Assembly: GCA_030704615.1 (NCBI GenBank)
Contig: CM060733.1
Location: forward strand, 45,198,001 to 45,262,000
Direction: 5' to 3'
Source: Takakia lepidozioides
Lineage: Eukaryota; Plantae; Bryophyta
DNA length: 64,000 bases
Shown: positions 1 to 64,000 of the stretch, in pieces
Layout: each line of letters begins with the position of its first letter
Position numbering within the stretch: the first letter of the stretch is position 1
The notes under the pieces: generated by a model
Seen by the model: only the letters and a program-made list of their open reading frames with translations
Told to the model about the DNA's origin: nothing
The model's database searches: none
Made by a program: the position numbers and the translations under genes

Positions 1-1056
1 AGGTTGTAGTTTCAACCTCAACTGTGGGGTCTACGTCTTCATACCCCTCGTCTTCCAAGTTTATCTGTCTGTTTTCATCTTCCAAGTTCTTATCTTGGAT
101 TTCTTCTTCCTCACTCATATAACTCAATTGAAGTGGTGTTGGAATGTCTGAACTTTCCGATGGCCCTTCTTCATCCTCCTCCCTGTCGTTAGCTGGTGTA
201 TCAGAAACTAGTGTTCCTGCTCTGGGTGTACCGTGCCAACTTTGATCAAAGATTTCTGTCAAATCTTTAATCCAGGGATTCCCTTCAGTTCTTTCCCCTC
301 GTACTTCATCTTCTTCTTCCACCAGATCTTTTAATCTCTTTTGTAAAGAATAACTAGGTGTAATATCTAAATTAGAGTCTTCAAGTATAGGTGATGGACT
401 TTCTGGTCTTAGTGGTGTGAGAGGCCCATATGATTCTCCTATATCTATACCCTTCTGCCAAAGATACGGATAATTAGCTTTTAAATAGCTTTCCCTTTTC
501 GCTGAATATCTGTGGAGTCTAGCTTCCCTTTCATCACTCATCACCCATATCTTTCACGTATTTGATGAGGTAATAACCACAACTCTGTCCTGTAGTATCT
601 CTCGTATATGCCTGGATTTCTTTCAAGCTTTAATGTACCCTTGGCTAGACTAGAAGGCTCCGTTACCATATAACCATATGGCAAACAGATCTGGAAAGCT
701 GTTCTTTGTGTAAGTTTGATCCACAAGATATAATTGGGAATCCAATTCTTTACCAGTACAAGCTCTTCATGCATATGAGTAAAGACATTCACTTTCCGTT
801 CCTCCCAGCCTTCAAACTCCACTCGTTTAATGGATAACAACGCTATCACATAAACCAGTGTTGGTAACCAACTTGCTCTCCCTCTACAGGCCACTTGATT
901 AATCTGTATCACTCCTTTCTCTAATCCCCACTCTGGATCAGCATCATGCATTCTCTTAAGAATGTTTTTCTTACAACCGTCTAGCAACTCCAAGAACCTT
1001 TGAAAGAATTGCTTGGCCAATCTTTCCTTCTCTGTTTCACACGGAATTTGATTCAC
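1..1056 (-). pseudogene. Degenerate ORF of an LTR retrotransposon, immediately downstream of a PBS (unknown protein; runs off the window)
   Basis: ORF 541..1056 followed after stops by an acidic/Ser-rich open stretch toward position 1; begins ~50 bp after a PBS-like site; no recognisable domain. Confidence 0.4.
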
Positions 1057-1103
1057 ATCAAATTCTTTGATTCTCCAACCTCCAACCTCCTTCTAGACTC
1101 AGC

Positions 1104-1121
1104 TCCCCAGTATGATCGCCA
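1104..1121 (-). other. Primer-binding site (tRNA-Arg-like)
   Basis: Minus strand reads ...CGACA TT TGGCGATCATACTGGGGA: LTR-terminal CA, 2-nt spacer, then a TGGCGA...CTGGGGA pattern resembling Arg-tRNA PBS of Tat/Ogre-type gypsy elements. Confidence 0.5.
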
Positions 1122-1123
1122 AA

Positions 1124-1410
1124 TGTCGAGCGGCTTTTACTTACCCATCCCTTCGCTATCCGAGGTGGAAACTCCAAGATAGAAGAGTTGGATATCTCTA
1201 AGTACTCCTCTTGGTGCTCTTCCGCGGAAATACACCATGCTTCTTACTTGGCGCGCGTTGACGTGGCGTTTAAGCTCGATGATGTGGAGTGAGCCCGGTG
1301 ACGTGGCGTTCGCTCAAGGACGTGGCGTGAGCACTGCTGCGCTCACGCCGAGGCATCCCTGATGCTCGTAGAAGAGTGCTAAGTTTGCACCTAGATTCTT
1401 GATAATAGAA
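1124..1410 (-). mobile_element. Partial 5' LTR (3' part), interrupted by another LTR at 1411
   Basis: Plus strand starts TGTCGAG at 1124 adjacent to the PBS; contains repeated ACGTGG motifs. Confidence 0.45.
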
Positions 1411-3082
1411 TGTCATGGTTTTAGTCATGGTTATCTAGAATTACCTACTTCTAGTTAACTAGGACATTTTAGATATTTATATTTATATTTATATTTTGTG
1501 TGTTGGGACTTCATTTGGTCTCACATGCCAAGTGAGGTGTCGAGCCTCACTTGAGACATGGAGATAGGTTTTCCCATTGTGAGTGTTGAGGAGGCTCATC
1601 TTCTTGGAGTTGAGCCTCCATGAGCTTCTCTCACCTCCATAGCTCTAGGTATTGAGAGGGAGTGTGTTGAGGGCTTTGTAGGGTGGATTCCTTTAGCAAA
1701 GGTGCCCTTGGCTTGACTTAGTTTATGTGATAGAGTGGATTTCACTTGGAAGGACTAGGGCTTGTTCTTCATGTGATTGCTTCATGCTTTAGAGCTTTCA
1801 TTGTCTTCTACTTCTCTCATTTCTCATCTCTTATACTACAAGAAGATCACCTTATGCTTGTGAGTGTGGAGTGTAAGGGATTAGTTTTGCACTTGTATTT
1901 TAAAGAGGTTGAGAGCTAGGAGAATTTAGCTCTTGTATCACAAGGCTTGCAAGGGTTGCAAGGAAAGGTGCTCGAGTATTGCATGCACCAAGGAGTTGGA
2001 GAGCTTGAGAAGAAAGCTCTTGAGTCACAAGATTTTTGCAAGGATTGTAAGGAGGAAGTCTTGTGTGTGTGGAAGCATGGATTCTAGGTTTTGATAATCC
2101 TTTGTATGCATTATGGAGTCGATGGTGTGCACCATGGCTTGTGGAGAGTGACTAAAGACTTGTTAGTGCTCATTTCACTATCAAGCTAGGGTCGTTAAGC
2201 AAAGTTCAAAGTTGTGGATGTTATGGAAGAGAAGCCAAGGAGCTATTATTGCTTGGGCTGTGAAGAAATCTTCCAATCATGGTGGTGTGAAGCCAAGCTT
2301 AGGATGCCATTGGAAGGGCTTGGAGAACATGTGGTGGGAAATCCTTGAAGGGAAATCATCATTCAATGTATGCATTAGCTTCACCCTAACTATGTAATGT
2401 GACAAGAGGGGGAGGACAATACTTGGCCCTATTCATGCTCTTGGTAGTGCGAGCTTTGTGTGGATAGTTGACCAAGCAAGTGGTGCATGTTGTGGAGCAT
2501 GCTCGCTTAAGTTTGTAAGTTCAAGTTTGAGAATGAGGAGCTCTTGAACTAGCAAGAGGTGAAGGCCTTTGAGATCCACTTGTGTGTGATGGAAGTGGAG
2601 AGTGTTGATTCATGTTATAATGAAGGAGAGCAACACATAGGCCAAGAGGTCATGGAACATGCATTCAAATGACCACGGGGAGCACATGGATGATGGATTG
2701 TGTGCAATGAGGCATATGGCGTGAGAGTGGGATCCAAGGGCGGATTGCTTGGGAGCATTATTGTAAGTGACAAGCATTGCTCTACACATTGAGATAATTT
2801 GTGTTGATTGGAGCAATTGTCAAGTGATGAGGAGACAAATGCATGATGCTCGGCAATGGAGATATGGTAGTTTGCAATCAAATCCCAAGGACTAGAAGGG
2901 GATTGATTTGGTGGACAATGACTTGCAAGTTGAGTTGGACACTCTTGGTTGCACATTGGGGTGGAAGAGAGCAAGAAGATGCCTCTTATGACTACCTAGA
3001 GACCATATTTTGCTTGAGTAGAAGCATAGAAGTCAAGGACTTGCATTCTAGCTCTTCATTACAAACCGTAGTAGTGTATGCT

Positions 3083-3298
3083 CAGACTATACCTCTGTTA
3101 GTATACCAAACAGGAGCTTGTCCCTTTTACTATACCTCTGTTGAGGTATCACCATATGTGGACCCTAATCAGCTCAGACTATACCTCTGTTAGTATACAC
3201 AACAGAACCCTCATTTTCAGACTATACCTCTATAAAGGTATCATCAACATAAGGGACCCTAACAACTTCAGACTATACCTCTGTTAAGGTATCAACAG
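3083..3298. repeat. Five copies (~45-50 bp spacing) of (C/T)AGACTATACCTCTGTT(A/G)..GTAT
   Basis: Copies at ~3083, 3128, 3175, 3218, 3269. Confidence 0.85.
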
Positions 3299-3311
3299 TG
3301 AAATTTAAGGG

Positions 3312-3490
3312 CCTTTGGAGGATTGTTTGGAAGATATTTGAGGGCCCTTGGAGGAGTATTTGGAGGATCTTTGGGGTCCTTGGGGAGTGTTTGGAGGATC
3401 TTTGGGGTCCTTGGAGGACCCTTCGAGGAGCTTTGGTGGACAATGTTGAAGAGCTCTTGAAGGATTGATTGAGGGATATTGAAGGATATT
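3312..3490. repeat. Degenerate ~30-bp tandem repeat TTTGGAGGATCTTTGGGGTCCTTGGAGGAG
   Basis: Visible directly; produces KDPKDPPNTP repeats in spurious minus-strand ORFs. Confidence 0.8.
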
Positions 3491-4095
3491 TGCCACGGCC
3501 ATACAAGCGAGCGGATAGAGACATGAGGGAGAGTGGTGGGATGAGAGCATTCTGGGGTTAGGAATTGCTTTAGTTTCTCTTCTCCATAGTCTTTCACCCT
3601 CTTTGTAGGCCAAAACCTTTCCGTAGGTGGAGGCAAGAGTCAGTCCGGGTTTGGGCTGGGGTGTCCTTGCAGGAGCGACACTGTGGAGTGTTTTTGGTGT
3701 GGGGGAGTTGCTGTCTTGATTTTCTTGTGTTTGGATCCTCTCCACACTGCATGCTTGAATGTGCGCCATGTTAGCTTTGTGTGGGCGCTTGTTTTCATAG
3801 GAGGTTGGTCCGGATTTGATCACCGGCCAATCCTAGAGTATGCTGTCGGTGGTGAGGCTGGAGTGATGACTAGCAAGACCACCAGTGTTTCTTCTATGGT
3901 GAGGCTGGGTTGATGACCAGCAGACCATATGAGTGCTTGCGGTGGATGCAGGTGCAAGTATAGGTCTACGTTAAAAACCTATTATTCCTGCTTGAACCAG
4001 TAGCCGCAACAGGTTCTCTACCCGGTTACTTTGTAGAAAGTGGGGGATTAGAGACAGGTTGACAACCGGTTGGGTTGTGAGTTTTCATCACGGAG

Positions 4096-5475
4096 GTGCC
4101 ACCAGCTGCTGAGGGGAGTGCCGGTACAAGCACCATCGATACTAGTGGGTACACAAGACGAGGTGTGTGGTTTAGGCCACTTTCACCTTCAGTGTCTTCT
4201 GAGGAAGGTTCAGACTCGGAGTCAGGAGGATTCTCGCCGAGGGTGCAAGTCATTTCCGTGCCATTGTTGTGGGACACGATGGAGGAGATGTATGGAGCTA
4301 CCAAGGGGCCACGTAGGTACTCTAGAGCTGTGGGCACCATCGAGCTTGATGACTTTATACAAGAGTTTGACAGTTGGTGTGATTTGCAGCAAATGCGTAA
4401 TCCACAACTGTTTACGCCCTTTATGGCGTGGAATGGGCTATTACAGCACCTTGAGGGGCCTTCCATGGATGATTACCATGAATTTAGGCGGGGACATGCG
4501 GTGGAGATTGAGGAGTGGCGAGAGTATTGGTCACCTAACTATGTCTCAATCACTAGAGGCACAAGGGCAGCGGTGACACCAGCAGCTACACAAACATCTC
4601 CAACTACAAGCACTAGCAGTGGAACAAGTAGTGCCGGTACTTCTGCAGGTGGTACCAGTTCAAAAGGTGCTACTACTCCTCTTGCTTTGACTACAATACA
4701 TGTGCCTAGATTCAACCCGGTGGTGGAGTTCTTCCAGGAGTTGCGGAAGAACTACCAAGGTGTACGGACAGAGAAGCTGCGAAGTTTGCAAGACTTCCAG
4801 CGCAAATCCAGTGAGAGCTTGCGAGAGGCATACACTCGTATAAGGCGCTTGATAAGTGTGACCCAAGGGGTTACTGAAGCTCAGGCAGTCCAGTTCTGGT
4901 ATGGAATTTTGGACAAGGAGCTCAGGAGAAGGGTGTGGGATGCAACCCTAATACAAGCGGCCCAACCCACATTAGCAGATGTGTTTTTGCTGGCTGAGCG
5001 GATTGAGCTCAACATGGTGAAAGAGCGAGTTGTTACCATTGGATTTGGCAAGGACATGCCTGCACGAGGCGCGGCTGCCAGCCAACAAATACAAGGAACT
5101 GCCCAACAGCGTGGTCAGGGGGGCAAGGTTGCCCAACCCAAATTCCATGGAGCTTACAAGGGACCTCAGGTGCAGAGGCCAGTAGAGTCTTTTGCAGACC
5201 AACAGCAACCAGGGGTGGTATATTGGACATGTGGAGAATCCCATGTCAAGAAAGATTGCCCAGAAAGTGGCAAAGGGCCGGCACAAGCACAGCCTACACA
5301 ATTGCAGTGTGGGCATTGTAGCAAGTATGGGCATGGAGATGCCCAATGTTATGACTTGCACCCTGAGTTGCGGCGAGGCCAGTTCCAAGGGAACAATGGT
5401 GGCCGAGGGCGAGGTGGAGTACCTCAGAGAGGACGAGGTGCTCAGGCACGAGGTGTAGGACGAGGGCAAGCATAG
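4096..5475 (+). pseudogene. gag: Gag with two zinc knuckles
   Basis: FQRKSSESLREAYTRIRRL (major-homology-like region), YWTCGESHVKKDC and CGHCSKYGHGDAQC knuckles, RGG-rich tail; stops TAG at 5473 and ~5497. Confidence 0.85.
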
Positions 5476-5514
5476 TATGGCCAAGGACGTGGAGGTTAGG
5501 GCGTTGACCAAGGT

Positions 5515-6704
5515 ATGGCCAACCGGCTTCAGCAGTTAGAGCAAAGGCTCGCTGCCATGGCCACAGCTCAGGTGGTACCAGCTCCAAGACCTGAGGGTCC
5601 ACCTTCTGTTCCTCCTCAGCAGCGTCATCATGACGAAGGAGACATGGGAGACATGGGATTTATGTGTGGGGCAGCACTACCACTAGTGCAGGTGGAGTCT
5701 GCTGCAGCCATCACTCGAGGAGCAGCACAAGTTCCTGAGCCACGAGGTGCAGAGGTGGAGTTGGATTCACAACGTGGGGAGACAATCCGTCACGCTAGGT
5801 TGCCTCAATCATTCATCTTGGCGGAGACAGTGTCGACGACATCCATGGCACCTAATTCTCGCCCCACGGATACCGAGGCTGAGGTTATTGTGCCATTGGG
5901 AAGAGCTACACGTGCAGCACTGATACCTGCTGCCAAGGCTAGTGCAGCCAGTGTATTGTTGGGGGCAGCCACCTCTGTGTGTCAGGCCCCACTATTCTCG
6001 GCAACCATGATTGCGACGTCGGGGGTAAGACCAGCTGCAGTGTTCAGCTAGCAGCAACACTTTGTGAGAGTGGGGAGGTCACTTCATCTTCTGCGGAGTT
6101 AGTGGAAGGTGTAGTGGCAGAGGGATCCTTGGATTTGAGGGTCAAGACTGCCACGGCTGCGCCATGGCAAGCTGCAGCTGCCAGGTTGACGGAGCTGTCA
6201 GCTACGCCAGCCTTTGAGCGCGCCATGGTGACACCTGGAGTTGTCTTGTTAGACAATCAGGATGACATTTTCTCTTTGAGTGGACCGGCAGGCAAGAGGT
6301 ACCGGCCATTGTGGGTCTTGTTGGACTCGGGAGCTCAGCCACTGATGTTGGGCAAAGCCGCTGTTGTAGGTTTGGGCCTCACGGAGGCGGATATGGAGCC
6401 TTGTCCCTTCCAGATACAGACATTTCTGGGAGGATTAGAGCAGGCTCGGGGCATGACACGACGTGAGTTGGCCATTAGACTACAGCCGGATCATCCTATA
6501 GATGGCTCAGTGATGCGAGCCAATGCCATTGTGACAGACGCGGTCTTTTACGATGTCCTCGTTGGTGGGGCAGTGTTGTATCCCATGGGCTTCACCCTGG
6601 ATTTTTGGGAGGAGTCAGCATCCTACAGGCCTGGATGGCAGTCAGGGGATGGTCGTCGTGTACAGCTCTCTGTGACGTTCATTGGGGGTGTTGCTGCTGC
6701 CTAA
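5515..6704 (+). pseudogene. Gag-pol linker and aspartic protease
   Basis: VLLDSGAQP catalytic motif and YDVLVG flap-side motif; frameshift near 6050. Confidence 0.85.
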
Positions 6705-7034
6705 CGGGGCAAGATGCCAACACTAGCAGCCTTCACTGCTGCAGTTAGTTGGCCTGGAGAGTTGCTGGAGGGCAATGCCCATGTAGAGGATGTGCCACCT
6801 CCAGCAGAGCAGGATGACATGCATGGTACGGCGGAGTTGCCTGCCATGGTTGCTCACACTCCATTGTGGGGTACGAGCAAGGATTTGCAGCAGGCTGCTG
6901 ATAGACGGGTGCAACAAGCCTGGGTAGAGGCCTTTGTACCGTCAAGAGAGGAGGAGAGTGCGGTGATTGCACCAGGACCACCTCAGTTGTCGCCATTGGA
7001 CACCACACCTCTTGTGTGGCAGTGCTCGGATGAA

Positions 7035-7900
7035 GACATATGTCTTCTGGACTTGTTTGACGGGATTAGCACTAGATTGGCTGCAGTGCTGCAGGCAGGC
7101 GTACGAGTTCGACGTTACCTATATGTGGAGAGGGATGAGACTGCACGACTCGTCTCATTGCGCCATGTTGCTCAGTTGGTGTAGCAGTACCCTAATTTGT
7201 TGCCAGTGTCTGCAGTTCGTGGGTACCAACAAGCCTTGCCAGCAGACATCTCCTTGCTGGGGGCGCATGATTTGGAGCGGGTTGGCCCTATTCACTTAGT
7301 AGTGGCAGGTTGGCCCTGCCAAGGGCTTTCATCAGCTGGGTATGACAATGGGTTACAAGACTCAAGGTCACGCCTGTTTTGGGAGATGTTGAGGGTCCTG
7401 CGCTATTTACAGCTTCAGCAGACAGACTCTCCAACATATGTCTTGGAGAATGTGCCATTGATGGGTGATTCTCGGGCCAAGGTGATGGCCAGTGTACATC
7501 AAGTGCGGTCTTGGCTTGGGTCAGCAGTGTTGCTGGATGCAGCTGCAGTGGGGTCACGGGCTCATCGCCCACGACTATGGTGGACCAACTTGATGCCACT
7601 TGCATTGCTCAAACGTGCATTTGATAGGGTGCATCGGCCACCAAACCTGACGGTGGATAGCATTTTGGACATAGGGAGGCAGTCTCAGCGTGTGAGACAC
7701 GATGACCGATCACCTTTGGCAGTGGTCAATAAGGTGGGTCACCCACGAGCATCATTGCCTACTCTGCTCAGCTTTCCAGGATCTCATGCTTTCCAGGATG
7801 GTGGACCTGGCCTCTTGTGGGATAGCCAGTTGCAGCAGTTAGTGGAGCCCAATGCTGACGAGCGCGAGCGGGCAATGGGTTTCACCACTGGTACCACGGC
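7035..7900 (+). pseudogene. C5 cytosine DNA methyltransferase domain, DNMT3-like (motifs I-IX)
   Basis: Motif I LLDLFDGIST, motif II YVERD, motif IV VVAGWPCQGLS, motif VI YVLENV, motif VIII DAAAVGSRAHRPRLWWTNL, motif IX ERERAMGF; one in-frame TAG at 7182. Confidence 0.93.
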
Positions 7901-8372
7901 CAACATCAGGCTCCCAGTTGTCCTCCGTAACTGCAACCTTGAGTCCAGTAGGCTTAGAGGTAGAAGACGCGTCCCGTGGTTGCTATGCTGCAACCTCTTG
8001 AGCAGTGACCACTACCTCCTCTGTCAGTGACAATGTCTCATCTTGCCCCATCATTCCATCCTTGAGGACCTCTTCAACCCGAGAAAAATCCCCAACCTCA
8101 TCCATCACGGCCGCCTTGGCTGCCAACTCTTTTTGAACCTCGAGCACCTCCCATGTGTGCCATGGATGCGGCCTGCACCTCGTAGTCCTCACCTGTTCGC
8201 CCCTACTCGCTGTTTGTACCGTCTCGGTAGGCAGGGAGACCATCAAGGGAAGTGTACTCCGTACTCTGCGCTGCTCAGCCATAGCCAAGCTGATAATCCA
8301 GGTCAAGCAATTGAGATCCATTGCTTGCCCCAACACCTGACGACGTGATGCCTCAGAAAGAGATGGGACCGC
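7901..8372 (-). pseudogene. Inverted continuation of the same element (MTase motif X plus linker to RT)
   Basis: Minus strand reads AVPSLSEASRRQVLGQAMDLNCL, the direct continuation of GFTTGTT; co-linear with 35470-35940. Confidence 0.9.
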
Positions 8373-9454
8373 AGACCAATCAGTCATAACCTACAACTAG
8401 TGTATCGTAGGGGTGCTTTCCTATTTCTATTCTTTCTTGTATACATGACGTGGTAGATTGTAGAAGCAATCTGATACTTAATCTTAGACAGGACAATACA
8501 CAGTGTGAGTATGAAATAGGAATCAGATTTATCTATCATGTTTCAGGCCGAAGCCATGATGTCTCTATTCTGCCCTACAGTACATCTCTACGGCTTGCAT
8601 GTAACCAGCATTAACAGATCGTCTCTCCTCCTCCGTGTGCTCTCCATCCCTAAGCTCAGATCCTTCCCCCAAAATGATGTCCAAGGGTACCCACAAATCC
8701 CCCAATTCTGCCTAAGTCCCTGACAGCCCTATAACACGCGGGGGAGGGCGACCCCGCGTCCATGCGCGCCTTGTCCCACACGTGAGACATAAACTCCCAA
8801 TTAAAAAATGAGAGGCATTTAAAGTGGGCCTAATTCCCAATACATGCCACCTGAAAATCATTGCTCACACATGCCTATTGGATATCAACTTTTTACCAAG
8901 TTACTGTGACAGTCTCAGGCCGACAAGTCACATTACTGGAATAGTAGTTGAGATAACCAACTATAGTCATCTCTATTTATTCTGGAATGGACACTAGGTG
9001 TAAATAGCCCAAAGCTCAGGGAGGTTCACAACGTGTGTGTTCCTATGGTTAGGTGAAGAGCTCTCATTTTTATTTTTTTTCTTTGATCCGTATTCTTTCA
9101 GTATTCACAACACTACACGTGTCTGTGCCAAAGACAAACCTAAGTTAGAGATGGTAGATGAGGTGACTTTCCATATTGAGAGATGTGACACTATCCACCT
9201 TGAAATGCCCAGAACATCTCCAACACATATACCACTTGTAGGAAGAATCCATGCTGCAAAGAACAGAAATCAACACTTATCAACACCCATGATTCAGACA
9301 TTTTTTATGTTTCTTTGGCCCCACTAGTCTTACCAGTGCTCAAAACAGACAAACCAGTGATAGGAGAGATCATGAACCCTTGGTCAGATGATAAAAGTGT
9401 CCACATCAAGGATTCAGACAGGGGTAACTGTATAATAGGTAATGAATTTACTTT

Positions 9455-10255
9455 GCATTTTTTTTTATTGAAGGTTTTGTTTTATTTTATTTTTTAAAAG
9501 AACAGGGGCAAAGGCCTGGCAGAACTTTATTAAGTTTATTAGGGACAAAAAATTAAAACCCCGTCATACACCATAGAGGTACACACGCCGTGATCAGTGA
9601 CACTCGGAAATAGAACTAACTTCCTGAGTGGAGAGACAGAGACCTTGTCATAATAAAACCCTACTTGGGTGCACCCCGTAGGGACTGGAGGAGAACTAGG
9701 CAGATCGCCTGAGAGAACTACGAGTGAGTGCCATCAAGCGAGGTAGCAAAGAGAGGGTGTAGCATTGGCCCTAGTGACCCTAGAGCCCGGTAAGGGATTG
9801 AGGAAGGCAGCACCGAAGTGCAACGATTGGGGGCACAGGAGACGTTTGAAAGGCCTAGGATTTGGAAAGAAACACGGAGAAACGAAGGCACTGGAGATTG
9901 CTACTGCCTAAGTGAAGCGGAGCTTGTTGGATGCTCGAATGTGGCGCCAGTTGATTTCCCTCTCAAATTCTAGCGACACCATGGAGGGCTGCCCTGATGT
10001 TTCTCCAGGTGACTGGTGGAAGCTGTCCAAGTGCAGTTTGATGGTGAGGGACTGCTGCAGATATAGCCATCTCTGGCCCAGGTAGATCGGAAGACCAAGT
10101 GGAGAGCTGCTGCCTGCTGGGGCTTCCTCGCCATATCTGCACACAGTTTAGACCGTGCCCTCCTTGCTTCAATCTGAAGGTCCCAAAAAACCCGGTAAAG
10201 TAGGGAGGAAATTGAGCAAGTCCTGCCCCAGAGGGTTCAGGCACACCTTGATTTC
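9455..10255 (-). mobile_element. 3' end of an L1-type LINE (5'-truncated)
   Basis: T-rich tail on plus strand (9459-9495) followed by GAACAGGGGC...CTTTATTAAG; minus frame LYRVFWDLQIEARRAR...VFRSTWARDGYIC resembles the L1 ORF2 C-terminus. Confidence 0.5.
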
Positions 10256-10888
10256 CAGATATGCAAAAGCATAGAGCCTCTCAGGCACTGAAAAACAGGG
10301 CAGTGAAAGGCTCTGTTCTTGGAACCCATATCATAGTTAAAGTTATGTTTCTCCGTAGGTCTGCTAGTTGAGAACCCACAATAAGATAGTGTAATAAATT
10401 ATAGTAAGAATCGTAATAAACTCTCCCCCAATAGCTACGGTTTACCCATAGCCATAGCGACGCGATAGATGAACACCTTCATCCACTTGATATCTAGACT
10501 AAACGTAGTCAAACTACTAAGCGGTCGCACAGAACATCAACTAACAGAAAAGAACATGTTTTCAGGTAACTAACCCCGGAAAACTTGAAATGGCCGCACT
10601 GCACATTAGCTTACTTACCACAACATGGTTAACTAATGAACTTATTAGCATAACCGGTCCTTTTCCCATTGGAAAGAAAACTAACCGATCAAAAATGCTT
10701 TCCTTCTATTTTTAGAGAAAAGATTAAACATGTTGTTTCTGTTTTCTTTTATGTTAACAGAAATAGAGCAACAGTGCCCAAGTATATAAGCAGCGGGATA
10801 CAGAGGCAGCCTGAGAAGCAACGAGAGAGACGGCACTCTCGAAAAGACAGTGACAGAGATACAGACAGCGAGGAGAGAGGTACCCAAA

Positions 10889-11995
10889 TGATGGACTGCA
10901 GGGTGTGCTCCGTTGGAGCTTGTTTTGACATTCCATACGCAAGACTTGGGGAGATTTCGGTGTGTGTGCAAGCTATGGCATTCACTTATTTCTAATCCAC
11001 GCTTCCTGGGGCTCCGCAATAAAGTCCCTCTTGGGAATAATGCGCCATGCTTTCCTCGGATTTCAAACTGCTAGTTTTCGATCCATTTGCTGGTGGCTGG
11101 ACCAGCATCGACCTCAAATTCCTTGAACAGCATTTGCTTGAATTTGAGATTCACACGGTCTCCTATTACTCGAAGGAATTCCACTATGACACGCGTGCGG
11201 TACACAAACTTACGGCCGCAGCAGGAGGTATGCTTTTGTTCTCTTCAGGTTGTGCTCGAGCACGGTACACTGTGTGCAACCCGCTCTCCAAATGCTGGAG
11301 ACGATTGCCAGACCTACCTTACGAGGATAGTGAGTTCACTCCTTTTACTGTGCAATTGGTGGCGGACAAGACCGGCTCCTACAAGATTCTTGTGGTTAAC
11401 TCGGGTTTTCTGTACTTGTATGACTCAATCTCGAACTCTTGGAGTGAAACTGGACGCATGGCTGTATTTTCGAGGCTGCCAGAAATGCGAGTAACAAGCG
11501 TGATGTGCGGCGATGTTCTGTACGCCATCTATTACGGATTCGGGACCGGGCACTTGGGAGATTGCTGGCATACAACATGTCCAGTGGTGTCTGGACAGCT
11601 GCCCATTCCTCTATCCGAGCGGCTATACCTTGTGGAAAGCGGCGGACGCCTGTTCCTGGTTGGCTCTCTGGGTTCATCAGAAACTGGGAACCTCCCAGAG
11701 GCCATAGGTTTGTGGGAATTCACGTCCTCCACCCCAGAGTGGAAGGAGTTGGGGAGGATTCCTCAACAATTGCTTAAGGAATTTTTTGCACATGATTATG
11801 GTCTGGGAATCGTGTGCATGGAGAGCGGTAGCGCATGACGGTCTCATCCTGTTGAAGTTCAATCAGGCCCGGACGTTGGTGTATGACTTGTGGCAAGCGT
11901 CGTGGAGCTGGCTTCCTCTGGCTCCGAACGAGAGTGTAGATAAAAAAACAGGGTCCAGTTTTGTTAGCCGTCTTGGTTTAGACATAAATGTGTAG
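10889..11995 (+). pseudogene. F-box/kelch-like protein, frameshifted
   Basis: F-box end LGRFRCVCKLWHSLISNPRF (~10940-11005); VCNPLSKCWRRLP, YDSISNSW, LVESGGRLFLVG in 11047..11838; LVYDLWQASWSWLP in another frame at 11786..11995. Confidence 0.8.
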
Positions 11996-12899
11996 TTTTG
12001 TTCTACAAATGTTCCTTGAGTGACGTTCCTTTTGATTTGAGCCTATGTTGTTCCCTAGCAAGAAAGGAAACTTGCTATATAGATGCTTGTAAGAATGGTT
12101 CTGGCCAGATGTACCACAGGGTTTTGTATTCACGGAAACAGGTTGGAGACTGCCCAATTCAAAGTAAAGTTGAAGGACAATCGATGCAGATGCCCATGCC
12201 CTTGCTTGCACCTTTTCTTTCTGTCTCTCCAAAAGTTGAATGAATGTTTCCCTCTTATTAGTAAATTCAAAAAATGCCCTGCATCACTGAGGGCTTTTTG
12301 TTTCACTAGTGAATTCCAGTTTTGTCTGTGTGCAATATGAGCATTCCATCACATGTGTTCTCTTAAAAGGAATGGCAAATGTGCTCACAATTTCATGGGC
12401 TTCCCCCACGTTTGACAAGCCCCCTCCCTAGAAAGCAACGTCCACCAAATGGCAGTGTTATGTGTATGTGGAGACTTCACATGACAAATTTGCCTGATTC
12501 GTGAGATCATTAAATTTCTGGTGAAAGGTGTTGCAGGAGGTCGTGGGGTCAGAGCATAAAATGCATCCACACTGATGATTCAGACTGGGATAACTGTATT
12601 TCAATGTTTCGTCATCCCCCACTGCCTTCCTCCGCCACCAAAACACCTATGAAATCAAAAGGGAAACTGGTATGAAGTGGCAGAAGCCACAATGACATCG
12701 GTTTAACTCCAGCATTAGAACAAGTTACTACATATCACCACCAATAATTCCGAGAAGCATTCTACATGCCTCATCCAGATAGACAAGAATTCATTAGAAT
12801 TACAACAATGGGACTCCTTTGACCTGAACCTTCACTTATTTCCCAATACACTCGGTAGGCTTAAAGCACAGAAAGCCTACAGCAACCTCACCAGAAAGG

Positions 12900-13460
12900 A
12901 GGTTGATCTGGCTTTCTACAGCTGCAATGCACGGGAGAAAAAGTTGATCCGGCGTGGAATAGGTGTATCCAGGGATAGTCCGGAAGCCAATGCCACGCTT
13001 GAGGTTACACTGCGTTGGTTTACCAGTAGTCCCCACGAGAACAACCCCCATCTTGGAAATGGTGAATGCGGTTTGCATCCCATACAATGACTGCTTGTCC
13101 AACAATATGCTGCTAAGAAGCCCGTCAGTCGTACGCTGCTATATTCTGAGGCTCACAAGCAGGTTCCGATAGCCGAGCCATTGTAGCCATGGCAGCAGCT
13201 GTGCCTACAATCCCACAAGCTTGCCACCTGAATGCTCTCGGCCAGGTAATTCGCGGTCCTGCGCACATTACATCCAAAGAGACCCTCAATCGAGTGTACG
13301 ACTTTGACAATTTTCCCAGGTGACTCAGCCCAAAAGAAGAAGCAATAAGGACAAGAGACGCCTCGACCCTCGAAAAACAAGAAGCTCCAGCAACTACAAC
13401 AAACTAGAAGGGAACCACCGCCGAACCATCTACCGTTAGACAGCTCGAAATGTAAAGAGG
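12900..13460 (-). pseudogene. Possible highly decayed F-box/kelch-like C-terminal remnant
   Basis: Frame-hopping fragments [17 protein letters not shown]...CNL and AWHWLPDYP...GSTFSP parallel ESGGRLF and WSWLPLAP...GSSFVS of the upstream gene. Confidence 0.3.
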
Positions 13461-15298
13461 CCCAATGAAGAAGGAGACTGTGACGTGCAGCTCCCAGGAT
13501 TGCACTCACACTGTGACTTCACCTGCCGATCCCTACTTTCCACACCGCCACACAGAAATATCGTGCAAATTCACCTAAATCTACACAATGCCCGAAAGCA
13601 CCTGAAAACCTCCTCGCTAGGAATATGGAGAATAGTCATGAAGAGAGGAGTGGGAACGAACATGCACCATAGTGAATGGAGCAAAGAGGCCAAGCCACGA
13701 AGAAGCCTGCCACGCCCCCCGCCACCGCAAAAATACGCATCATGCGTGTGCAGGGGATGGCATCCTCCCGCATCAACTCCCCGCTCGATGCTCCCACCCT
13801 CTGCCTCAACGCCATCCCTGCTCGTGCCTTTCCCTCTCACACCTAGAACCCGAACAGGCACTTTGCAAACCCTAATCTGCCTTGCCTATGTATTTAGCCT
13901 TCCCCAGAATTCCTCACTGGGAAGAATTGGGTGCTGGATACACTCTTAGGCATAATCCAAGTTTCTGAGTACAGTTTAGTCTGCAGGAAGGCAAGGGCCA
14001 AGAGGTTGTCAATGTGCCATACTGTGCTTGTGCTCTCTCACACACAAATTGGCAATCCTCACATGCATGCTCATGAGATATGCTCTAACTGAAACCACTT
14101 GTCCAAATCTTGACTGGATTTCGTGTTGAGTTTGGGATCTCGTGTTTGGGATCCTGAGTAGCTGGAGTGGAGAATGCATTGACAACACGGATTTGAGTGT
14201 TTTACACAGGTCTTGTCAAGAAAACATACACATACTTCTAAAGATTCAAGGATGAAAGAATATGACTATATTGAAAGGAACTCTACTCCCAACCATAGAT
14301 TGATTCCCTCTCCCTTGAGCTCAATATATATATATATCTATTTGTTGTCTCCTACTCAGATATGTCTGCCCAGAGATGTCTATTGTCTATTCCCCCAAGA
14401 CTTATCTAATAGCTATTCTAAGCCACATTTATTCTAGGTATCTAGAATACCTAACTGGTGATCCAAAAGTTCATCTATCCTAATTCTACCAGGTCTGAAG
14501 TTGGTATTTCCGAGGTAATTGGGCAAGAGTTTGAGTTCTCAAAAGTCCGTCCTTCATTTGAGGACGAGCTTGTCATTGTGAAAGGCATTCTCTCACTCCC
14601 TTCTCGGCCCTCGAATCTCAGAAAGGAGAGTAGACTGGAGAGCCTGAATAGCAGGACACATCTCCCTCTTTAGCACCAAGAGGTGGAAAGGCTCCCCAGG
14701 CCAAGCAAAGATCATCTTCCTGGTATCCCCTCCTACATCTCTTCCAGGAATACATGCAGCTAACCTCAACAGTATCACAAAGTGTGAATTGGCAGTGAAG
14801 GCTACAAAACAGTTGATGTTTTTAGTGTTTTGAAGTTTTATGAGTACAAGGCTTTTGTCATCTAGCTAGAGAGTCTTGATTTGTGTATCAAAAGAATGAA
14901 AATTTTAATTTGAATATCTAATATGTTCTGTCTACAATAAACTAACTATTTATACATGTCACTTTCTAAAGAGCTGAAGAGCCAGCATAAGCCTAAGCTG
15001 TAGTCACATTTAAAAAGGAAGAGAGACAACTGAGGGCAGCATTAACAAGTAAAACGATGCTGGCACAACTTCCCCTTTGGTGTGTTAGGGCCACTGCGGG
15101 TGGGCGCATTTTAACAGCCATTTCTGCTTCCATGGGTGTATGACTGATAAAACTTCTACTCGAAACTGCTAAGTCCAACTGTTCGAGTTGCCAGACACAA
15201 GGCATGCTGCACAGTAACCTGTGAAGTGGAATATCACCTAACCAGGGCTATCGGCAGGAAGCTGAGGGAGAGGCTTAGTTAGGGAGCAAGTGCCCCCG

Positions 15299-18200
15299 TT
15301 ATTTGGGTCTCTCTTCATCATTCGTTCTATGTTCATACAGTCGAGAACTTGACTCGGCCAAGCTTTTGGGGTCTAACTGCAACGGAGTGTGGGCAGGGTC
15401 GCAAGAGATGACCTGGCTCACAGGGGTCCAGCAGGGCGCCACATCCCTGGAGGTTGTGACTCTTCTTGATGCACCATTGGCATGAGCTGCGTGAAGAGAT
15501 CCTCCTAGCTCAGTGGCACTGTCATAGAGGTCAAGGTGGCCTGATGCCAACGTGGGTCCTCCTTGGCTAACCAGGTCCGGGCGGAAGCTCTGTAGTCAAA
15601 GGCAGTGAATTTCAAAGTCAGAAACTCTGCCATCTGTCTTTACTGGTAGAAAATACCACCCTGAACCCCACTGCCCCTCCCTCCCTGTGTCTTTGCTCGT
15701 CCCCTTCTTGAACAGGGGGACTGGCATGCAACCACAGCCATCTATGCCAGCTTAATGGCAAGGGTTTGAAGCAACCTGAGCAGTGATGTCCATACCAGCA
15801 GACACATCGACACTTAATTTACCTGGAACAATTTGGTCTGACCACTTCAGGTTGAGGATCACATAACCTGGTGGGTTGAAACCCAACAACCAGCTCCGGA
15901 GGACTGATACCCCATGGGAACTATCCCCGCCTTATGGGTTATATGTAGTCAACATCTACAGGAAACCGTCAATAAGTACATTCTCTTTCTCCCTACTGCC
16001 AATGGTCCTTCGATATCAGTTGCAGAGCAATCACAGCCATGAGCAAGGAGGCTACATTTGCGGTGCTGGACATTCATTGTGTTGGTAGGTGAATACATTA
16101 GCTGTGCTGCACTTGACAGAATGCCTTGTCATCAGACATCCAGCAACTGCACTTCCTGCGTACATCTGTCTACCTCACTCTTTCTGCCCACTACAGACAC
16201 AGACACGCATGTACTACTCCTTAGCATTCTCTTGACTCCAATATGAAAGCTATGGGACGAGAACACTTACAAGGACATGGGAGATATTGGTGGTGGCGGC
16301 TACAGCAGGGACCAAAGCTAACATAGGTCCAGTCTGTTGTGGTGGCAGATTGATATGCACCATGTTGTCCAGGACAGGCCCAACCAAACCCTTTTGATAT
16401 GCTCCACATCGGAGATTGATGGACTGTGCACTTACGTCACCAGACATTCTCATCCCATCTGCTCCCTCAATCTCCCTCACGTCTGAGACACTGGTGATGA
16501 AGCTTGGTGCTCTGCCTCTAGAGAGAATCGACTCTGAATGGACTGAGCAGGGGGATAACTTCCCAAAGGAAGATGTGAATGCTTCCCAAGATGATGACAT
16601 CCCAGAACTTGGGCATCTGAACAAGTTCAAGGGGGAGACCTCCTCTTGCCTCCCTGATAGTTGCGCGTCTGTCTGAGAAAGAAAATGAGTTCTTAAGCAA
16701 TCTGGCAATCGAGGGAAGCCTGCAGCCAAATGGGTGGCTGCTGTGGTCGGTGCTTGCACCAAATAACTCTTGTTTGGTATCGGTAAATTTAAAAGTGGAA
16801 TTTGTGAAATAGGGTCAGAAAAACTTGGTGAAAGATCAGATGTTCGGAAAGGGATAGGGGCTGTCACCAGCGGTGAGGAGGGTAACTGGACAGGTAAGAG
16901 ACTTAGTTCATGGACACCCAGAGAAGAGGGGGGCAAGACGGCAGGTGGAGGTCGGATGGAGAAAAACGGTGTCGCGGGAGGTATGAAGCTGGAATCGCTT
17001 AATGTTGTAGGTAAATAAGGAGGGGCATAGGTATACTGTAAAGCTGCAGTCCCCAGAGGGCATGGGCAATAGTAGGGTGACAAAAGCGAGGAGGTGGAGA
17101 GGGGTATATAGGAGGAGCCCGGGGGGAGGAAGGGGTTAGGGGATGGTTCACCTGCAAAGGAAGGAAAGGGAAAGAGGCTTTGAGGCAATGGAGCAATAGG
17201 TAGGCTACAACATCCATGTGTTACATCTGGACTCCAGTCAATCCTTTCCTGTCGAGTAACCTGGGGATCCGGTTGCAATGAAGTATAGAGGCCTGCACAA
17301 TGACTGGAACCTTTCATCTTTTCTTGACAGTGAGAGATCCGAGTGCTCCAGGAAGTATTCAGAGTACCTCCACTGGCCAGGCTGGTTGGTAAGTTGCAGC
17401 CATTGGTGCATCCATTGGAAAAGCTACAAGGACTGGAATGACTAGGCACCTTGCTGCAGAAAGAGTCATTCAACCGCCGCCGTTGTTTCTCCCTAGAGGA
17501 CCCAATAGACTGGCTCATGGAAGCTGCCGCAACTTTAGTAGACACATTTTTGAGCCCACCAGATCTTGCAATGAGACTTCCCTCGATCCATGCAGTGGAT
17601 TGGCTGTGTGCTGGAAGTTGCATTCGAGTGAACTGCGACGAGAGTGGACTAAGAGTGGTGACGCGAGAGGGAGGACTGTCGCAAAGAGAAGGGTTGGAGG
17701 AAGGGGAGGGAGATGATGAGGTGTTCCTTGGTGTCGTATTTGTTGAGCTTGTGGAAAGGGGCATGGGGACAGGCACAGATGATTGGCCAAGACCACTTTG
17801 GGAGGGAGATGTTGCCAGCAATGCAGAGCAAAGATAACTGGCAAAGGAGTCCAATCTTGACTCATGGATGCCCGTCAACTGTGCTAAGGTAGGGCGCCGT
17901 TTCAGTAGATCCTTCATCTGCACTTGCACAAAGGAAGATCATCAACCAAACTGGACAGACTGTACGCTAATGGTTGTCAGAAAACAACACTAGGTAGCCT
18001 CCTGCCAGAGGCACTAGAAAAATGAACAGAAACACATGGAGACAGTCTAAACTCCTCTCACCTTGTAAACCAATTCATCACCAACAGCCTTCGACTTTTC
18101 TGACTGCCAAAAGAACGTAAGCCTGTCACCGGGCAGCTTGAGCATGAATGACCGCCCCGAAGCATCAGCTGTAAGCTCCTCCAAAAGCACACTACCATTT

Positions 18201-20739
18201 TCTGTGCTTGAGCTGATCACTGCAATCCGCTCCATGATGCCAGAATCTCCAATGAAAGATATCCGCATCTCAGAGCAAGGCAGAAGAGTTAAACTCAAAT
18301 AGCCCCTGCTTCACACCAAGACCAGTCCTCATTAGATTTTCTTTTTGCAAATGTAGAACAGCAAGTCCAGTTCAAGACACTAGGAGCAAACGACAAAAAG
18401 GATAGATGAAACTCCCCAGAATCAACCCCCTGATTGTGCATATTAGCAGTCCCAACAGGATTCACTCGTGTTAACAACTGAGCATCCTCGAGTTGACCAA
18501 TCCCCGGCACAGATTGATAGAGGGCTGCGCGCTGAGTCAAATGGGATCCTGGAGACTTTCTTCCTCTTGTTTGTCTCGAATCTCTGGTTGTTGAGTGGTT
18601 ATGTGCCCACTAGGAATGTGGTAGACTACATCGCTCAACAATAATTCAGTAAAGAAATATCTCGATTTCATTGCGGTTATCCACACTGGCGTACTTTAAC
18701 AACACATTATTAATCATACAAAATGTGTTTTTAAGTTTGAATGCATAATTATGCAACTGCCGAAAATGTGTAAACTTACAATTAGTAAGTCTTCTGACTT
18801 AGTTTGTGTAACCAACCAACCCAAAAAAATCCACACTCTGATTTTGAAAACTGCAGACCTAATCAGTATAACGGGAGTGCCGCATCTTCTTGCAGCAGAA
18901 TCTGCTGCAGCCTCTCACAGATTCAGAACAGGTATTCAGTCTGGCCATCATGGAATAGGTGGACTACTCCAGGCATTAAAACAACAGAAAAAGATGCACA
19001 TTTCTTGATGCCTTCTTTTTAAGCAACTCTGCACATTCATCACAACCACAGGACCATAATATCTCCACCCTGTTACAATGAGAATGGTGAATGAAAACCT
19101 ATTCCATGTGGTTTCTGGGGGCTCTTTCGATTAAAAGAGTTCTTAAAAATAACGGCCTTGTCTCTTTAAATTTCCCACCATGTGGAAGATCTTCCAGGGA
19201 AGGACCTCTGAGAATCCAAATGCAATTGTCACCCTGTTCCAGTATCAAATACTGATGGAAGTATAGATGTCACTTAAGGCATTCAGAACATATGAGCATG
19301 GCACGTTATGGTTCTCTCCAACCAGCCAGAGCAGTAGCAGCCACAAAGGAGGTGGCACCCAATAAAAAACTGAGTAGGAGGGGAGTTGCAGGGAGTGGGG
19401 GGCACACCTTGTGGTAGTGGGCCGCAGATGATGGCCATGTCGCAGTACCTTCCCCACTCGCAGAGACACAAGAGGGGCACAAAGGCAGCGTGCAAGCAAT
19501 GCGAGTTCCCGTGCTTTGAAGTGCTGCCAACCAAGCCACAAAAGCAGGCAGATTCAGTCACTCCTGTCTTGCCCCCTGATTAAAGCTTCCCTCTACATTG
19601 CAGGGGGCGCATAAGGTAGATGCCATCACATATCTGAGTGATTCCTCAAACCCTGACTCAACTGGTTATTAACAAGCTCCAATACCTCATCCACAAAACC
19701 AAACCTCTGGAAGCCCTTCAGCAGGATGCACCTAGAAACCGTTTCCAGGTCCTAGGGTGCTCGGCAGTCACCGTCACGAAGAAACCCGATCAGATTACGA
19801 TTAAGCTCACACAGTATCCATGGACCTCTAGGTAACATCGGACGCATCCTCGTAAAGGGAAACAACCTGGCCCAGATGTGCGAGAAGGCGGCCATCAGCT
19901 CCGAAGCACGATACATTCCATCGCAGTAGTGGCCGCAGACGCTCATCTGCACGACAAGCCCCCATCACTTGCAACTCCAACGCTTGCAACCATTGCAAGG
20001 CTCCCTCATCAGTGTCCCCCCGCTGTACAAATCGATGCACCTCGTCTCTGCCTGTGAGAATGTCGCCAACAACAGTGGCTGCTACCCCATTCCGGTCTGT
20101 CCGAACCTGCTGACGCGGGCTTCTTACATCAACTACTCTTGTGCTCCCTGCTCTTCCCATAGAGGACAAGCTACAGAGATGGGATCGTAGGGATTGCTCG
20201 CGCTCAGCATTGGTAGGAGTCACCGCATGTGGTAATCCGAATTCGTGCCTGGGACCCTTGGATGGTATTGATGAGTTTGAAGGAGCAGTTTCAGCTGTCG
20301 AAGCCGCCGACACAGTAGCAAGGGGGTCGTCAACTAAGGGGGAGGCTGGCCCTTGCGGAGCCACTATACTACTCTGAGGAGTAGGCACCCCGCCTCCAAG
20401 TTGCCTCTTCCAAGAACTTCTATGGTTTCCTAGCTGGGATTCTTCGAAATTGTTACTAAAACTGCAACCTGCTGCAAGTCCCGACGACGAACCTGCATGT
20501 GCCGCCCTCGTCTCCGGCATGGTAACCATATGTTCAAGTCTGAGGCCGGCCTCGTCTGATTCCGATTCCTGGGATACAGCATCCAAAGATCTTAATAAAG
20601 CACCGGAAGAGCCAGCCCTTGCTTCATATTGTGGCGCCGTTTGCATAGCAATACGTTCTTCACTAGAGTCTGTAATATCAGATACATTCTCAGACAATCC
20701 TGTCTCACCTTCACCTCGAGAGGCTTCCGATGATATCAT
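15299..20739 (-). CDS. At2g39950-like ('flocculation protein') uncharacterised protein with a Pru/Rpn13-like domain and Ser/Pro-rich C-terminus
   Basis: Phase-consistent GT-AG exons 20739-19867, 19523-19408, 18305-18062, 17917-16436, 15589-15299; conserved blocks GACRADERLRPLL, GRSFMLKLPGDRLTFFWQSEKS, SPYYCPCP, FSDPISQIP. Start codon uncertain. Confidence 0.85.
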
Positions 20740-20935
20740 TATCAATGGTCGGCCGTGCTTGAATGCAAACAATTACATGAACTGGGAACTAAAAACACTA
20801 ATGTGGCCCGGCACCAACACAACGGCGCCCTCAGAAAGTGATGCACTGCTCACAAAGAGAACTCTTCGCCACCCTCACTACCAGAACTAGGGGAATAGCT
20901 TGAGCCACACTAAAGCATCGGGGAATAAAGAGACA

Positions 20936-20957
20936 CAGAGAGAGAGAGAGAGAGAGA
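20936..20957. repeat. (GA)n microsatellite
   Basis: Direct. Confidence 0.9.
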
Positions 20958-21539
20958 TTGAGCACAAGGCGGGAAAAGTAATTACAACAACAGCAAAACC
21001 GAATCCAATAAGCGAATCGAGTGCCACAGAATAGTACACAGTTGCAGATGCAACGATCACAAGTGTATGATGGACAAATGATGATTAGTACAGGCGAGAT
21101 TTAGAGTTAACATGACCGAAACAACCAAACTTCCCAAAGAATGAGCACAATCTCGCAATCTGAAGATAAGCTCCTACCTTCTTCTGCTCTCAAATCTACT
21201 CACATCCGTCATAGTCTAAGGAGCGGGAGCGCTCCTTCACATATCCTCCAAAGCAGAGCGGTGAACCTAAAAGTACCTACCTACAAAAGGGACCGCCTGC
21301 AGAACAAGTCCTAGTCTCTACTCATGAGGGATCCGTCCCAAGACATCTCCTAGGTGCCAGAGAGTACGCATATTCCACCACACAATTCCACACAGACAAC
21401 GACCGAAACCTAATCTGGCGTCGACACTAAAAGCTTCCTAAGCGATCCACCGCTTTACTGCGCAGGACCGTCCTGTGCAACCTCGGATGCCGGCAACCAC
21501 CGCACCGCAGCGAGCGAGCGCAGGATCGTTGCCGAGCGA

Positions 21540-22420
21540 AGGAGACAGGGAATACATGAAGCGGTTATGCCATGCATGCCATGCCCGCAGCCATGGCCGC
21601 CATGCATGCATGGCGGGGGCAGCGGGCAGTAGCAGTTACTAACCGTGTGGGCCCCTGCCGGCCCCGCCACGCGGCGAACTCTGAACTGTCAAAGCAGGGG
21701 CAGTCCCGAACGTCGCGGCGCGCGGGGAGGGATAGCGGGCCCGGCCGCGCGTTGTGGATATCACGGGCCACGTGGGACCGGCCGGTTTTCTGGTCTGACA
21801 CGGGCGGGGCCCATGGTACGGCCAACGGGGGCGTGGGAAGGTGGCGCGTGGCGGGATCTGAATCTCCGATTCTGTTCCACTTGCGTGGTTGATAGACAGC
21901 TTGTGTGCGGGTGGTGCGGTCCCGGGCTCGAATCCGCAAGACCCGCTCTGAAAGTGCAGAGGGGCACCCACCCGGGGACCGGTGGCAGGAATGTGGGCCC
22001 CACTGGCCGAGGCGGTTGGCGTTTAGTGGCCACTGATCCGACCGTCGAACAGAGATCGACGGTCGAGCTTACTAAGCCTGGCACGTGGTTGTTCCTAATC
22101 CGCCGATGATTTCGATCCGAGGGTCGATGGGGGACCAGTGTTGGAGGGGTATACTGAGGGAAGGTATGAGCAAGGGTATGGGACCATACGACCATACGAC
22201 CATAGCCATACTATGGGTATGAGGGCAGGATACCAGACCGGGCAGGTAAGCATGGGGAAATACCCCGGGGAGACAGTATGGGGGGCAGTACGCAAAAAAC
22301 CTAATCTCAAACAGGCTATATTGATACCTACCATACCAGACCGGGCAAGAAAAACATTGATATACTGTACATACCAGACTGATACATACCAAAATAAATA
22401 CCTCTTTCCATACTAGTACC
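21540..22420. mobile_element. GC-rich non-coding element with CCATAC/GTATGG and ATACCAGAC repeats (possible non-autonomous DNA transposon)
   Basis: Abrupt CpG-rich segment; ATACCAGAC x3, ACCATACG x2; CAGTATGG (~22274) and CCATACTAG (~22409) form imperfect inverted ends. Confidence 0.35.
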
Positions 22421-24098
22421 TGCCACGTATCAAGAAGATCCATGATACCAGTCCAACACTGGGATTGACCCGCATCATCGTATATGGCATATGGCTATGG
22501 GCATGCACATGCAGACAAACGGATGCATGAATGGATAGCATGTGTGGACTGGGTCGTGATGGTGGGAGGATGTGCCAATACATTAGGCTGGATGAGGACA
22601 GATGGATGCAAGTAGAGAGAGGTGGATGAATGACGAGCGTATAGACAAGAGTATCTGTGTTGTAGTCTCGCTGTGAATAAGTTATTAGTCTCGCTTGCTG
22701 TGTTTCGTTGTTCCTTTCTGCATGCGGCGATGGAGGACGTGCGGTGCGCAAGTGAATGAAGCTGTGCTGCAACAGGGAAGGGGTCCACAGAATGACGCCA
22801 TGCATGCAAGAAGGTTATGAAGAAAAAGCAAGTGCAGGACGAGCATTGATGACAGTGTAGTGATGATCATTCTTTCGAAACTTGACTTGCTTTCACTGTC
22901 TGCGCTCACCCGCTCCGTGCCAATTGGGGATGGCCTCCTCCTGGATCATCCGTCTGTGCGTGGGCTTCCTCGCTTCGTCCTCTGCACTGGGCCGCAATCG
23001 GCGTGACGCTGTTTGAGGCAAATCTCCGATGCAATGCGCTTCGGGGAATCTCGTACAAACAGTACAACTGGCACCTTTTTTCGAAAACCGGGGCGGGCAT
23101 GTGAGCCATGGCTGCCATGTACTTCAGTTTGAAAACTAACTTACTCTTTCGTGTTTAGAGCCCGGGGCCACTGATGGCACCAACTGAGCTGCTTCCTTTT
23201 CTGTTGATTTGGTATGGTTAGATGGGGCACACCAGGAAAGGTCGGCAGCTTCTGGCAGACATTCTTGAACTGCCCTTTTGGCCTGTGGACCCACACAAGA
23301 TTGAAACCTTACCAAGGTGCTGATGGCAGGTAAGCAATAGTGCCACCACGTGATCCAGCATGTCCTCCAAGGTTTAGGGTGTGTTCTATACTTTCCATTT
23401 AGGAACATGATCTGCTCTGTTGTTCCTCCAGATCTGATGGACGAGCTCTCAGTGAGTTTATCTTATTCCCTTGGATAGACAGGATAAAGTGCTTGGCGAG
23501 CCTCTGTTTCCAGCCTGCGAAGAAAGCATACACAGTTACTTAATTTCCTGTGAGAAGCATTAGTATGTTGTGCTCCGCTAATCATTCAGCTCTAGGGAGG
23601 CTGCTTGAATTAGCTTGGAAATACCCCTTCACCACCCACAAAAAACCCTTGAAATCAGAATCAATCCCGATTTATCTCTGGGCTTCACATGGGCACAAGC
23701 TTGAGTTACCCTACCATTCTAGTTGTGATTGTGATCGTAGTAACCCCTGCCATTTTCTGCATTGGGTCCAGAACCTTCTAGAACAAATGGAACAATTAGC
23801 AGAATTTCATACCCTACAATGCTCACTTCACAGTAAATGTTGCCTCCTCACTAACTCGCTCAGTAGGAACCTTTCCTAGAAAGAGTGTGGATGCTTGCGG
23901 TGACCAAAAACCATCATGGGAAATTGGCATCCTAAGGGACAAAGGTTGTGTGGAGAAAGGATTGATGGCAGTGACCCCTCCCATCAGCGGCAAGCAGTGG
24001 TGAAAGCTGTCTTTCCATGGGAGCACTGTAGAAGCATGTCTCTCTTCCAAACGATGCCAAACAACAAATACAGTTGTCTCGTCCACTCTTTCTCTCTA

Positions 24099-27000
24099 TC
24101 ACTTGTGATACAAGAACACAATGCTGAAAACAAAAAACGCCGTCATCTGCACAACACCAACACAAGAAGGTAGTTGAGAAGCGGCTATGTGAAAACCTTT
24201 GCTTTCTTTCCAACGTTATGAACAGTTCTGTAGGTTGAGCTCCTTTACAAAAGAGCTAATAATTGAGAAGTAGGGAGGGGGTGTGAGGATCTGAAAACAT
24301 GACTGAATACATGTGGCTGCCTTCATCATTCCAAGAATTCAGGACCCAAGCAAATCTGAGAATGTCAAGTAACAGCAAAAGAACTCAATCCAGACTAACA
24401 TAATGGAAACCGGGGAGTGAGGAGGACAGACCGTTGAGAAAGCACCACCATAGTACGGGAATGCTGCTGGTATGAATCTTTCATATTCATTATGCCGGAA
24501 AGGCCTCACTGGAATCTGCATCCAGTCATAAACATGCTTCAGTTGCCTGAGCGGTGTGTCACTCACCGTGCAATCACAGCCACATGTGTTAAATCAAAAA
24601 TTTGCTGGTATGTCCATACCAGCAATCCCCTGTGACCAGATGATGGGCTGTACACAAGCTCTAAAGCAGCTTTGGACTCACCTTCAATACCCTGGTGGTA
24701 GAAACCCAACAGCAGGGCTGTGCAATGGTGGATATTTGTGCGCACTCCTCAAGGGTATGACATCACCAACTTCCCAATGACATGACTACATCTTTTTCAG
24801 ATTCCACAATGCAATGTAGAAGAAAACGCAAGTGTCTGGAGACATGTTTCACAGACAATGCAGTAATCAACCTTGGCTGCAAACCAGAGGGAAAAAGTGC
24901 TCTACCTGTTTGCTAAGAGTAAGGCTGGTGTAGCCAAGTCGCCGGTACTCAACTTTGAACTGGAATACACCGTACACATCTGGGACTTGAAATGATGTAG
25001 AATACAGGCCCTATCCATTGTCCCCACAATTGCAGAGGCATCAACAAATTTGAGTCCCAGCTTTGCTGGCCATCCCATTCTGACTTGTTTAACAAAAAAC
25101 TCAAAAAATTTATGTGCAGCTACTAAGATCACTTCTTCAGTACCCTAAATCTCTCATGATGCAATTTCCATGGAGCTAACATGTGAAGACGAGCAGCATC
25201 AAGTGCCTAAAATCCCTTCATAGAACCACCCAGAAGTGAATTGGGTTTTCAAACCACCACACACCCACCCAAAATCTCATAGTTGTAGCTATAAGCTAAT
25301 CACAACTTCTTGGCCTGGCATTTTACAACTCTGGAACTAGGAACTGGTGCCAAATACAGGATTTCCAGACTGTTTTACACTCTGCTGACAGATATGTTAA
25401 ATTAGAAAACATAAATAAATACATAGAAGCCTCATACACACCCATGCAGAACCAGGTTGACCACTAGGTAGATTGAATAATGGCAAATGAGGGTGGAGGT
25501 TTCAATTTTGAGTCATTGGTCCGTAAGACCATCATCACCATTTGTACATAACGGGCTTCAGCATTTGAAGGTGGCAGCATCTCACCTTTCCATCATGAGA
25601 AAGAGTCTTGAGAACGTAGGGGCTCATCATGTAAAATTGAACCTGTACGTCATCAGCCTCGTATGGCTGCCATTCCGTTCCAGTCCATTCATGTATCTCC
25701 ACCGAGTACTCCTGGGTCACAGATCAATGTGGATACGATTCAACTCACAATGTTTCTTGTGGAAGTCAGCAACCGTTTACCTAGATGCCTATAAACCCAG
25801 TCAATACTTTTGAGCTCAGACATGTTAAGGGGACATACGATAAGCAAACATCACACCAATCATGCATACATCATTGTGTTTATGAAAACCTATGCACACA
25901 GGTGAGGCAGAAGAAGCCACTTAAGTGGTACTGCCTTGCCATTACGGAGTCTTCGCTGCCACAGGCAAACTAATCAGGTAGGTGACAATGCCAATGGGCA
26001 ACCGCCATAGGTTCCTCACATTCATGACATCCCATTCACATGATTGAACTGTGATTCAAACAGACAAAGGATGAACAGAAAGGGAGGGCCATGGACTGTG
26101 GACAGGGGGAGAGTACCTCCTCTGTCTCTCTGTCAAGAATGCAAGAAAAGCATAGAAGGGTTATACCAATGACATGTCTAGAGTCTCAACAGGAAGCATA
26201 CCACTTGATCAGTAATCCGGTACATGGGGGGAGCATTAGTCTCTCCAATCTTGTGGTGCTGCACATCCACAGCCTGTCCATCCGTCCCCACAGCGCGGAT
26301 GTCCAACAAATTGGGTGCGATTTTTGCAACAACGACTAAATCAAGCCACCCAGACTTAGGGGCTCTCTTAGTGCTCTTACCAGGCCCATGTGGAAGTCCT
26401 ACATCGACCGATTGAAGCACAACTTCAGAGAGGGATACAGACGGGGATCGGCAGCATTCTACGTCTCCATTGAGAATGACCAGGGTGTCACAAGGGGCCC
26501 CACTGCAGAGGAGCTTCAGAATTGGAGCCCCCACTGCACACTGTAAATGCCGAGTTTGAAGCCTCTCTGAAGACTAATCCCACATTCGCACACATGGCAG
26601 GGAAGATGTTCTTCGTCTGGGATGGGAACGACAGGAAGTTTGTCTGGACAGAGTAACATAGCTGAAATGCATCCGCAAGATATCGACTGGCATTACATGG
26701 TGGACTGCATTGTCGTGAAGGTGGACGTGAGGGACAGACGACTGCTGAAGGGTGCCATGGCGGGTATAAATCTGTAAGTACACTACTATATCCTTGTGTA
26801 GTGCCTATTGCAGCGCCGAAATAGGCAATGATCTTGACTGTCACCCACTGTTTGAACTGGAAATTGGATTGCTGTGCTGAAATCTGGAAAAGTATTGGTG
26901 ACCAAAACATGCCAGCATATGGACTAAATGGCCAGGGAAAAAGAACTAGACAAGGGCGAGAAGCCAAAGGTGGAGCAGTAAAATCAAAATAGTGCAAGAA

Positions 27001-30000
27001 CCACCAAGGGACAGAGATCTAGGGAGATGAAACATCTGCCAGGAGATTCAGATTTATGCACCTTAAGGTGACCACGCTCATGGAATGTCCATTTGCTCAG
27101 CTCCACTGCAAACTGCTCATTTCCAGCTTTGGAATGTCTGGTCACACCAAGGAGTCAGCTTTCATTCAGTTCTGGTTTTAATGGCAAGAGAAGATGCACA
27201 CCAACTTATCCCTCTGATTAGAATAAAACAGGGTCCCCTTCAGGCATCTGCGAGCTTCCTTTCCCAACACAAGATATCAATTGTCCCTATCTGGCCGGAG
27301 TACGCAAAGATACATGACCATAAACCGCAGTGAGTGAGAACTTGCAGTGTGCAATAATACATACCTGGATTCACTGCCAAATTTTTCAACCGCGGATCTG
27401 AAGAACCTGAGCATATAGATTGGATTTTGTTAGAGGACTCCATAATCAATCTCCAGAAGTGAAGCAGCACTGGAACTGAAGTGCAATGCAAAAAGAGTAA
27501 GACTGCAAATTCAATCAAAGCAAGAAATGACAGGGAGAAATGGAAAAGTTTGACTTGAACTAATGATAACTAAAGGAGTAATAGTCTGAAATATTGGCCA
27601 ACCCAGCCAGGAAGAAGAAAAGGGAAAGAGAGAGAAAGACGGAAAAAGAAACTGTACAACGCCACGGGGGGTGCCTGAGGACCCATGGAACAAAGTAGAA
27701 CAGTAAGAATCCCCTTCAGAAAGAAACTTTATAACGTCCATGGGAGGTCCTCCAGTGGGAGAGAGAGAGAGACATACTTGTCACTAAACAGCTCCAATGA
27801 TCCAGAGATCAAAATTCGGGCATTATTCCTAGCCTGCAAATGCGCAGGAGTTAGAATCATGTTTGGCATCCCAGCATCCATTTTCATTTTGTCCTTCCAC
27901 TTCACTACCCCATTATTTTTTCATACAAGCTAAAAAAGAGCATGATTCTAGCATAAAAACCAGTTCATGGTGATCTCAAGCAAGAGGTTTCTTGTGCACT
28001 GCGCGAACATCCAGAAACATCCAAATTACTGCCCAAAGAAGCTGTCAGTGATGGAACAGATGATGAAGAGTCTCATATCAACTTCAAGTACTGGGACTGA
28101 AATCGTGAGTGTACCTGGACAACCGAGACCAGGGCTATGGAGGTGCCAGTGAGAGCAGGTACAGCAAGCAAATCTGTGTTGGGATTTGCGGAGAATGCTG
28201 ACTGGGATGCTGATAGGACCTTCACCACCTATCCAAAATGGCAGCCATGAATGTTAACACTTCCCAAGGAGCTATGCAAGTAGCAATCCCAAGAATACAA
28301 CTAACCCAACTTTGCTGCTGTCTTGCATAGATCTTGTCACTATAATGTACTCATAAGACCTTGTTTACGGTAGCCTTGTGGCAACAAAACGTGCACCCAG
28401 TCTGGGCAGAACAAGAGGGAACAGACACTACCTTTGTGAGGGGCTCACTCCAGCAGCAGGACTTACATTGGTATGAACAACTGGTTTTGGGCTTTCCAGA
28501 CTTCCTCTAGAAAGCCCCTCACACAAGCATCAATCTGCTGTTGAAACCATAACCATGTTTAACTTGGTTTGTTTGGACATTATTTGTGCTTCCAACATGG
28601 CCTTAAAGACACTTCAGCATCCAAGTCACCTTCATCTAGCAGGGTCAGTTCTTCCTGCCTAATATACAGGTACTTGAAAATATCCTCTACCTTTCTCCGC
28701 CAGCACTAACCCTGTTGAACAGGATGATCTTGCTTCAAAGAAAGAGTCTGTAGGGTATCTCTATCAAGCATACGATTGAACTGACCCCACATAATTACAC
28801 ATTCCCCTGGAAAAGTTTATGTTGCTTGACAAATTCAACCTAGAGAAGTGCAAATTGCATCAAACTGTGAAAATTAAAAGGGTTAAAAGTTGAAAGAACA
28901 GTAGTGCTGCACTCACCAGCTCACTTGCAGGGTTCACAGCATGCGCAATACCACGAAACAAAACAGGGGCCTGAATTTTCAAAAAAATGACATTAGTTAT
29001 ATCAGCTGCAAAGGGAGAAAGAGAGTGAACTCAAGACGATGTTCGCCATAGCCCCTTAAAGGAGGAAAGACGGTGAGAAACGAAAGAAAAGAAGTTTAAC
29101 CCCAGCTCGTTGATCTCACCGCCCAGAGGGCCTTCAAACAGCAACTACATACAGAGAGGGATGTACCTCATTAGACCTTGAAGTGGCCTTGTGGCTAGGG
29201 CCTCCTTTGGACAAAAATTGCTTTACCATTATTATTCTGCAATTATTTACGGAAAACCTACCTATGTATCAAGGGATTGTAGGTTTAGAGGAAGACCTGT
29301 ACCTGAATGTTATTGGAGCCCAAGATAACAGGGGCATCAACAAAGGAGTCTGCAGCAATCAGAGAATGGTCACTCTCAGTCTGCGAGACTGAAAAATTCA
29401 TATGGTCTATCACCACTGCCTCTGGCTCCTGCCCCCACCCCAGACATATCCCATTTAGCCATATCCACGGTGTTCAAGGACAACTAGTATACATATGGTT
29501 AGAAACTAAATAAAAGGTTGTTTGACAAAGACTTCATATATGAAATGCCATTCTGTCATGCTGACCTCGTCAAAATCAGCCCCACATTCAGTGGCAATAT
29601 CACGGATGACATCAGATGTGGAGGTGTCGGCTGCCAAAATGAGATCATGGCCAGCATCTATAAAATCCAGTACCGCTGCTACATCCAACGTGCCTCCTAG
29701 ACCTGCAAATGGAACATTTACGTATCAAAATATTGGACTGGTGCACAAGTTGGCATAGTGTCAGAACACCATAAGAATTTGTTTTTTTGTTTCTTGGTCA
29801 TCTCGTAAGTCTATGTATGTGAGACACTCTATCTGCGTGAGAGCTTAGTAAACTTCATGCTTATCATAACAAAACAAGGAACTATGGGCCATTCAGCTAG
29901 GTTCAAGCTGTTGTGATTCAGATTGCTGTAGGCCTGCAATTTGCTGAACTTTCTCACTGGTCAGCAGGAGAGAGAGGGGTAGGCTTCACTGCAAAGATCT

Positions 30001-30992
30001 AGAAGGAGAGGGTCTCGGTTTCATTCAATACCAGTTGTGTCTCAAAACTACTATTCAGCAGGTGACCTACCATCCTCTTCAACTGCATTTTGCCTTCAGT
30101 CCAGAAAAATTATGATAATTACAAGACAGTAGTAGGTGCTGCAAGGGATAGACACGTACTTTCGACAGAAGGGGCAAACAATATGAGGGCGTCGTACAAG
30201 AACTCTCCGTACCGCTGTAAGGCCAGCTTTGGATCATCGGCCAGCTTGAATGCAAGCTCATAGCCTCTATCTGCTTCCACCACGCAGACGACGAAAACAC
30301 CAAGTCAGCTATAATTTGAATCAGTTGATTACTACGAGGGAATTGACAACAGTCACGATCCTTGGTCCACGGGTTAAAACTGAAGTAACTAGGCACAGCA
30401 ACGACCTCCTTTCTTCTGTATATAACGATTTCTATTCACCATTCTCTTGCTGACATCAAGCGCCTCTTGCAACCCGTGGAATGTCAGTACCTTGTTGGAA
30501 GACAGACCTAAAATTAGTGTCAAAACCGAGGTATTAGTGTCAAAACTGAGCCGGCGCATCCATGATTGGACACGATAGAACGTGGATTAAAAAGGCCCGA
30601 GCTTACGCTTGATCCCTTTCCCTTCATCGTGCATTGTGTGACAGACAAGATCATGATCCGTAGATCGAAGTCAGCTTACGCTCACCAGCTGCACCACTAT
30701 ACACAGCTGATCCTGATCCGGCATTTTCAGAAAAACAAGTGACCACGATTGATAAGATAACATTTCAGTTTGGTGCGAGGGAGTGTGAGGCTTCAGAAAA
30801 CCAGCGAGGTAGGCGCGAAAGCGGGAAACCTGACAGTGACTTGAAGAATATGGAATGCGACGACTTGATCGAAAGATCATCCAAAAGAACCAGTATACGC
30901 TGATCGGTGGGACGATCCTGCGAGAATCCGGAGCATAAAAAAGGCCCGAGAAGGAGGCAGAGTAGCGCGAGCCAGGCCGAGGTGATCGCCAT
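24099..30992 (-). CDS. DGL1: Oligosaccharyltransferase 48 kDa subunit (OST48/WBP1/DDOST)
   Basis: ~14 GT-AG exons: signal peptide MAITSAWL..., [106 protein letters not shown], terminal exon [15 protein letters not shown] (24146-24099). Confidence 0.97.
26382..26773 (+). pseudogene. Relic exon of the transposon ParB-like (WDGNxR) gene inside an OST48 intron
   Basis: [29 protein letters not shown]...[12 protein letters not shown]...WHYMV...GAMAGINL|GTAAGT aligns with 56715..57295 and 60697..61220, with the same phase-2 donor. Confidence 0.85.
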
Positions 30993-31630
30993 CGCCGCTC
31001 CCTTGTACTCCCGCTACTCCTCCTTCTTCCTTTAGGGCTCCTTCGTAATACTAGGGACTAAAATTCACACGGGAAAATCTTCATCGAAAACTTATTATTA
31101 TCCCATAACACTGCAACTTACTTACTCCGACGGGCTCCCTTTTATGCATTTAGCGAAAAATATATGAATTAAAAAAAAAAGCCTCTAAACATACGATACA
31201 CAACTTTCAGACAAAAATGGGCTCCGTCCTCCTTCAGAGAAAAAGCCCAACCATCAAAGTTCGTCCGAACTCAACGCTTGTAAGGAGATTGGATTCTTCA
31301 GTTTCTCGAGTCATACGGACATAGATAGGGGAAGTAGATGCTTGCAATTTGTTCTTCGCGTGAGCTCTTTCCGTCTTCCTCGTAATTCTTGACAGGTAGG
31401 AATTGCGCATTGCATGTCTCGTTTTCATACTTGTTTCCTGATTTGCTTGCTGAAGCTTATTTGTCCCCGCTGTTCATCCCCTTCGTTGCTTTACTCTCTT
31501 CGCAAAATATAATCTAGGGAGAGGAAGAGGAATAACCCCTTCTAGACATGAGTCTTGCTCCAAAGTGTATTAAAAATATAATGAACAAAGATTTCTAAAC
31601 TTCAATGGCTTTCATGCCAATCCAAGTCAT

Positions 31631-32000
31631 TGTTGCAATGAACATATCCATGAACCTTATGTGGGAATGTGTGTCACGGAGTCACACTAGGCCTTCTTCT
31701 CTCTTTGGCTCCCTGGTACTATGTGATTGATGAATTTGAAGCTTATGTAGATTTCTAATGTGGGTAGGGTTTGTGTTCTGTGACATAATTCGGCGCATTA
31801 TGGTTCTTGTAGTGGTGGTGAGCTTGGGGTTTGCACACTAGGTGAAAGTAAGAGGAGCAAGGCAAGTCGAATTTTGCTTCCAGGTCTTGACAATGCCCAT
31901 TACAATTTGTCTGCTGCGTCCGGGGCCCCCCTACTCTACGGTACAATAACTTTAGAACCTTAGCTCTGGTTTGGATTTTAGTTTAGGTATCATTGCAACA
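31631..32000. mobile_element. Solo-LTR-like element (370 bp)
   Basis: 11-bp terminal inverted repeats TGTTGCAATGA ... TCATTGCAACA; no TSD seen. Confidence 0.6.
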
Positions 32001-35000
32001 TTGTCTGTTAGGAGGTAGGAGGTAGGAAGTAGGAGATAGGAGGAAACTCTACGTGCAGAGAGAACATGTATTATCCTATCAAAATTGTCGTGCGCATATG
32101 TATCGCTACACAACTACATCGTTGTCCAAACTACACCACACATATATGCACAATAAAGTAGTCTGCCACAATCGCCCCCCTAGCTGGTGGATAGGTCCAT
32201 CTAACTCCAGATAGCTACAAGATGTAATAGCCACAGCCGTACTAAGTCCTCTATCACTGTCCCTATTGTACTCAAACTCTATAGACCAAGAGGCCGGGTA
32301 CAAGAATAGCCCCATCGTTAGTCGCCGTCTTGCAATCTGTGAATTTGAGCCAGAATCTCGTGTGTTCAAGGTCTCATAGTAGCTTGGCCTAGTATTTCTT
32401 GTTAGTCTCCCATGGTTGTATCCACTCCCACTATCCAATGTAATGCGGACATAACCAATCCCCATCAGGAACCATCTCAAGAGGTGGAGTCAAGCATCCC
32501 ATATGCCAATCTCTAGAGCATCGATCACACACCAGCATGGTGGCTGCCCTTTTAGCAGACCCACACAACATACACCTCAAACTTGTAGGTACCACTGTCA
32601 GGTTTGGGTCAATCCTGCCATCGACATTCGGAAGGTAACATGACGCACAATTACGCACATGGTCCTTCCAAGTTATGTCATCCCGCCCCTCTAAGATCAA
32701 GACGTCTGAGGGCAAGACCTCTCGAACCCTCAAAATAATACGTCCTGCAGTCACATCCAAGGTCGGGAGCAGTCTGCTGCAGATAAACATAGTCACCAGG
32801 GTTAAATCTCCGAACCCTAGGACGATAGCCCCCACCACGTATGGTAGCATATCTCAACGTATCACGATGTTATGCAATGGCAAGGTTCTCGAAAACCATG
32901 GGCATGACTTTCTTGAACAACTCTGCACGTTGATCACATGCACGTGCCCACACGTCCGGATCGTCAAGGTTAAGAACTGTAGCAGCTTCTCTGGGAATGG
33001 ATGTAGGCAAATCTGGCTCTCGGCCAAAGAGAAGAAAGTATGGTGAGAAGGAGGCAAGTGATGCTTGCTTACTGAACCTGTAGCCCATGGCTAACCAGGG
33101 TAACTGAAGGTCTCAATCTCCTAGGTGTCCCTTCTGCAAGCCATACTTGCGCAAACCCATCTTTACTGTCTGAACAACCCTCTCTGGCAAGCCATCGGCC
33201 TCAGGATGATCCCGAGAAGTGGTGCGGTGGTCTACCAAGGCCTTGTCACACAAAGCCTGAAACTCCCCCCAAGAACTCTCTCCCTTGGCCGTGAGTACCT
33301 CAGCTGGAGCACCGAATCGGCTAAGTACACAATCCAAGAATGCATACGCAGCTCCCTCACTAGTCTTATCAGGCAATGGAACCAACTCGATCCACTTGGA
33401 GAAGTGTTTCACCATCACCAACACGTACTTGTTGTGGCGCATGGTCAGTGGCAACGGCCCTGCGAAGTCAAGACTCCACCTGTAGCCCAATCCCATGATC
33501 GGAAGAGGGTGCAATTGTGGAGTAAGGGCGTTGAATGAAGCACGCACCTTGCCATACACCATGCACCTAGCCACAAATTGTTGCACTTCTGTGTGCATAC
33601 CACGCCACCAATACTGCCCATGCAGTAAACTATGAGTGCGTCGCACCCCAAAATGCACCAACTCCTCATGGGCATGCCGCACTAACCGTGCCCGCTGTGC
33701 TGGGTGAGGCACAATCCTCACTCGACCATCCTCCCACACTCGGAGCAGGTGTGTCTCCTCCCACTTGAACCTCTTGGCTCGTTATAGGATCCGATCCCTT
33801 TCCTTGGTAGTCACAGTGGTTGTCGTGTCTCCAGTGCGGAGGTAGTCCAACACAGCTGAATCCTCATGTATATCTTTGGCGCCACCTTGCTCATTGCTGG
33901 CCTCAGGGTCCTCAGACACTTGATCTACAGTCATCCCTGTTGCAGGTCCACCTGGCCTTCTACTGCCAAGATACACAGAAATGCAGATGCATGCCATCCG
34001 GGCACCATCTCCTCGTCCGTCTCACCATGCCACCGAGCTCCAGTGTCATCCTGCTGGCTTGTGCATGGATTGCGACTCAACCCATCTGCATCCCAATTGA
34101 CCAAACCCGGTCGATGCACAACCTGAAAGTCATACTCTTGAAGGATGAGTGCTTACCGTGCAAGCTTCCCTGTAAGCTTGTCTGATTCCATCAATCACTT
34201 GAGTGGTTGGTGATCCGTGACAAGGGTGAAGATATTGTCGTATAGATAGCACCTGAAGTGTGCCACGGCCCACACTGCAGCTAAGCATTCTCCCTCATAT
34301 GAGCTATACTTAGACTCTGCAGCGTTGTTCGAGCATAAGCCATTACAAACTCTCTTCCCTCATCATCCACCTATGTGAGCACCACTCCAAGCCCCAGCAT
34401 GTTCCAATCTGTATACAGCTGAAAAGGACACCCCCTGATAGGTCGTCTCAAGATGGGCGCCGAGGTCATCCTCGCCTTGAGCTCTTGAAAAGCTTGTTCT
34501 TGCTCATCTTCCCACTGCCACTCCTGGTCCACCTTGGTCAGTTTGATTAGAGCTTTTGCAATGGCACTAAATCCCTTAACAAACCGTCTATAATAGTTTG
34601 TTAACCCAATGCAAGCCAGAACTAGGCTCACATCTGTGGGGCGTGGAATCTGTGCAATGGCCTCTACCTTAGTTTGTTGTACCCCCAATCCTCTATGATA
34701 TATCATGTGACCCAGATACTCAATTTGGTTGTGGAAAAACTTGCACTTCCCCGGATGTAACTTCAATCTGTGCGCCCTCAAGCGCTCAAATACCACCTGA
34801 AGGTGTCTCTCATGCTCCTCCACCGTAGCACTAAAGATGATGATGTCATCTATGTAGCACCGAGCAAACTCCACCCCTGCTAGAATCCTGTCCATGACTC
34901 TCTGAAACTCTGTCGGAGCGTTCTTAAGCCCAAATGGTAAGAACCGCCACTAGTATAGGCAATCCTTCCCGTGCTCATTGATCCCCCAGAATGTCTTCTG

Positions 35001-36019
35001 CTTATCTGCCTCCTTGATCGGCAACTGGTGATATCCGGATCGTAAATCCAAAGTGCTAAAGACCTTGGCATGCCCAATGGCATCAAAGATCTCCTCAGGT
35101 GTCGGCATGGCATACCTATCGGACTTGGTCTGACGATTTACATGCCGGTAATCACCGCACATACGTCTCTCCGTCCAATTGTCATAGACATCCTTCTTGG
35201 CTAGCATCACTGTGGTTGAAGCATACTCTCCCCCAGATAGCTCCACCAAACCAGCCTCCCAAAGGTCCTGAGTTCTCATATGAATCAAGGACCTCTTCAT
35301 GTCACTGTATCTATAAGATCTTCGAATGATTGGCGTGTCAGTAGCCAATTCAATGCGAATTTCTTGACCTTTCAGTGCTCCTAAGTCCTTCAAACTGAAG
35401 GCAAAGCAGTTCCTGTAAGCCCTCAAGAACCGTCGTATACGTCGTATCTCACCTCCGGTGACTATAGGTCCAACATCAGGCTCCCAGTTGTCCTCCGTGA
35501 CTGCAACCTTGAGTCCAGCAGGCTTAGAGGTAGAAGACGCGTCCCGTGGTTGCTATGCTGCAACCTCTTGAGTAGTGACCACTGCCTCCTCTATCAGTGA
35601 CAATGTCTCATCCTGCCCCATCATCCTATCCTTGAGGACCTCCTCACCCAAGAAAAATCCCCAACCTCATCCATCACCGCCGCCTTGGCTGCCAACTCCT
35701 TCTGAACCTCGAGCACTTCCCACGTGTGCCATGGATGCGGCCTACACCTCGTGGTCCTCACCTGTTCGCCCCCACTCGTTGCATGTACCGTCTCGGTAGG
35801 CAGGGAGACCCTCAAGGGAAGTGTACTTCATACTCTACGTTGCTCAGCCATAGCTAAGCTGATAATCCAGGTCAAGCAATTGAGGTCCATTGCTTGCCCC
35901 AACACCTGACGACGTGATGCCTCAGAAACAGATGGCACCGTCATGGTACCAGTGGTAAAACCCATCGCCCGCTCGCGCTCGTCAGCATTGGGCTCCACTA
36001 ATTGCTGCAACTGGCTATC
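32001..36019 (-). mobile_element. Ty3/gypsy DNMT retrotransposon, copy 2 (3' half: MTase end-RT-RH-IN-PHD-PPT-partial 3' LTR)
   Basis: MTase IX-X at 35828-36019; [23 protein letters not shown] (34371-35426); RNase H ([13 protein letters not shown] region); integrase H..HFG..C, WSLDFAGP, ERVVQTVK; PPT AGGGGGGCGAT at 32181-32171 followed by LTR start TGTGGCAG at 32170. Confidence 0.92.
32440..32580 (-). pseudogene. PHD finger at integrase C-terminus
   Basis: CMLC...MLVCDRC...WHMGCLTPPLEMVPDGDWLCPHY: C4HC3 pattern with last Cys mutated to Tyr. Confidence 0.9.
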
Positions 36020-37169
36020 TGTCGCACACCTCACTTCGGTAAGATCCCCTTCAAGTCATAGTTACTCACTTTGATGTGCGCGCCTAACTCCCAACCTGGC
36101 TGCTGAGCCAACTTGGAGCTTCAGCTGCTCACCGGGACATAACGGTCCCCCTTTTCTCTTCCACTAGACCCTCCACCAATTTGGGCCTAGTGGAAATTCC
36201 CTTTGGTAGATGGCAGTCCGGAATAGCTCCCCACTCTTTGGTCGCTTTCCGGCTCACTCGCTTACTCACTAGTTTTTGGTCACCAATGGGCTTCCACCAT
36301 TCTTGGGGTTACTACTCCCTATATATACTTCTATGACTGTCCGCGGGGGTTTCACAAACAACCATGCCATTTTATGGCGAACCACCACGAAGACCCTCGA
36401 CTTCCGGTGATGAGTCGCGGTGAGTCTTGGCCCACCCACCACATCCCCATTGGGTTGTGATGAGTCCCAAGACTCCCCACGACTCTCACCACGAGGTCTC
36501 CGCCCCAAGGTGAGTCCTATGCCACCCCCACTAAGTCCCGCTAAGCTACCACCGCCTCCTTGAGTACCTTGGGCACTCAAGGGTGCTTCAGCCCCCCGTA
36601 CCTATCGCTGCCACTGCCCCCACAACAAGGGCAGCCCCTCTTGTGTCCCGACCCCCTGCCCTCAAGGCAAAGGGCCGCGACACACACCCCTACCAACAGG
36701 GAGTCGATGTCCTCATCGACTTGTCCATTTTGTAGAAACAAACATCCAAGTTGTGGCGTCCCACATCAAGGAGTTTGTTTCCGTACCATGGCGTCCCATG
36801 GCAAAGAACCAAACCCCACACTTGACTCTACTCTCCACTAGCTAGTTCGGCCGACTTCCTCCAAGTCCCGGCCAAGGGTGGAGCCTTGCAAGCTCCTCCC
36901 AGTGCACTCTTCTTGGTCTACTTCAAGGCCAAGGAACGATCCTCCCCGAGGATCGAATCGCCTTATTGCAACAACATTGCTTGCGACCGCTCATGATGCC
37001 GCTTTTGGCATCACCTCGAGCAAGGGTTCATCTCGAACCCTCTTTGACTAGGAAGATAACCTTGAACCAATCGTGCGCCCCAATCACTACAATTGGGTCC
37101 GCCTTGGAATGTTGGCCTGAGGTACGGGAACACGCCGAAGCCGCACTACGACTTCGTCCCGATGCTACA
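36020..37169. mobile_element. LTR (~1.15 kb) inserted into the MTase domain of copy 2
   Basis: TGTCGCA...TGCTACA ends; CCTATATATAC TATA-like box ~36319; no TSD. Confidence 0.6.
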
Positions 37170-37179
37170 TGATTATAGT

Positions 37180-37668
37180 ACACAGAAGGTCCGACATCGG
37201 CGCCGCGATCTTGGCGAAATTTCTCACATACTTTCGGTAATAGGGGGCGAGTCCTAGGAAGGATCGCACTCCCGAGACCGAAGTTGGAGGCTCCCAGTCC
37301 AAGATCGCCCTCACCTTTCTGTCATCCATTTTGATCCCATCCTGTGTAATCACATGCCCCAGGAACTCCACTTTTGTGACCCCGAATTCGCACTTTGAAG
37401 CTTTGGCATACAGCTTCCATTCCCGCAATTTCTGGAACACCCTTTTGAGGTGCTCCAGGTGCTCATCATTTGTTTTCGAGTACACCAAGATGTCGTCGAT
37501 GTACACGATCACAAAGTCATCCAACCACTCTTGGAAAAGGCTGTTCATCAGCGTGCTAAAGGTCGCGGGTGCATTGGTGAGCCCAAAAGGCATCACCAAG
37601 AACTCATTTGAACCATACCTTGTCCTGCACGCGGTCTTGTCCTCATCTCCTTCCGCCACTCGAATTTG
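37180..37668 (-). pseudogene. Ty3/gypsy RT fragment (same family as 45165-47105)
   Basis: [22 protein letters not shown]; near-identical to ~45265-45750 in inverted orientation. Confidence 0.9.
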
Positions 37669-38920
37669 TACAGGCTCAAAGATTACGAGACACAGTAGAG
37701 CAAGAGAGAGAGAGCGAGACAGATAGAGCGAGGAAACAATGAAAAATGAAGAGCACTGGGGGGATTGTAATGCGCCCCCCAAAACCTAAATTAAAACAGC
37801 ATGTCATGACCATCCGATCTTACCCCAATCCAATCGAACGGCCAGAATTTTGCATCGAAACTTCATCCAAATCTCATTCATCTGTTGACGTTTCTGTACA
37901 CGAGTTTCCATCCAGAAGTTTCAGTCTATCCCTCGCTTTTTTGTTCCGTATGCCATTCAACATTGTGCATGTATAAATTTGGTTTACACTACACATGGAG
38001 TTGAATGCGCGCGTGCGAGACCGTGGGCCCTCCTCGCCTGAGCCCTGTGCCCACGCGCTGCTGGAGCCCGCCTGTCAAATCCCCACCCCCCGCCCCGCAC
38101 CCAGCCCGCCCCCCCGAGCCTTTGCTCCCATGGCATGTTGGTGTGTTGTTGGAGCATAGCAGCTTTGTCGAGATGATTGTCGTGTTGGGGCAACCAGAGG
38201 CACGATTTGTGAAGGCGCAAACAAATGTTGAACCACCAAGTACTGCTGTGAAGGGTCGTCTTCCAAGGAGTACAAACCCCGCCGCCAATGTTGTGCGGGT
38301 GTCTAGAGGGCCACCTGAGCTTACACTGTGCAATGCCAGTGGCCGAAAGAGGTCAAGAAGGTCGTTGCAGTGCGGATGTGTTTTGGTCAGTATAGTGTTT
38401 TCTCTGATACAGGGAGGGAGGGTGGAGGAGCAACCTCTTTCGCAGCGCGCCACAGTTGTTAGAAGAAATCCAAGGAAGCGAGTCATGACGACTGAGGTGA
38501 GAAACGCTAGAGCAGTTGAGCGGCAACACAGGGGTGGTGTCTTCGGGTAGGCTTGACGCAGTTAGGGCAGTATGCTAAAGATGGTTTGTCTCCGTCGTGT
38601 CATACTTCCAGAGCTGATAGAGAAGGGGCGGGTGGGAGAACTCCCATCTCCAGACAACCAAACTTGAAGATGTTGTGTTAAGAATCGTAAAATAGCAGCA
38701 ACTCGCAGCAGCGTAGAAGCCTGCTGGCGGTGCACTGAGAAACATGTCAAATATACAAAATTTGAAAGCAAACGAGCCTTACACAAGCAGGCGGGATAGC
38801 ATCCTAGAGACGGGGAACGATGGCCCTTGCAAGAAAGTGAGTGGCGAGTAGTCGTAGAGGGCAGAAACCTGGAAATCATCTTTAAAATACCTGAATGGTA
38901 GCTTGAAAGTTGCGCAAGAA

Positions 38921-38947
38921 GGTTTAGGGTTTAGGGTTTAGGATTTA
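38921..38947 (+). repeat. Interstitial telomeric repeat (TTTAGGG)n
   Basis: GGTTTAGGGTTTAGGGTTTAGGATTTA. Confidence 0.95.
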
Positions 38948-39445
38948 CAAAAGAGTGGAAACAAATACATGTAGCAGTGCAACAGAGTTCGAACCGTGAA
39001 TGCACCGGGTGCATTAGTAGCAAAGTGCAAACAAGTTTTTAGGGGGGGCCAGTTATGGACACCTTAGAAAACTTGTAGAAATATCTAGCTTGTGAAATAG
39101 AACTAAAAGAATCAATCCTGAGACATAGAAAACTAGAATAGAACAGAGTGGGAGTGATGTTGCAACGTTCTAAAGTGCAAATGCAAAGATATGCAAGAAG
39201 CAAGTGTGTGTGATGAAACTAATTTACTATAAGGACAGGAGAATAGTAACCTATAGACACACTAAAGTACAGTCTTAGAAAGAGATCTAACATGCAACAC
39301 TCGAAAAGGAGTTTAAAACATGCACTACAAAAGACACAAAGCAAATGAATGCAATGAGCTATGCAGAAGATCAAATCTAAGACTCAACAACAACAACAAC
39401 GTCAATGAGACAAAGAGACAAGAACACAAGATGCAGCAAAGCAAA

Positions 39446-39503
39446 TCTCTATAATCCCCAAACTAGTTTCGCTCAGCGCGTGAGCTTATCAAAGGGAAAG
39501 AGA
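39446..39503 (-). ncRNA. Degenerate minimal type I hammerhead ribozyme
   Basis: Minus strand: TTCCCT-TTGATAA-GCTCA CGCGC TGAGC-GAAAC-TA-GTT-TGGGGA; stem II and palindromic stem III intact, core mutated. Confidence 0.65.
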
Positions 39504-39587
39504 AGGAAAAGAGATACAAAGTGCACCCCTCACCCCGCTTATATACTGCGGAAAGTGAACTTGTCTCGGGGGGGGAGAGAAAATACC

Positions 39588-39765
39588 TAATGGATGGAAA
39601 ACATCCAAAATTGTCTTGGCTGGAGAGATCGTCCAACACGTGAAAACTTAGATGAAAAACATCCAAAGTTTTATCGGCAAGGGAGAAATATCCAACGCAT
39701 GAAACTCTAGATGAAAAACATCCTAATGTTCTGTCCAAAATGGATAAACATCCAAACTAGAAGCT
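39588..39765. repeat. ~59-bp tandem repeat (GATG(A/G)AAAACATCC core, ~3 copies) in the PLE 3' UTR
   Basis: Cores at ~39593, 39651, 39710, with a related half-unit TCCAAC between them. Confidence 0.7.
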
Positions 39766-40435
39766 AACTGCATGTCTCAAATACAACTAGCCTCTAGATT
39801 TGTAACATAGCACGAACTAGATAGGAACGCAAGTTTCGTGCCCTCTTCCAACATACCATAGGTCTGTCAAAGGACGCTAACTGCGGAACTTTCAAAAAGC
39901 CCGCATGAAGTTTAGAGTTTAGGACTCCCTCAAAGCTTAGAGCTTGAGTATAACGTGAATGCTCAAGTTTCAGAACCAAGGGGGCCCGCTTGCCCGTCAA
40001 CTTACGAGTGGACTCTGAAGTCAACAGTGTAGCATGTTGTGCATAGTCGCAAAGCACAAAACACTCCAAGATAAAATACTTTGGATAGCCTCGAGCACGC
40101 AGTCGCTCATAGAACAGTTGCCTGATCTCAGAAAAACCTACCCGTGTGCTCTCCCTCAAAGTGTAACGTCGTAATTCGCCACTGATGAATGCTTGTTTTT
40201 GGTGTCGTGGATGACACGAGGTCCATGGCAAATACTGGTATCTGTTGAGTGCCTTTTGATGACATCTCGAAGATAAAATCCCATGGTTGACAAAATCAAC
40301 TCCCTTGAAGAACTGAATATCAAGAATGTCAACCGTAGACTCAGAGATTACCCTTTGAATCCGAATTGTGGGACTAAAAGAGTTGTATCCATCGAGCCAA
40401 GCCTCCAAACTTTCCCGAGATCCTGCCCTCACAAG

Positions 40436-40456
40436 TTTAGGGTTTAGGGTTTAGGG
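40436..40456 (+). repeat. (TTTAGGG)3 inside the PLE RT catalytic motif
   Basis: Minus strand: YYKRY-(CCCTAAA)3-LVRAGS. Confidence 0.95.
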
Positions 40457-41961
40457 TATCTCTTGTAGTATAGAGGCCACATGCCTCCTCCAGCACCAGC
40501 CAACTCTCTTTCTAAGCTGCAAAGAAAGAGACAAGCATAAACAACAGCAAAGTTGCTACCCATTGCCGTGCCTCGGATTTGATGCCAATAGCTCGAGCCA
40601 AATTGAAGATAGTTATTCTCCAACACCATGCGAGAAAGACTCAGGACGAATCTTTCAAACCGAGGTGACTTGAACTTGCCGGCAATCATCTCCTTCAATC
40701 GTCAAAGCCCGTCCCCAGTATGAATGCTAGGATACAATGACTCCACATCAAAGGTGAACAAAAGCACGTCGCCAGGAAGTTGTCTATCCGACAAATCTTT
40801 CAACAAAGATATAGAATCTATCAAATGATTATCTTCCTCAAGCAGAATGGGAAACAGATGGTGATGCAACCACTTGGATGCGTGCTCAAAAATGTATCCG
40901 TTGTATGAACAAATCGGCCTCCCAACCACCACAGGCTTGTGCATTTTGGGCACGAGATAAAACATGCAGGGTCGGTAGCCCCCTTGGGGCTTCAACGCCA
41001 AAAAGTCCCTTGTCTGTCTGTCAATCAAACCAAACGAGAGAGCGGAAGCGAGCAATGCATCCAAACCATATGTGAGATTGTCAAATGGGATCTCTGCCAC
41101 GGATTCGTAAACTTGTCCGTCGTGGAGTTGGCGGTGTGCCTCATCCACATTCCAGTCCTTCCGCATGATCACCAACCCAAGATTTTTGTCTGCTGGCTTG
41201 ATGAGGATGGACTCATCTCTGCTCAGACAGCGTATCGTAGTCTTGAGGTGACCTCGAATAGACGACCTGTAGGCAGAGCGAGCACCTCCTTTAACTGAGT
41301 CTCTACAATGTTGCGACCCTCAATGATAATGCTTTCCAAAGCAAGAAGTCACACACACTGATCCCAAGAAGGTTGAGGAACTCTGAAAGGAGGAATGGGT
41401 CTATCCCTAGCATCCCTGAAGTGATATCGAAGACGTAAAGATCGAGCCAAAGAGTCATAAGCATCAAGAATAGAAGAGGGAGAAAGAGGAGTAGGATGTG
41501 GAATAAAACTCAAACCTAGGCCTAAAAGCTTCTTTTCAAAACAAGAGAGTGGACGATTGGCCATGTTGTGGATGGCCACGTTGGTTAACATGTTCTCTAC
41601 CTGAGAGACTCTCTTGCAAGAAAAAAAATAAAGCTTATAGCCCTCTACATCCCTCAACGGCCACCAGAAGAGCTTGCGAGCTCTCTTCGGCTTGGATCTG
41701 CCCATGTGACCTTCTTCTTGAGCTTCTGTGTTGGTTTTGCCCCGACTTTTGTTGTCCACAACCAGAACGGGTCTGAGAACGTAGGGCGGATTTGCTCGGA
41801 GAAGATGAACGCGATGCAGCGAAACGGGTGCGAGCAGTCCCATTCCGCTGTTGGCCATTTCCCTGCTGCTTTGAAAACTTTGCCTTGGAGGAAGTTACCT
41901 TGGCTTTGGCATTTGCTGAAGTGCCTCGGCCGGTAGGTTGAGTCTTGGAGACTCGTCGAGA

Positions 41962-42727
41962 GTTTAGGGTTTAGGGTTTAGGGTTTGGGTTTGGGGTTTA
42001 GGGTTTACAAAAGAGTGGAAACAAATACATGTAGCAGTGCAACAGAATTCGAACCGCGAATGCACCGGGTGCATTAGTAGCAAAGTGCAAACAAGTTTTT
42101 AGGGGGGAGCAGTTATGGACACCTTAGAAAACTTGTAGAAATATCTAGCCTGTGAAACAAAACTAAAAGAATCGATCCTGAGACATAGAAAACTAGAATA
42201 GAACAGAGTGGGAGTGATGTTGCAACGTTCTAAAGTGCAAATGCAAAGATATGCAAGAAGCAAGTGTGTGTGATTCACTGTAAGGACATGAGAATAGTAA
42301 CCTATCTCTAAGTAAGAGAATAGACACACTAAAGAACAGTCTTAGAAGGAGATCTAACATGCAACACTCGAAAAGGAGTTTAAAACATGCACTACAAAAG
42401 ACACAAAGCAAGTTTAGGGTTTACGGTTTACAAAAGAGTGAAAACAAATACATGTAGCAGTGTAACAAAGTTCGAACCGCGAATGCACCGGGTGCATTAG
42501 TAGCAAAGTGCAAACAAGTTTTTAGGGGGGGGCAGTTATGGACACCTTAGAAAACTTGTAGAAATATCTAGCCTGTGAAACAAAACTAAAAGAATCGATC
42601 TTGAGACACAGAATACTAGAATAGAACAGAGTGGGAGTGATGTTGCAACGTTCTAAAGTGCAAATGCAAAGATATGCAAGAAGCAAGTGTGTGTGATGAA
42701 ACTAATTCACTGTAAGGACAGGAGAAT
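41962..42727 (-). mobile_element. Two tandem PLE 3'-end units, each preceded by telomeric repeats
   Basis: Telomere tracts 41962-42007 and 42412-42430, each followed by CAAAAGAGTG(G/A)AAACAAATACATGTAGC... matching 38948 onward. Confidence 0.92.
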
Positions 42728-42729
42728 TG

Positions 42730-43140
42730 CTAACACTTTCTAGTCCACTTTTTACCCTCCCACACTTCACACAGTCACTTCAAGATCTCTCATTTTGCCA
42801 ATGTTAATACAAGGAGGGAGGTAGAAGGTGCTGTAGATTCTTGGGAGAGCGTTGCCACTTCTGCTGCTGATAGAGTCATGGAAGGAAACTAATTATCTGT
42901 GGTAGAGTAGTAAATTGGTGGACCCATGAGATCAAGTTCAAGATTGCTGAGAGGCAGGCGCTCTATAAGGACTGCTCTAATATCAAAGATGAAAAAATGC
43001 TCTGGTCTAGATACTACCAACTGCGTAAAGAGGTCAATCAGCTTGTAAGGGATCAGAAGAGGCTTTACTGGGAGAAGTTGTACAGTGACATAAACTTAAC
43101 CCACCATGGTCATGTTGACAAAAGATTCTGGTTGGCCTTA
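42730..43140 (+). mobile_element. LINE ORF2 fragment (APE-RT linker)
   Basis: WWTHEIKFKIAERQALYK...YYQLRKEVNQLVRDQKRLYWE...FW pattern. Confidence 0.6.
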
Positions 43141-43789
43141 CAGCCAATCATCATAACACCAACAATTGCACAACCAATACATGTACCCTACCTGGATCTT
43201 GGCAAGAACCACAACAGTGACAGCCAATGTATATAGACTAGGAAAACGTAACACACCGAAGAGAAAAGAAGACAAGAACGCAGAACACTTTAAACCTGCC
43301 CTCATCTGCCGCAATCTGACCAACCTTAAGAAAATAATAGTCCTTTAAGTCTGGAAAACTTGGACATTCAAAGAGCTAGCAAAACACATTTTAGCACGAA
43401 ACCCTAACAGCTCCGGAAGAATCTCGCCTACACGGTCCTAAAGCATACCTGCATGAGTATGTGGGCTCGTAGAACAACAGGTCATAGTCAAGCAAAGATT
43501 CTGAAGTCAAGGTGCCAAGAATCTACATAACCTGGGCCCACGGTAAGGTGTGGCTAACATGCAGTAATGAACTACAGTGTTGCGGTGCACACTTGCGACG
43601 ACAATATAATTATTGATTTGCATTGTCATTGGGTGTCTAGATCAGGGCAAGTATGAAAATAAAGTAACCCAACCTTCAAAGGCGTTAACCGCACGTCACT
43701 CCCCTAACACTAGCCAAAGCTAAGAAACAAACTAATCATGAAGAATCGTCCCTTTTCTTTCCACTATTGTTCAATTGTTGTTCTATCTT

Positions 43790-44119
43790 AAATCTGAGCA
43801 GATTCCATCCTATGGAATAAATAAATTATTTGCAAACCCTAAGCACTTGACCTTCTGTTCTTCGACTGCTTGCACTACTCGAACTCAAGACAAAAAAACA
43901 AAGAAAAGCAACAAAAGCAAGAGAGAAGGTATAGAAAAACATGATCAATCACAGACCATACTGAAATGCAGAGATTCCTTACAATCCAATCCAATCTTGA
44001 ATCTGAGAAGATTCCATCCTATGGAATAAATAAATTATTTGCAAACCTTAAGCACCTTTCATTGACTACTTAAACTACTCGAACTCAAGACAGAAAAACA
44101 AAGAAAAACAACAAAAGCA
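43790..44119. repeat. ~120-130-bp direct duplication at ~210-bp spacing
   Basis: AATCTGAG.AGATTCCATCCTATGGAATAAATAAATTATTTGCAAACC... at ~43791 and ~44001. Confidence 0.85.
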
Positions 44120-44850
44120 GGAAGACCCTGCTACCTGCTGTAGGGGCTACAAAAGCTTAAGAAGTATCCCCACAACAGCCAACCCATGTTGTTGAGTTGC
44201 ATCTATCATGTAGTGCACAACCAGAATTCCACATATAAATAACAAACAACCGTGTCTTTCAAAGGACCCTCCTCATATATTACTTGTTAACATGGATCTA
44301 TCGAATGAATAAACTACGTGTATCAACCGTACACAGGATCACACACGGGATTGGGAGAAGCTGTTGAAACCCCAAGTGCACAACGCAGCCAAGAAACCAA
44401 AAAAATTGCAAACACTTGACTCCAAGCTATGCATTGAACAAATCAGCAACTACAGCGGTTTCAACAATCAACTGCCCAATTGTCTTGCAAGAATTCAAAT
44501 GTGCCTGCCCATCATCAGAATTGCAGACATAAAAACAAACGGGCTCAGACTGCCCTAGGCAACCCATCGACATTCACCAGACTCTCTCCATGACACACTA
44601 TCTGACACCCTAGCTAATGGGTGAACATTGTCACAGAAGGTTCTGCACCTGACGAAGGAATAAGAAACTCAGACCGCCACAGGAAAACCTAAATTATCCC
44701 GATGACAAAACCCCGATGACAGGGAGAAGGGTTTACCACTGCCTTTACTTGTGTCTGTTGTTGAAGAAGCATCAACCTGCTTAAAGGTATAGTCTCCTGG
44801 GTCCAAGGAATCGCTCCCAAGCAGCAGAATTCCCTCTTGATCAAACAAAT

Positions 44851-45161
44851 CTACAAGTTTTCTAAGGTGTCCATAACTGGCCCCCCCTAAAAACTTGTTT
44901 GCACTTTGCTACTAATGCACCCGGTGCATTCGCGGTTCGAACTTTGTTGCACTCCTACATGTATTTGTCAAACAAATGTTGAACCACCAAGTACTGCTGT
45001 GAAGGGCCGTCTTCCGAGGAGTACAAACCCCGTCGTCAGTATTGTGCGGGTATCTAGAGGGCCACCCGAGCTTACACTGTGTAATGCCAGTGGCTGAAAG
45101 AGGTCAAGAAGGTCGTTGCAGTGCGGATGTGTTTAGGGTTTAGGGTTTACAAAAGAGTGGA
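44851..45161. mobile_element. Rearranged PLE piece: inverted 3' end + internal fragment + telomere repeats + short 3'-end stub
   Basis: 44851-44968 is the reverse complement of ~38961-39079; 44969-45130 matches 38218-38380; TTTAGGG tract at 45131-45149 then CAAAAGAGTGGA. Confidence 0.85.
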
Positions 45162-45164
45162 GGA

Positions 45165-47106
45165 GGCACACGAGCGGTACCCTTTGCCAAGGATCGACGA
45201 CCTCTTCGATCGGTTGGCAGGAGCGAAGTATTTCAGCCGAATCGACTTGCGCTCCGGTTATCATCAAATTCGGGTGGCGGAAGGAGATGAGGAGAAGACC
45301 GCGTGTAGGACAAGGTATGGTTCATATGAGTTCTTGGTGATGCCTTTTGGGCTCACCAATGCACCAGCAACATTTAGCACGCTGATGAACAACCTTTTTC
45401 AGGAGTGGTTGGATGACTTTGTGATCGTGTACATCAACGACATCTTAGTGTACTCGAAAACAAAGGAGGAGCACCTGGAGCACCTGAAAAGGGTGTTCCA
45501 AAAATTGTGAGAAGGGAAGTTGTATGCCAAAGCTTCAAAGTGCGAATTCGGGGTCACAAAAGTGGAGTTCCTGGGACATGTGATTACACAGGATGGGATC
45601 AGAATGGATGACAGGAAGGTGAGGGCAATCTTGGACTGGGAGCCTCCGACTTCGGTCCCGGGAGTGCGATCCTTCCTAGGACTCGCCTCCTATTACCGGA
45701 AGTATGTGAGAAATTTCGCCAAGATCGCGGGGCCGCTGTCAGACCTTCTGTGTAAATCCAAAGTCTGGGCATGGAACACCTTTTGTGGCCAAGCTTTTGC
45801 TGAATTGAAGCAGCGGATGGCGGAAGCTCCAGTCTTGAAAATCCCGGAGTTCGATCGTCCGTTCGAGATACATACAGATGCGTCGGACTTCGCGATTGGG
45901 GGTGTACTGATGCAAGATGGATGTCCAGTGGCTTACGAAAGTAAGAAACTGAATGAAGTGGAGCGACGGTGGCCGACGCACGAGAAAGAGATGAAGGCGG
46001 TGGTGCACTGTCTTGAGCTTTGGCGCCACTATGTTGGTTCCAACCCAGTGAAGGTGTTCACGGACAATGTCACGGTGAAGTATTTTGCCACGCAGCCCAA
46101 GTTGTCCCCAAAACAACTTAGGTGGCAGATACTTTGGCGGTGTTCGACGTGGATATCCAGTACAAACTGGGATGAGACAACGTGGTGGCCGATGCTTTAA
46201 GTAGAAAGCAGCAGCTCTTGTTGGTGTACAAGGGCGAGACGACGCTCCAAAGGAAGATCCGGAAGGCTTGCCGGAAGGATGAGCTGGCGAAGTCCGTGAT
46301 GCAGGACTTGAGGATGGGGGTTAAATCGCAGTTCCACTTGCAAAATGGACTGCTCCGGTATAAGCAAAAGCGTCTCTACGTGTCGAAGGGAGGGATCAGA
46401 GATAGCCTCTTGAGAGAATGCCATGATAGCCCGCTTGCGGGCCACGGCGGAGCCAAGCGCACTGCGGCACTCTTGAAGAAAGAGTATTTCTGGCCCAAAC
46501 TGAGGGAGGAGGCAGAGGAGTATGTCAAGACATGCACCACATGCCAACAAAACCGGAGCGAGTACAAAAAGCAAGTGGGGCTGTTACAACCCTTGCCGAT
46601 TCCAGAGGGGACTTGGGAAAGCGTCTCGATGGATTTCATGACTGCTATGCCGCTGTCAAAAGGATTCGATGCAATCATGGTGGTGGTGGATAGGTTCAGT
46701 AAAATGGGCCATTTCATCTCCACCAAGGAGACGGCAACGGCACAGGATACAGGGCGACTTTACTTCGGCCACGTCTTAAAGCATCATGGAGTCTCGAAGG
46801 ATTGTCTCGGACCGTGATCCAAAGTTTATGAGTAAATTTTGGAGGGCACTTTGGAAGAAGATGGGGACGAGGCTGAAGATGAGCACCGCCTTCCGACCTA
46901 CGACCGACGGCCAAACATAAAGAGTGAATTTTGTAGTGAAGCAGATCTTGCGGAATTACGTGTCGGCAGACCAAACAGACTGGGTGGAACACTTAGACGC
47001 GGCAGAGTTCTGTTATAATAACACAGAACACTCCGCAACGGGAGTTTCCCCTTTCGTATTGGTCTATGGAAAAGCACCTCTGGTGCCGACAAGTTGGGCC
47101 GCCTAG
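45165..47106 (+). mobile_element. pol: Ty3/gypsy pol (RT-RNase H-integrase), pseudogenised
   Basis: [38 protein letters not shown] zinc finger, SVSMDF, VSDRD; several stops and frameshifts. Confidence 0.93.
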
Positions 47107-47285
47107 GACGTTGAGGAACCGGCAGTAGCTCTCTTGAGCGATGCTTGCAAGCCCCGCAGGCTTACAAGAAATTACCCATAGCTTTCTGTGGCAACCATAC
47201 GTTTATGCTTTGTGCACTACAGGCATTTCTGCAGTTGTTACAGCCAAAACATTTCTGTGAGTCTAAAATAAAGAGAGTGAGAGGA

Positions 47286-49588
47286 ATGGAGGAAATCAGG
47301 GTGAAGAGCACCACAATTCTGCAGAAACAAACGATTGCTACCCCACAGGCGATACAGATACTGAAGGAGCTGAGATTGCAAGGATTGCAAAGCATAGATT
47401 GGACATTACACCATAGACAGTACATGTTACAATTTTTGCAGAACTTTGAGCCAAGGACAAGAACAACAATGGTGAAGGGAGTTGAATTAGCAATTACTCC
47501 CCTATACCTCCAGCAATTGTTTCGATTGCCAGCAGGTCAGGTGCATGTGGAGGAACACATGGCAAGACTGCAAATAGGGGACTTATTCCAAGAAGAGAGT
47601 TCTTTAAAACTCAGGGTTATGCTTGTACCAAGGCTGTGTACCCACGGCTAAAGGAGGTAGGCCAGGTATTGAACGTTCTGATTGCCATGAAACAGAACCA
47701 ACAGTATTTGAGCAGATCCTTCACGGAGGAAATACTCAAAGCCCTGAAAGGACAAGAGGTACAATGGGCGGACATAATGTACAACGCATTGGTGGAGGAG
47801 ATGAAAAGATTACAAGGTACTACCGCAAAGTCTCCTATCATAGTGTCTGGCCCAATCATTGCTCAAATAATTCTTGATTCTGGCATACTTGATGCGCAAG
47901 AAAGAAAGGAGATGGGAGTGTTTGAGCCAGAAACCACTGCAATGGAAGAGCAAGGCTCTTCACACAGTGAGGGTGGACTAGCAGGGCAACCCGAGACTAA
48001 GAGGCAGAGACGGGGAAAGATTGTAGTGGCGGATCCACTGGCTTCACGGATTCCGCATGATAATGTTTCCCAAGCTCATGTGCAGGAAGGGGCACAGCAG
48101 CACAGAGAAATGCTATTATTGGAAGCAGGACCTTCAGAGAGGGAGGAGGAAGTTACTTCAGTATCACAACCATCACAGCCAGCTGATCGGCTTGTCACAA
48201 GGTTACAAGATGTCCATGCAGCTCAACCAGAAATAATTGATTTGGAAAGAGAAGGGTTAGATATTCCAACTACAGAACAGATAGTGGCAGAAATTGAGAA
48301 GGGGGACCTCTTCTATGAATATTCTGGTCTGGTCAAGGAGACAGAGATTCCAGAGGTGCAACAGTTGCCCAAGGGAAATCCTGATGTGCATATAATACAC
48401 ACACCTGTGTCGGAGGTACCACAGGCAGCAGGTCATGACACTGTAGCACCGGTGATAGATGAAGTGGTTCAGGAAGAAAATCCGGTGGGACAATGGCCTG
48501 AGTGGTTCGTGAGACATCACACGGTTGAGGATCAGGAGGAACAGCAGCAACCTCACCATGATGACCCTCAACAGGCAATGCTGATGAGTTCCATAGGCAG
48601 GACACTTAATTTGTTGGGGACTTATGTCAAATCCCATGTTCCAACTACCCAATTGACAGCCTTGAGAGAGGAACTCAGGAAGGAGTTCGAGGCTCGACTA
48701 GCCACTGAGTGTGCAAACAAGGTCGATGAAGAGGTCACTCTCAAGATGCAGCATGACTTGGGAAATACAGAAGCGGCTTTGCAATTGGCCAAGGAACAAT
48801 TGATTGAGGCAGGCCTCGCGCAAGACCAGTTGCACGAAGCACATAAGCAACAGCTATACCAAATGCAGGTGCAGCATGAAAGCAAGTTGCAAGAAGTGAA
48901 TGCACTACATACGGAGTTGCAGACAGTGCATGACAGGATGGCGATACAATGTGCTACATTCACAACTATGCTTGACCAATCTACAAAAGAAATAAACAGT
49001 CAAGCGGAAAAATGTACGAAGGCAGAAGAAGAGAATGTTGAGCAAATGAAGCTCGTTGTTGATATGAAGAATACAATCTGTCGCAATGAGGATACTTTCA
49101 AGCAATACAGGCAGATTGAAGCTGATCAAGAGAAGCACATCGTGGAGTTGCAACAAACCATCATGGCCAATAGAAATGAAATCGCGGTCAATAACAAGGC
49201 TTGGAAGGAAGCCAATAATCTACTTGCTGCTTATGCGAATTTGGTTGAACCTCATGCGAAGCGCATGGAGGCTTTACAACAGCAGTTAGAAGTGTACAAG
49301 CTAAGAGAGGAGCAAACTCTCAGGGGAACCACAAGCAACTTGGTGGATAACCACCTTATGCAGGTCTGGTTAACACAAGGGCCAGTGGAGGGCAAAGTAC
49401 CACGAAAGCTCACCCAAAGCGAGATGAATGAGCTCAGATTGCAAGTGCAGAACATTACCACAACTACTATAGACAATGTCTATAGTAGAATAGCAGAGTT
49501 ACAGGAGGATGTAGACGGACTGCAGACTCAAGTGAAGACCTCACTGCAAATATCGACAAAAGAGTCTATATCCCTCAGGAACAGCTAA
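47286..49588 (+). pseudogene. Retrotransposon accessory ORF: plant-transposon-protein-like N-terminus plus long coiled coil
   Basis: FLQNF...VKGVELAITPLYLQQLFRLP and VQWADIMYNAL blocks; frameshift ~47600; E/Q/K/L heptad-rich C-terminal half. Confidence 0.55.
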
Positions 49589-50190
49589 TGGCTTCTTATT
49601 TACAAGCCAGAACTTTGGCTTTTCAGTCTTCACAGGAGGTGCAGGAGATGCCAATGATACAAGAGCCAGTACCACCAACACCACAACAAGTCACTGTACC
49701 AGTAGCTGAACCTGTTGTTACTACAACCACACCGCAGCCACCACAGCCTGAGGTATGGGGCAATGCTGCTTTTAACCCACCTAAAACTCCAGCTGCAAGG
49801 GAGTACAATAGGGCTATGATTATGCCCTTCAACCAAATTCCCATCATGTTGGATTTGGTTTGGAAAGAATTTAGTCCTCCGCAGTCATTCGCACATTACT
49901 ACCACATCATGCGCATTTGGCTGCCAGTGGCAACTAGGACTAAAGTTCTTCCGAACAATCGACCAATTGAGGATCATCACTTTGCACAGTACTGGCACGA
50001 GGCAGGTACCATGTTGAGGGAATTAATTGCTTTCCAGGTTGTACATGGACTCATTTATACCAAGACCAAGGAGGTAGCAAGTATTGTCATGGGATGCGGG
50101 TTATACTACGCTGCTTGTTTTCTGGTACGTTATCACATTGAACAACAAAAGATGCAAGCACGCTTTCTGAGCAGCGTAGCTACGGCGTGA
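49588..50190 (+). CDS. Second accessory ORF of unknown function, cut at the MULE end
   Basis: TAATG stop/start overlap with the previous ORF; ends where the GTGAGCC motif cluster begins. Confidence 0.45.
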   Translation: MASYLQARTLAFQSSQEVQEMPMIQEPVPPTPQQVTVPVAEPVVTTTTPQPPQPEVWGNAAFNPPKTPAAREYNRAMIMPFNQIPIMLDLVWKEFSPPQSFAHYYHIMRIWLPVATRTKVLPNNRPIEDHHFAQYWHEAGTMLRELIAFQVVHGLIYTKTKEVASIVMGCGLYYAACFLVRYHIEQQKMQARFLSSVATA

Positions 50191-50562
50191 GCCCAGCCCC
50201 GTGAGCCTGGGAGCTGAGCTCACGTTGTAGCTGCAAAGCGTGAGCGGCACAAATTTGCTGGAGAAGCAGGTCCTATAGGTGAGGATTGCAAGAAGAGGGC
50301 CTATTACCGTGGACAAAACAAAGGGGGCCACCATGCACCATGTCTACAATGCCTGCACAAAAAGAGTAATATGAAAATATGGCAGAATAGAGCTCAGAAT
50401 GATTGACACACTCTATTTCAATTCACAGATAGACGCTTACAATGAATGGCATGTGCATTTGCCCTGGTTCCGTGAACGAAATGTATGTGTTTGTCCTAAA
50501 TGCAAAGTCTTCACACGGTAACCTTGAAACCAGTATGGGAAGTGGGCATGGCTCGTATGTGT

Positions 50563-53500
50563 TCAAAGAGAATTTGGCGGAGCCCTACGTGAGGTGTCCC
50601 GCTGCAGAAGGGTGATGACTTCTCCGTAGCCTAGTGTGGCTCGGTGAATGAATTGGTCTCTCTTACCGTCGCAACACATAATTACAAGGTATATGTAATA
50701 TTGATGCTTGCAGGGGACCCACTTCCCTCTCATGCCGAGAGCGCCCTCACACATCGTTACAAAATCCGGACAAGTGCAAGTAGGGAAATTCCCCACGGTA
50801 ACCTGATATTCTTTGCCATGAAGAACTGAGCCAATAGACAGCACTGTGTAAATCCGTCCATACCCCGGGGCAGGGACTTTGGTGATACGAGCCACCCGAG
50901 CCTGCAAAATTCTAGCCGATTCCATCTTGCATTCGTGATCTGCACCCGAAGCGACACGGCGCACTGTTTTTCCATCTCTTTTTGTTGGGTGGGAGTCGGC
51001 ACTGGGTGGAGGCATTGCCGGAGCTTGTGGCACATCTGTGCCGACAGTGCACAAGGGCACCACTCGGGATCGTGCAAGACAAAACCCTCCCTCCTCCAGC
51101 ATGCTTATCTCGGTTGTTGACAGCGACGTCCCAAGTTTCACAGGCCAAATTGCGGGGGGAGGGGGTTTCATTATCACCGAAGGACAAACTGTTCCCTTGA
51201 CGCATCGTGCCATATCGTTTGGGCAGAACCAGAACTTGTGGTCCTTTGACTCCCCACTATGATAAGGTCGGAACAACCCTGTGAATGTTGGAGCTGGAGT
51301 CCCCCTGGAGCCTTTGCATATTTTTGATTTGCATTTCTTGAAAGAGGGGGTCCGAATTGCCATGCAAGCAACTCTAGATCCTGGTGGGGTGCGTTCTATA
51401 TGCCACTCACTATCAATGCAATCAGATTCCTGCACCATGGCCACCACCTCCTCCAATGGGATTCCTGCTGCTGTGCTTGCATGTTCTGCACCTGCTCCAC
51501 AGGAGGAGGACCCACCTGGGAAGGGGCCGGCACAGGACTTAGTCTGCACTGGAGACACCTTTGGCACAGAGAAATTGACCCTGTCTGGGCGATGGGAATC
51601 TCCATCTGAACATGGAAGAGTGTTCAATTTCCTTTTGCATGATCCAAATCTTTCATCGCCTTCCAAATGAGGGAGCCTGGATTGCAATGGGGAGCCTTCA
51701 GTGCACCTGTTCAGAGCTTTGGCCATCTTGGATGGGTCTCTAGACCTACTCGCAGCCCTTAGCATCAACAAAGTCGAACCGGGGCCCTTGCCTCCACCCC
51801 GTCCCATCAGAAAATTGCGGTACCTGGTTTGTTGTGTGAGTGCCCGCACCATGTCATCAGCAGTGGCCACATACAAGTCACGACCTGCTTTGGTAGATTG
51901 CTGCATCCAGGCGTTATGAACAGTCTCCGCCAAATTACAGGATGGCATGTCGGCCAAGTCCTCCAAGGACATTTCCTGCACGAGGCATTGCATGGAAATG
52001 TGAGGAAGGAAAGGAAATGGAAGAGGTTCTTCAAGCGACAATCCAAGAACCCCAAATGAAGAGGCATGTTGCAAAATTTCTGATTTTGGGATTCGAGAGG
52101 CTTACCGTCGTCATGAAAGCTCCCCACTGTCTGTATCTGAAGTGCCAGAAAACCAACCAGTCCTCCAACTCCTTCAGGTGGATACCAGTAGCAGCACCAG
52201 AGGAGAACCACCAAGCCCGGATTGCTTGGTAAGTGCTCTTAGCTTCTCCCATTGATTTGGCATTTTTGTACTTGAGACAGAGCCTTCTGTGCTCCAACTG
52301 AAGGTCAGGGCGAATGCAGCGCTTTGTATGACGTGCCAGAGATTGACTCCAATGGAAGAGGCATGTGCGCTCCCTATTTTCCATTGGGACCTTAGGATCC
52401 CCCGAACCAAACACGCGCCGCACTGCATTGAAATTTGCCTGTGCACTATCAGCCATGAAGCCCGCAAAATTTGTCTTCTGTATTCCGTTGCGCTGCATGA
52501 CGGCCAGGAGCGAATTCCACATGAGCATCTGGGATTCAGTGTCCTCCGACTGCATATCACAAATTGCTATTGAGAGCACACATTGGTACGCTGGATCATA
52601 CACATGGCACGCCATGGTTGTCCAACCCTTCACCCGTTTGCAGTGATCAAACATCAACCAACATTTAGCCAAATCTCCTCCAGGTTGCATTCGGCGGACA
52701 ATGCTAACACCACTGCCTTCGCCCACTGCGGACATCTTGAACAAATAAACCTTGGATGAGCCCTGACCAGGGAAGATACTGTTTTGAATGAATTCATAGC
52801 GACTTCTCCGTTTGAGGTCCATAATGTTGTCCATGAATCCAGCATTGCCTGTGCCGACTCTGAGTGCATTCACCTGGTTTCGAATATTGGGAGAGCTCAA
52901 CACGGAGAAATGGTCCATCACTGCATCAAGCGTCAAATCCCCTTCACCCAATATGTGTTTTTCCAGGAAAGCCTTGCTAGCTGCAAGCACTATAGCAGAA
53001 GGTGTTGCAGAAGGGGCATTGTGGAACTCCTGCTTCAGCAGATTTCTAGCGATGTCCACGCTATCCCTGCAACTTCCTTTGGACACAGGATGCTCGTGTG
53101 CACCCATATGAATGCAGGCACGAGTCATTGTTTTGCACCGGTGTGCCACCTGGTACATACGAGCGTGGCACACAGAAACACAGGACGGGGAAAGTTTGCA
53201 GAACCTGCACACAAAAGTATTGGTCTTGGGAGGGGCAAGTCCTGGGGTGAAAGGATTCAAGGGCACACCTTCCCACTCACTCTCGTTTGGTTGAGCGCTG
53301 TTTCTCAGGCGAGGGCAAGATATATTCAGGCACTTGCAATGCCCAACGCAAACCGACCTTCGAAATTTCAATCCAATGTCGTTGTGGATGTTTGACGTTT
53401 TTGTCCTGTACCAAGGGTGTCCGTCATGTTTCTTGTCCATGCCATGCAGAAGCCCAACCAGGAAGACGTGGGAGGGTTGAGCTCAAACAAGATGTCCCCA

Positions 53501-54079
53501 TCAAACTCTGCTGGCACGTATTGAACCCGCTGCACACGAAGGGACTCCCAATCAACAAAACGCAGCTCGCTCTTGCACCCAGGCACCCCTGCGAGGGCTT
53601 TCAATTTTGGAATGACACTCGTTATCTCTTGCAATTCGGATTCATCCAAGAATGGAGTGTGCACTGGCGGAGGAATCTTAGAAACATCCTCCAAGGACGA
53701 GTCTGAAAGAGTCACGAATGTAGTGGATGTGCTCACCTCTTTTTTCACATGAACTGTGCCCTTCTGCTGCACGACCGATGCTGCAGTTCCAGGGGTAATG
53801 ACTGATCCTGCTGATTGTCTTCTCTCTTTTCCAAGGACACGGTCTCCACTTCCTTCCACACTCGCCAACCAATGGTTTCTCCAAATGTCCAGAATCCAAA
53901 TTCCCATCCTCGTCATACACCTCCTTTTGAACAAGCAGAGAACCCAATTCCAGTGGGAACACTGTAACCAGCTCATCCTCATGAACAACTTCAAACCCAT
54001 CGTCGTCTGCAGTGGCAGTCTGTGGAAGACTACCTGCATTGGAATGAAATCGTGCTAGTCTATCTCTGTCCTTGGACAT
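50563..54079 (-). pseudogene. MULE transposase with GCM-like N-terminal zinc domain and C-terminal SWIM finger
   Basis: DGHPW...CVGHCKC...C..C...GAHEHP; LMFDH, FMADSAQA, CLFHW, CNLAETVH (D,D,CxxH,E); CTCPDF...PCKH SWIM; intron 52105-51976; frameshifts near 53440 and ~53830. Confidence 0.88.
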
Positions 54080-54909
54080 GTTTTCCTACGCTGACCAAAA
54101 CTTTCGATTCACAACGGAATCCCCGATTTGATAGCCCGCAATTCTGGAAAGGGGATCCACCACAAAAAAATTGAGGTCAACAAGGGTAGCAGTAACCCAA
54201 AGGCTGCGGTCGATGCATCAGAAGGATGCAAGAATGACATGCACTGAACTTCGGAGATAACCACGCTGAGAGACACCAACCAGAAAAACTGTTTTCAAAT
54301 AAAGAAGGCCACAAGAAGCCGTGCTGTTTTTGGATGAAAAACAAACCCTGAACATGACATGAAACCATCCTTTATGGAAAGACGGCAACAACCCTGGAGA
54401 GCAGTAAACATGAAGACCCCGAATGTAATGAGGTCGTGTCGTGCCAGAAGAGCACAGCACAAACACTGACACTCCAAGAGTCACCTCGCACGGATGTGTG
54501 CAACACAAGATCATTTCCGACACAACCCTTTATACCGAATGACCCCATGGCGACGATGACGGCAAAATGCAAAGCACAGGGCAGGCAGTACGAAACACGT
54601 GGATGCATATGTGAAGCACAACATTTATGGGGAATCTGCAAGAACTACTCCAAATTGAACTAGCATTAGATTTCTGCGGCACTTCCGAATTTGAAACCAT
54701 TCCAGAAGGCCGCCATATATTGGCAGGCGGCGAAGTACATCTGACATATATCACAAGTACATGCAACGTATGCACATATTTTCTGGCACTTTATTTCTTG
54801 AATAATACAAAGACGCCGAAATGGATGAATTCCGTTCGCACACAATAACAACACCCGCATCCAAATACGGTTGACAATGTCCTATTTTGATTTTGGTTAC
54901 ATGCAATAG

Positions 54910-57900
54910 CAACCCTTGTTGCAAACGTCAAACTGGAGAGCTCTAGAGGCATCGTGGGGAGCCCTTGTTTCCAGCGGAGGAGGAAGAGAAGGAAATCATT
55001 GTACTTCACGAGCTCTAGAAACAGGAATAGAGCCAGATATAAAATGAGGATGGAAAGAGTGGCCGAAGAGGAAAAGGCAGAAGAAGAGGGCAAAGAGACA
55101 AGTTCGGCGATGGAAGAGCAGGAATCCGGGGAAGACCAGCAGCCTGCCATAGTTCCAAGAACAGATGAGGAGGACACTGCATCCGAGGGAGAGGCAGACG
55201 CCGAAGATGATGTTGACGCTGGCCTCACGAAGAACCTAATAGTGGAAGAGAGGATGGGGGAGATGCTCCAGAACACGAAAGGCGTGGAGAGCAGTCCGAA
55301 GCGCAAAGGGTCCCCGGCGATTGGGGAGTCTTCTGGAGCAGCCAAAAAAAAGGTTCAATCTTTGGAACCCATCTTTGTGCTTCATTGCTGATGTGAACCC
55401 AAGTTGAGATTCTATGTCGATATGAACATAGACTGCACACGGCATCTCTGCAGGTTGCATCAACCGCGAACAAGAAGCTCAAAAAGTGTAGCCAAAACGG
55501 CCAAATTGGGCAGTCTTTGAGCACACCTTGTCTTTGTTTTTCATCTGTGAAATTCGGCAATACAGGGAATGTCTCGGAGGTTCAATCATCACTTACATGG
55601 CAGCTCAAACAGTGTGCGTCAACGCACACTGTTTGAGCTGCCATGTCATTGCACTTGTCATCTGAAAATTGGCCACATAGGGTTTGAATTTGAGGTTGAA
55701 TCATCACTATCCTGGCAGCTCAAACAGTGTGCGTTGGCGCACACTGTTTGAGCTGCCCTTATCATTGCCTTTTTCATTTGAGAATGGGCCACATAGGGCA
55801 TGTCTCTGAGGACCGATGAACACTTATCTGGCAGCTCAAACAGTGTGCGTTGCCGCACACTGTTTGAGCACACCTTGTGTTTTTTTTCCCCTGTGAAATT
55901 CGGCGATACAGGGCATGTCTCAGAGGTTCAATCATCACTTACATGGCAGCTCAAACAGTGTGCGTCAACGCACACTGTTGGAGCTGCCATGTCATTGCAC
56001 TTGTCATCTGGAAATTGGCCACATAGGGTTTGAATTTGAGGTTGAATCATCACTATCCTGGCAGCTCAAACAGTGTGCGTTGGCGCACACTGTTTGAGCT
56101 GCCCTTATCATTGCCTTTTTCATTTGAGAATGGGCCACATAGGGCATGTCTCTGAGGACCGATGAACACTTATCTGGCAGCTCAAACAGTGTGCGTTGCC
56201 GCACACTGTTTGAGCACACCTTATGTTTTTTTTTCCCCTGTGAAATTCGGCAATACAGGGCATGTCTCGGAGGTTCAATCATCACTTACATGGCAGCTCA
56301 AACAGTGTGCGTCAACGCACACTGTTTGAGCTGCCATGTCATTGCACTTGTCATCTGAAAATTGGCCACATAGGGTTTGAATTAGTGGTTGAATCATCAC
56401 TATCCTGGCAGCTCAAACAGTGTGCGTTGGCGCACACTGTTTGAGCTACCCTTATCATTGCCTTTTTCATTTGAGAATGGGCCACATAGGGCATGTCTCT
56501 GAGGACCGATAAACACTTATCTGGCAGCTCAAACAGTGTTCTTTCAACACTTACGGTTCAATGAACACTTACCTTGCACCTCAAACAGTGTGCGTCAACG
56601 CACACTGTTTGAGCTCACCTTTTCTACCACAGATGGCCTGTTTGCCATGCTCAAACACCCTCGTCTAATGCCTCACTCTTATGTCAATTTGAATGGATAA
56701 CCCTGCAGGAGAAGATGCAAAGTGTGGCGGAGGAGATCCCTTCGGGGCTGGGGAAGGATATCATTGTTGATGTTGACGATGAGTTCTATGAAAGCAAAGC
56801 GCTGGGGGGTCAGAAGGTAAACTCTCAGCTTGTGGTGCAAAGTATGCTTGCCCCGGGTGGGAGGTTGAAGATTCCCCTGTGTAGGATGGTTTCCATGCTC
56901 GTCGTTCGACCACCCCTCATCAAGGACATTCTCAAGCAAGAGGCCGAGTTTGTCCATGGGTATTTGGATGGATCCGCAGTGTTTTACGTTTGTACAAAGG
57001 ATTCCACAGGTAATGAGCTCCTTGTGGATGAGTCAATCGTGGACTCCTGGGATCCTATTTGGAGACAGGTGAACGAATCCTTCGAACTTCTTCTCTCCAG
57101 GAAACCTTCCACCCAGGCATTCTCGGGGAAGATGTTTCACGTTTGGGATGGGAACCACCGATTGCTTGCATGGATGGCTGTTATTGGGAGGCTGCACTCA
57201 CAGGAGGAAGAGTGGCATTACTCTGTTCGATCGATGGTGCTGGATTGTGAGGGGAACATGATGGGTCTTCTGACGGCAATGAATGATGTGAACAGGTTGG
57301 TTTCTCATTCTACCTGTTCCACTTGCAGTTCCTTGGTTCTTTGATTAAAGTCCTTGAATTTCATTCTGACTTTCAGATATCATTCTGCAGAGGAACGGAG
57401 ACATCGCATGTCAAAACGAGTCTGGTTCACACACTGTATAGGATACAAAGGATCGGGCAGATGCCCTTGACCAACTTCAAGACCATCCTTTCAGCGGAGA
57501 CGTACAAGAAGTGCGAAAGCTCCAAGACATCGGAAACGTGGTACTCGTTGACACGCGAGGCTGGAGTACATGTACACGGTGAGATACATCTTCTTTCATC
57601 TGCCCTTTCCATATTCCTGCTTCCACATGTTTGTTTCTGTTTGTTTCCCTTGCCCTTCGGTTCATGCAACTCTCGTGCATTCCCTTGCAGCAAGACATTG
57701 CAGATGCAGGGGAGCGTGGCAAACTGGAATACTACAGGTCAACCCCTGAGGAGAGAAGGACAGCAAAGGGGGTTGAGACTCACATCCAAAAAGAGATGAC
57801 CGCTACAAGAAGGACTATAATGAGTGCTTTTGTGAAGCAGCTGAGAATTGCCGACCCATCATTCGGAGCGCAGTTTCTCTTGGAGATAAAAAAAACCATT

Positions 57901-59403
57901 ATAACAAGCCGGGCAAGCCAGAGATGGCCCAGGAGAAGTTACACAGGTTGTCTACCGCCGTTGTGTCTTCAGAACAGAAGGTGAAGTGGCTACAGATATG
58001 GAACTCCGATCCCACAGTTAGGGATACACACATGTTCCCCAGGCCGGAGAAAGAGAAGAAGACCCAGCGTGTCATTCCAGTCAGTGACAATGTGCTGGAC
58101 ACATGGCTTCACAAGGCCACTTACTGGAGCCAGGTGTGATGTCCTTTCCTGTGTCACTTTCTTTTCTCTTTTCCTGTCCTTCTCTTTCCATTGCCTCTGA
58201 CATTCGCAATGATTTTTTTGGGTTCATTCTTGCATTTGAATTGTTTTGCAGTTGGAGGAAAGCATACATGAGGAAATGGAGAGCCATAGTGTGGCACTCT
58301 TGTTTCTTTAGAGAGTTCAGCAAGGAGGGTGGCATCAGTCGAACACATGACCTTGACCAGCAAGAAAAAGGAGAGGAAGCCTGGAAACGATGCCTTTACA
58401 GGTGCACTCCCTGGGCAGTTCAGTTTACTTAGTGTCATGTGGTTGCAATGTACTGTGACGCATACAGTTTAAGGGGAATGTGATGGAAAAACTGAGAGAC
58501 AATAATTGCATTGCATAATGAGGCTGTCTTTGTTCCTGCAGGTACATAAAGTTTGTTCTCATGGAAGAGAATTGAGCAACGTCTGCTAGCGAAGGGGGAA
58601 TGGGGTTCCTTGGAGAGGGGCGAGGGAGAGGAGCCCGGCTTTCATTCAAACGATTGTGGAGTGTTGCACCTACACAGACGCCAGAGTTCTGGATTTGTCA
58701 ATGGGCACAGGTTCGTCTCTTCAACATTCGGATTTCATGAGGTTTGATTGAGTTTGCACTTTCAGTACTTCCCACCATTCCATATGTGTCTTCAATGTCT
58801 GCTTCCTTCATTCTATTCCACTGCAGGTGCTTCGTACCACGCTTGCAAGGCCAGTGCCCGACATCTCTTTGGGATTGAAGGGGATGCTGAGATTTACAAC
58901 AACCTCCTTATGGGTTTGGGTGGACACACTTCTCAAGTCCTTCCGAAGCCCCGTCCCGCTGATATTGATACAAAGGAGACTTCCGACAAGGAGCTGGACT
59001 CCGACTTTGCCTGTGAGTAAGTTCAACCTGTGCATGCTGGCATTGTTGTTTCAATATCGAGAATCACTCTTCTTGAGGCAAAGTTCACATGGCAGACATC
59101 CTCTTCGTTGGACTTGTGTATTGCATATTGTGTTCTGAATGGGTTTTTGTCGACATGTGCAGGAGTCCGCGTGCTTCCACTTGCCCTCCAGGGCTATCAC
59201 ACCTGTTTGGACTTCTTTCCAGTCCTCCTCGGTCTTGCGTGCTACCTGTCTATGCGGAGGCACTCGCAACAAGCATGACCGTTCATGGCACTCGGAGTCC
59301 ACCCATCCACGGCCGTGGTAGAAGACGTGGTGTTGGGGCCAGAATCTTTGTGGATGACATAGCACAGGAGGTTGAGACTGATTCTGATGACTGTGACACT
59401 TGA
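54910..59403 (+). CDS. Multi-exon transposon accessory gene with ParB/Srx-like (WDGNHR) domain, copy A (likely decayed)
   Basis: Approximate exons 54910-55352, 56709-57295, 57391-57578, 57691-58133 and further downstream; IPLCRM..VVRPP..EFVHGY...FYV...FHVWDGNHRLLAW; intron positions shared with copy B; frameshifts in later exons. Confidence 0.75.
55516..56660. repeat. Array of ~115-bp units, each with a ~44-bp palindrome GGCAGCTCAAACAGTGTGCG-NNNN-CGCACACTGTTTGAGCTGCC; 346-347-bp trimeric higher-order repeat
   Basis: Palindromes at ~55599, 55714, 55830, 55945, 56060, 56176, 56292, 56407, 56579, plus half sites at ~55516, 56523, 56650; loops cycle TCAA/TTGG/TTGC. Confidence 0.97.
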
Positions 59404-60110
59404 TATGAAGTTTTCTTTTCGTTTTATTCGGGGCCAAATTTGAAATAGGATGGTTGTGTGTCCTTGTTGTCCTGTTTGCAATGTGTGCGTGGAATGCACA
59501 TTAATGGGAACAAACTATTGTTGGAGATGGGGGTTGCATGGACTGCCCGGATTGTTCCTTCAATCTATTTAGTGTTCTCTGGACCTCACAGACTTGAGTG
59601 CATTGCAAATACAAACAAACGACTTTGGTTCGTGTAGAGCATTCTCGCATCAGTTGCTCGTTGGTCTCCAAACCATTCCTGCTAGAAGAATGGTTGGTGA
59701 ATCCATCACGGTGAAGTCCACCTCATCAAAGAGTTGTGAGGCATTCTCAAATCTAATGAGCATCCATGATGCTCCCGCACATACCTGGCATGTTCGCAAG
59801 GGTGGTGAGTAAGAAAAGATTTCGCAGGGTTCCGCTTTAGATCATGTCAGTGTGCACCTCCTCACGACGTACCCACATAAACTTGTGAGGGCTTGGTATG
59901 TTGATAACGTCTGCATGGATGCAATGGATACAATGGATGTAACATATCCACTCTGCATTCCCGGGAAATGGCTGATCAACCCGCGGAAATAGGTGACACC
60001 CGCGGAAATAGGCCCTGTATGTATGCTGACGTGGCGTGAGCCTGTGCTGGGCTCACGGTTTCCTAGGCTCATAGGCTCACGCCTCCGGGCTCACAGAATA
60101 GCACCCCCCC

Positions 60111-62620
60111 TTGCCATAGTGAGATTTGATCTGCTGAAGGAACTCAACACCAAGTCCAGGATCTACTATTCTAAGCTGCTTTCCGAAGGCGGACATCAGT
60201 TTGATTTTGCGCATTTCAAACTCCTTCTTTATTGTTGCTTCCACACCCTTTGATGTCCTAAGTTCCTCTGGTGTTGTGCGGTAATATTCGGATTTTCCCT
60301 TCTTAGCTGCCTCTGCCAGTTCTTGCTGCATTGATTAAAATAAGGATTAGTACCGAACGAAATACAAACATGTATTCAGAAAGTCAACTGAGTAGAGGCT
60401 CAGGTTTACCGCATCCATGTACTCCAGAAACGCCTCTCGAGTCAAAGAATATCAAGTGCCTGCAACTCTTCCTGTTTCGCACTTCTTGATTATATTGGGG
60501 TGGAGTACTGTGCGAAAATCATCCAGCTTCATGAGACCAATCCTCTGAATTCGGAACAGTGTGTGACCAAGCTTGTTGTCACATGCGATTTCTCTGTCGA
60601 TATGCAAAAACATTGGAAACAATGCATTCGTTAACAATGTTTTTTTAGGGATTAACTAGACACTGCAGAGGGATTGGAGTCTCTAGGATGACTTACTTGT
60701 TCACGTCGTGCATAGCTGTAAGAAGCCTAGCGATGTCGTTCCGAGGATCCAAAACCATTGCCTCCACAGCAACATGCTTGTCTTTGTCTTTCGCACGATG
60801 TTTCTGAATGTATCCCATCCATGCCAGCAATCGGTGGTTGCCGTCCCAGACGTAGAACATGCGGTTGCAGAATTGTTGGGTGTTCTTTCCCATCATGAGG
60901 CCCAGCTCAAACTCCTCATGAGCATCCTTCCAACACTCATCCCAGGTATCTCTGATCTCAGGAGACATTACTGTGCTTTTCCCATTTGTATCCGTCAGTG
61001 ACACATAAAAAACTTGTGCACCAAGTCTATATCCATGCACGAAATCACTCTCCAATTTTGTTATGTCATGGGAAAGAGGTGGGCGCACAACAGGCATAGA
61101 TATCATCCGGCATAGTGGGATGTCCAGACGCCCTCCCGAGACGAGCATGTCCCTTATAACCTCCTGAGAGTTTACCTTCTGGAATGACATGAGTTCTTTC
61201 ACCTTGTCAAGGTAGTGCACTTCAGATTCATCTGCTCCATCGCTATTCTCAGAGCTTTTGCCAGACTCGTCCCCATCTCCAGATCCTTTTCCCTCTGTTC
61301 CTGTATGCTTGACTTCACAGTTTTCTGCACGATGCCATTCAAATCTAACTGTGAGTAATGTGCAAATAGTGAACTGCGGTAACGACCATCACTCTGTCTC
61401 GTCTCAACTCACAATGAATGGTGTCAAACAAATTCAGAACCATCTACACAAGCAAAGCTGATCCAAATGAATGCAAAACAAAACACTATGATTCTATGGA
61501 AACATGAGCAGAAAGGTTTTGGGCATTAGCAAACGACGTTAACGACAATCACAAAACAGTGGGACCTGTCGGATCGGTATGGTGCAATGACATATATGTC
61601 TAAGTGATTGGCGGCAACGACACTCAGTATAATTTAGGACAGACAGTAAGTGCAGATAATTCACATAGACTCCATTGTGATCAACGTCGCAAGCAATCAC
61701 TGGTTCTTGTCTATGTCGAGAGTACATTCCAATCGATACTCTACCTGAACCTACAGTATGGTCTCAAAATCTTTGATTGGCGGTACCGCCTTTCCACTTC
61801 TCTATCTGTTCAACCTCAAACAAAGAAAATGCATTGCAAAACAATATGACTGAATATGCCGACCCTCACTCTCTCTTCAAGCAGATAGTTACATAAATCT
61901 CATGAGGAGAATCGAATGGCGTTAACGATGCTCGCACTTCAATAGACTTCAATCAGTGGTTCCTGCTAAAGAAAAGAAGATGAAGGACTGCTTCAAAAGC
62001 AATCAGACAGACTGTATGATCTGAACAACAGTGAATGACGATACCGCCAGTCACCCACTCATGGTGTGGAAAACCCTTAACAGAGGAGTAAAAGCAAATC
62101 ACCATTGTTTCATGGTGATGGTCGGTAGCGACAATCCCTTTCTAGGACATTGCACTCAATCTCTTAGCAGATCTTCAACCATGAAATGGAAGGTAGAGAA
62201 CACTTACGGGCGCCTTCTTGGGTTTTGAAATTGGATCCCCTTCTGCAGCTTTCCTCTTCCCTCTCACATCTGCTGGATTTTTTGTCTGCTCTAGGGTTTG
62301 GGGACCTTCTCCCGGTTCAACGTTCCCCGGACTTCCACCTCCTTCAATCTCCCTGCAAATTATCTCGGCATCCACGGGCTTGTTTCCAACGCTCACTGTT
62401 ATCGCCGACTGTTTCACTCCCGCAGCCTCATTGTCGGTCTGCTCTTGTGATTCACTCTCCGCGTTCACCTGCTGTCTTGGCCCTGTGTTCTCCAACAAAC
62501 GACGCCTTGTCATTTGCTCCCTTGCTCTGCGTCTCTCTCTAAGGGATGTAAAATAAAGAGACTTCCTTCTCTTTCGTATTGTAGAAGGAACCCTCTCCAG
62601 CTTGACTACCACTCTCCCTC
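60111..62620 (-). pseudogene. ParB-like accessory gene, copy B (3'-truncated)
   Basis: RKRRKSLYFTS exon (62620-62207), IPLCRMISMPVVRPP...YVWDGNHRLLAW exon (ends 60697), HTLFRIQRIG exon, YYRTTPEE exon; all homologous to copy A. Confidence 0.85.
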
Positions 62621-63373
62621 TAAGTGCGAAAACTAGAAAGACAAAGCGACTCTCAATTTCTTACGGGATTGCGTGCGTTGTGGATTGTCTTTAGAAGCAT
62701 CAGATTCCCTCTCGCGTGACCGTTACACATAGTCGTTCCCTTATTGGTGCACCTACCTGCAATTAGTGTACAGCTGTTCGTATTCAATATAGATATCGAT
62801 GTCTAACGTGTATCTCCCAAAATAAACGGCGCGTTGTTTATTAGAACGGTTTCAATAAATTAAAATAACAGAGAATCTCATATATCTTAGCGCACAATCT
62901 TAGACAAATATATGTAAATGAACGAGTGTTTGATAACAATTTTTTTGATATCATACACATTCATCCTTGTTAGCCAACCCCACGTTCGTTTCACAGTTTG
63001 AACTTTCCAAGTGCGCATATCATTGGTAGTACTATAAAGATGCATTTACTTAATCTGCTATCCCACCCTCAGATCCTGTGGCATGCTTCCAGGAAGTTGG
63101 CTTGTTGTTGTGTTTATTGATGAGGTTCTGATTAAAGGTTTAACAGCTGCCAACATTGCTCCTAGGGATGCTCTGACCACAGGGCCCACATAAAAAGTAA
63201 TTAAAATGGACGGCTGCATGTCTGGAAGGAATAACAGAATATGCACAGTCGTCGTGTGAGCTTCCTCCGCGATATTCTCTGCTCATTCTTCAACAATGTT
63301 CTTGAGACCTCAGTCAACAGATTTACAATGAAGGTCTACGATAGCAAGGCATCTACGTACGTGAGGAGGGAAG

Positions 63374-64000
63374 ATGGCTTCCTCTGAAGCGGAGTTCTTC
63401 TCTGAAGACAAACCAGTCCCGTTCTCCCAGGAAGTCCTTGACAATGGATTTGCAATTGTTCTAGAACATGTCTTGGCTACCCGTTTTCAACTTCAGAATG
63501 GCTCCATATTTTTGGAGGTACGATTTGAAAATGAAGTTGTTGAAATATTCTTTCCAAAACCGTGAGACGGCTCATGTCAGCCAGTGGAGAGTGCGCCCTG
63601 GTTGATACAGAGTATTTGGAGAGCATCGGCGAAAGTCCATTGCATCATATGTGACGCCCGGGACTGCTGCTTCGGTCGTTGAAGACAAGAGGGAGGTGGT
63701 GGTGAAAAAAGAACAGACGTCCTCCACTCCAATCGTTGAGCTTTCGGATTCGTCCGATGATGACATAGGTGAAATTCCAAATCCAGTCCTTCCTACTGTA
63801 GTTGGAGAAGCAGATGAAGAAGATATTTGTAGTGTCATTCCAAAACTACGTGCGATGGGAGGAATGGCAGGTTTCAAAAGTGAATTGCGAGGAATTGATT
63901 TGGGAATCTTTGAAGCAGGTGCCTGTGAAGTTCTTGCCAGAGACTTTTGATGGCGATATCTTATTCGAGCTGACTCCTCCTCTGCGAGATGGAGGTGTAA
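63374..64000 (+). pseudogene. 5' part of MULE transposase, copy B (runs off the window)
   Basis: TPGTAASVV...VKKE...LSDSS...SVIPKLRAMGG...KSELR and FDGDILFEL match 53368..54039. Confidence 0.85.

Follow-up and report, generated by a model that had tools for sequence, protein, structure and literature searches.

Gypsy retrotransposons bearing a DNA methyltransferase (MTase) have previously been described from one alga (PMC5890265). In this element, KnitGypsy-Dnmt3 of Klebsormidium nitens, the MTase is described as sharing one open reading frame (ORF) with reverse transcriptase (RT) and RNase H, its acquisition is placed in the K. nitens lineage, and the domain produced no methylation in yeast, a result regarded as inconclusive by its authors (PMC5890265, section 10). 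How domains and ORFs are arranged in K. nitens may be evident from Fig. 4c of that paper and from its main supplement. The domains of SymbioDIRS-Dnmt3 elements mediated de novo CG methylation in yeast (PMC5890265), and a preprint available in part applies the name 'Gypsy-DNMT3' to streptophyte elements (bioRxiv 10.64898/2026.05.21.726589). Our literature search, which left subscription papers mostly outside, returned no account of Gypsy-DNMT3 elements in bryophytes, nor of the stop and ends of such elements.

The stretch of Takakia lepidozioides DNA analyzed here (64,000 nucleotides; hereafter the window) contains two dead, broken pieces of an abundant, high-copy Ty3/gypsy family that codes for its own DNMT3-type MTase. 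The full domain order of the family is Gag-protease-DNMT3, followed by RT-RNase H-integrase-PHD. The original prediction, which put a DNMT3-type domain between the protease and the RT of a Ty3/gypsy element, is borne out both by the best PDB match of the domain (DNMT3A/B) and by the order seen in relatives. The family shares with KnitGypsy-Dnmt3, as described in the accessible text, the Gypsy domain set, a non-permuted DNMT3 domain and purifying selection on the MTase (PMC5890265). What is new relative to KnitGypsy-Dnmt3 as described there is the placement of the MTase in the Gag-protease ORF, the conserved stop that follows it and the spread among bryophytes.

A candidate left end of copy 1, TGTCATG (1411–1417, +), equals the left-end motif of relatives and is the sole match of this motif in positions 1–4300. 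A self-priming complement was not found near this end (1380–4100), and the flank at 1411, compared with the right flank of copy 2 as a target duplication, is unlike it. The Gag frame of ORF1 (4081–6051, +), which features CCHC-like knuckles and a tail rich in RGG, is broken by stops and by a frame break near 6047; it is 49% identical to residues 1–546 of the Marchantia protein P0002 and matches Retrotrans_gag weakly (E 0.008). Further downstream lies an aspartic protease (6228–6680, +) with an LLDSGA motif (Asp at 6324), whose counterpart in the intact relative L036 hits Asp_protease_2. The MTase, motifs I to IX, occupies 7038–7898 (+), contains one internal stop (7182–7184) and, as originally claimed, is in frame with the upstream protease. 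The frames of copy 1 end at stops 5475, 5499, 6051, 6704 and 7184. MTase motif X, the linker, the border stop and the first ORF2 codons follow as an inverted piece (7900–8371, −). Contigs of other copies link 7898 to 8371 on opposite strands, and the inversion may be biological or an assembly error.

Copy 2 runs on the reverse strand from 36019 down to 32086 and comprises the tail of the MTase, RT, RNase H, integrase and a PHD finger. Of the MTase, it retains only the final ~60 codons, with motifs IX–X and the linker at 35556–36019 (−) showing one stop, one frame break and 65% identity to residues 1142–1243 of P0002. The RT, with its YIDD motif, and RNase H (33964–35492, −; RVT_1, E 2e-22; RT_RNaseH_2, E 5e-10) contain stops and a frame break and show 63–75% identity to ORF2 of L036. 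A broken DDE integrase with an H2C2 zinc domain (32765–33874, −; Integrase_H2C2, E 2e-13; rve, E 1e-8) and a PHD finger at the C terminus of ORF2 (32446–32575, −; PF00628, E 3e-10) precede a polypurine tract (32172–32185, −), whose G-run is identical to that ahead of terminal repeat B in relatives. Repeat B (32086–32171, −), ending in CACGACA, forms the right end, with repeat A absent behind it, and the depth of aligned sequences drops to flank level right past it. A search for a pair of long terminal repeats (LTRs) inside the 64-kb window found none, and six-frame Pfam scans of 1–4080, 8372–10600, 36020–37168 and 39400–41894 gave no match. The two copies overlap by 76 + 472 nt (548 nt), at 96% and 93% identity, values equal to the divergence across the whole family, and they may represent a single insertion split by rearrangement or two separate insertions. 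Given this short overlap and the inversion of 7900–8371, the window pieces do not provide two independent tests, contrary to the original count of two independent copies.

The C5-MTase motifs predicted for copy 1 do occur in canonical order at 7038–7898 (+), with motif I at 7053–7067, GPIHLVVAGWPCQ with the catalytic Cys at 7317 and ENV at 7446, joined by DAAAV..AHRPRLWWTNL and ERERAMGF. The suggested Pfam search returned DNA_methylase (PF00145, E 1.4e-10), and among PDB entries DNMT3A scored best (E 6.9e-12), ahead of HhaI (5e-4) and DRM-type entries (0.016–0.41). The domain is 72% identical to Marchantia proteins, and an AlphaFold model of the intact relative L036 (pLDDT 91) also has DNMT3A/B as its best match (E 7e-19, TM 0.72). 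On the strength of the motif order and of the top sequence and model-based structure matches, we assign the enzyme to the DNMT3 type. It has the DNMT3-type catalytic domain in common with the cellular plant enzymes PpDNMT3a/b (PMC6453930, seen in part), whereas, compared with cellular plant DNMT3 and DRM proteins, the retroelement MTases lack DUF3444 (in the MTase-bearing proteins scanned) and introns, their motifs are not permuted, and the DRM match is weak. The motif LFDGI, cited in the original prediction as a DNMT3 signature, is absent from all 50 related protease-MTase proteins in which the position could be called (of 52 examined), most of which have LFGGI or LFAGI, and is thus private to copy 1.

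The position of the MTase within the polyprotein is defined by an in-frame TAG that lies between MTase and RT in both window copies and recurs at the equivalent position in relatives. The enzyme is therefore part of the Gag-protease ORF, and the proposed continuity with RT through copy 2 does not hold. In copy 1, the border reads TAG CAA CCA (7977–7985, −; TAG at 7983–7985), a UAG-CAR-YYA readthrough-type context, and the same nine bases recur in copy 2 (35547–35555, −; TAG at 35553–35555). Our census covered 62 stretches, 56 of them with a border; the border codon was TAG in 42, TAA in 13 and TAC in 1 (a stop in 55/56, unlike KnitGypsy-Dnmt3 as described in the accessible part of PMC5890265), although many of these loci are near-identical, some being one insertion assembled twice, so that they represent only ~7 or 8 independent lineages. 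CAR-YY follows the border codon in 53/56 cases, as against 1/75 behind decay stops. The full CAR-YYA of the tobacco mosaic virus (TMV) signal is present in 10 of the 12 non-Sphagnum-like borders (both window copies and 8/10 others), whereas +6 is C or T rather than A in the 44 Sphagnum-like ones, which makes for a weaker context. Lineage references share only 6–22 of 30 nt in the border flanks. Intact relatives (L036, L129) consist of two long ORFs in one frame with a single TAG between them, ORF2 comprising 1047 codons; L042 agrees with them in TAG and ORF2, but its ORF1 contains a frame break. Among homologous proteins, 40/171 terminate after protease-MTase, and in a sister group, 12 metagenome proteins have MTase and RT in a single ORF. 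RNA folding 3' of the stop differed inconsistently among the five copies folded (z +1.0 to −2.8 versus mononucleotide shuffles) and was given no weight.

The border thus shares the in-frame UAG and CAR-YYA of Type I readthrough sites such as that of TMV, with readthrough being predicted from sequence in our case. In plant viruses, CAR-YYA by itself drives readthrough (PMC2194720), which reaches 32% in planta for the TMV signal (PMC2754532; both sources seen in part). The in-frame stops of MuLV, SIRE1 and Tca2 separate gag from pol or pol from env in the accessible portions of these two papers, whereas the present one lies behind protease and MTase. We consider it probable that TMV-type readthrough at UAG-CAR-YY(A) gives rise to the RT-RNase H-integrase-PHD product. 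Alternatively, the stop could be hard and ORF2 be expressed from an RNA that is spliced or has its own start, with the MTase still joined to Gag. Six bryophyte gene models (P0006, P0009, P0014, P0015, P0025 and P0063) indeed bypass the border by introns or gaps, but their exit and re-entry points differ, as in ab initio guesses. There are precedents in Tca2, whose in-frame gag stop is not necessarily a simple readthrough site (no local readthrough in yeast, an internal promoter; PMC2194720, in part), and in some plant Ty3/gypsy groups with a GAG-PROT ORF apart from the rest (PMC6317226, in part). Yet ORF1 and ORF2 stay in one frame on either side of the stop, the next six bases fit a degenerate CAR-YYA coding for Pro, Leu or Ser, and, as weak evidence, a contig from a presumed RNA run spans motif X, stop and RT without an intron-sized gap. 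This run does not count as a sign of expression, and among the sequencing runs listed as containing the stretch none was of RNA. Separate expression of ORF2 therefore seems unlikely to us.

We propose, at a probability of roughly 55% for the explanation as a whole, that ORF1 encodes Gag, protease and a DNMT3-type MTase and ends at a conserved, leaky UAG, whose occasional readthrough would supply RT-RNase H-integrase-PHD. The conserved stop implies that the MTase would match the capsid protein in abundance instead of being tethered to RT, and it could thus be packed into the particle at capsid-like amounts. Released there by the element's protease, it would methylate the cDNA ahead of insertion, and new copies would arrive pre-marked, either passing as host chromatin or restraining their own expression. 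This last part of the scheme we slightly favor over its alternatives. The MTase may instead serve to bind DNA or SAM without catalysis, or act on RNA, on the insertion site or on host loci in trans. The Klebsormidium domain was inactive in yeast, but so was human DNMT3B in the same assay, according to the accessible text (PMC5890265). The position of the domain within the polyprotein also varies among relatives, and no CpG signature is specific to the element: its CpG o/e of 0.46–0.54 compares with 0.54 in an unrelated ORF region of the window, and the relative L058 shows no depletion (o/e 0.99), for which reasons we rejected CpG depletion as a sign of self-methylation. On the other hand, the catalytic motifs are conserved in the retroelement MTases, even though the window copies themselves are broken. 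The motif IV string GWPCQ or GWECQ is found in 186 and 81 MTase-bearing proteins, respectively, so that the catalytic Cys is widely retained, and motif VI keeps its E-N without exception in our MTase alignment A2. Moreover, Ka/Ks amounts to 0.08–0.19 between lineages, in six of seven pairs, which points to purifying selection on the MTase; the remaining pair (L011/L002) gives 0.98, as expected because both copies are dead. A non-catalytic or differently targeted domain is thus improbable in our assessment.

The family is by no means confined to the window's genome. The Gag-protease-MTase order recurs in dozens of metagenome loci as well as in Marchantia, Calypogeia, Sphagnum and Closterium proteins, and in chlorophyte relatives the MTase follows RNase H and precedes integrase; the named hosts of MTase-bearing relatives further include Hariotina, Monoraphidium and Cymbomonas. 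Liverworts and mosses provide the closest named relatives, with many annotated proteins in Marchantia, so that the predicted extension of the phenomenon to land plants holds. This breadth, from liverworts and mosses to Closterium and chlorophytes, argues against a capture confined to Klebsormidium, the one lineage in which the accessible part of PMC5890265 places KnitGypsy-Dnmt3, an element to which we liken the family by description; no K. nitens-named protein was among the homologue search matches. MTase and RT trees were congruent in quick IQ-TREE runs on hand-picked subsets of 76, 42 and 40 rows, the MTase trees holding retroelement domains and one Cladocopium sequence (P0171), which shows only 26% identity and a very long branch. 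Viral contigs yielded weak phage-type MTase matches only and no RT relative, and the ESM Atlas gave just generic DNA_methylase clusters, most of them viral. If a host DNMT3 had been captured once in this genome and were now decaying, the broken state of the window pieces, possibly derived from one rearranged insertion, would fit. Such a single capture is refuted by the shared domain order, unless the relatives are assembly chimeras, and we consider it extremely improbable, where the original prediction called it unlikely: the sole locus returned by an RT-only search (n = 1) contains both MTase and stop, and depth is of the same order across Gag, MTase, RT and integrase, which does not measure copy number.

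The ends of the element are likewise unusual. Its inserted unit begins with TG and ends with CA and lacks two full direct LTRs. The ends follow the order A-coding-B-A-B in L020, L031 and L053, with B occurring twice in each, an arrangement shared with the DIRS-like one reported for KnitGypsy-Dnmt3 in the accessible text (PMC5890265); A-coding-B ends are also present in relatives, and copy 2 ends in B only. SymbioDIRS-Dnmt3 similarly combines a retrotransposon-borne DNMT3 with split direct repeats but uses a tyrosine recombinase (PMC5890265, in part), whereas the present family has a DDE integrase (D, D, E motifs in ORF2 of L036) and exact 4-bp target duplications in three of the four loci with both ends. 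These duplications, and the lack of a tyrosine recombinase match in the two ORFs of L036, led us to reject membership in DIRS/Ngaro; the Gag-PR-RT-RH-IN order and the DDE integrase place the family in Ty3/gypsy. A complement between LTR and primer site (10–17 nt in 9/13 loci) makes self-primed reverse transcription likely, as in Tf1/Tcn1 elements. The Tcn1/Tf1-type chromoviruses differ in that a Pfam scan found no chromodomain in our family (PMC6317226, section 9, in part).

The A-coding-B-A-B ends and target duplications point to an unusual mode of DDE integrase insertion. Together with the palindromic B-nn-A joint seen in seven loci (CACGACA-nn-TGTCAYG), they suggest that the integrase cleaves within the LTR, perhaps on a circular cDNA. 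The LTR would then consist of B+A, arranged as polypurine tract-TG...CA-primer site, and the integrase would cleave the palindrome rather than the ends of the cDNA. From a two-LTR circle, A-coding-B-A-B would result, whereas A-coding-B would come from a one-LTR circle or from B-B recombination at a later stage. We put this model at even odds; B-only ends can also arise by recombination. A competing route, which we rate somewhat lower, derives the split ends from linear cDNA through altered strand transfer or internal processing, B-only ends again reflecting later B-B recombination. Cutting a linear B+A-internal-B+A molecule at both internal palindromes would directly produce A-coding-B, and the circular assembly of L129, with a 127-nt overlap, could equally result from collapsed repeats. 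However, A-coding-B-A-B requires an extra B after the 3' A, and the A|B joint of L031, CA-AT-TG, resembles a ligated pair of LTR ends (clear in one of five loci checked). It is tempting to speculate that an ancient green-plant lineage of Ty3/gypsy elements, reaching from chlorophytes to liverworts and mosses, has reorganized its life cycle around methylation, combining the loading of DNMT3 into the capsid at Gag stoichiometry through a leaky stop with pre-methylated circular cDNA and a palindrome-cutting integrase acting in mid-LTR, a combination that we view as rather doubtful; if true, such a replication route would be undescribed for LTR retrotransposons in the literature searched.

PHD fingers that lack the aromatic-cage tryptophan typically bind unmethylated H3K4. 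Because this residue appears to be absent from the PHD finger of the element, the domain may guide insertion toward a histone state, probably unmethylated H3K4. A PHD finger within a Gypsy polyprotein is shared with Gypsy-7a_cRei of Chlamydomonas (bioRxiv 10.1101/2022.06.16.496473), and an MTase goes unmentioned for this element and for Tcn1/Tf1 in the accessible parts of the sources (PMC6317226; bioRxiv 10.1101/2022.06.16.496473). As the family is found in Marchantia, the question of what a retrotransposon-borne DNMT3 does moves into a model plant with methylation mutants. MTase-bearing copies also inflate the DNMT gene counts in bryophyte annotations.

Two broken copies of one Ty3/gypsy family encoding a DNMT3-like cytosine methyltransferase (MTase) lie in the window. 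Copy 1, on the forward strand, comprises a Gag frame (4081-6051), a downstream aspartic protease (Asp at 6324) and a C5-MTase domain (7038-7898), and aligns along a 1278-aa Gag-protease-MTase ORF from Marchantia (P0002) with 49% and 57% identity. It is dead, interrupted by five stops and by a break in the frame near 6047, and the orientation flips at 7898, so that the element's next part (7900-8371) lies on the reverse strand; in contigs that represent further copies in this organism, 7898 is joined to 8371 on opposite strands. Copy 2, on the reverse strand from 36019 to 32086, carries the MTase tail, a linker, reverse transcriptase (RT), RNase H, integrase, a PHD finger, a polypurine tract and a short terminal repeat. 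The two copies overlap over only 76 nt (96% identity) and 472 nt (93%) and may represent one rearranged insertion or two separate ones. The sequences adjoining their broken ends (36020-36200 and 8372-8640) are themselves high-depth repeats. Inversions like that of copy 1 are not unique to this copy, because the related locus L040, and likewise L043, has an internal inverted duplication (468 nt in L040, 6422-6889 and 10487-10954). A second local rearrangement of this kind links 37168-39079 with 44850-45754, which share several short duplications (91-97% identity) that lie in both orientations, one of them an inverted fragment of RT.

The C5-MTase assignment made in the original prediction is borne out by a match of the copy 1 domain to Pfam DNA_methylase (E = 1.4e-10). 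Its nearest solved structures are DNMT3A and DNMT3B (7e-12 to 2e-9), with HhaI (5e-4) and DRM-type entries (0.016-0.41) well behind, and DNMT3A/B are also the top match of a predicted model of the intact MTase domain from the related locus L036 (pLDDT 91). The motif LFDGI, previously taken as a DNMT3 signature, is private to the window copy (0 of 50 callable relatives). Ka/Ks of the MTase is 0.08-0.19 in six of seven pairs and 0.98 in the seventh, which compares two dead copies of one family.

Copy 2 had been thought to show the MTase continuing into RT, but in both copies the two are separated by TAG CAA CCA. The intact loci L036 and L129 contain two long ORFs in one frame with a single TAG between them, the second spanning 1047 codons; L042 shares this TAG and ORF2, and its ORF1 is interrupted by a frame break. 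A census covered 62 stretches, made up of 59 metagenome loci (three chlorophyte-type loci and eight weak matches, L063-L070, having been set aside) together with L129 and both window copies. These rows represent about seven or eight lineages and are thus non-independent; the border was found in 56 of them and reads TAG in 42, TAA in 13 and TAC in one. CAR-YY follows the border codon in 53 of these 56, as compared with one of the 75 decay stops within the reading frame of the MTase. Of the 12 non-Sphagnum-like borders, 10 have the complete CAR-YYA and the other two deviate only at +1; in the 44 Sphagnum-like ones, +6 is C or T. The flanks show little conservation from lineage to lineage (6-22 of 30 nt). 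TMV and other plant viruses rely on CAR-YYA behind a stop as their sole readthrough signal (PMC2194720), and it gave 32% readthrough in planta (PMC2754532). We infer from this sequence context that ORF1 is probably the bulk product and that RT-integrase would arise by readthrough; alternatively, ORF2 could be expressed via splicing or an internal start. Among the first 171 homologous proteins, 40 end after protease-MTase, and in 18 the MTase continues into Pol (12 from metagenomes and six gene models from bryophytes, in which the border is bypassed). In a further 99 the MTase sits between RNase H and integrase, or part of that order is seen, the named ones all being chlorophytes, and 14 show the MTase alone.

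Contig depth over the element, although not readable as copy number, exceeds that of the flanks by four orders of magnitude and is of similar order for Gag, MTase, RT and integrase, which points to a family of high copy number whose members carry the MTase as a rule. The original prediction had named copies of this RT without the MTase as a sign of a one-off capture; L129, the single locus recovered in a search with RT alone, has the MTase as well. Of 4649 candidates in a protein search, 71 matched, with Marchantia (72%), Calypogeia (71%) and Sphagnum at the top; further searches added Hariotina, Cymbomonas and Closterium, and a profile search covering 1.84 billion entries yielded 623 representatives with E up to 1e-30. 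Quick MTase and RT trees, built on subsets with midpoint rooting and without cellular DNMT3, agree in recovering a stop-bearing clade that includes the window (support 99 in both) and a chlorophyte-type clade (93 and 96), with single-ORF forms and Closterium between them. L129 (1-9285), a complete, intact member on a contig that overlaps itself by 127 nt, is eukaryotic contamination in the genome assembly of a cyanobacterium. A related MTase on a long branch occurs in P0168, a protein annotated with a zinc knuckle and PF13976, which we take to be a Copia-type pre-integrase domain; it may be a separate capture.

This kind of element is already known from KnitGypsy-Dnmt3 of Klebsormidium nitens, for which de Mendoza et al. 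describe a DIRS-like repeat layout with Gypsy domains (PMC5890265) and which reappears as streptophyte elements in PMC12344493 and bioRxiv 10.64898/2026.05.21.726589. In contrast to the window family, its DNMT is reported to share an ORF with RT (PMC5890265). The part of the literature that was covered, which includes the text but not the figures of the 2018 paper, contains no account of members in land plants, of a conserved stop behind the MTase, of the chlorophyte-type order of domains or of a palindrome at the B|A joint.

Sphagnum-like loci, among them L002 (100% identical to an S. fallax protein over 141 residues), begin with TGTCATG, the start of a repeat A of about 340 nt ending in CA. 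The right end reads polypurine tract-B-nn-A-B in L020, L031 and L053 and polypurine tract-B in L012, L013, L021, L024, L025 and window copy 2. Because B ends in CACGACA, the B|A joint is near-palindromic, as seen in seven loci including the distant L036, L042 and L129. Exact 4-bp target duplications flank three of four loci with both ends (three of four bases match in the fourth), the integrase is of the DDE type, and no tyrosine recombinase was found in the two ORFs of L036. These features suggest that the true LTR is B+A and that integrase acts at the palindrome inside it; cutting a two-LTR circle there would give A-coding-B-A-B, and B-only copies can also arise through recombination. In 9 of 13 loci, the site that follows A and a stretch inside A are complementary over 10-17 nt. 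Self-priming would be expected to show this pattern, and PMC6317226 predicts self-priming for the Tcn1 clade.

The most likely life cycle, of which the anatomy and the conservation are shown, is as follows. RNA starting in the left A would be translated into Gag-protease-MTase and, by occasional readthrough, RT-RNaseH-integrase-PHD; within the particle, the MTase would be released by protease and would act on the cDNA, methylating it, and integrase would insert this cDNA via the palindrome inside the LTR, perhaps guided by the PHD finger. Against this mechanism, the K. nitens domain showed no activity in yeast, but neither did human DNMT3B (PMC5890265). CpG is more depleted in the element (0.46 and 0.54) than in a neighbouring MTase-less Gypsy (0.84), but an unrelated ORF region shows the same depletion (0.54).

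A second, distantly related Gypsy (45085-49585, forward strand; RT identity 35%) shows no MTase in the part present, and a 700-codon ORF that follows (47486-49585), without a match in a Pfam scan, is possibly an extra ORF of it. Long ORFs of 512 and 483 codons at 50566-54085 (reverse strand; CpG o/e 0.54), likewise lacking Pfam matches, are possibly, at a guess, a DNA transposon. A broken RT-like ORF (39797-41894, reverse strand) without a match in a Pfam scan lies between repeats at 38920-39344 and 41980-42727; its motifs look Penelope-like. The region 55516-56624 is a tandem array whose units measure 115-116 nt, each contain an internal palindrome of 41-45 nt and show a three-unit higher order. 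Directly downstream lies an ORF (56613-57341), with no match in a Pfam scan, that is similar to 60696-61388 and to sequence near 26600. A host-type kelch/KIB1-4 beta-propeller gene is identified by Pfam at 11041-11838 on the forward strand.
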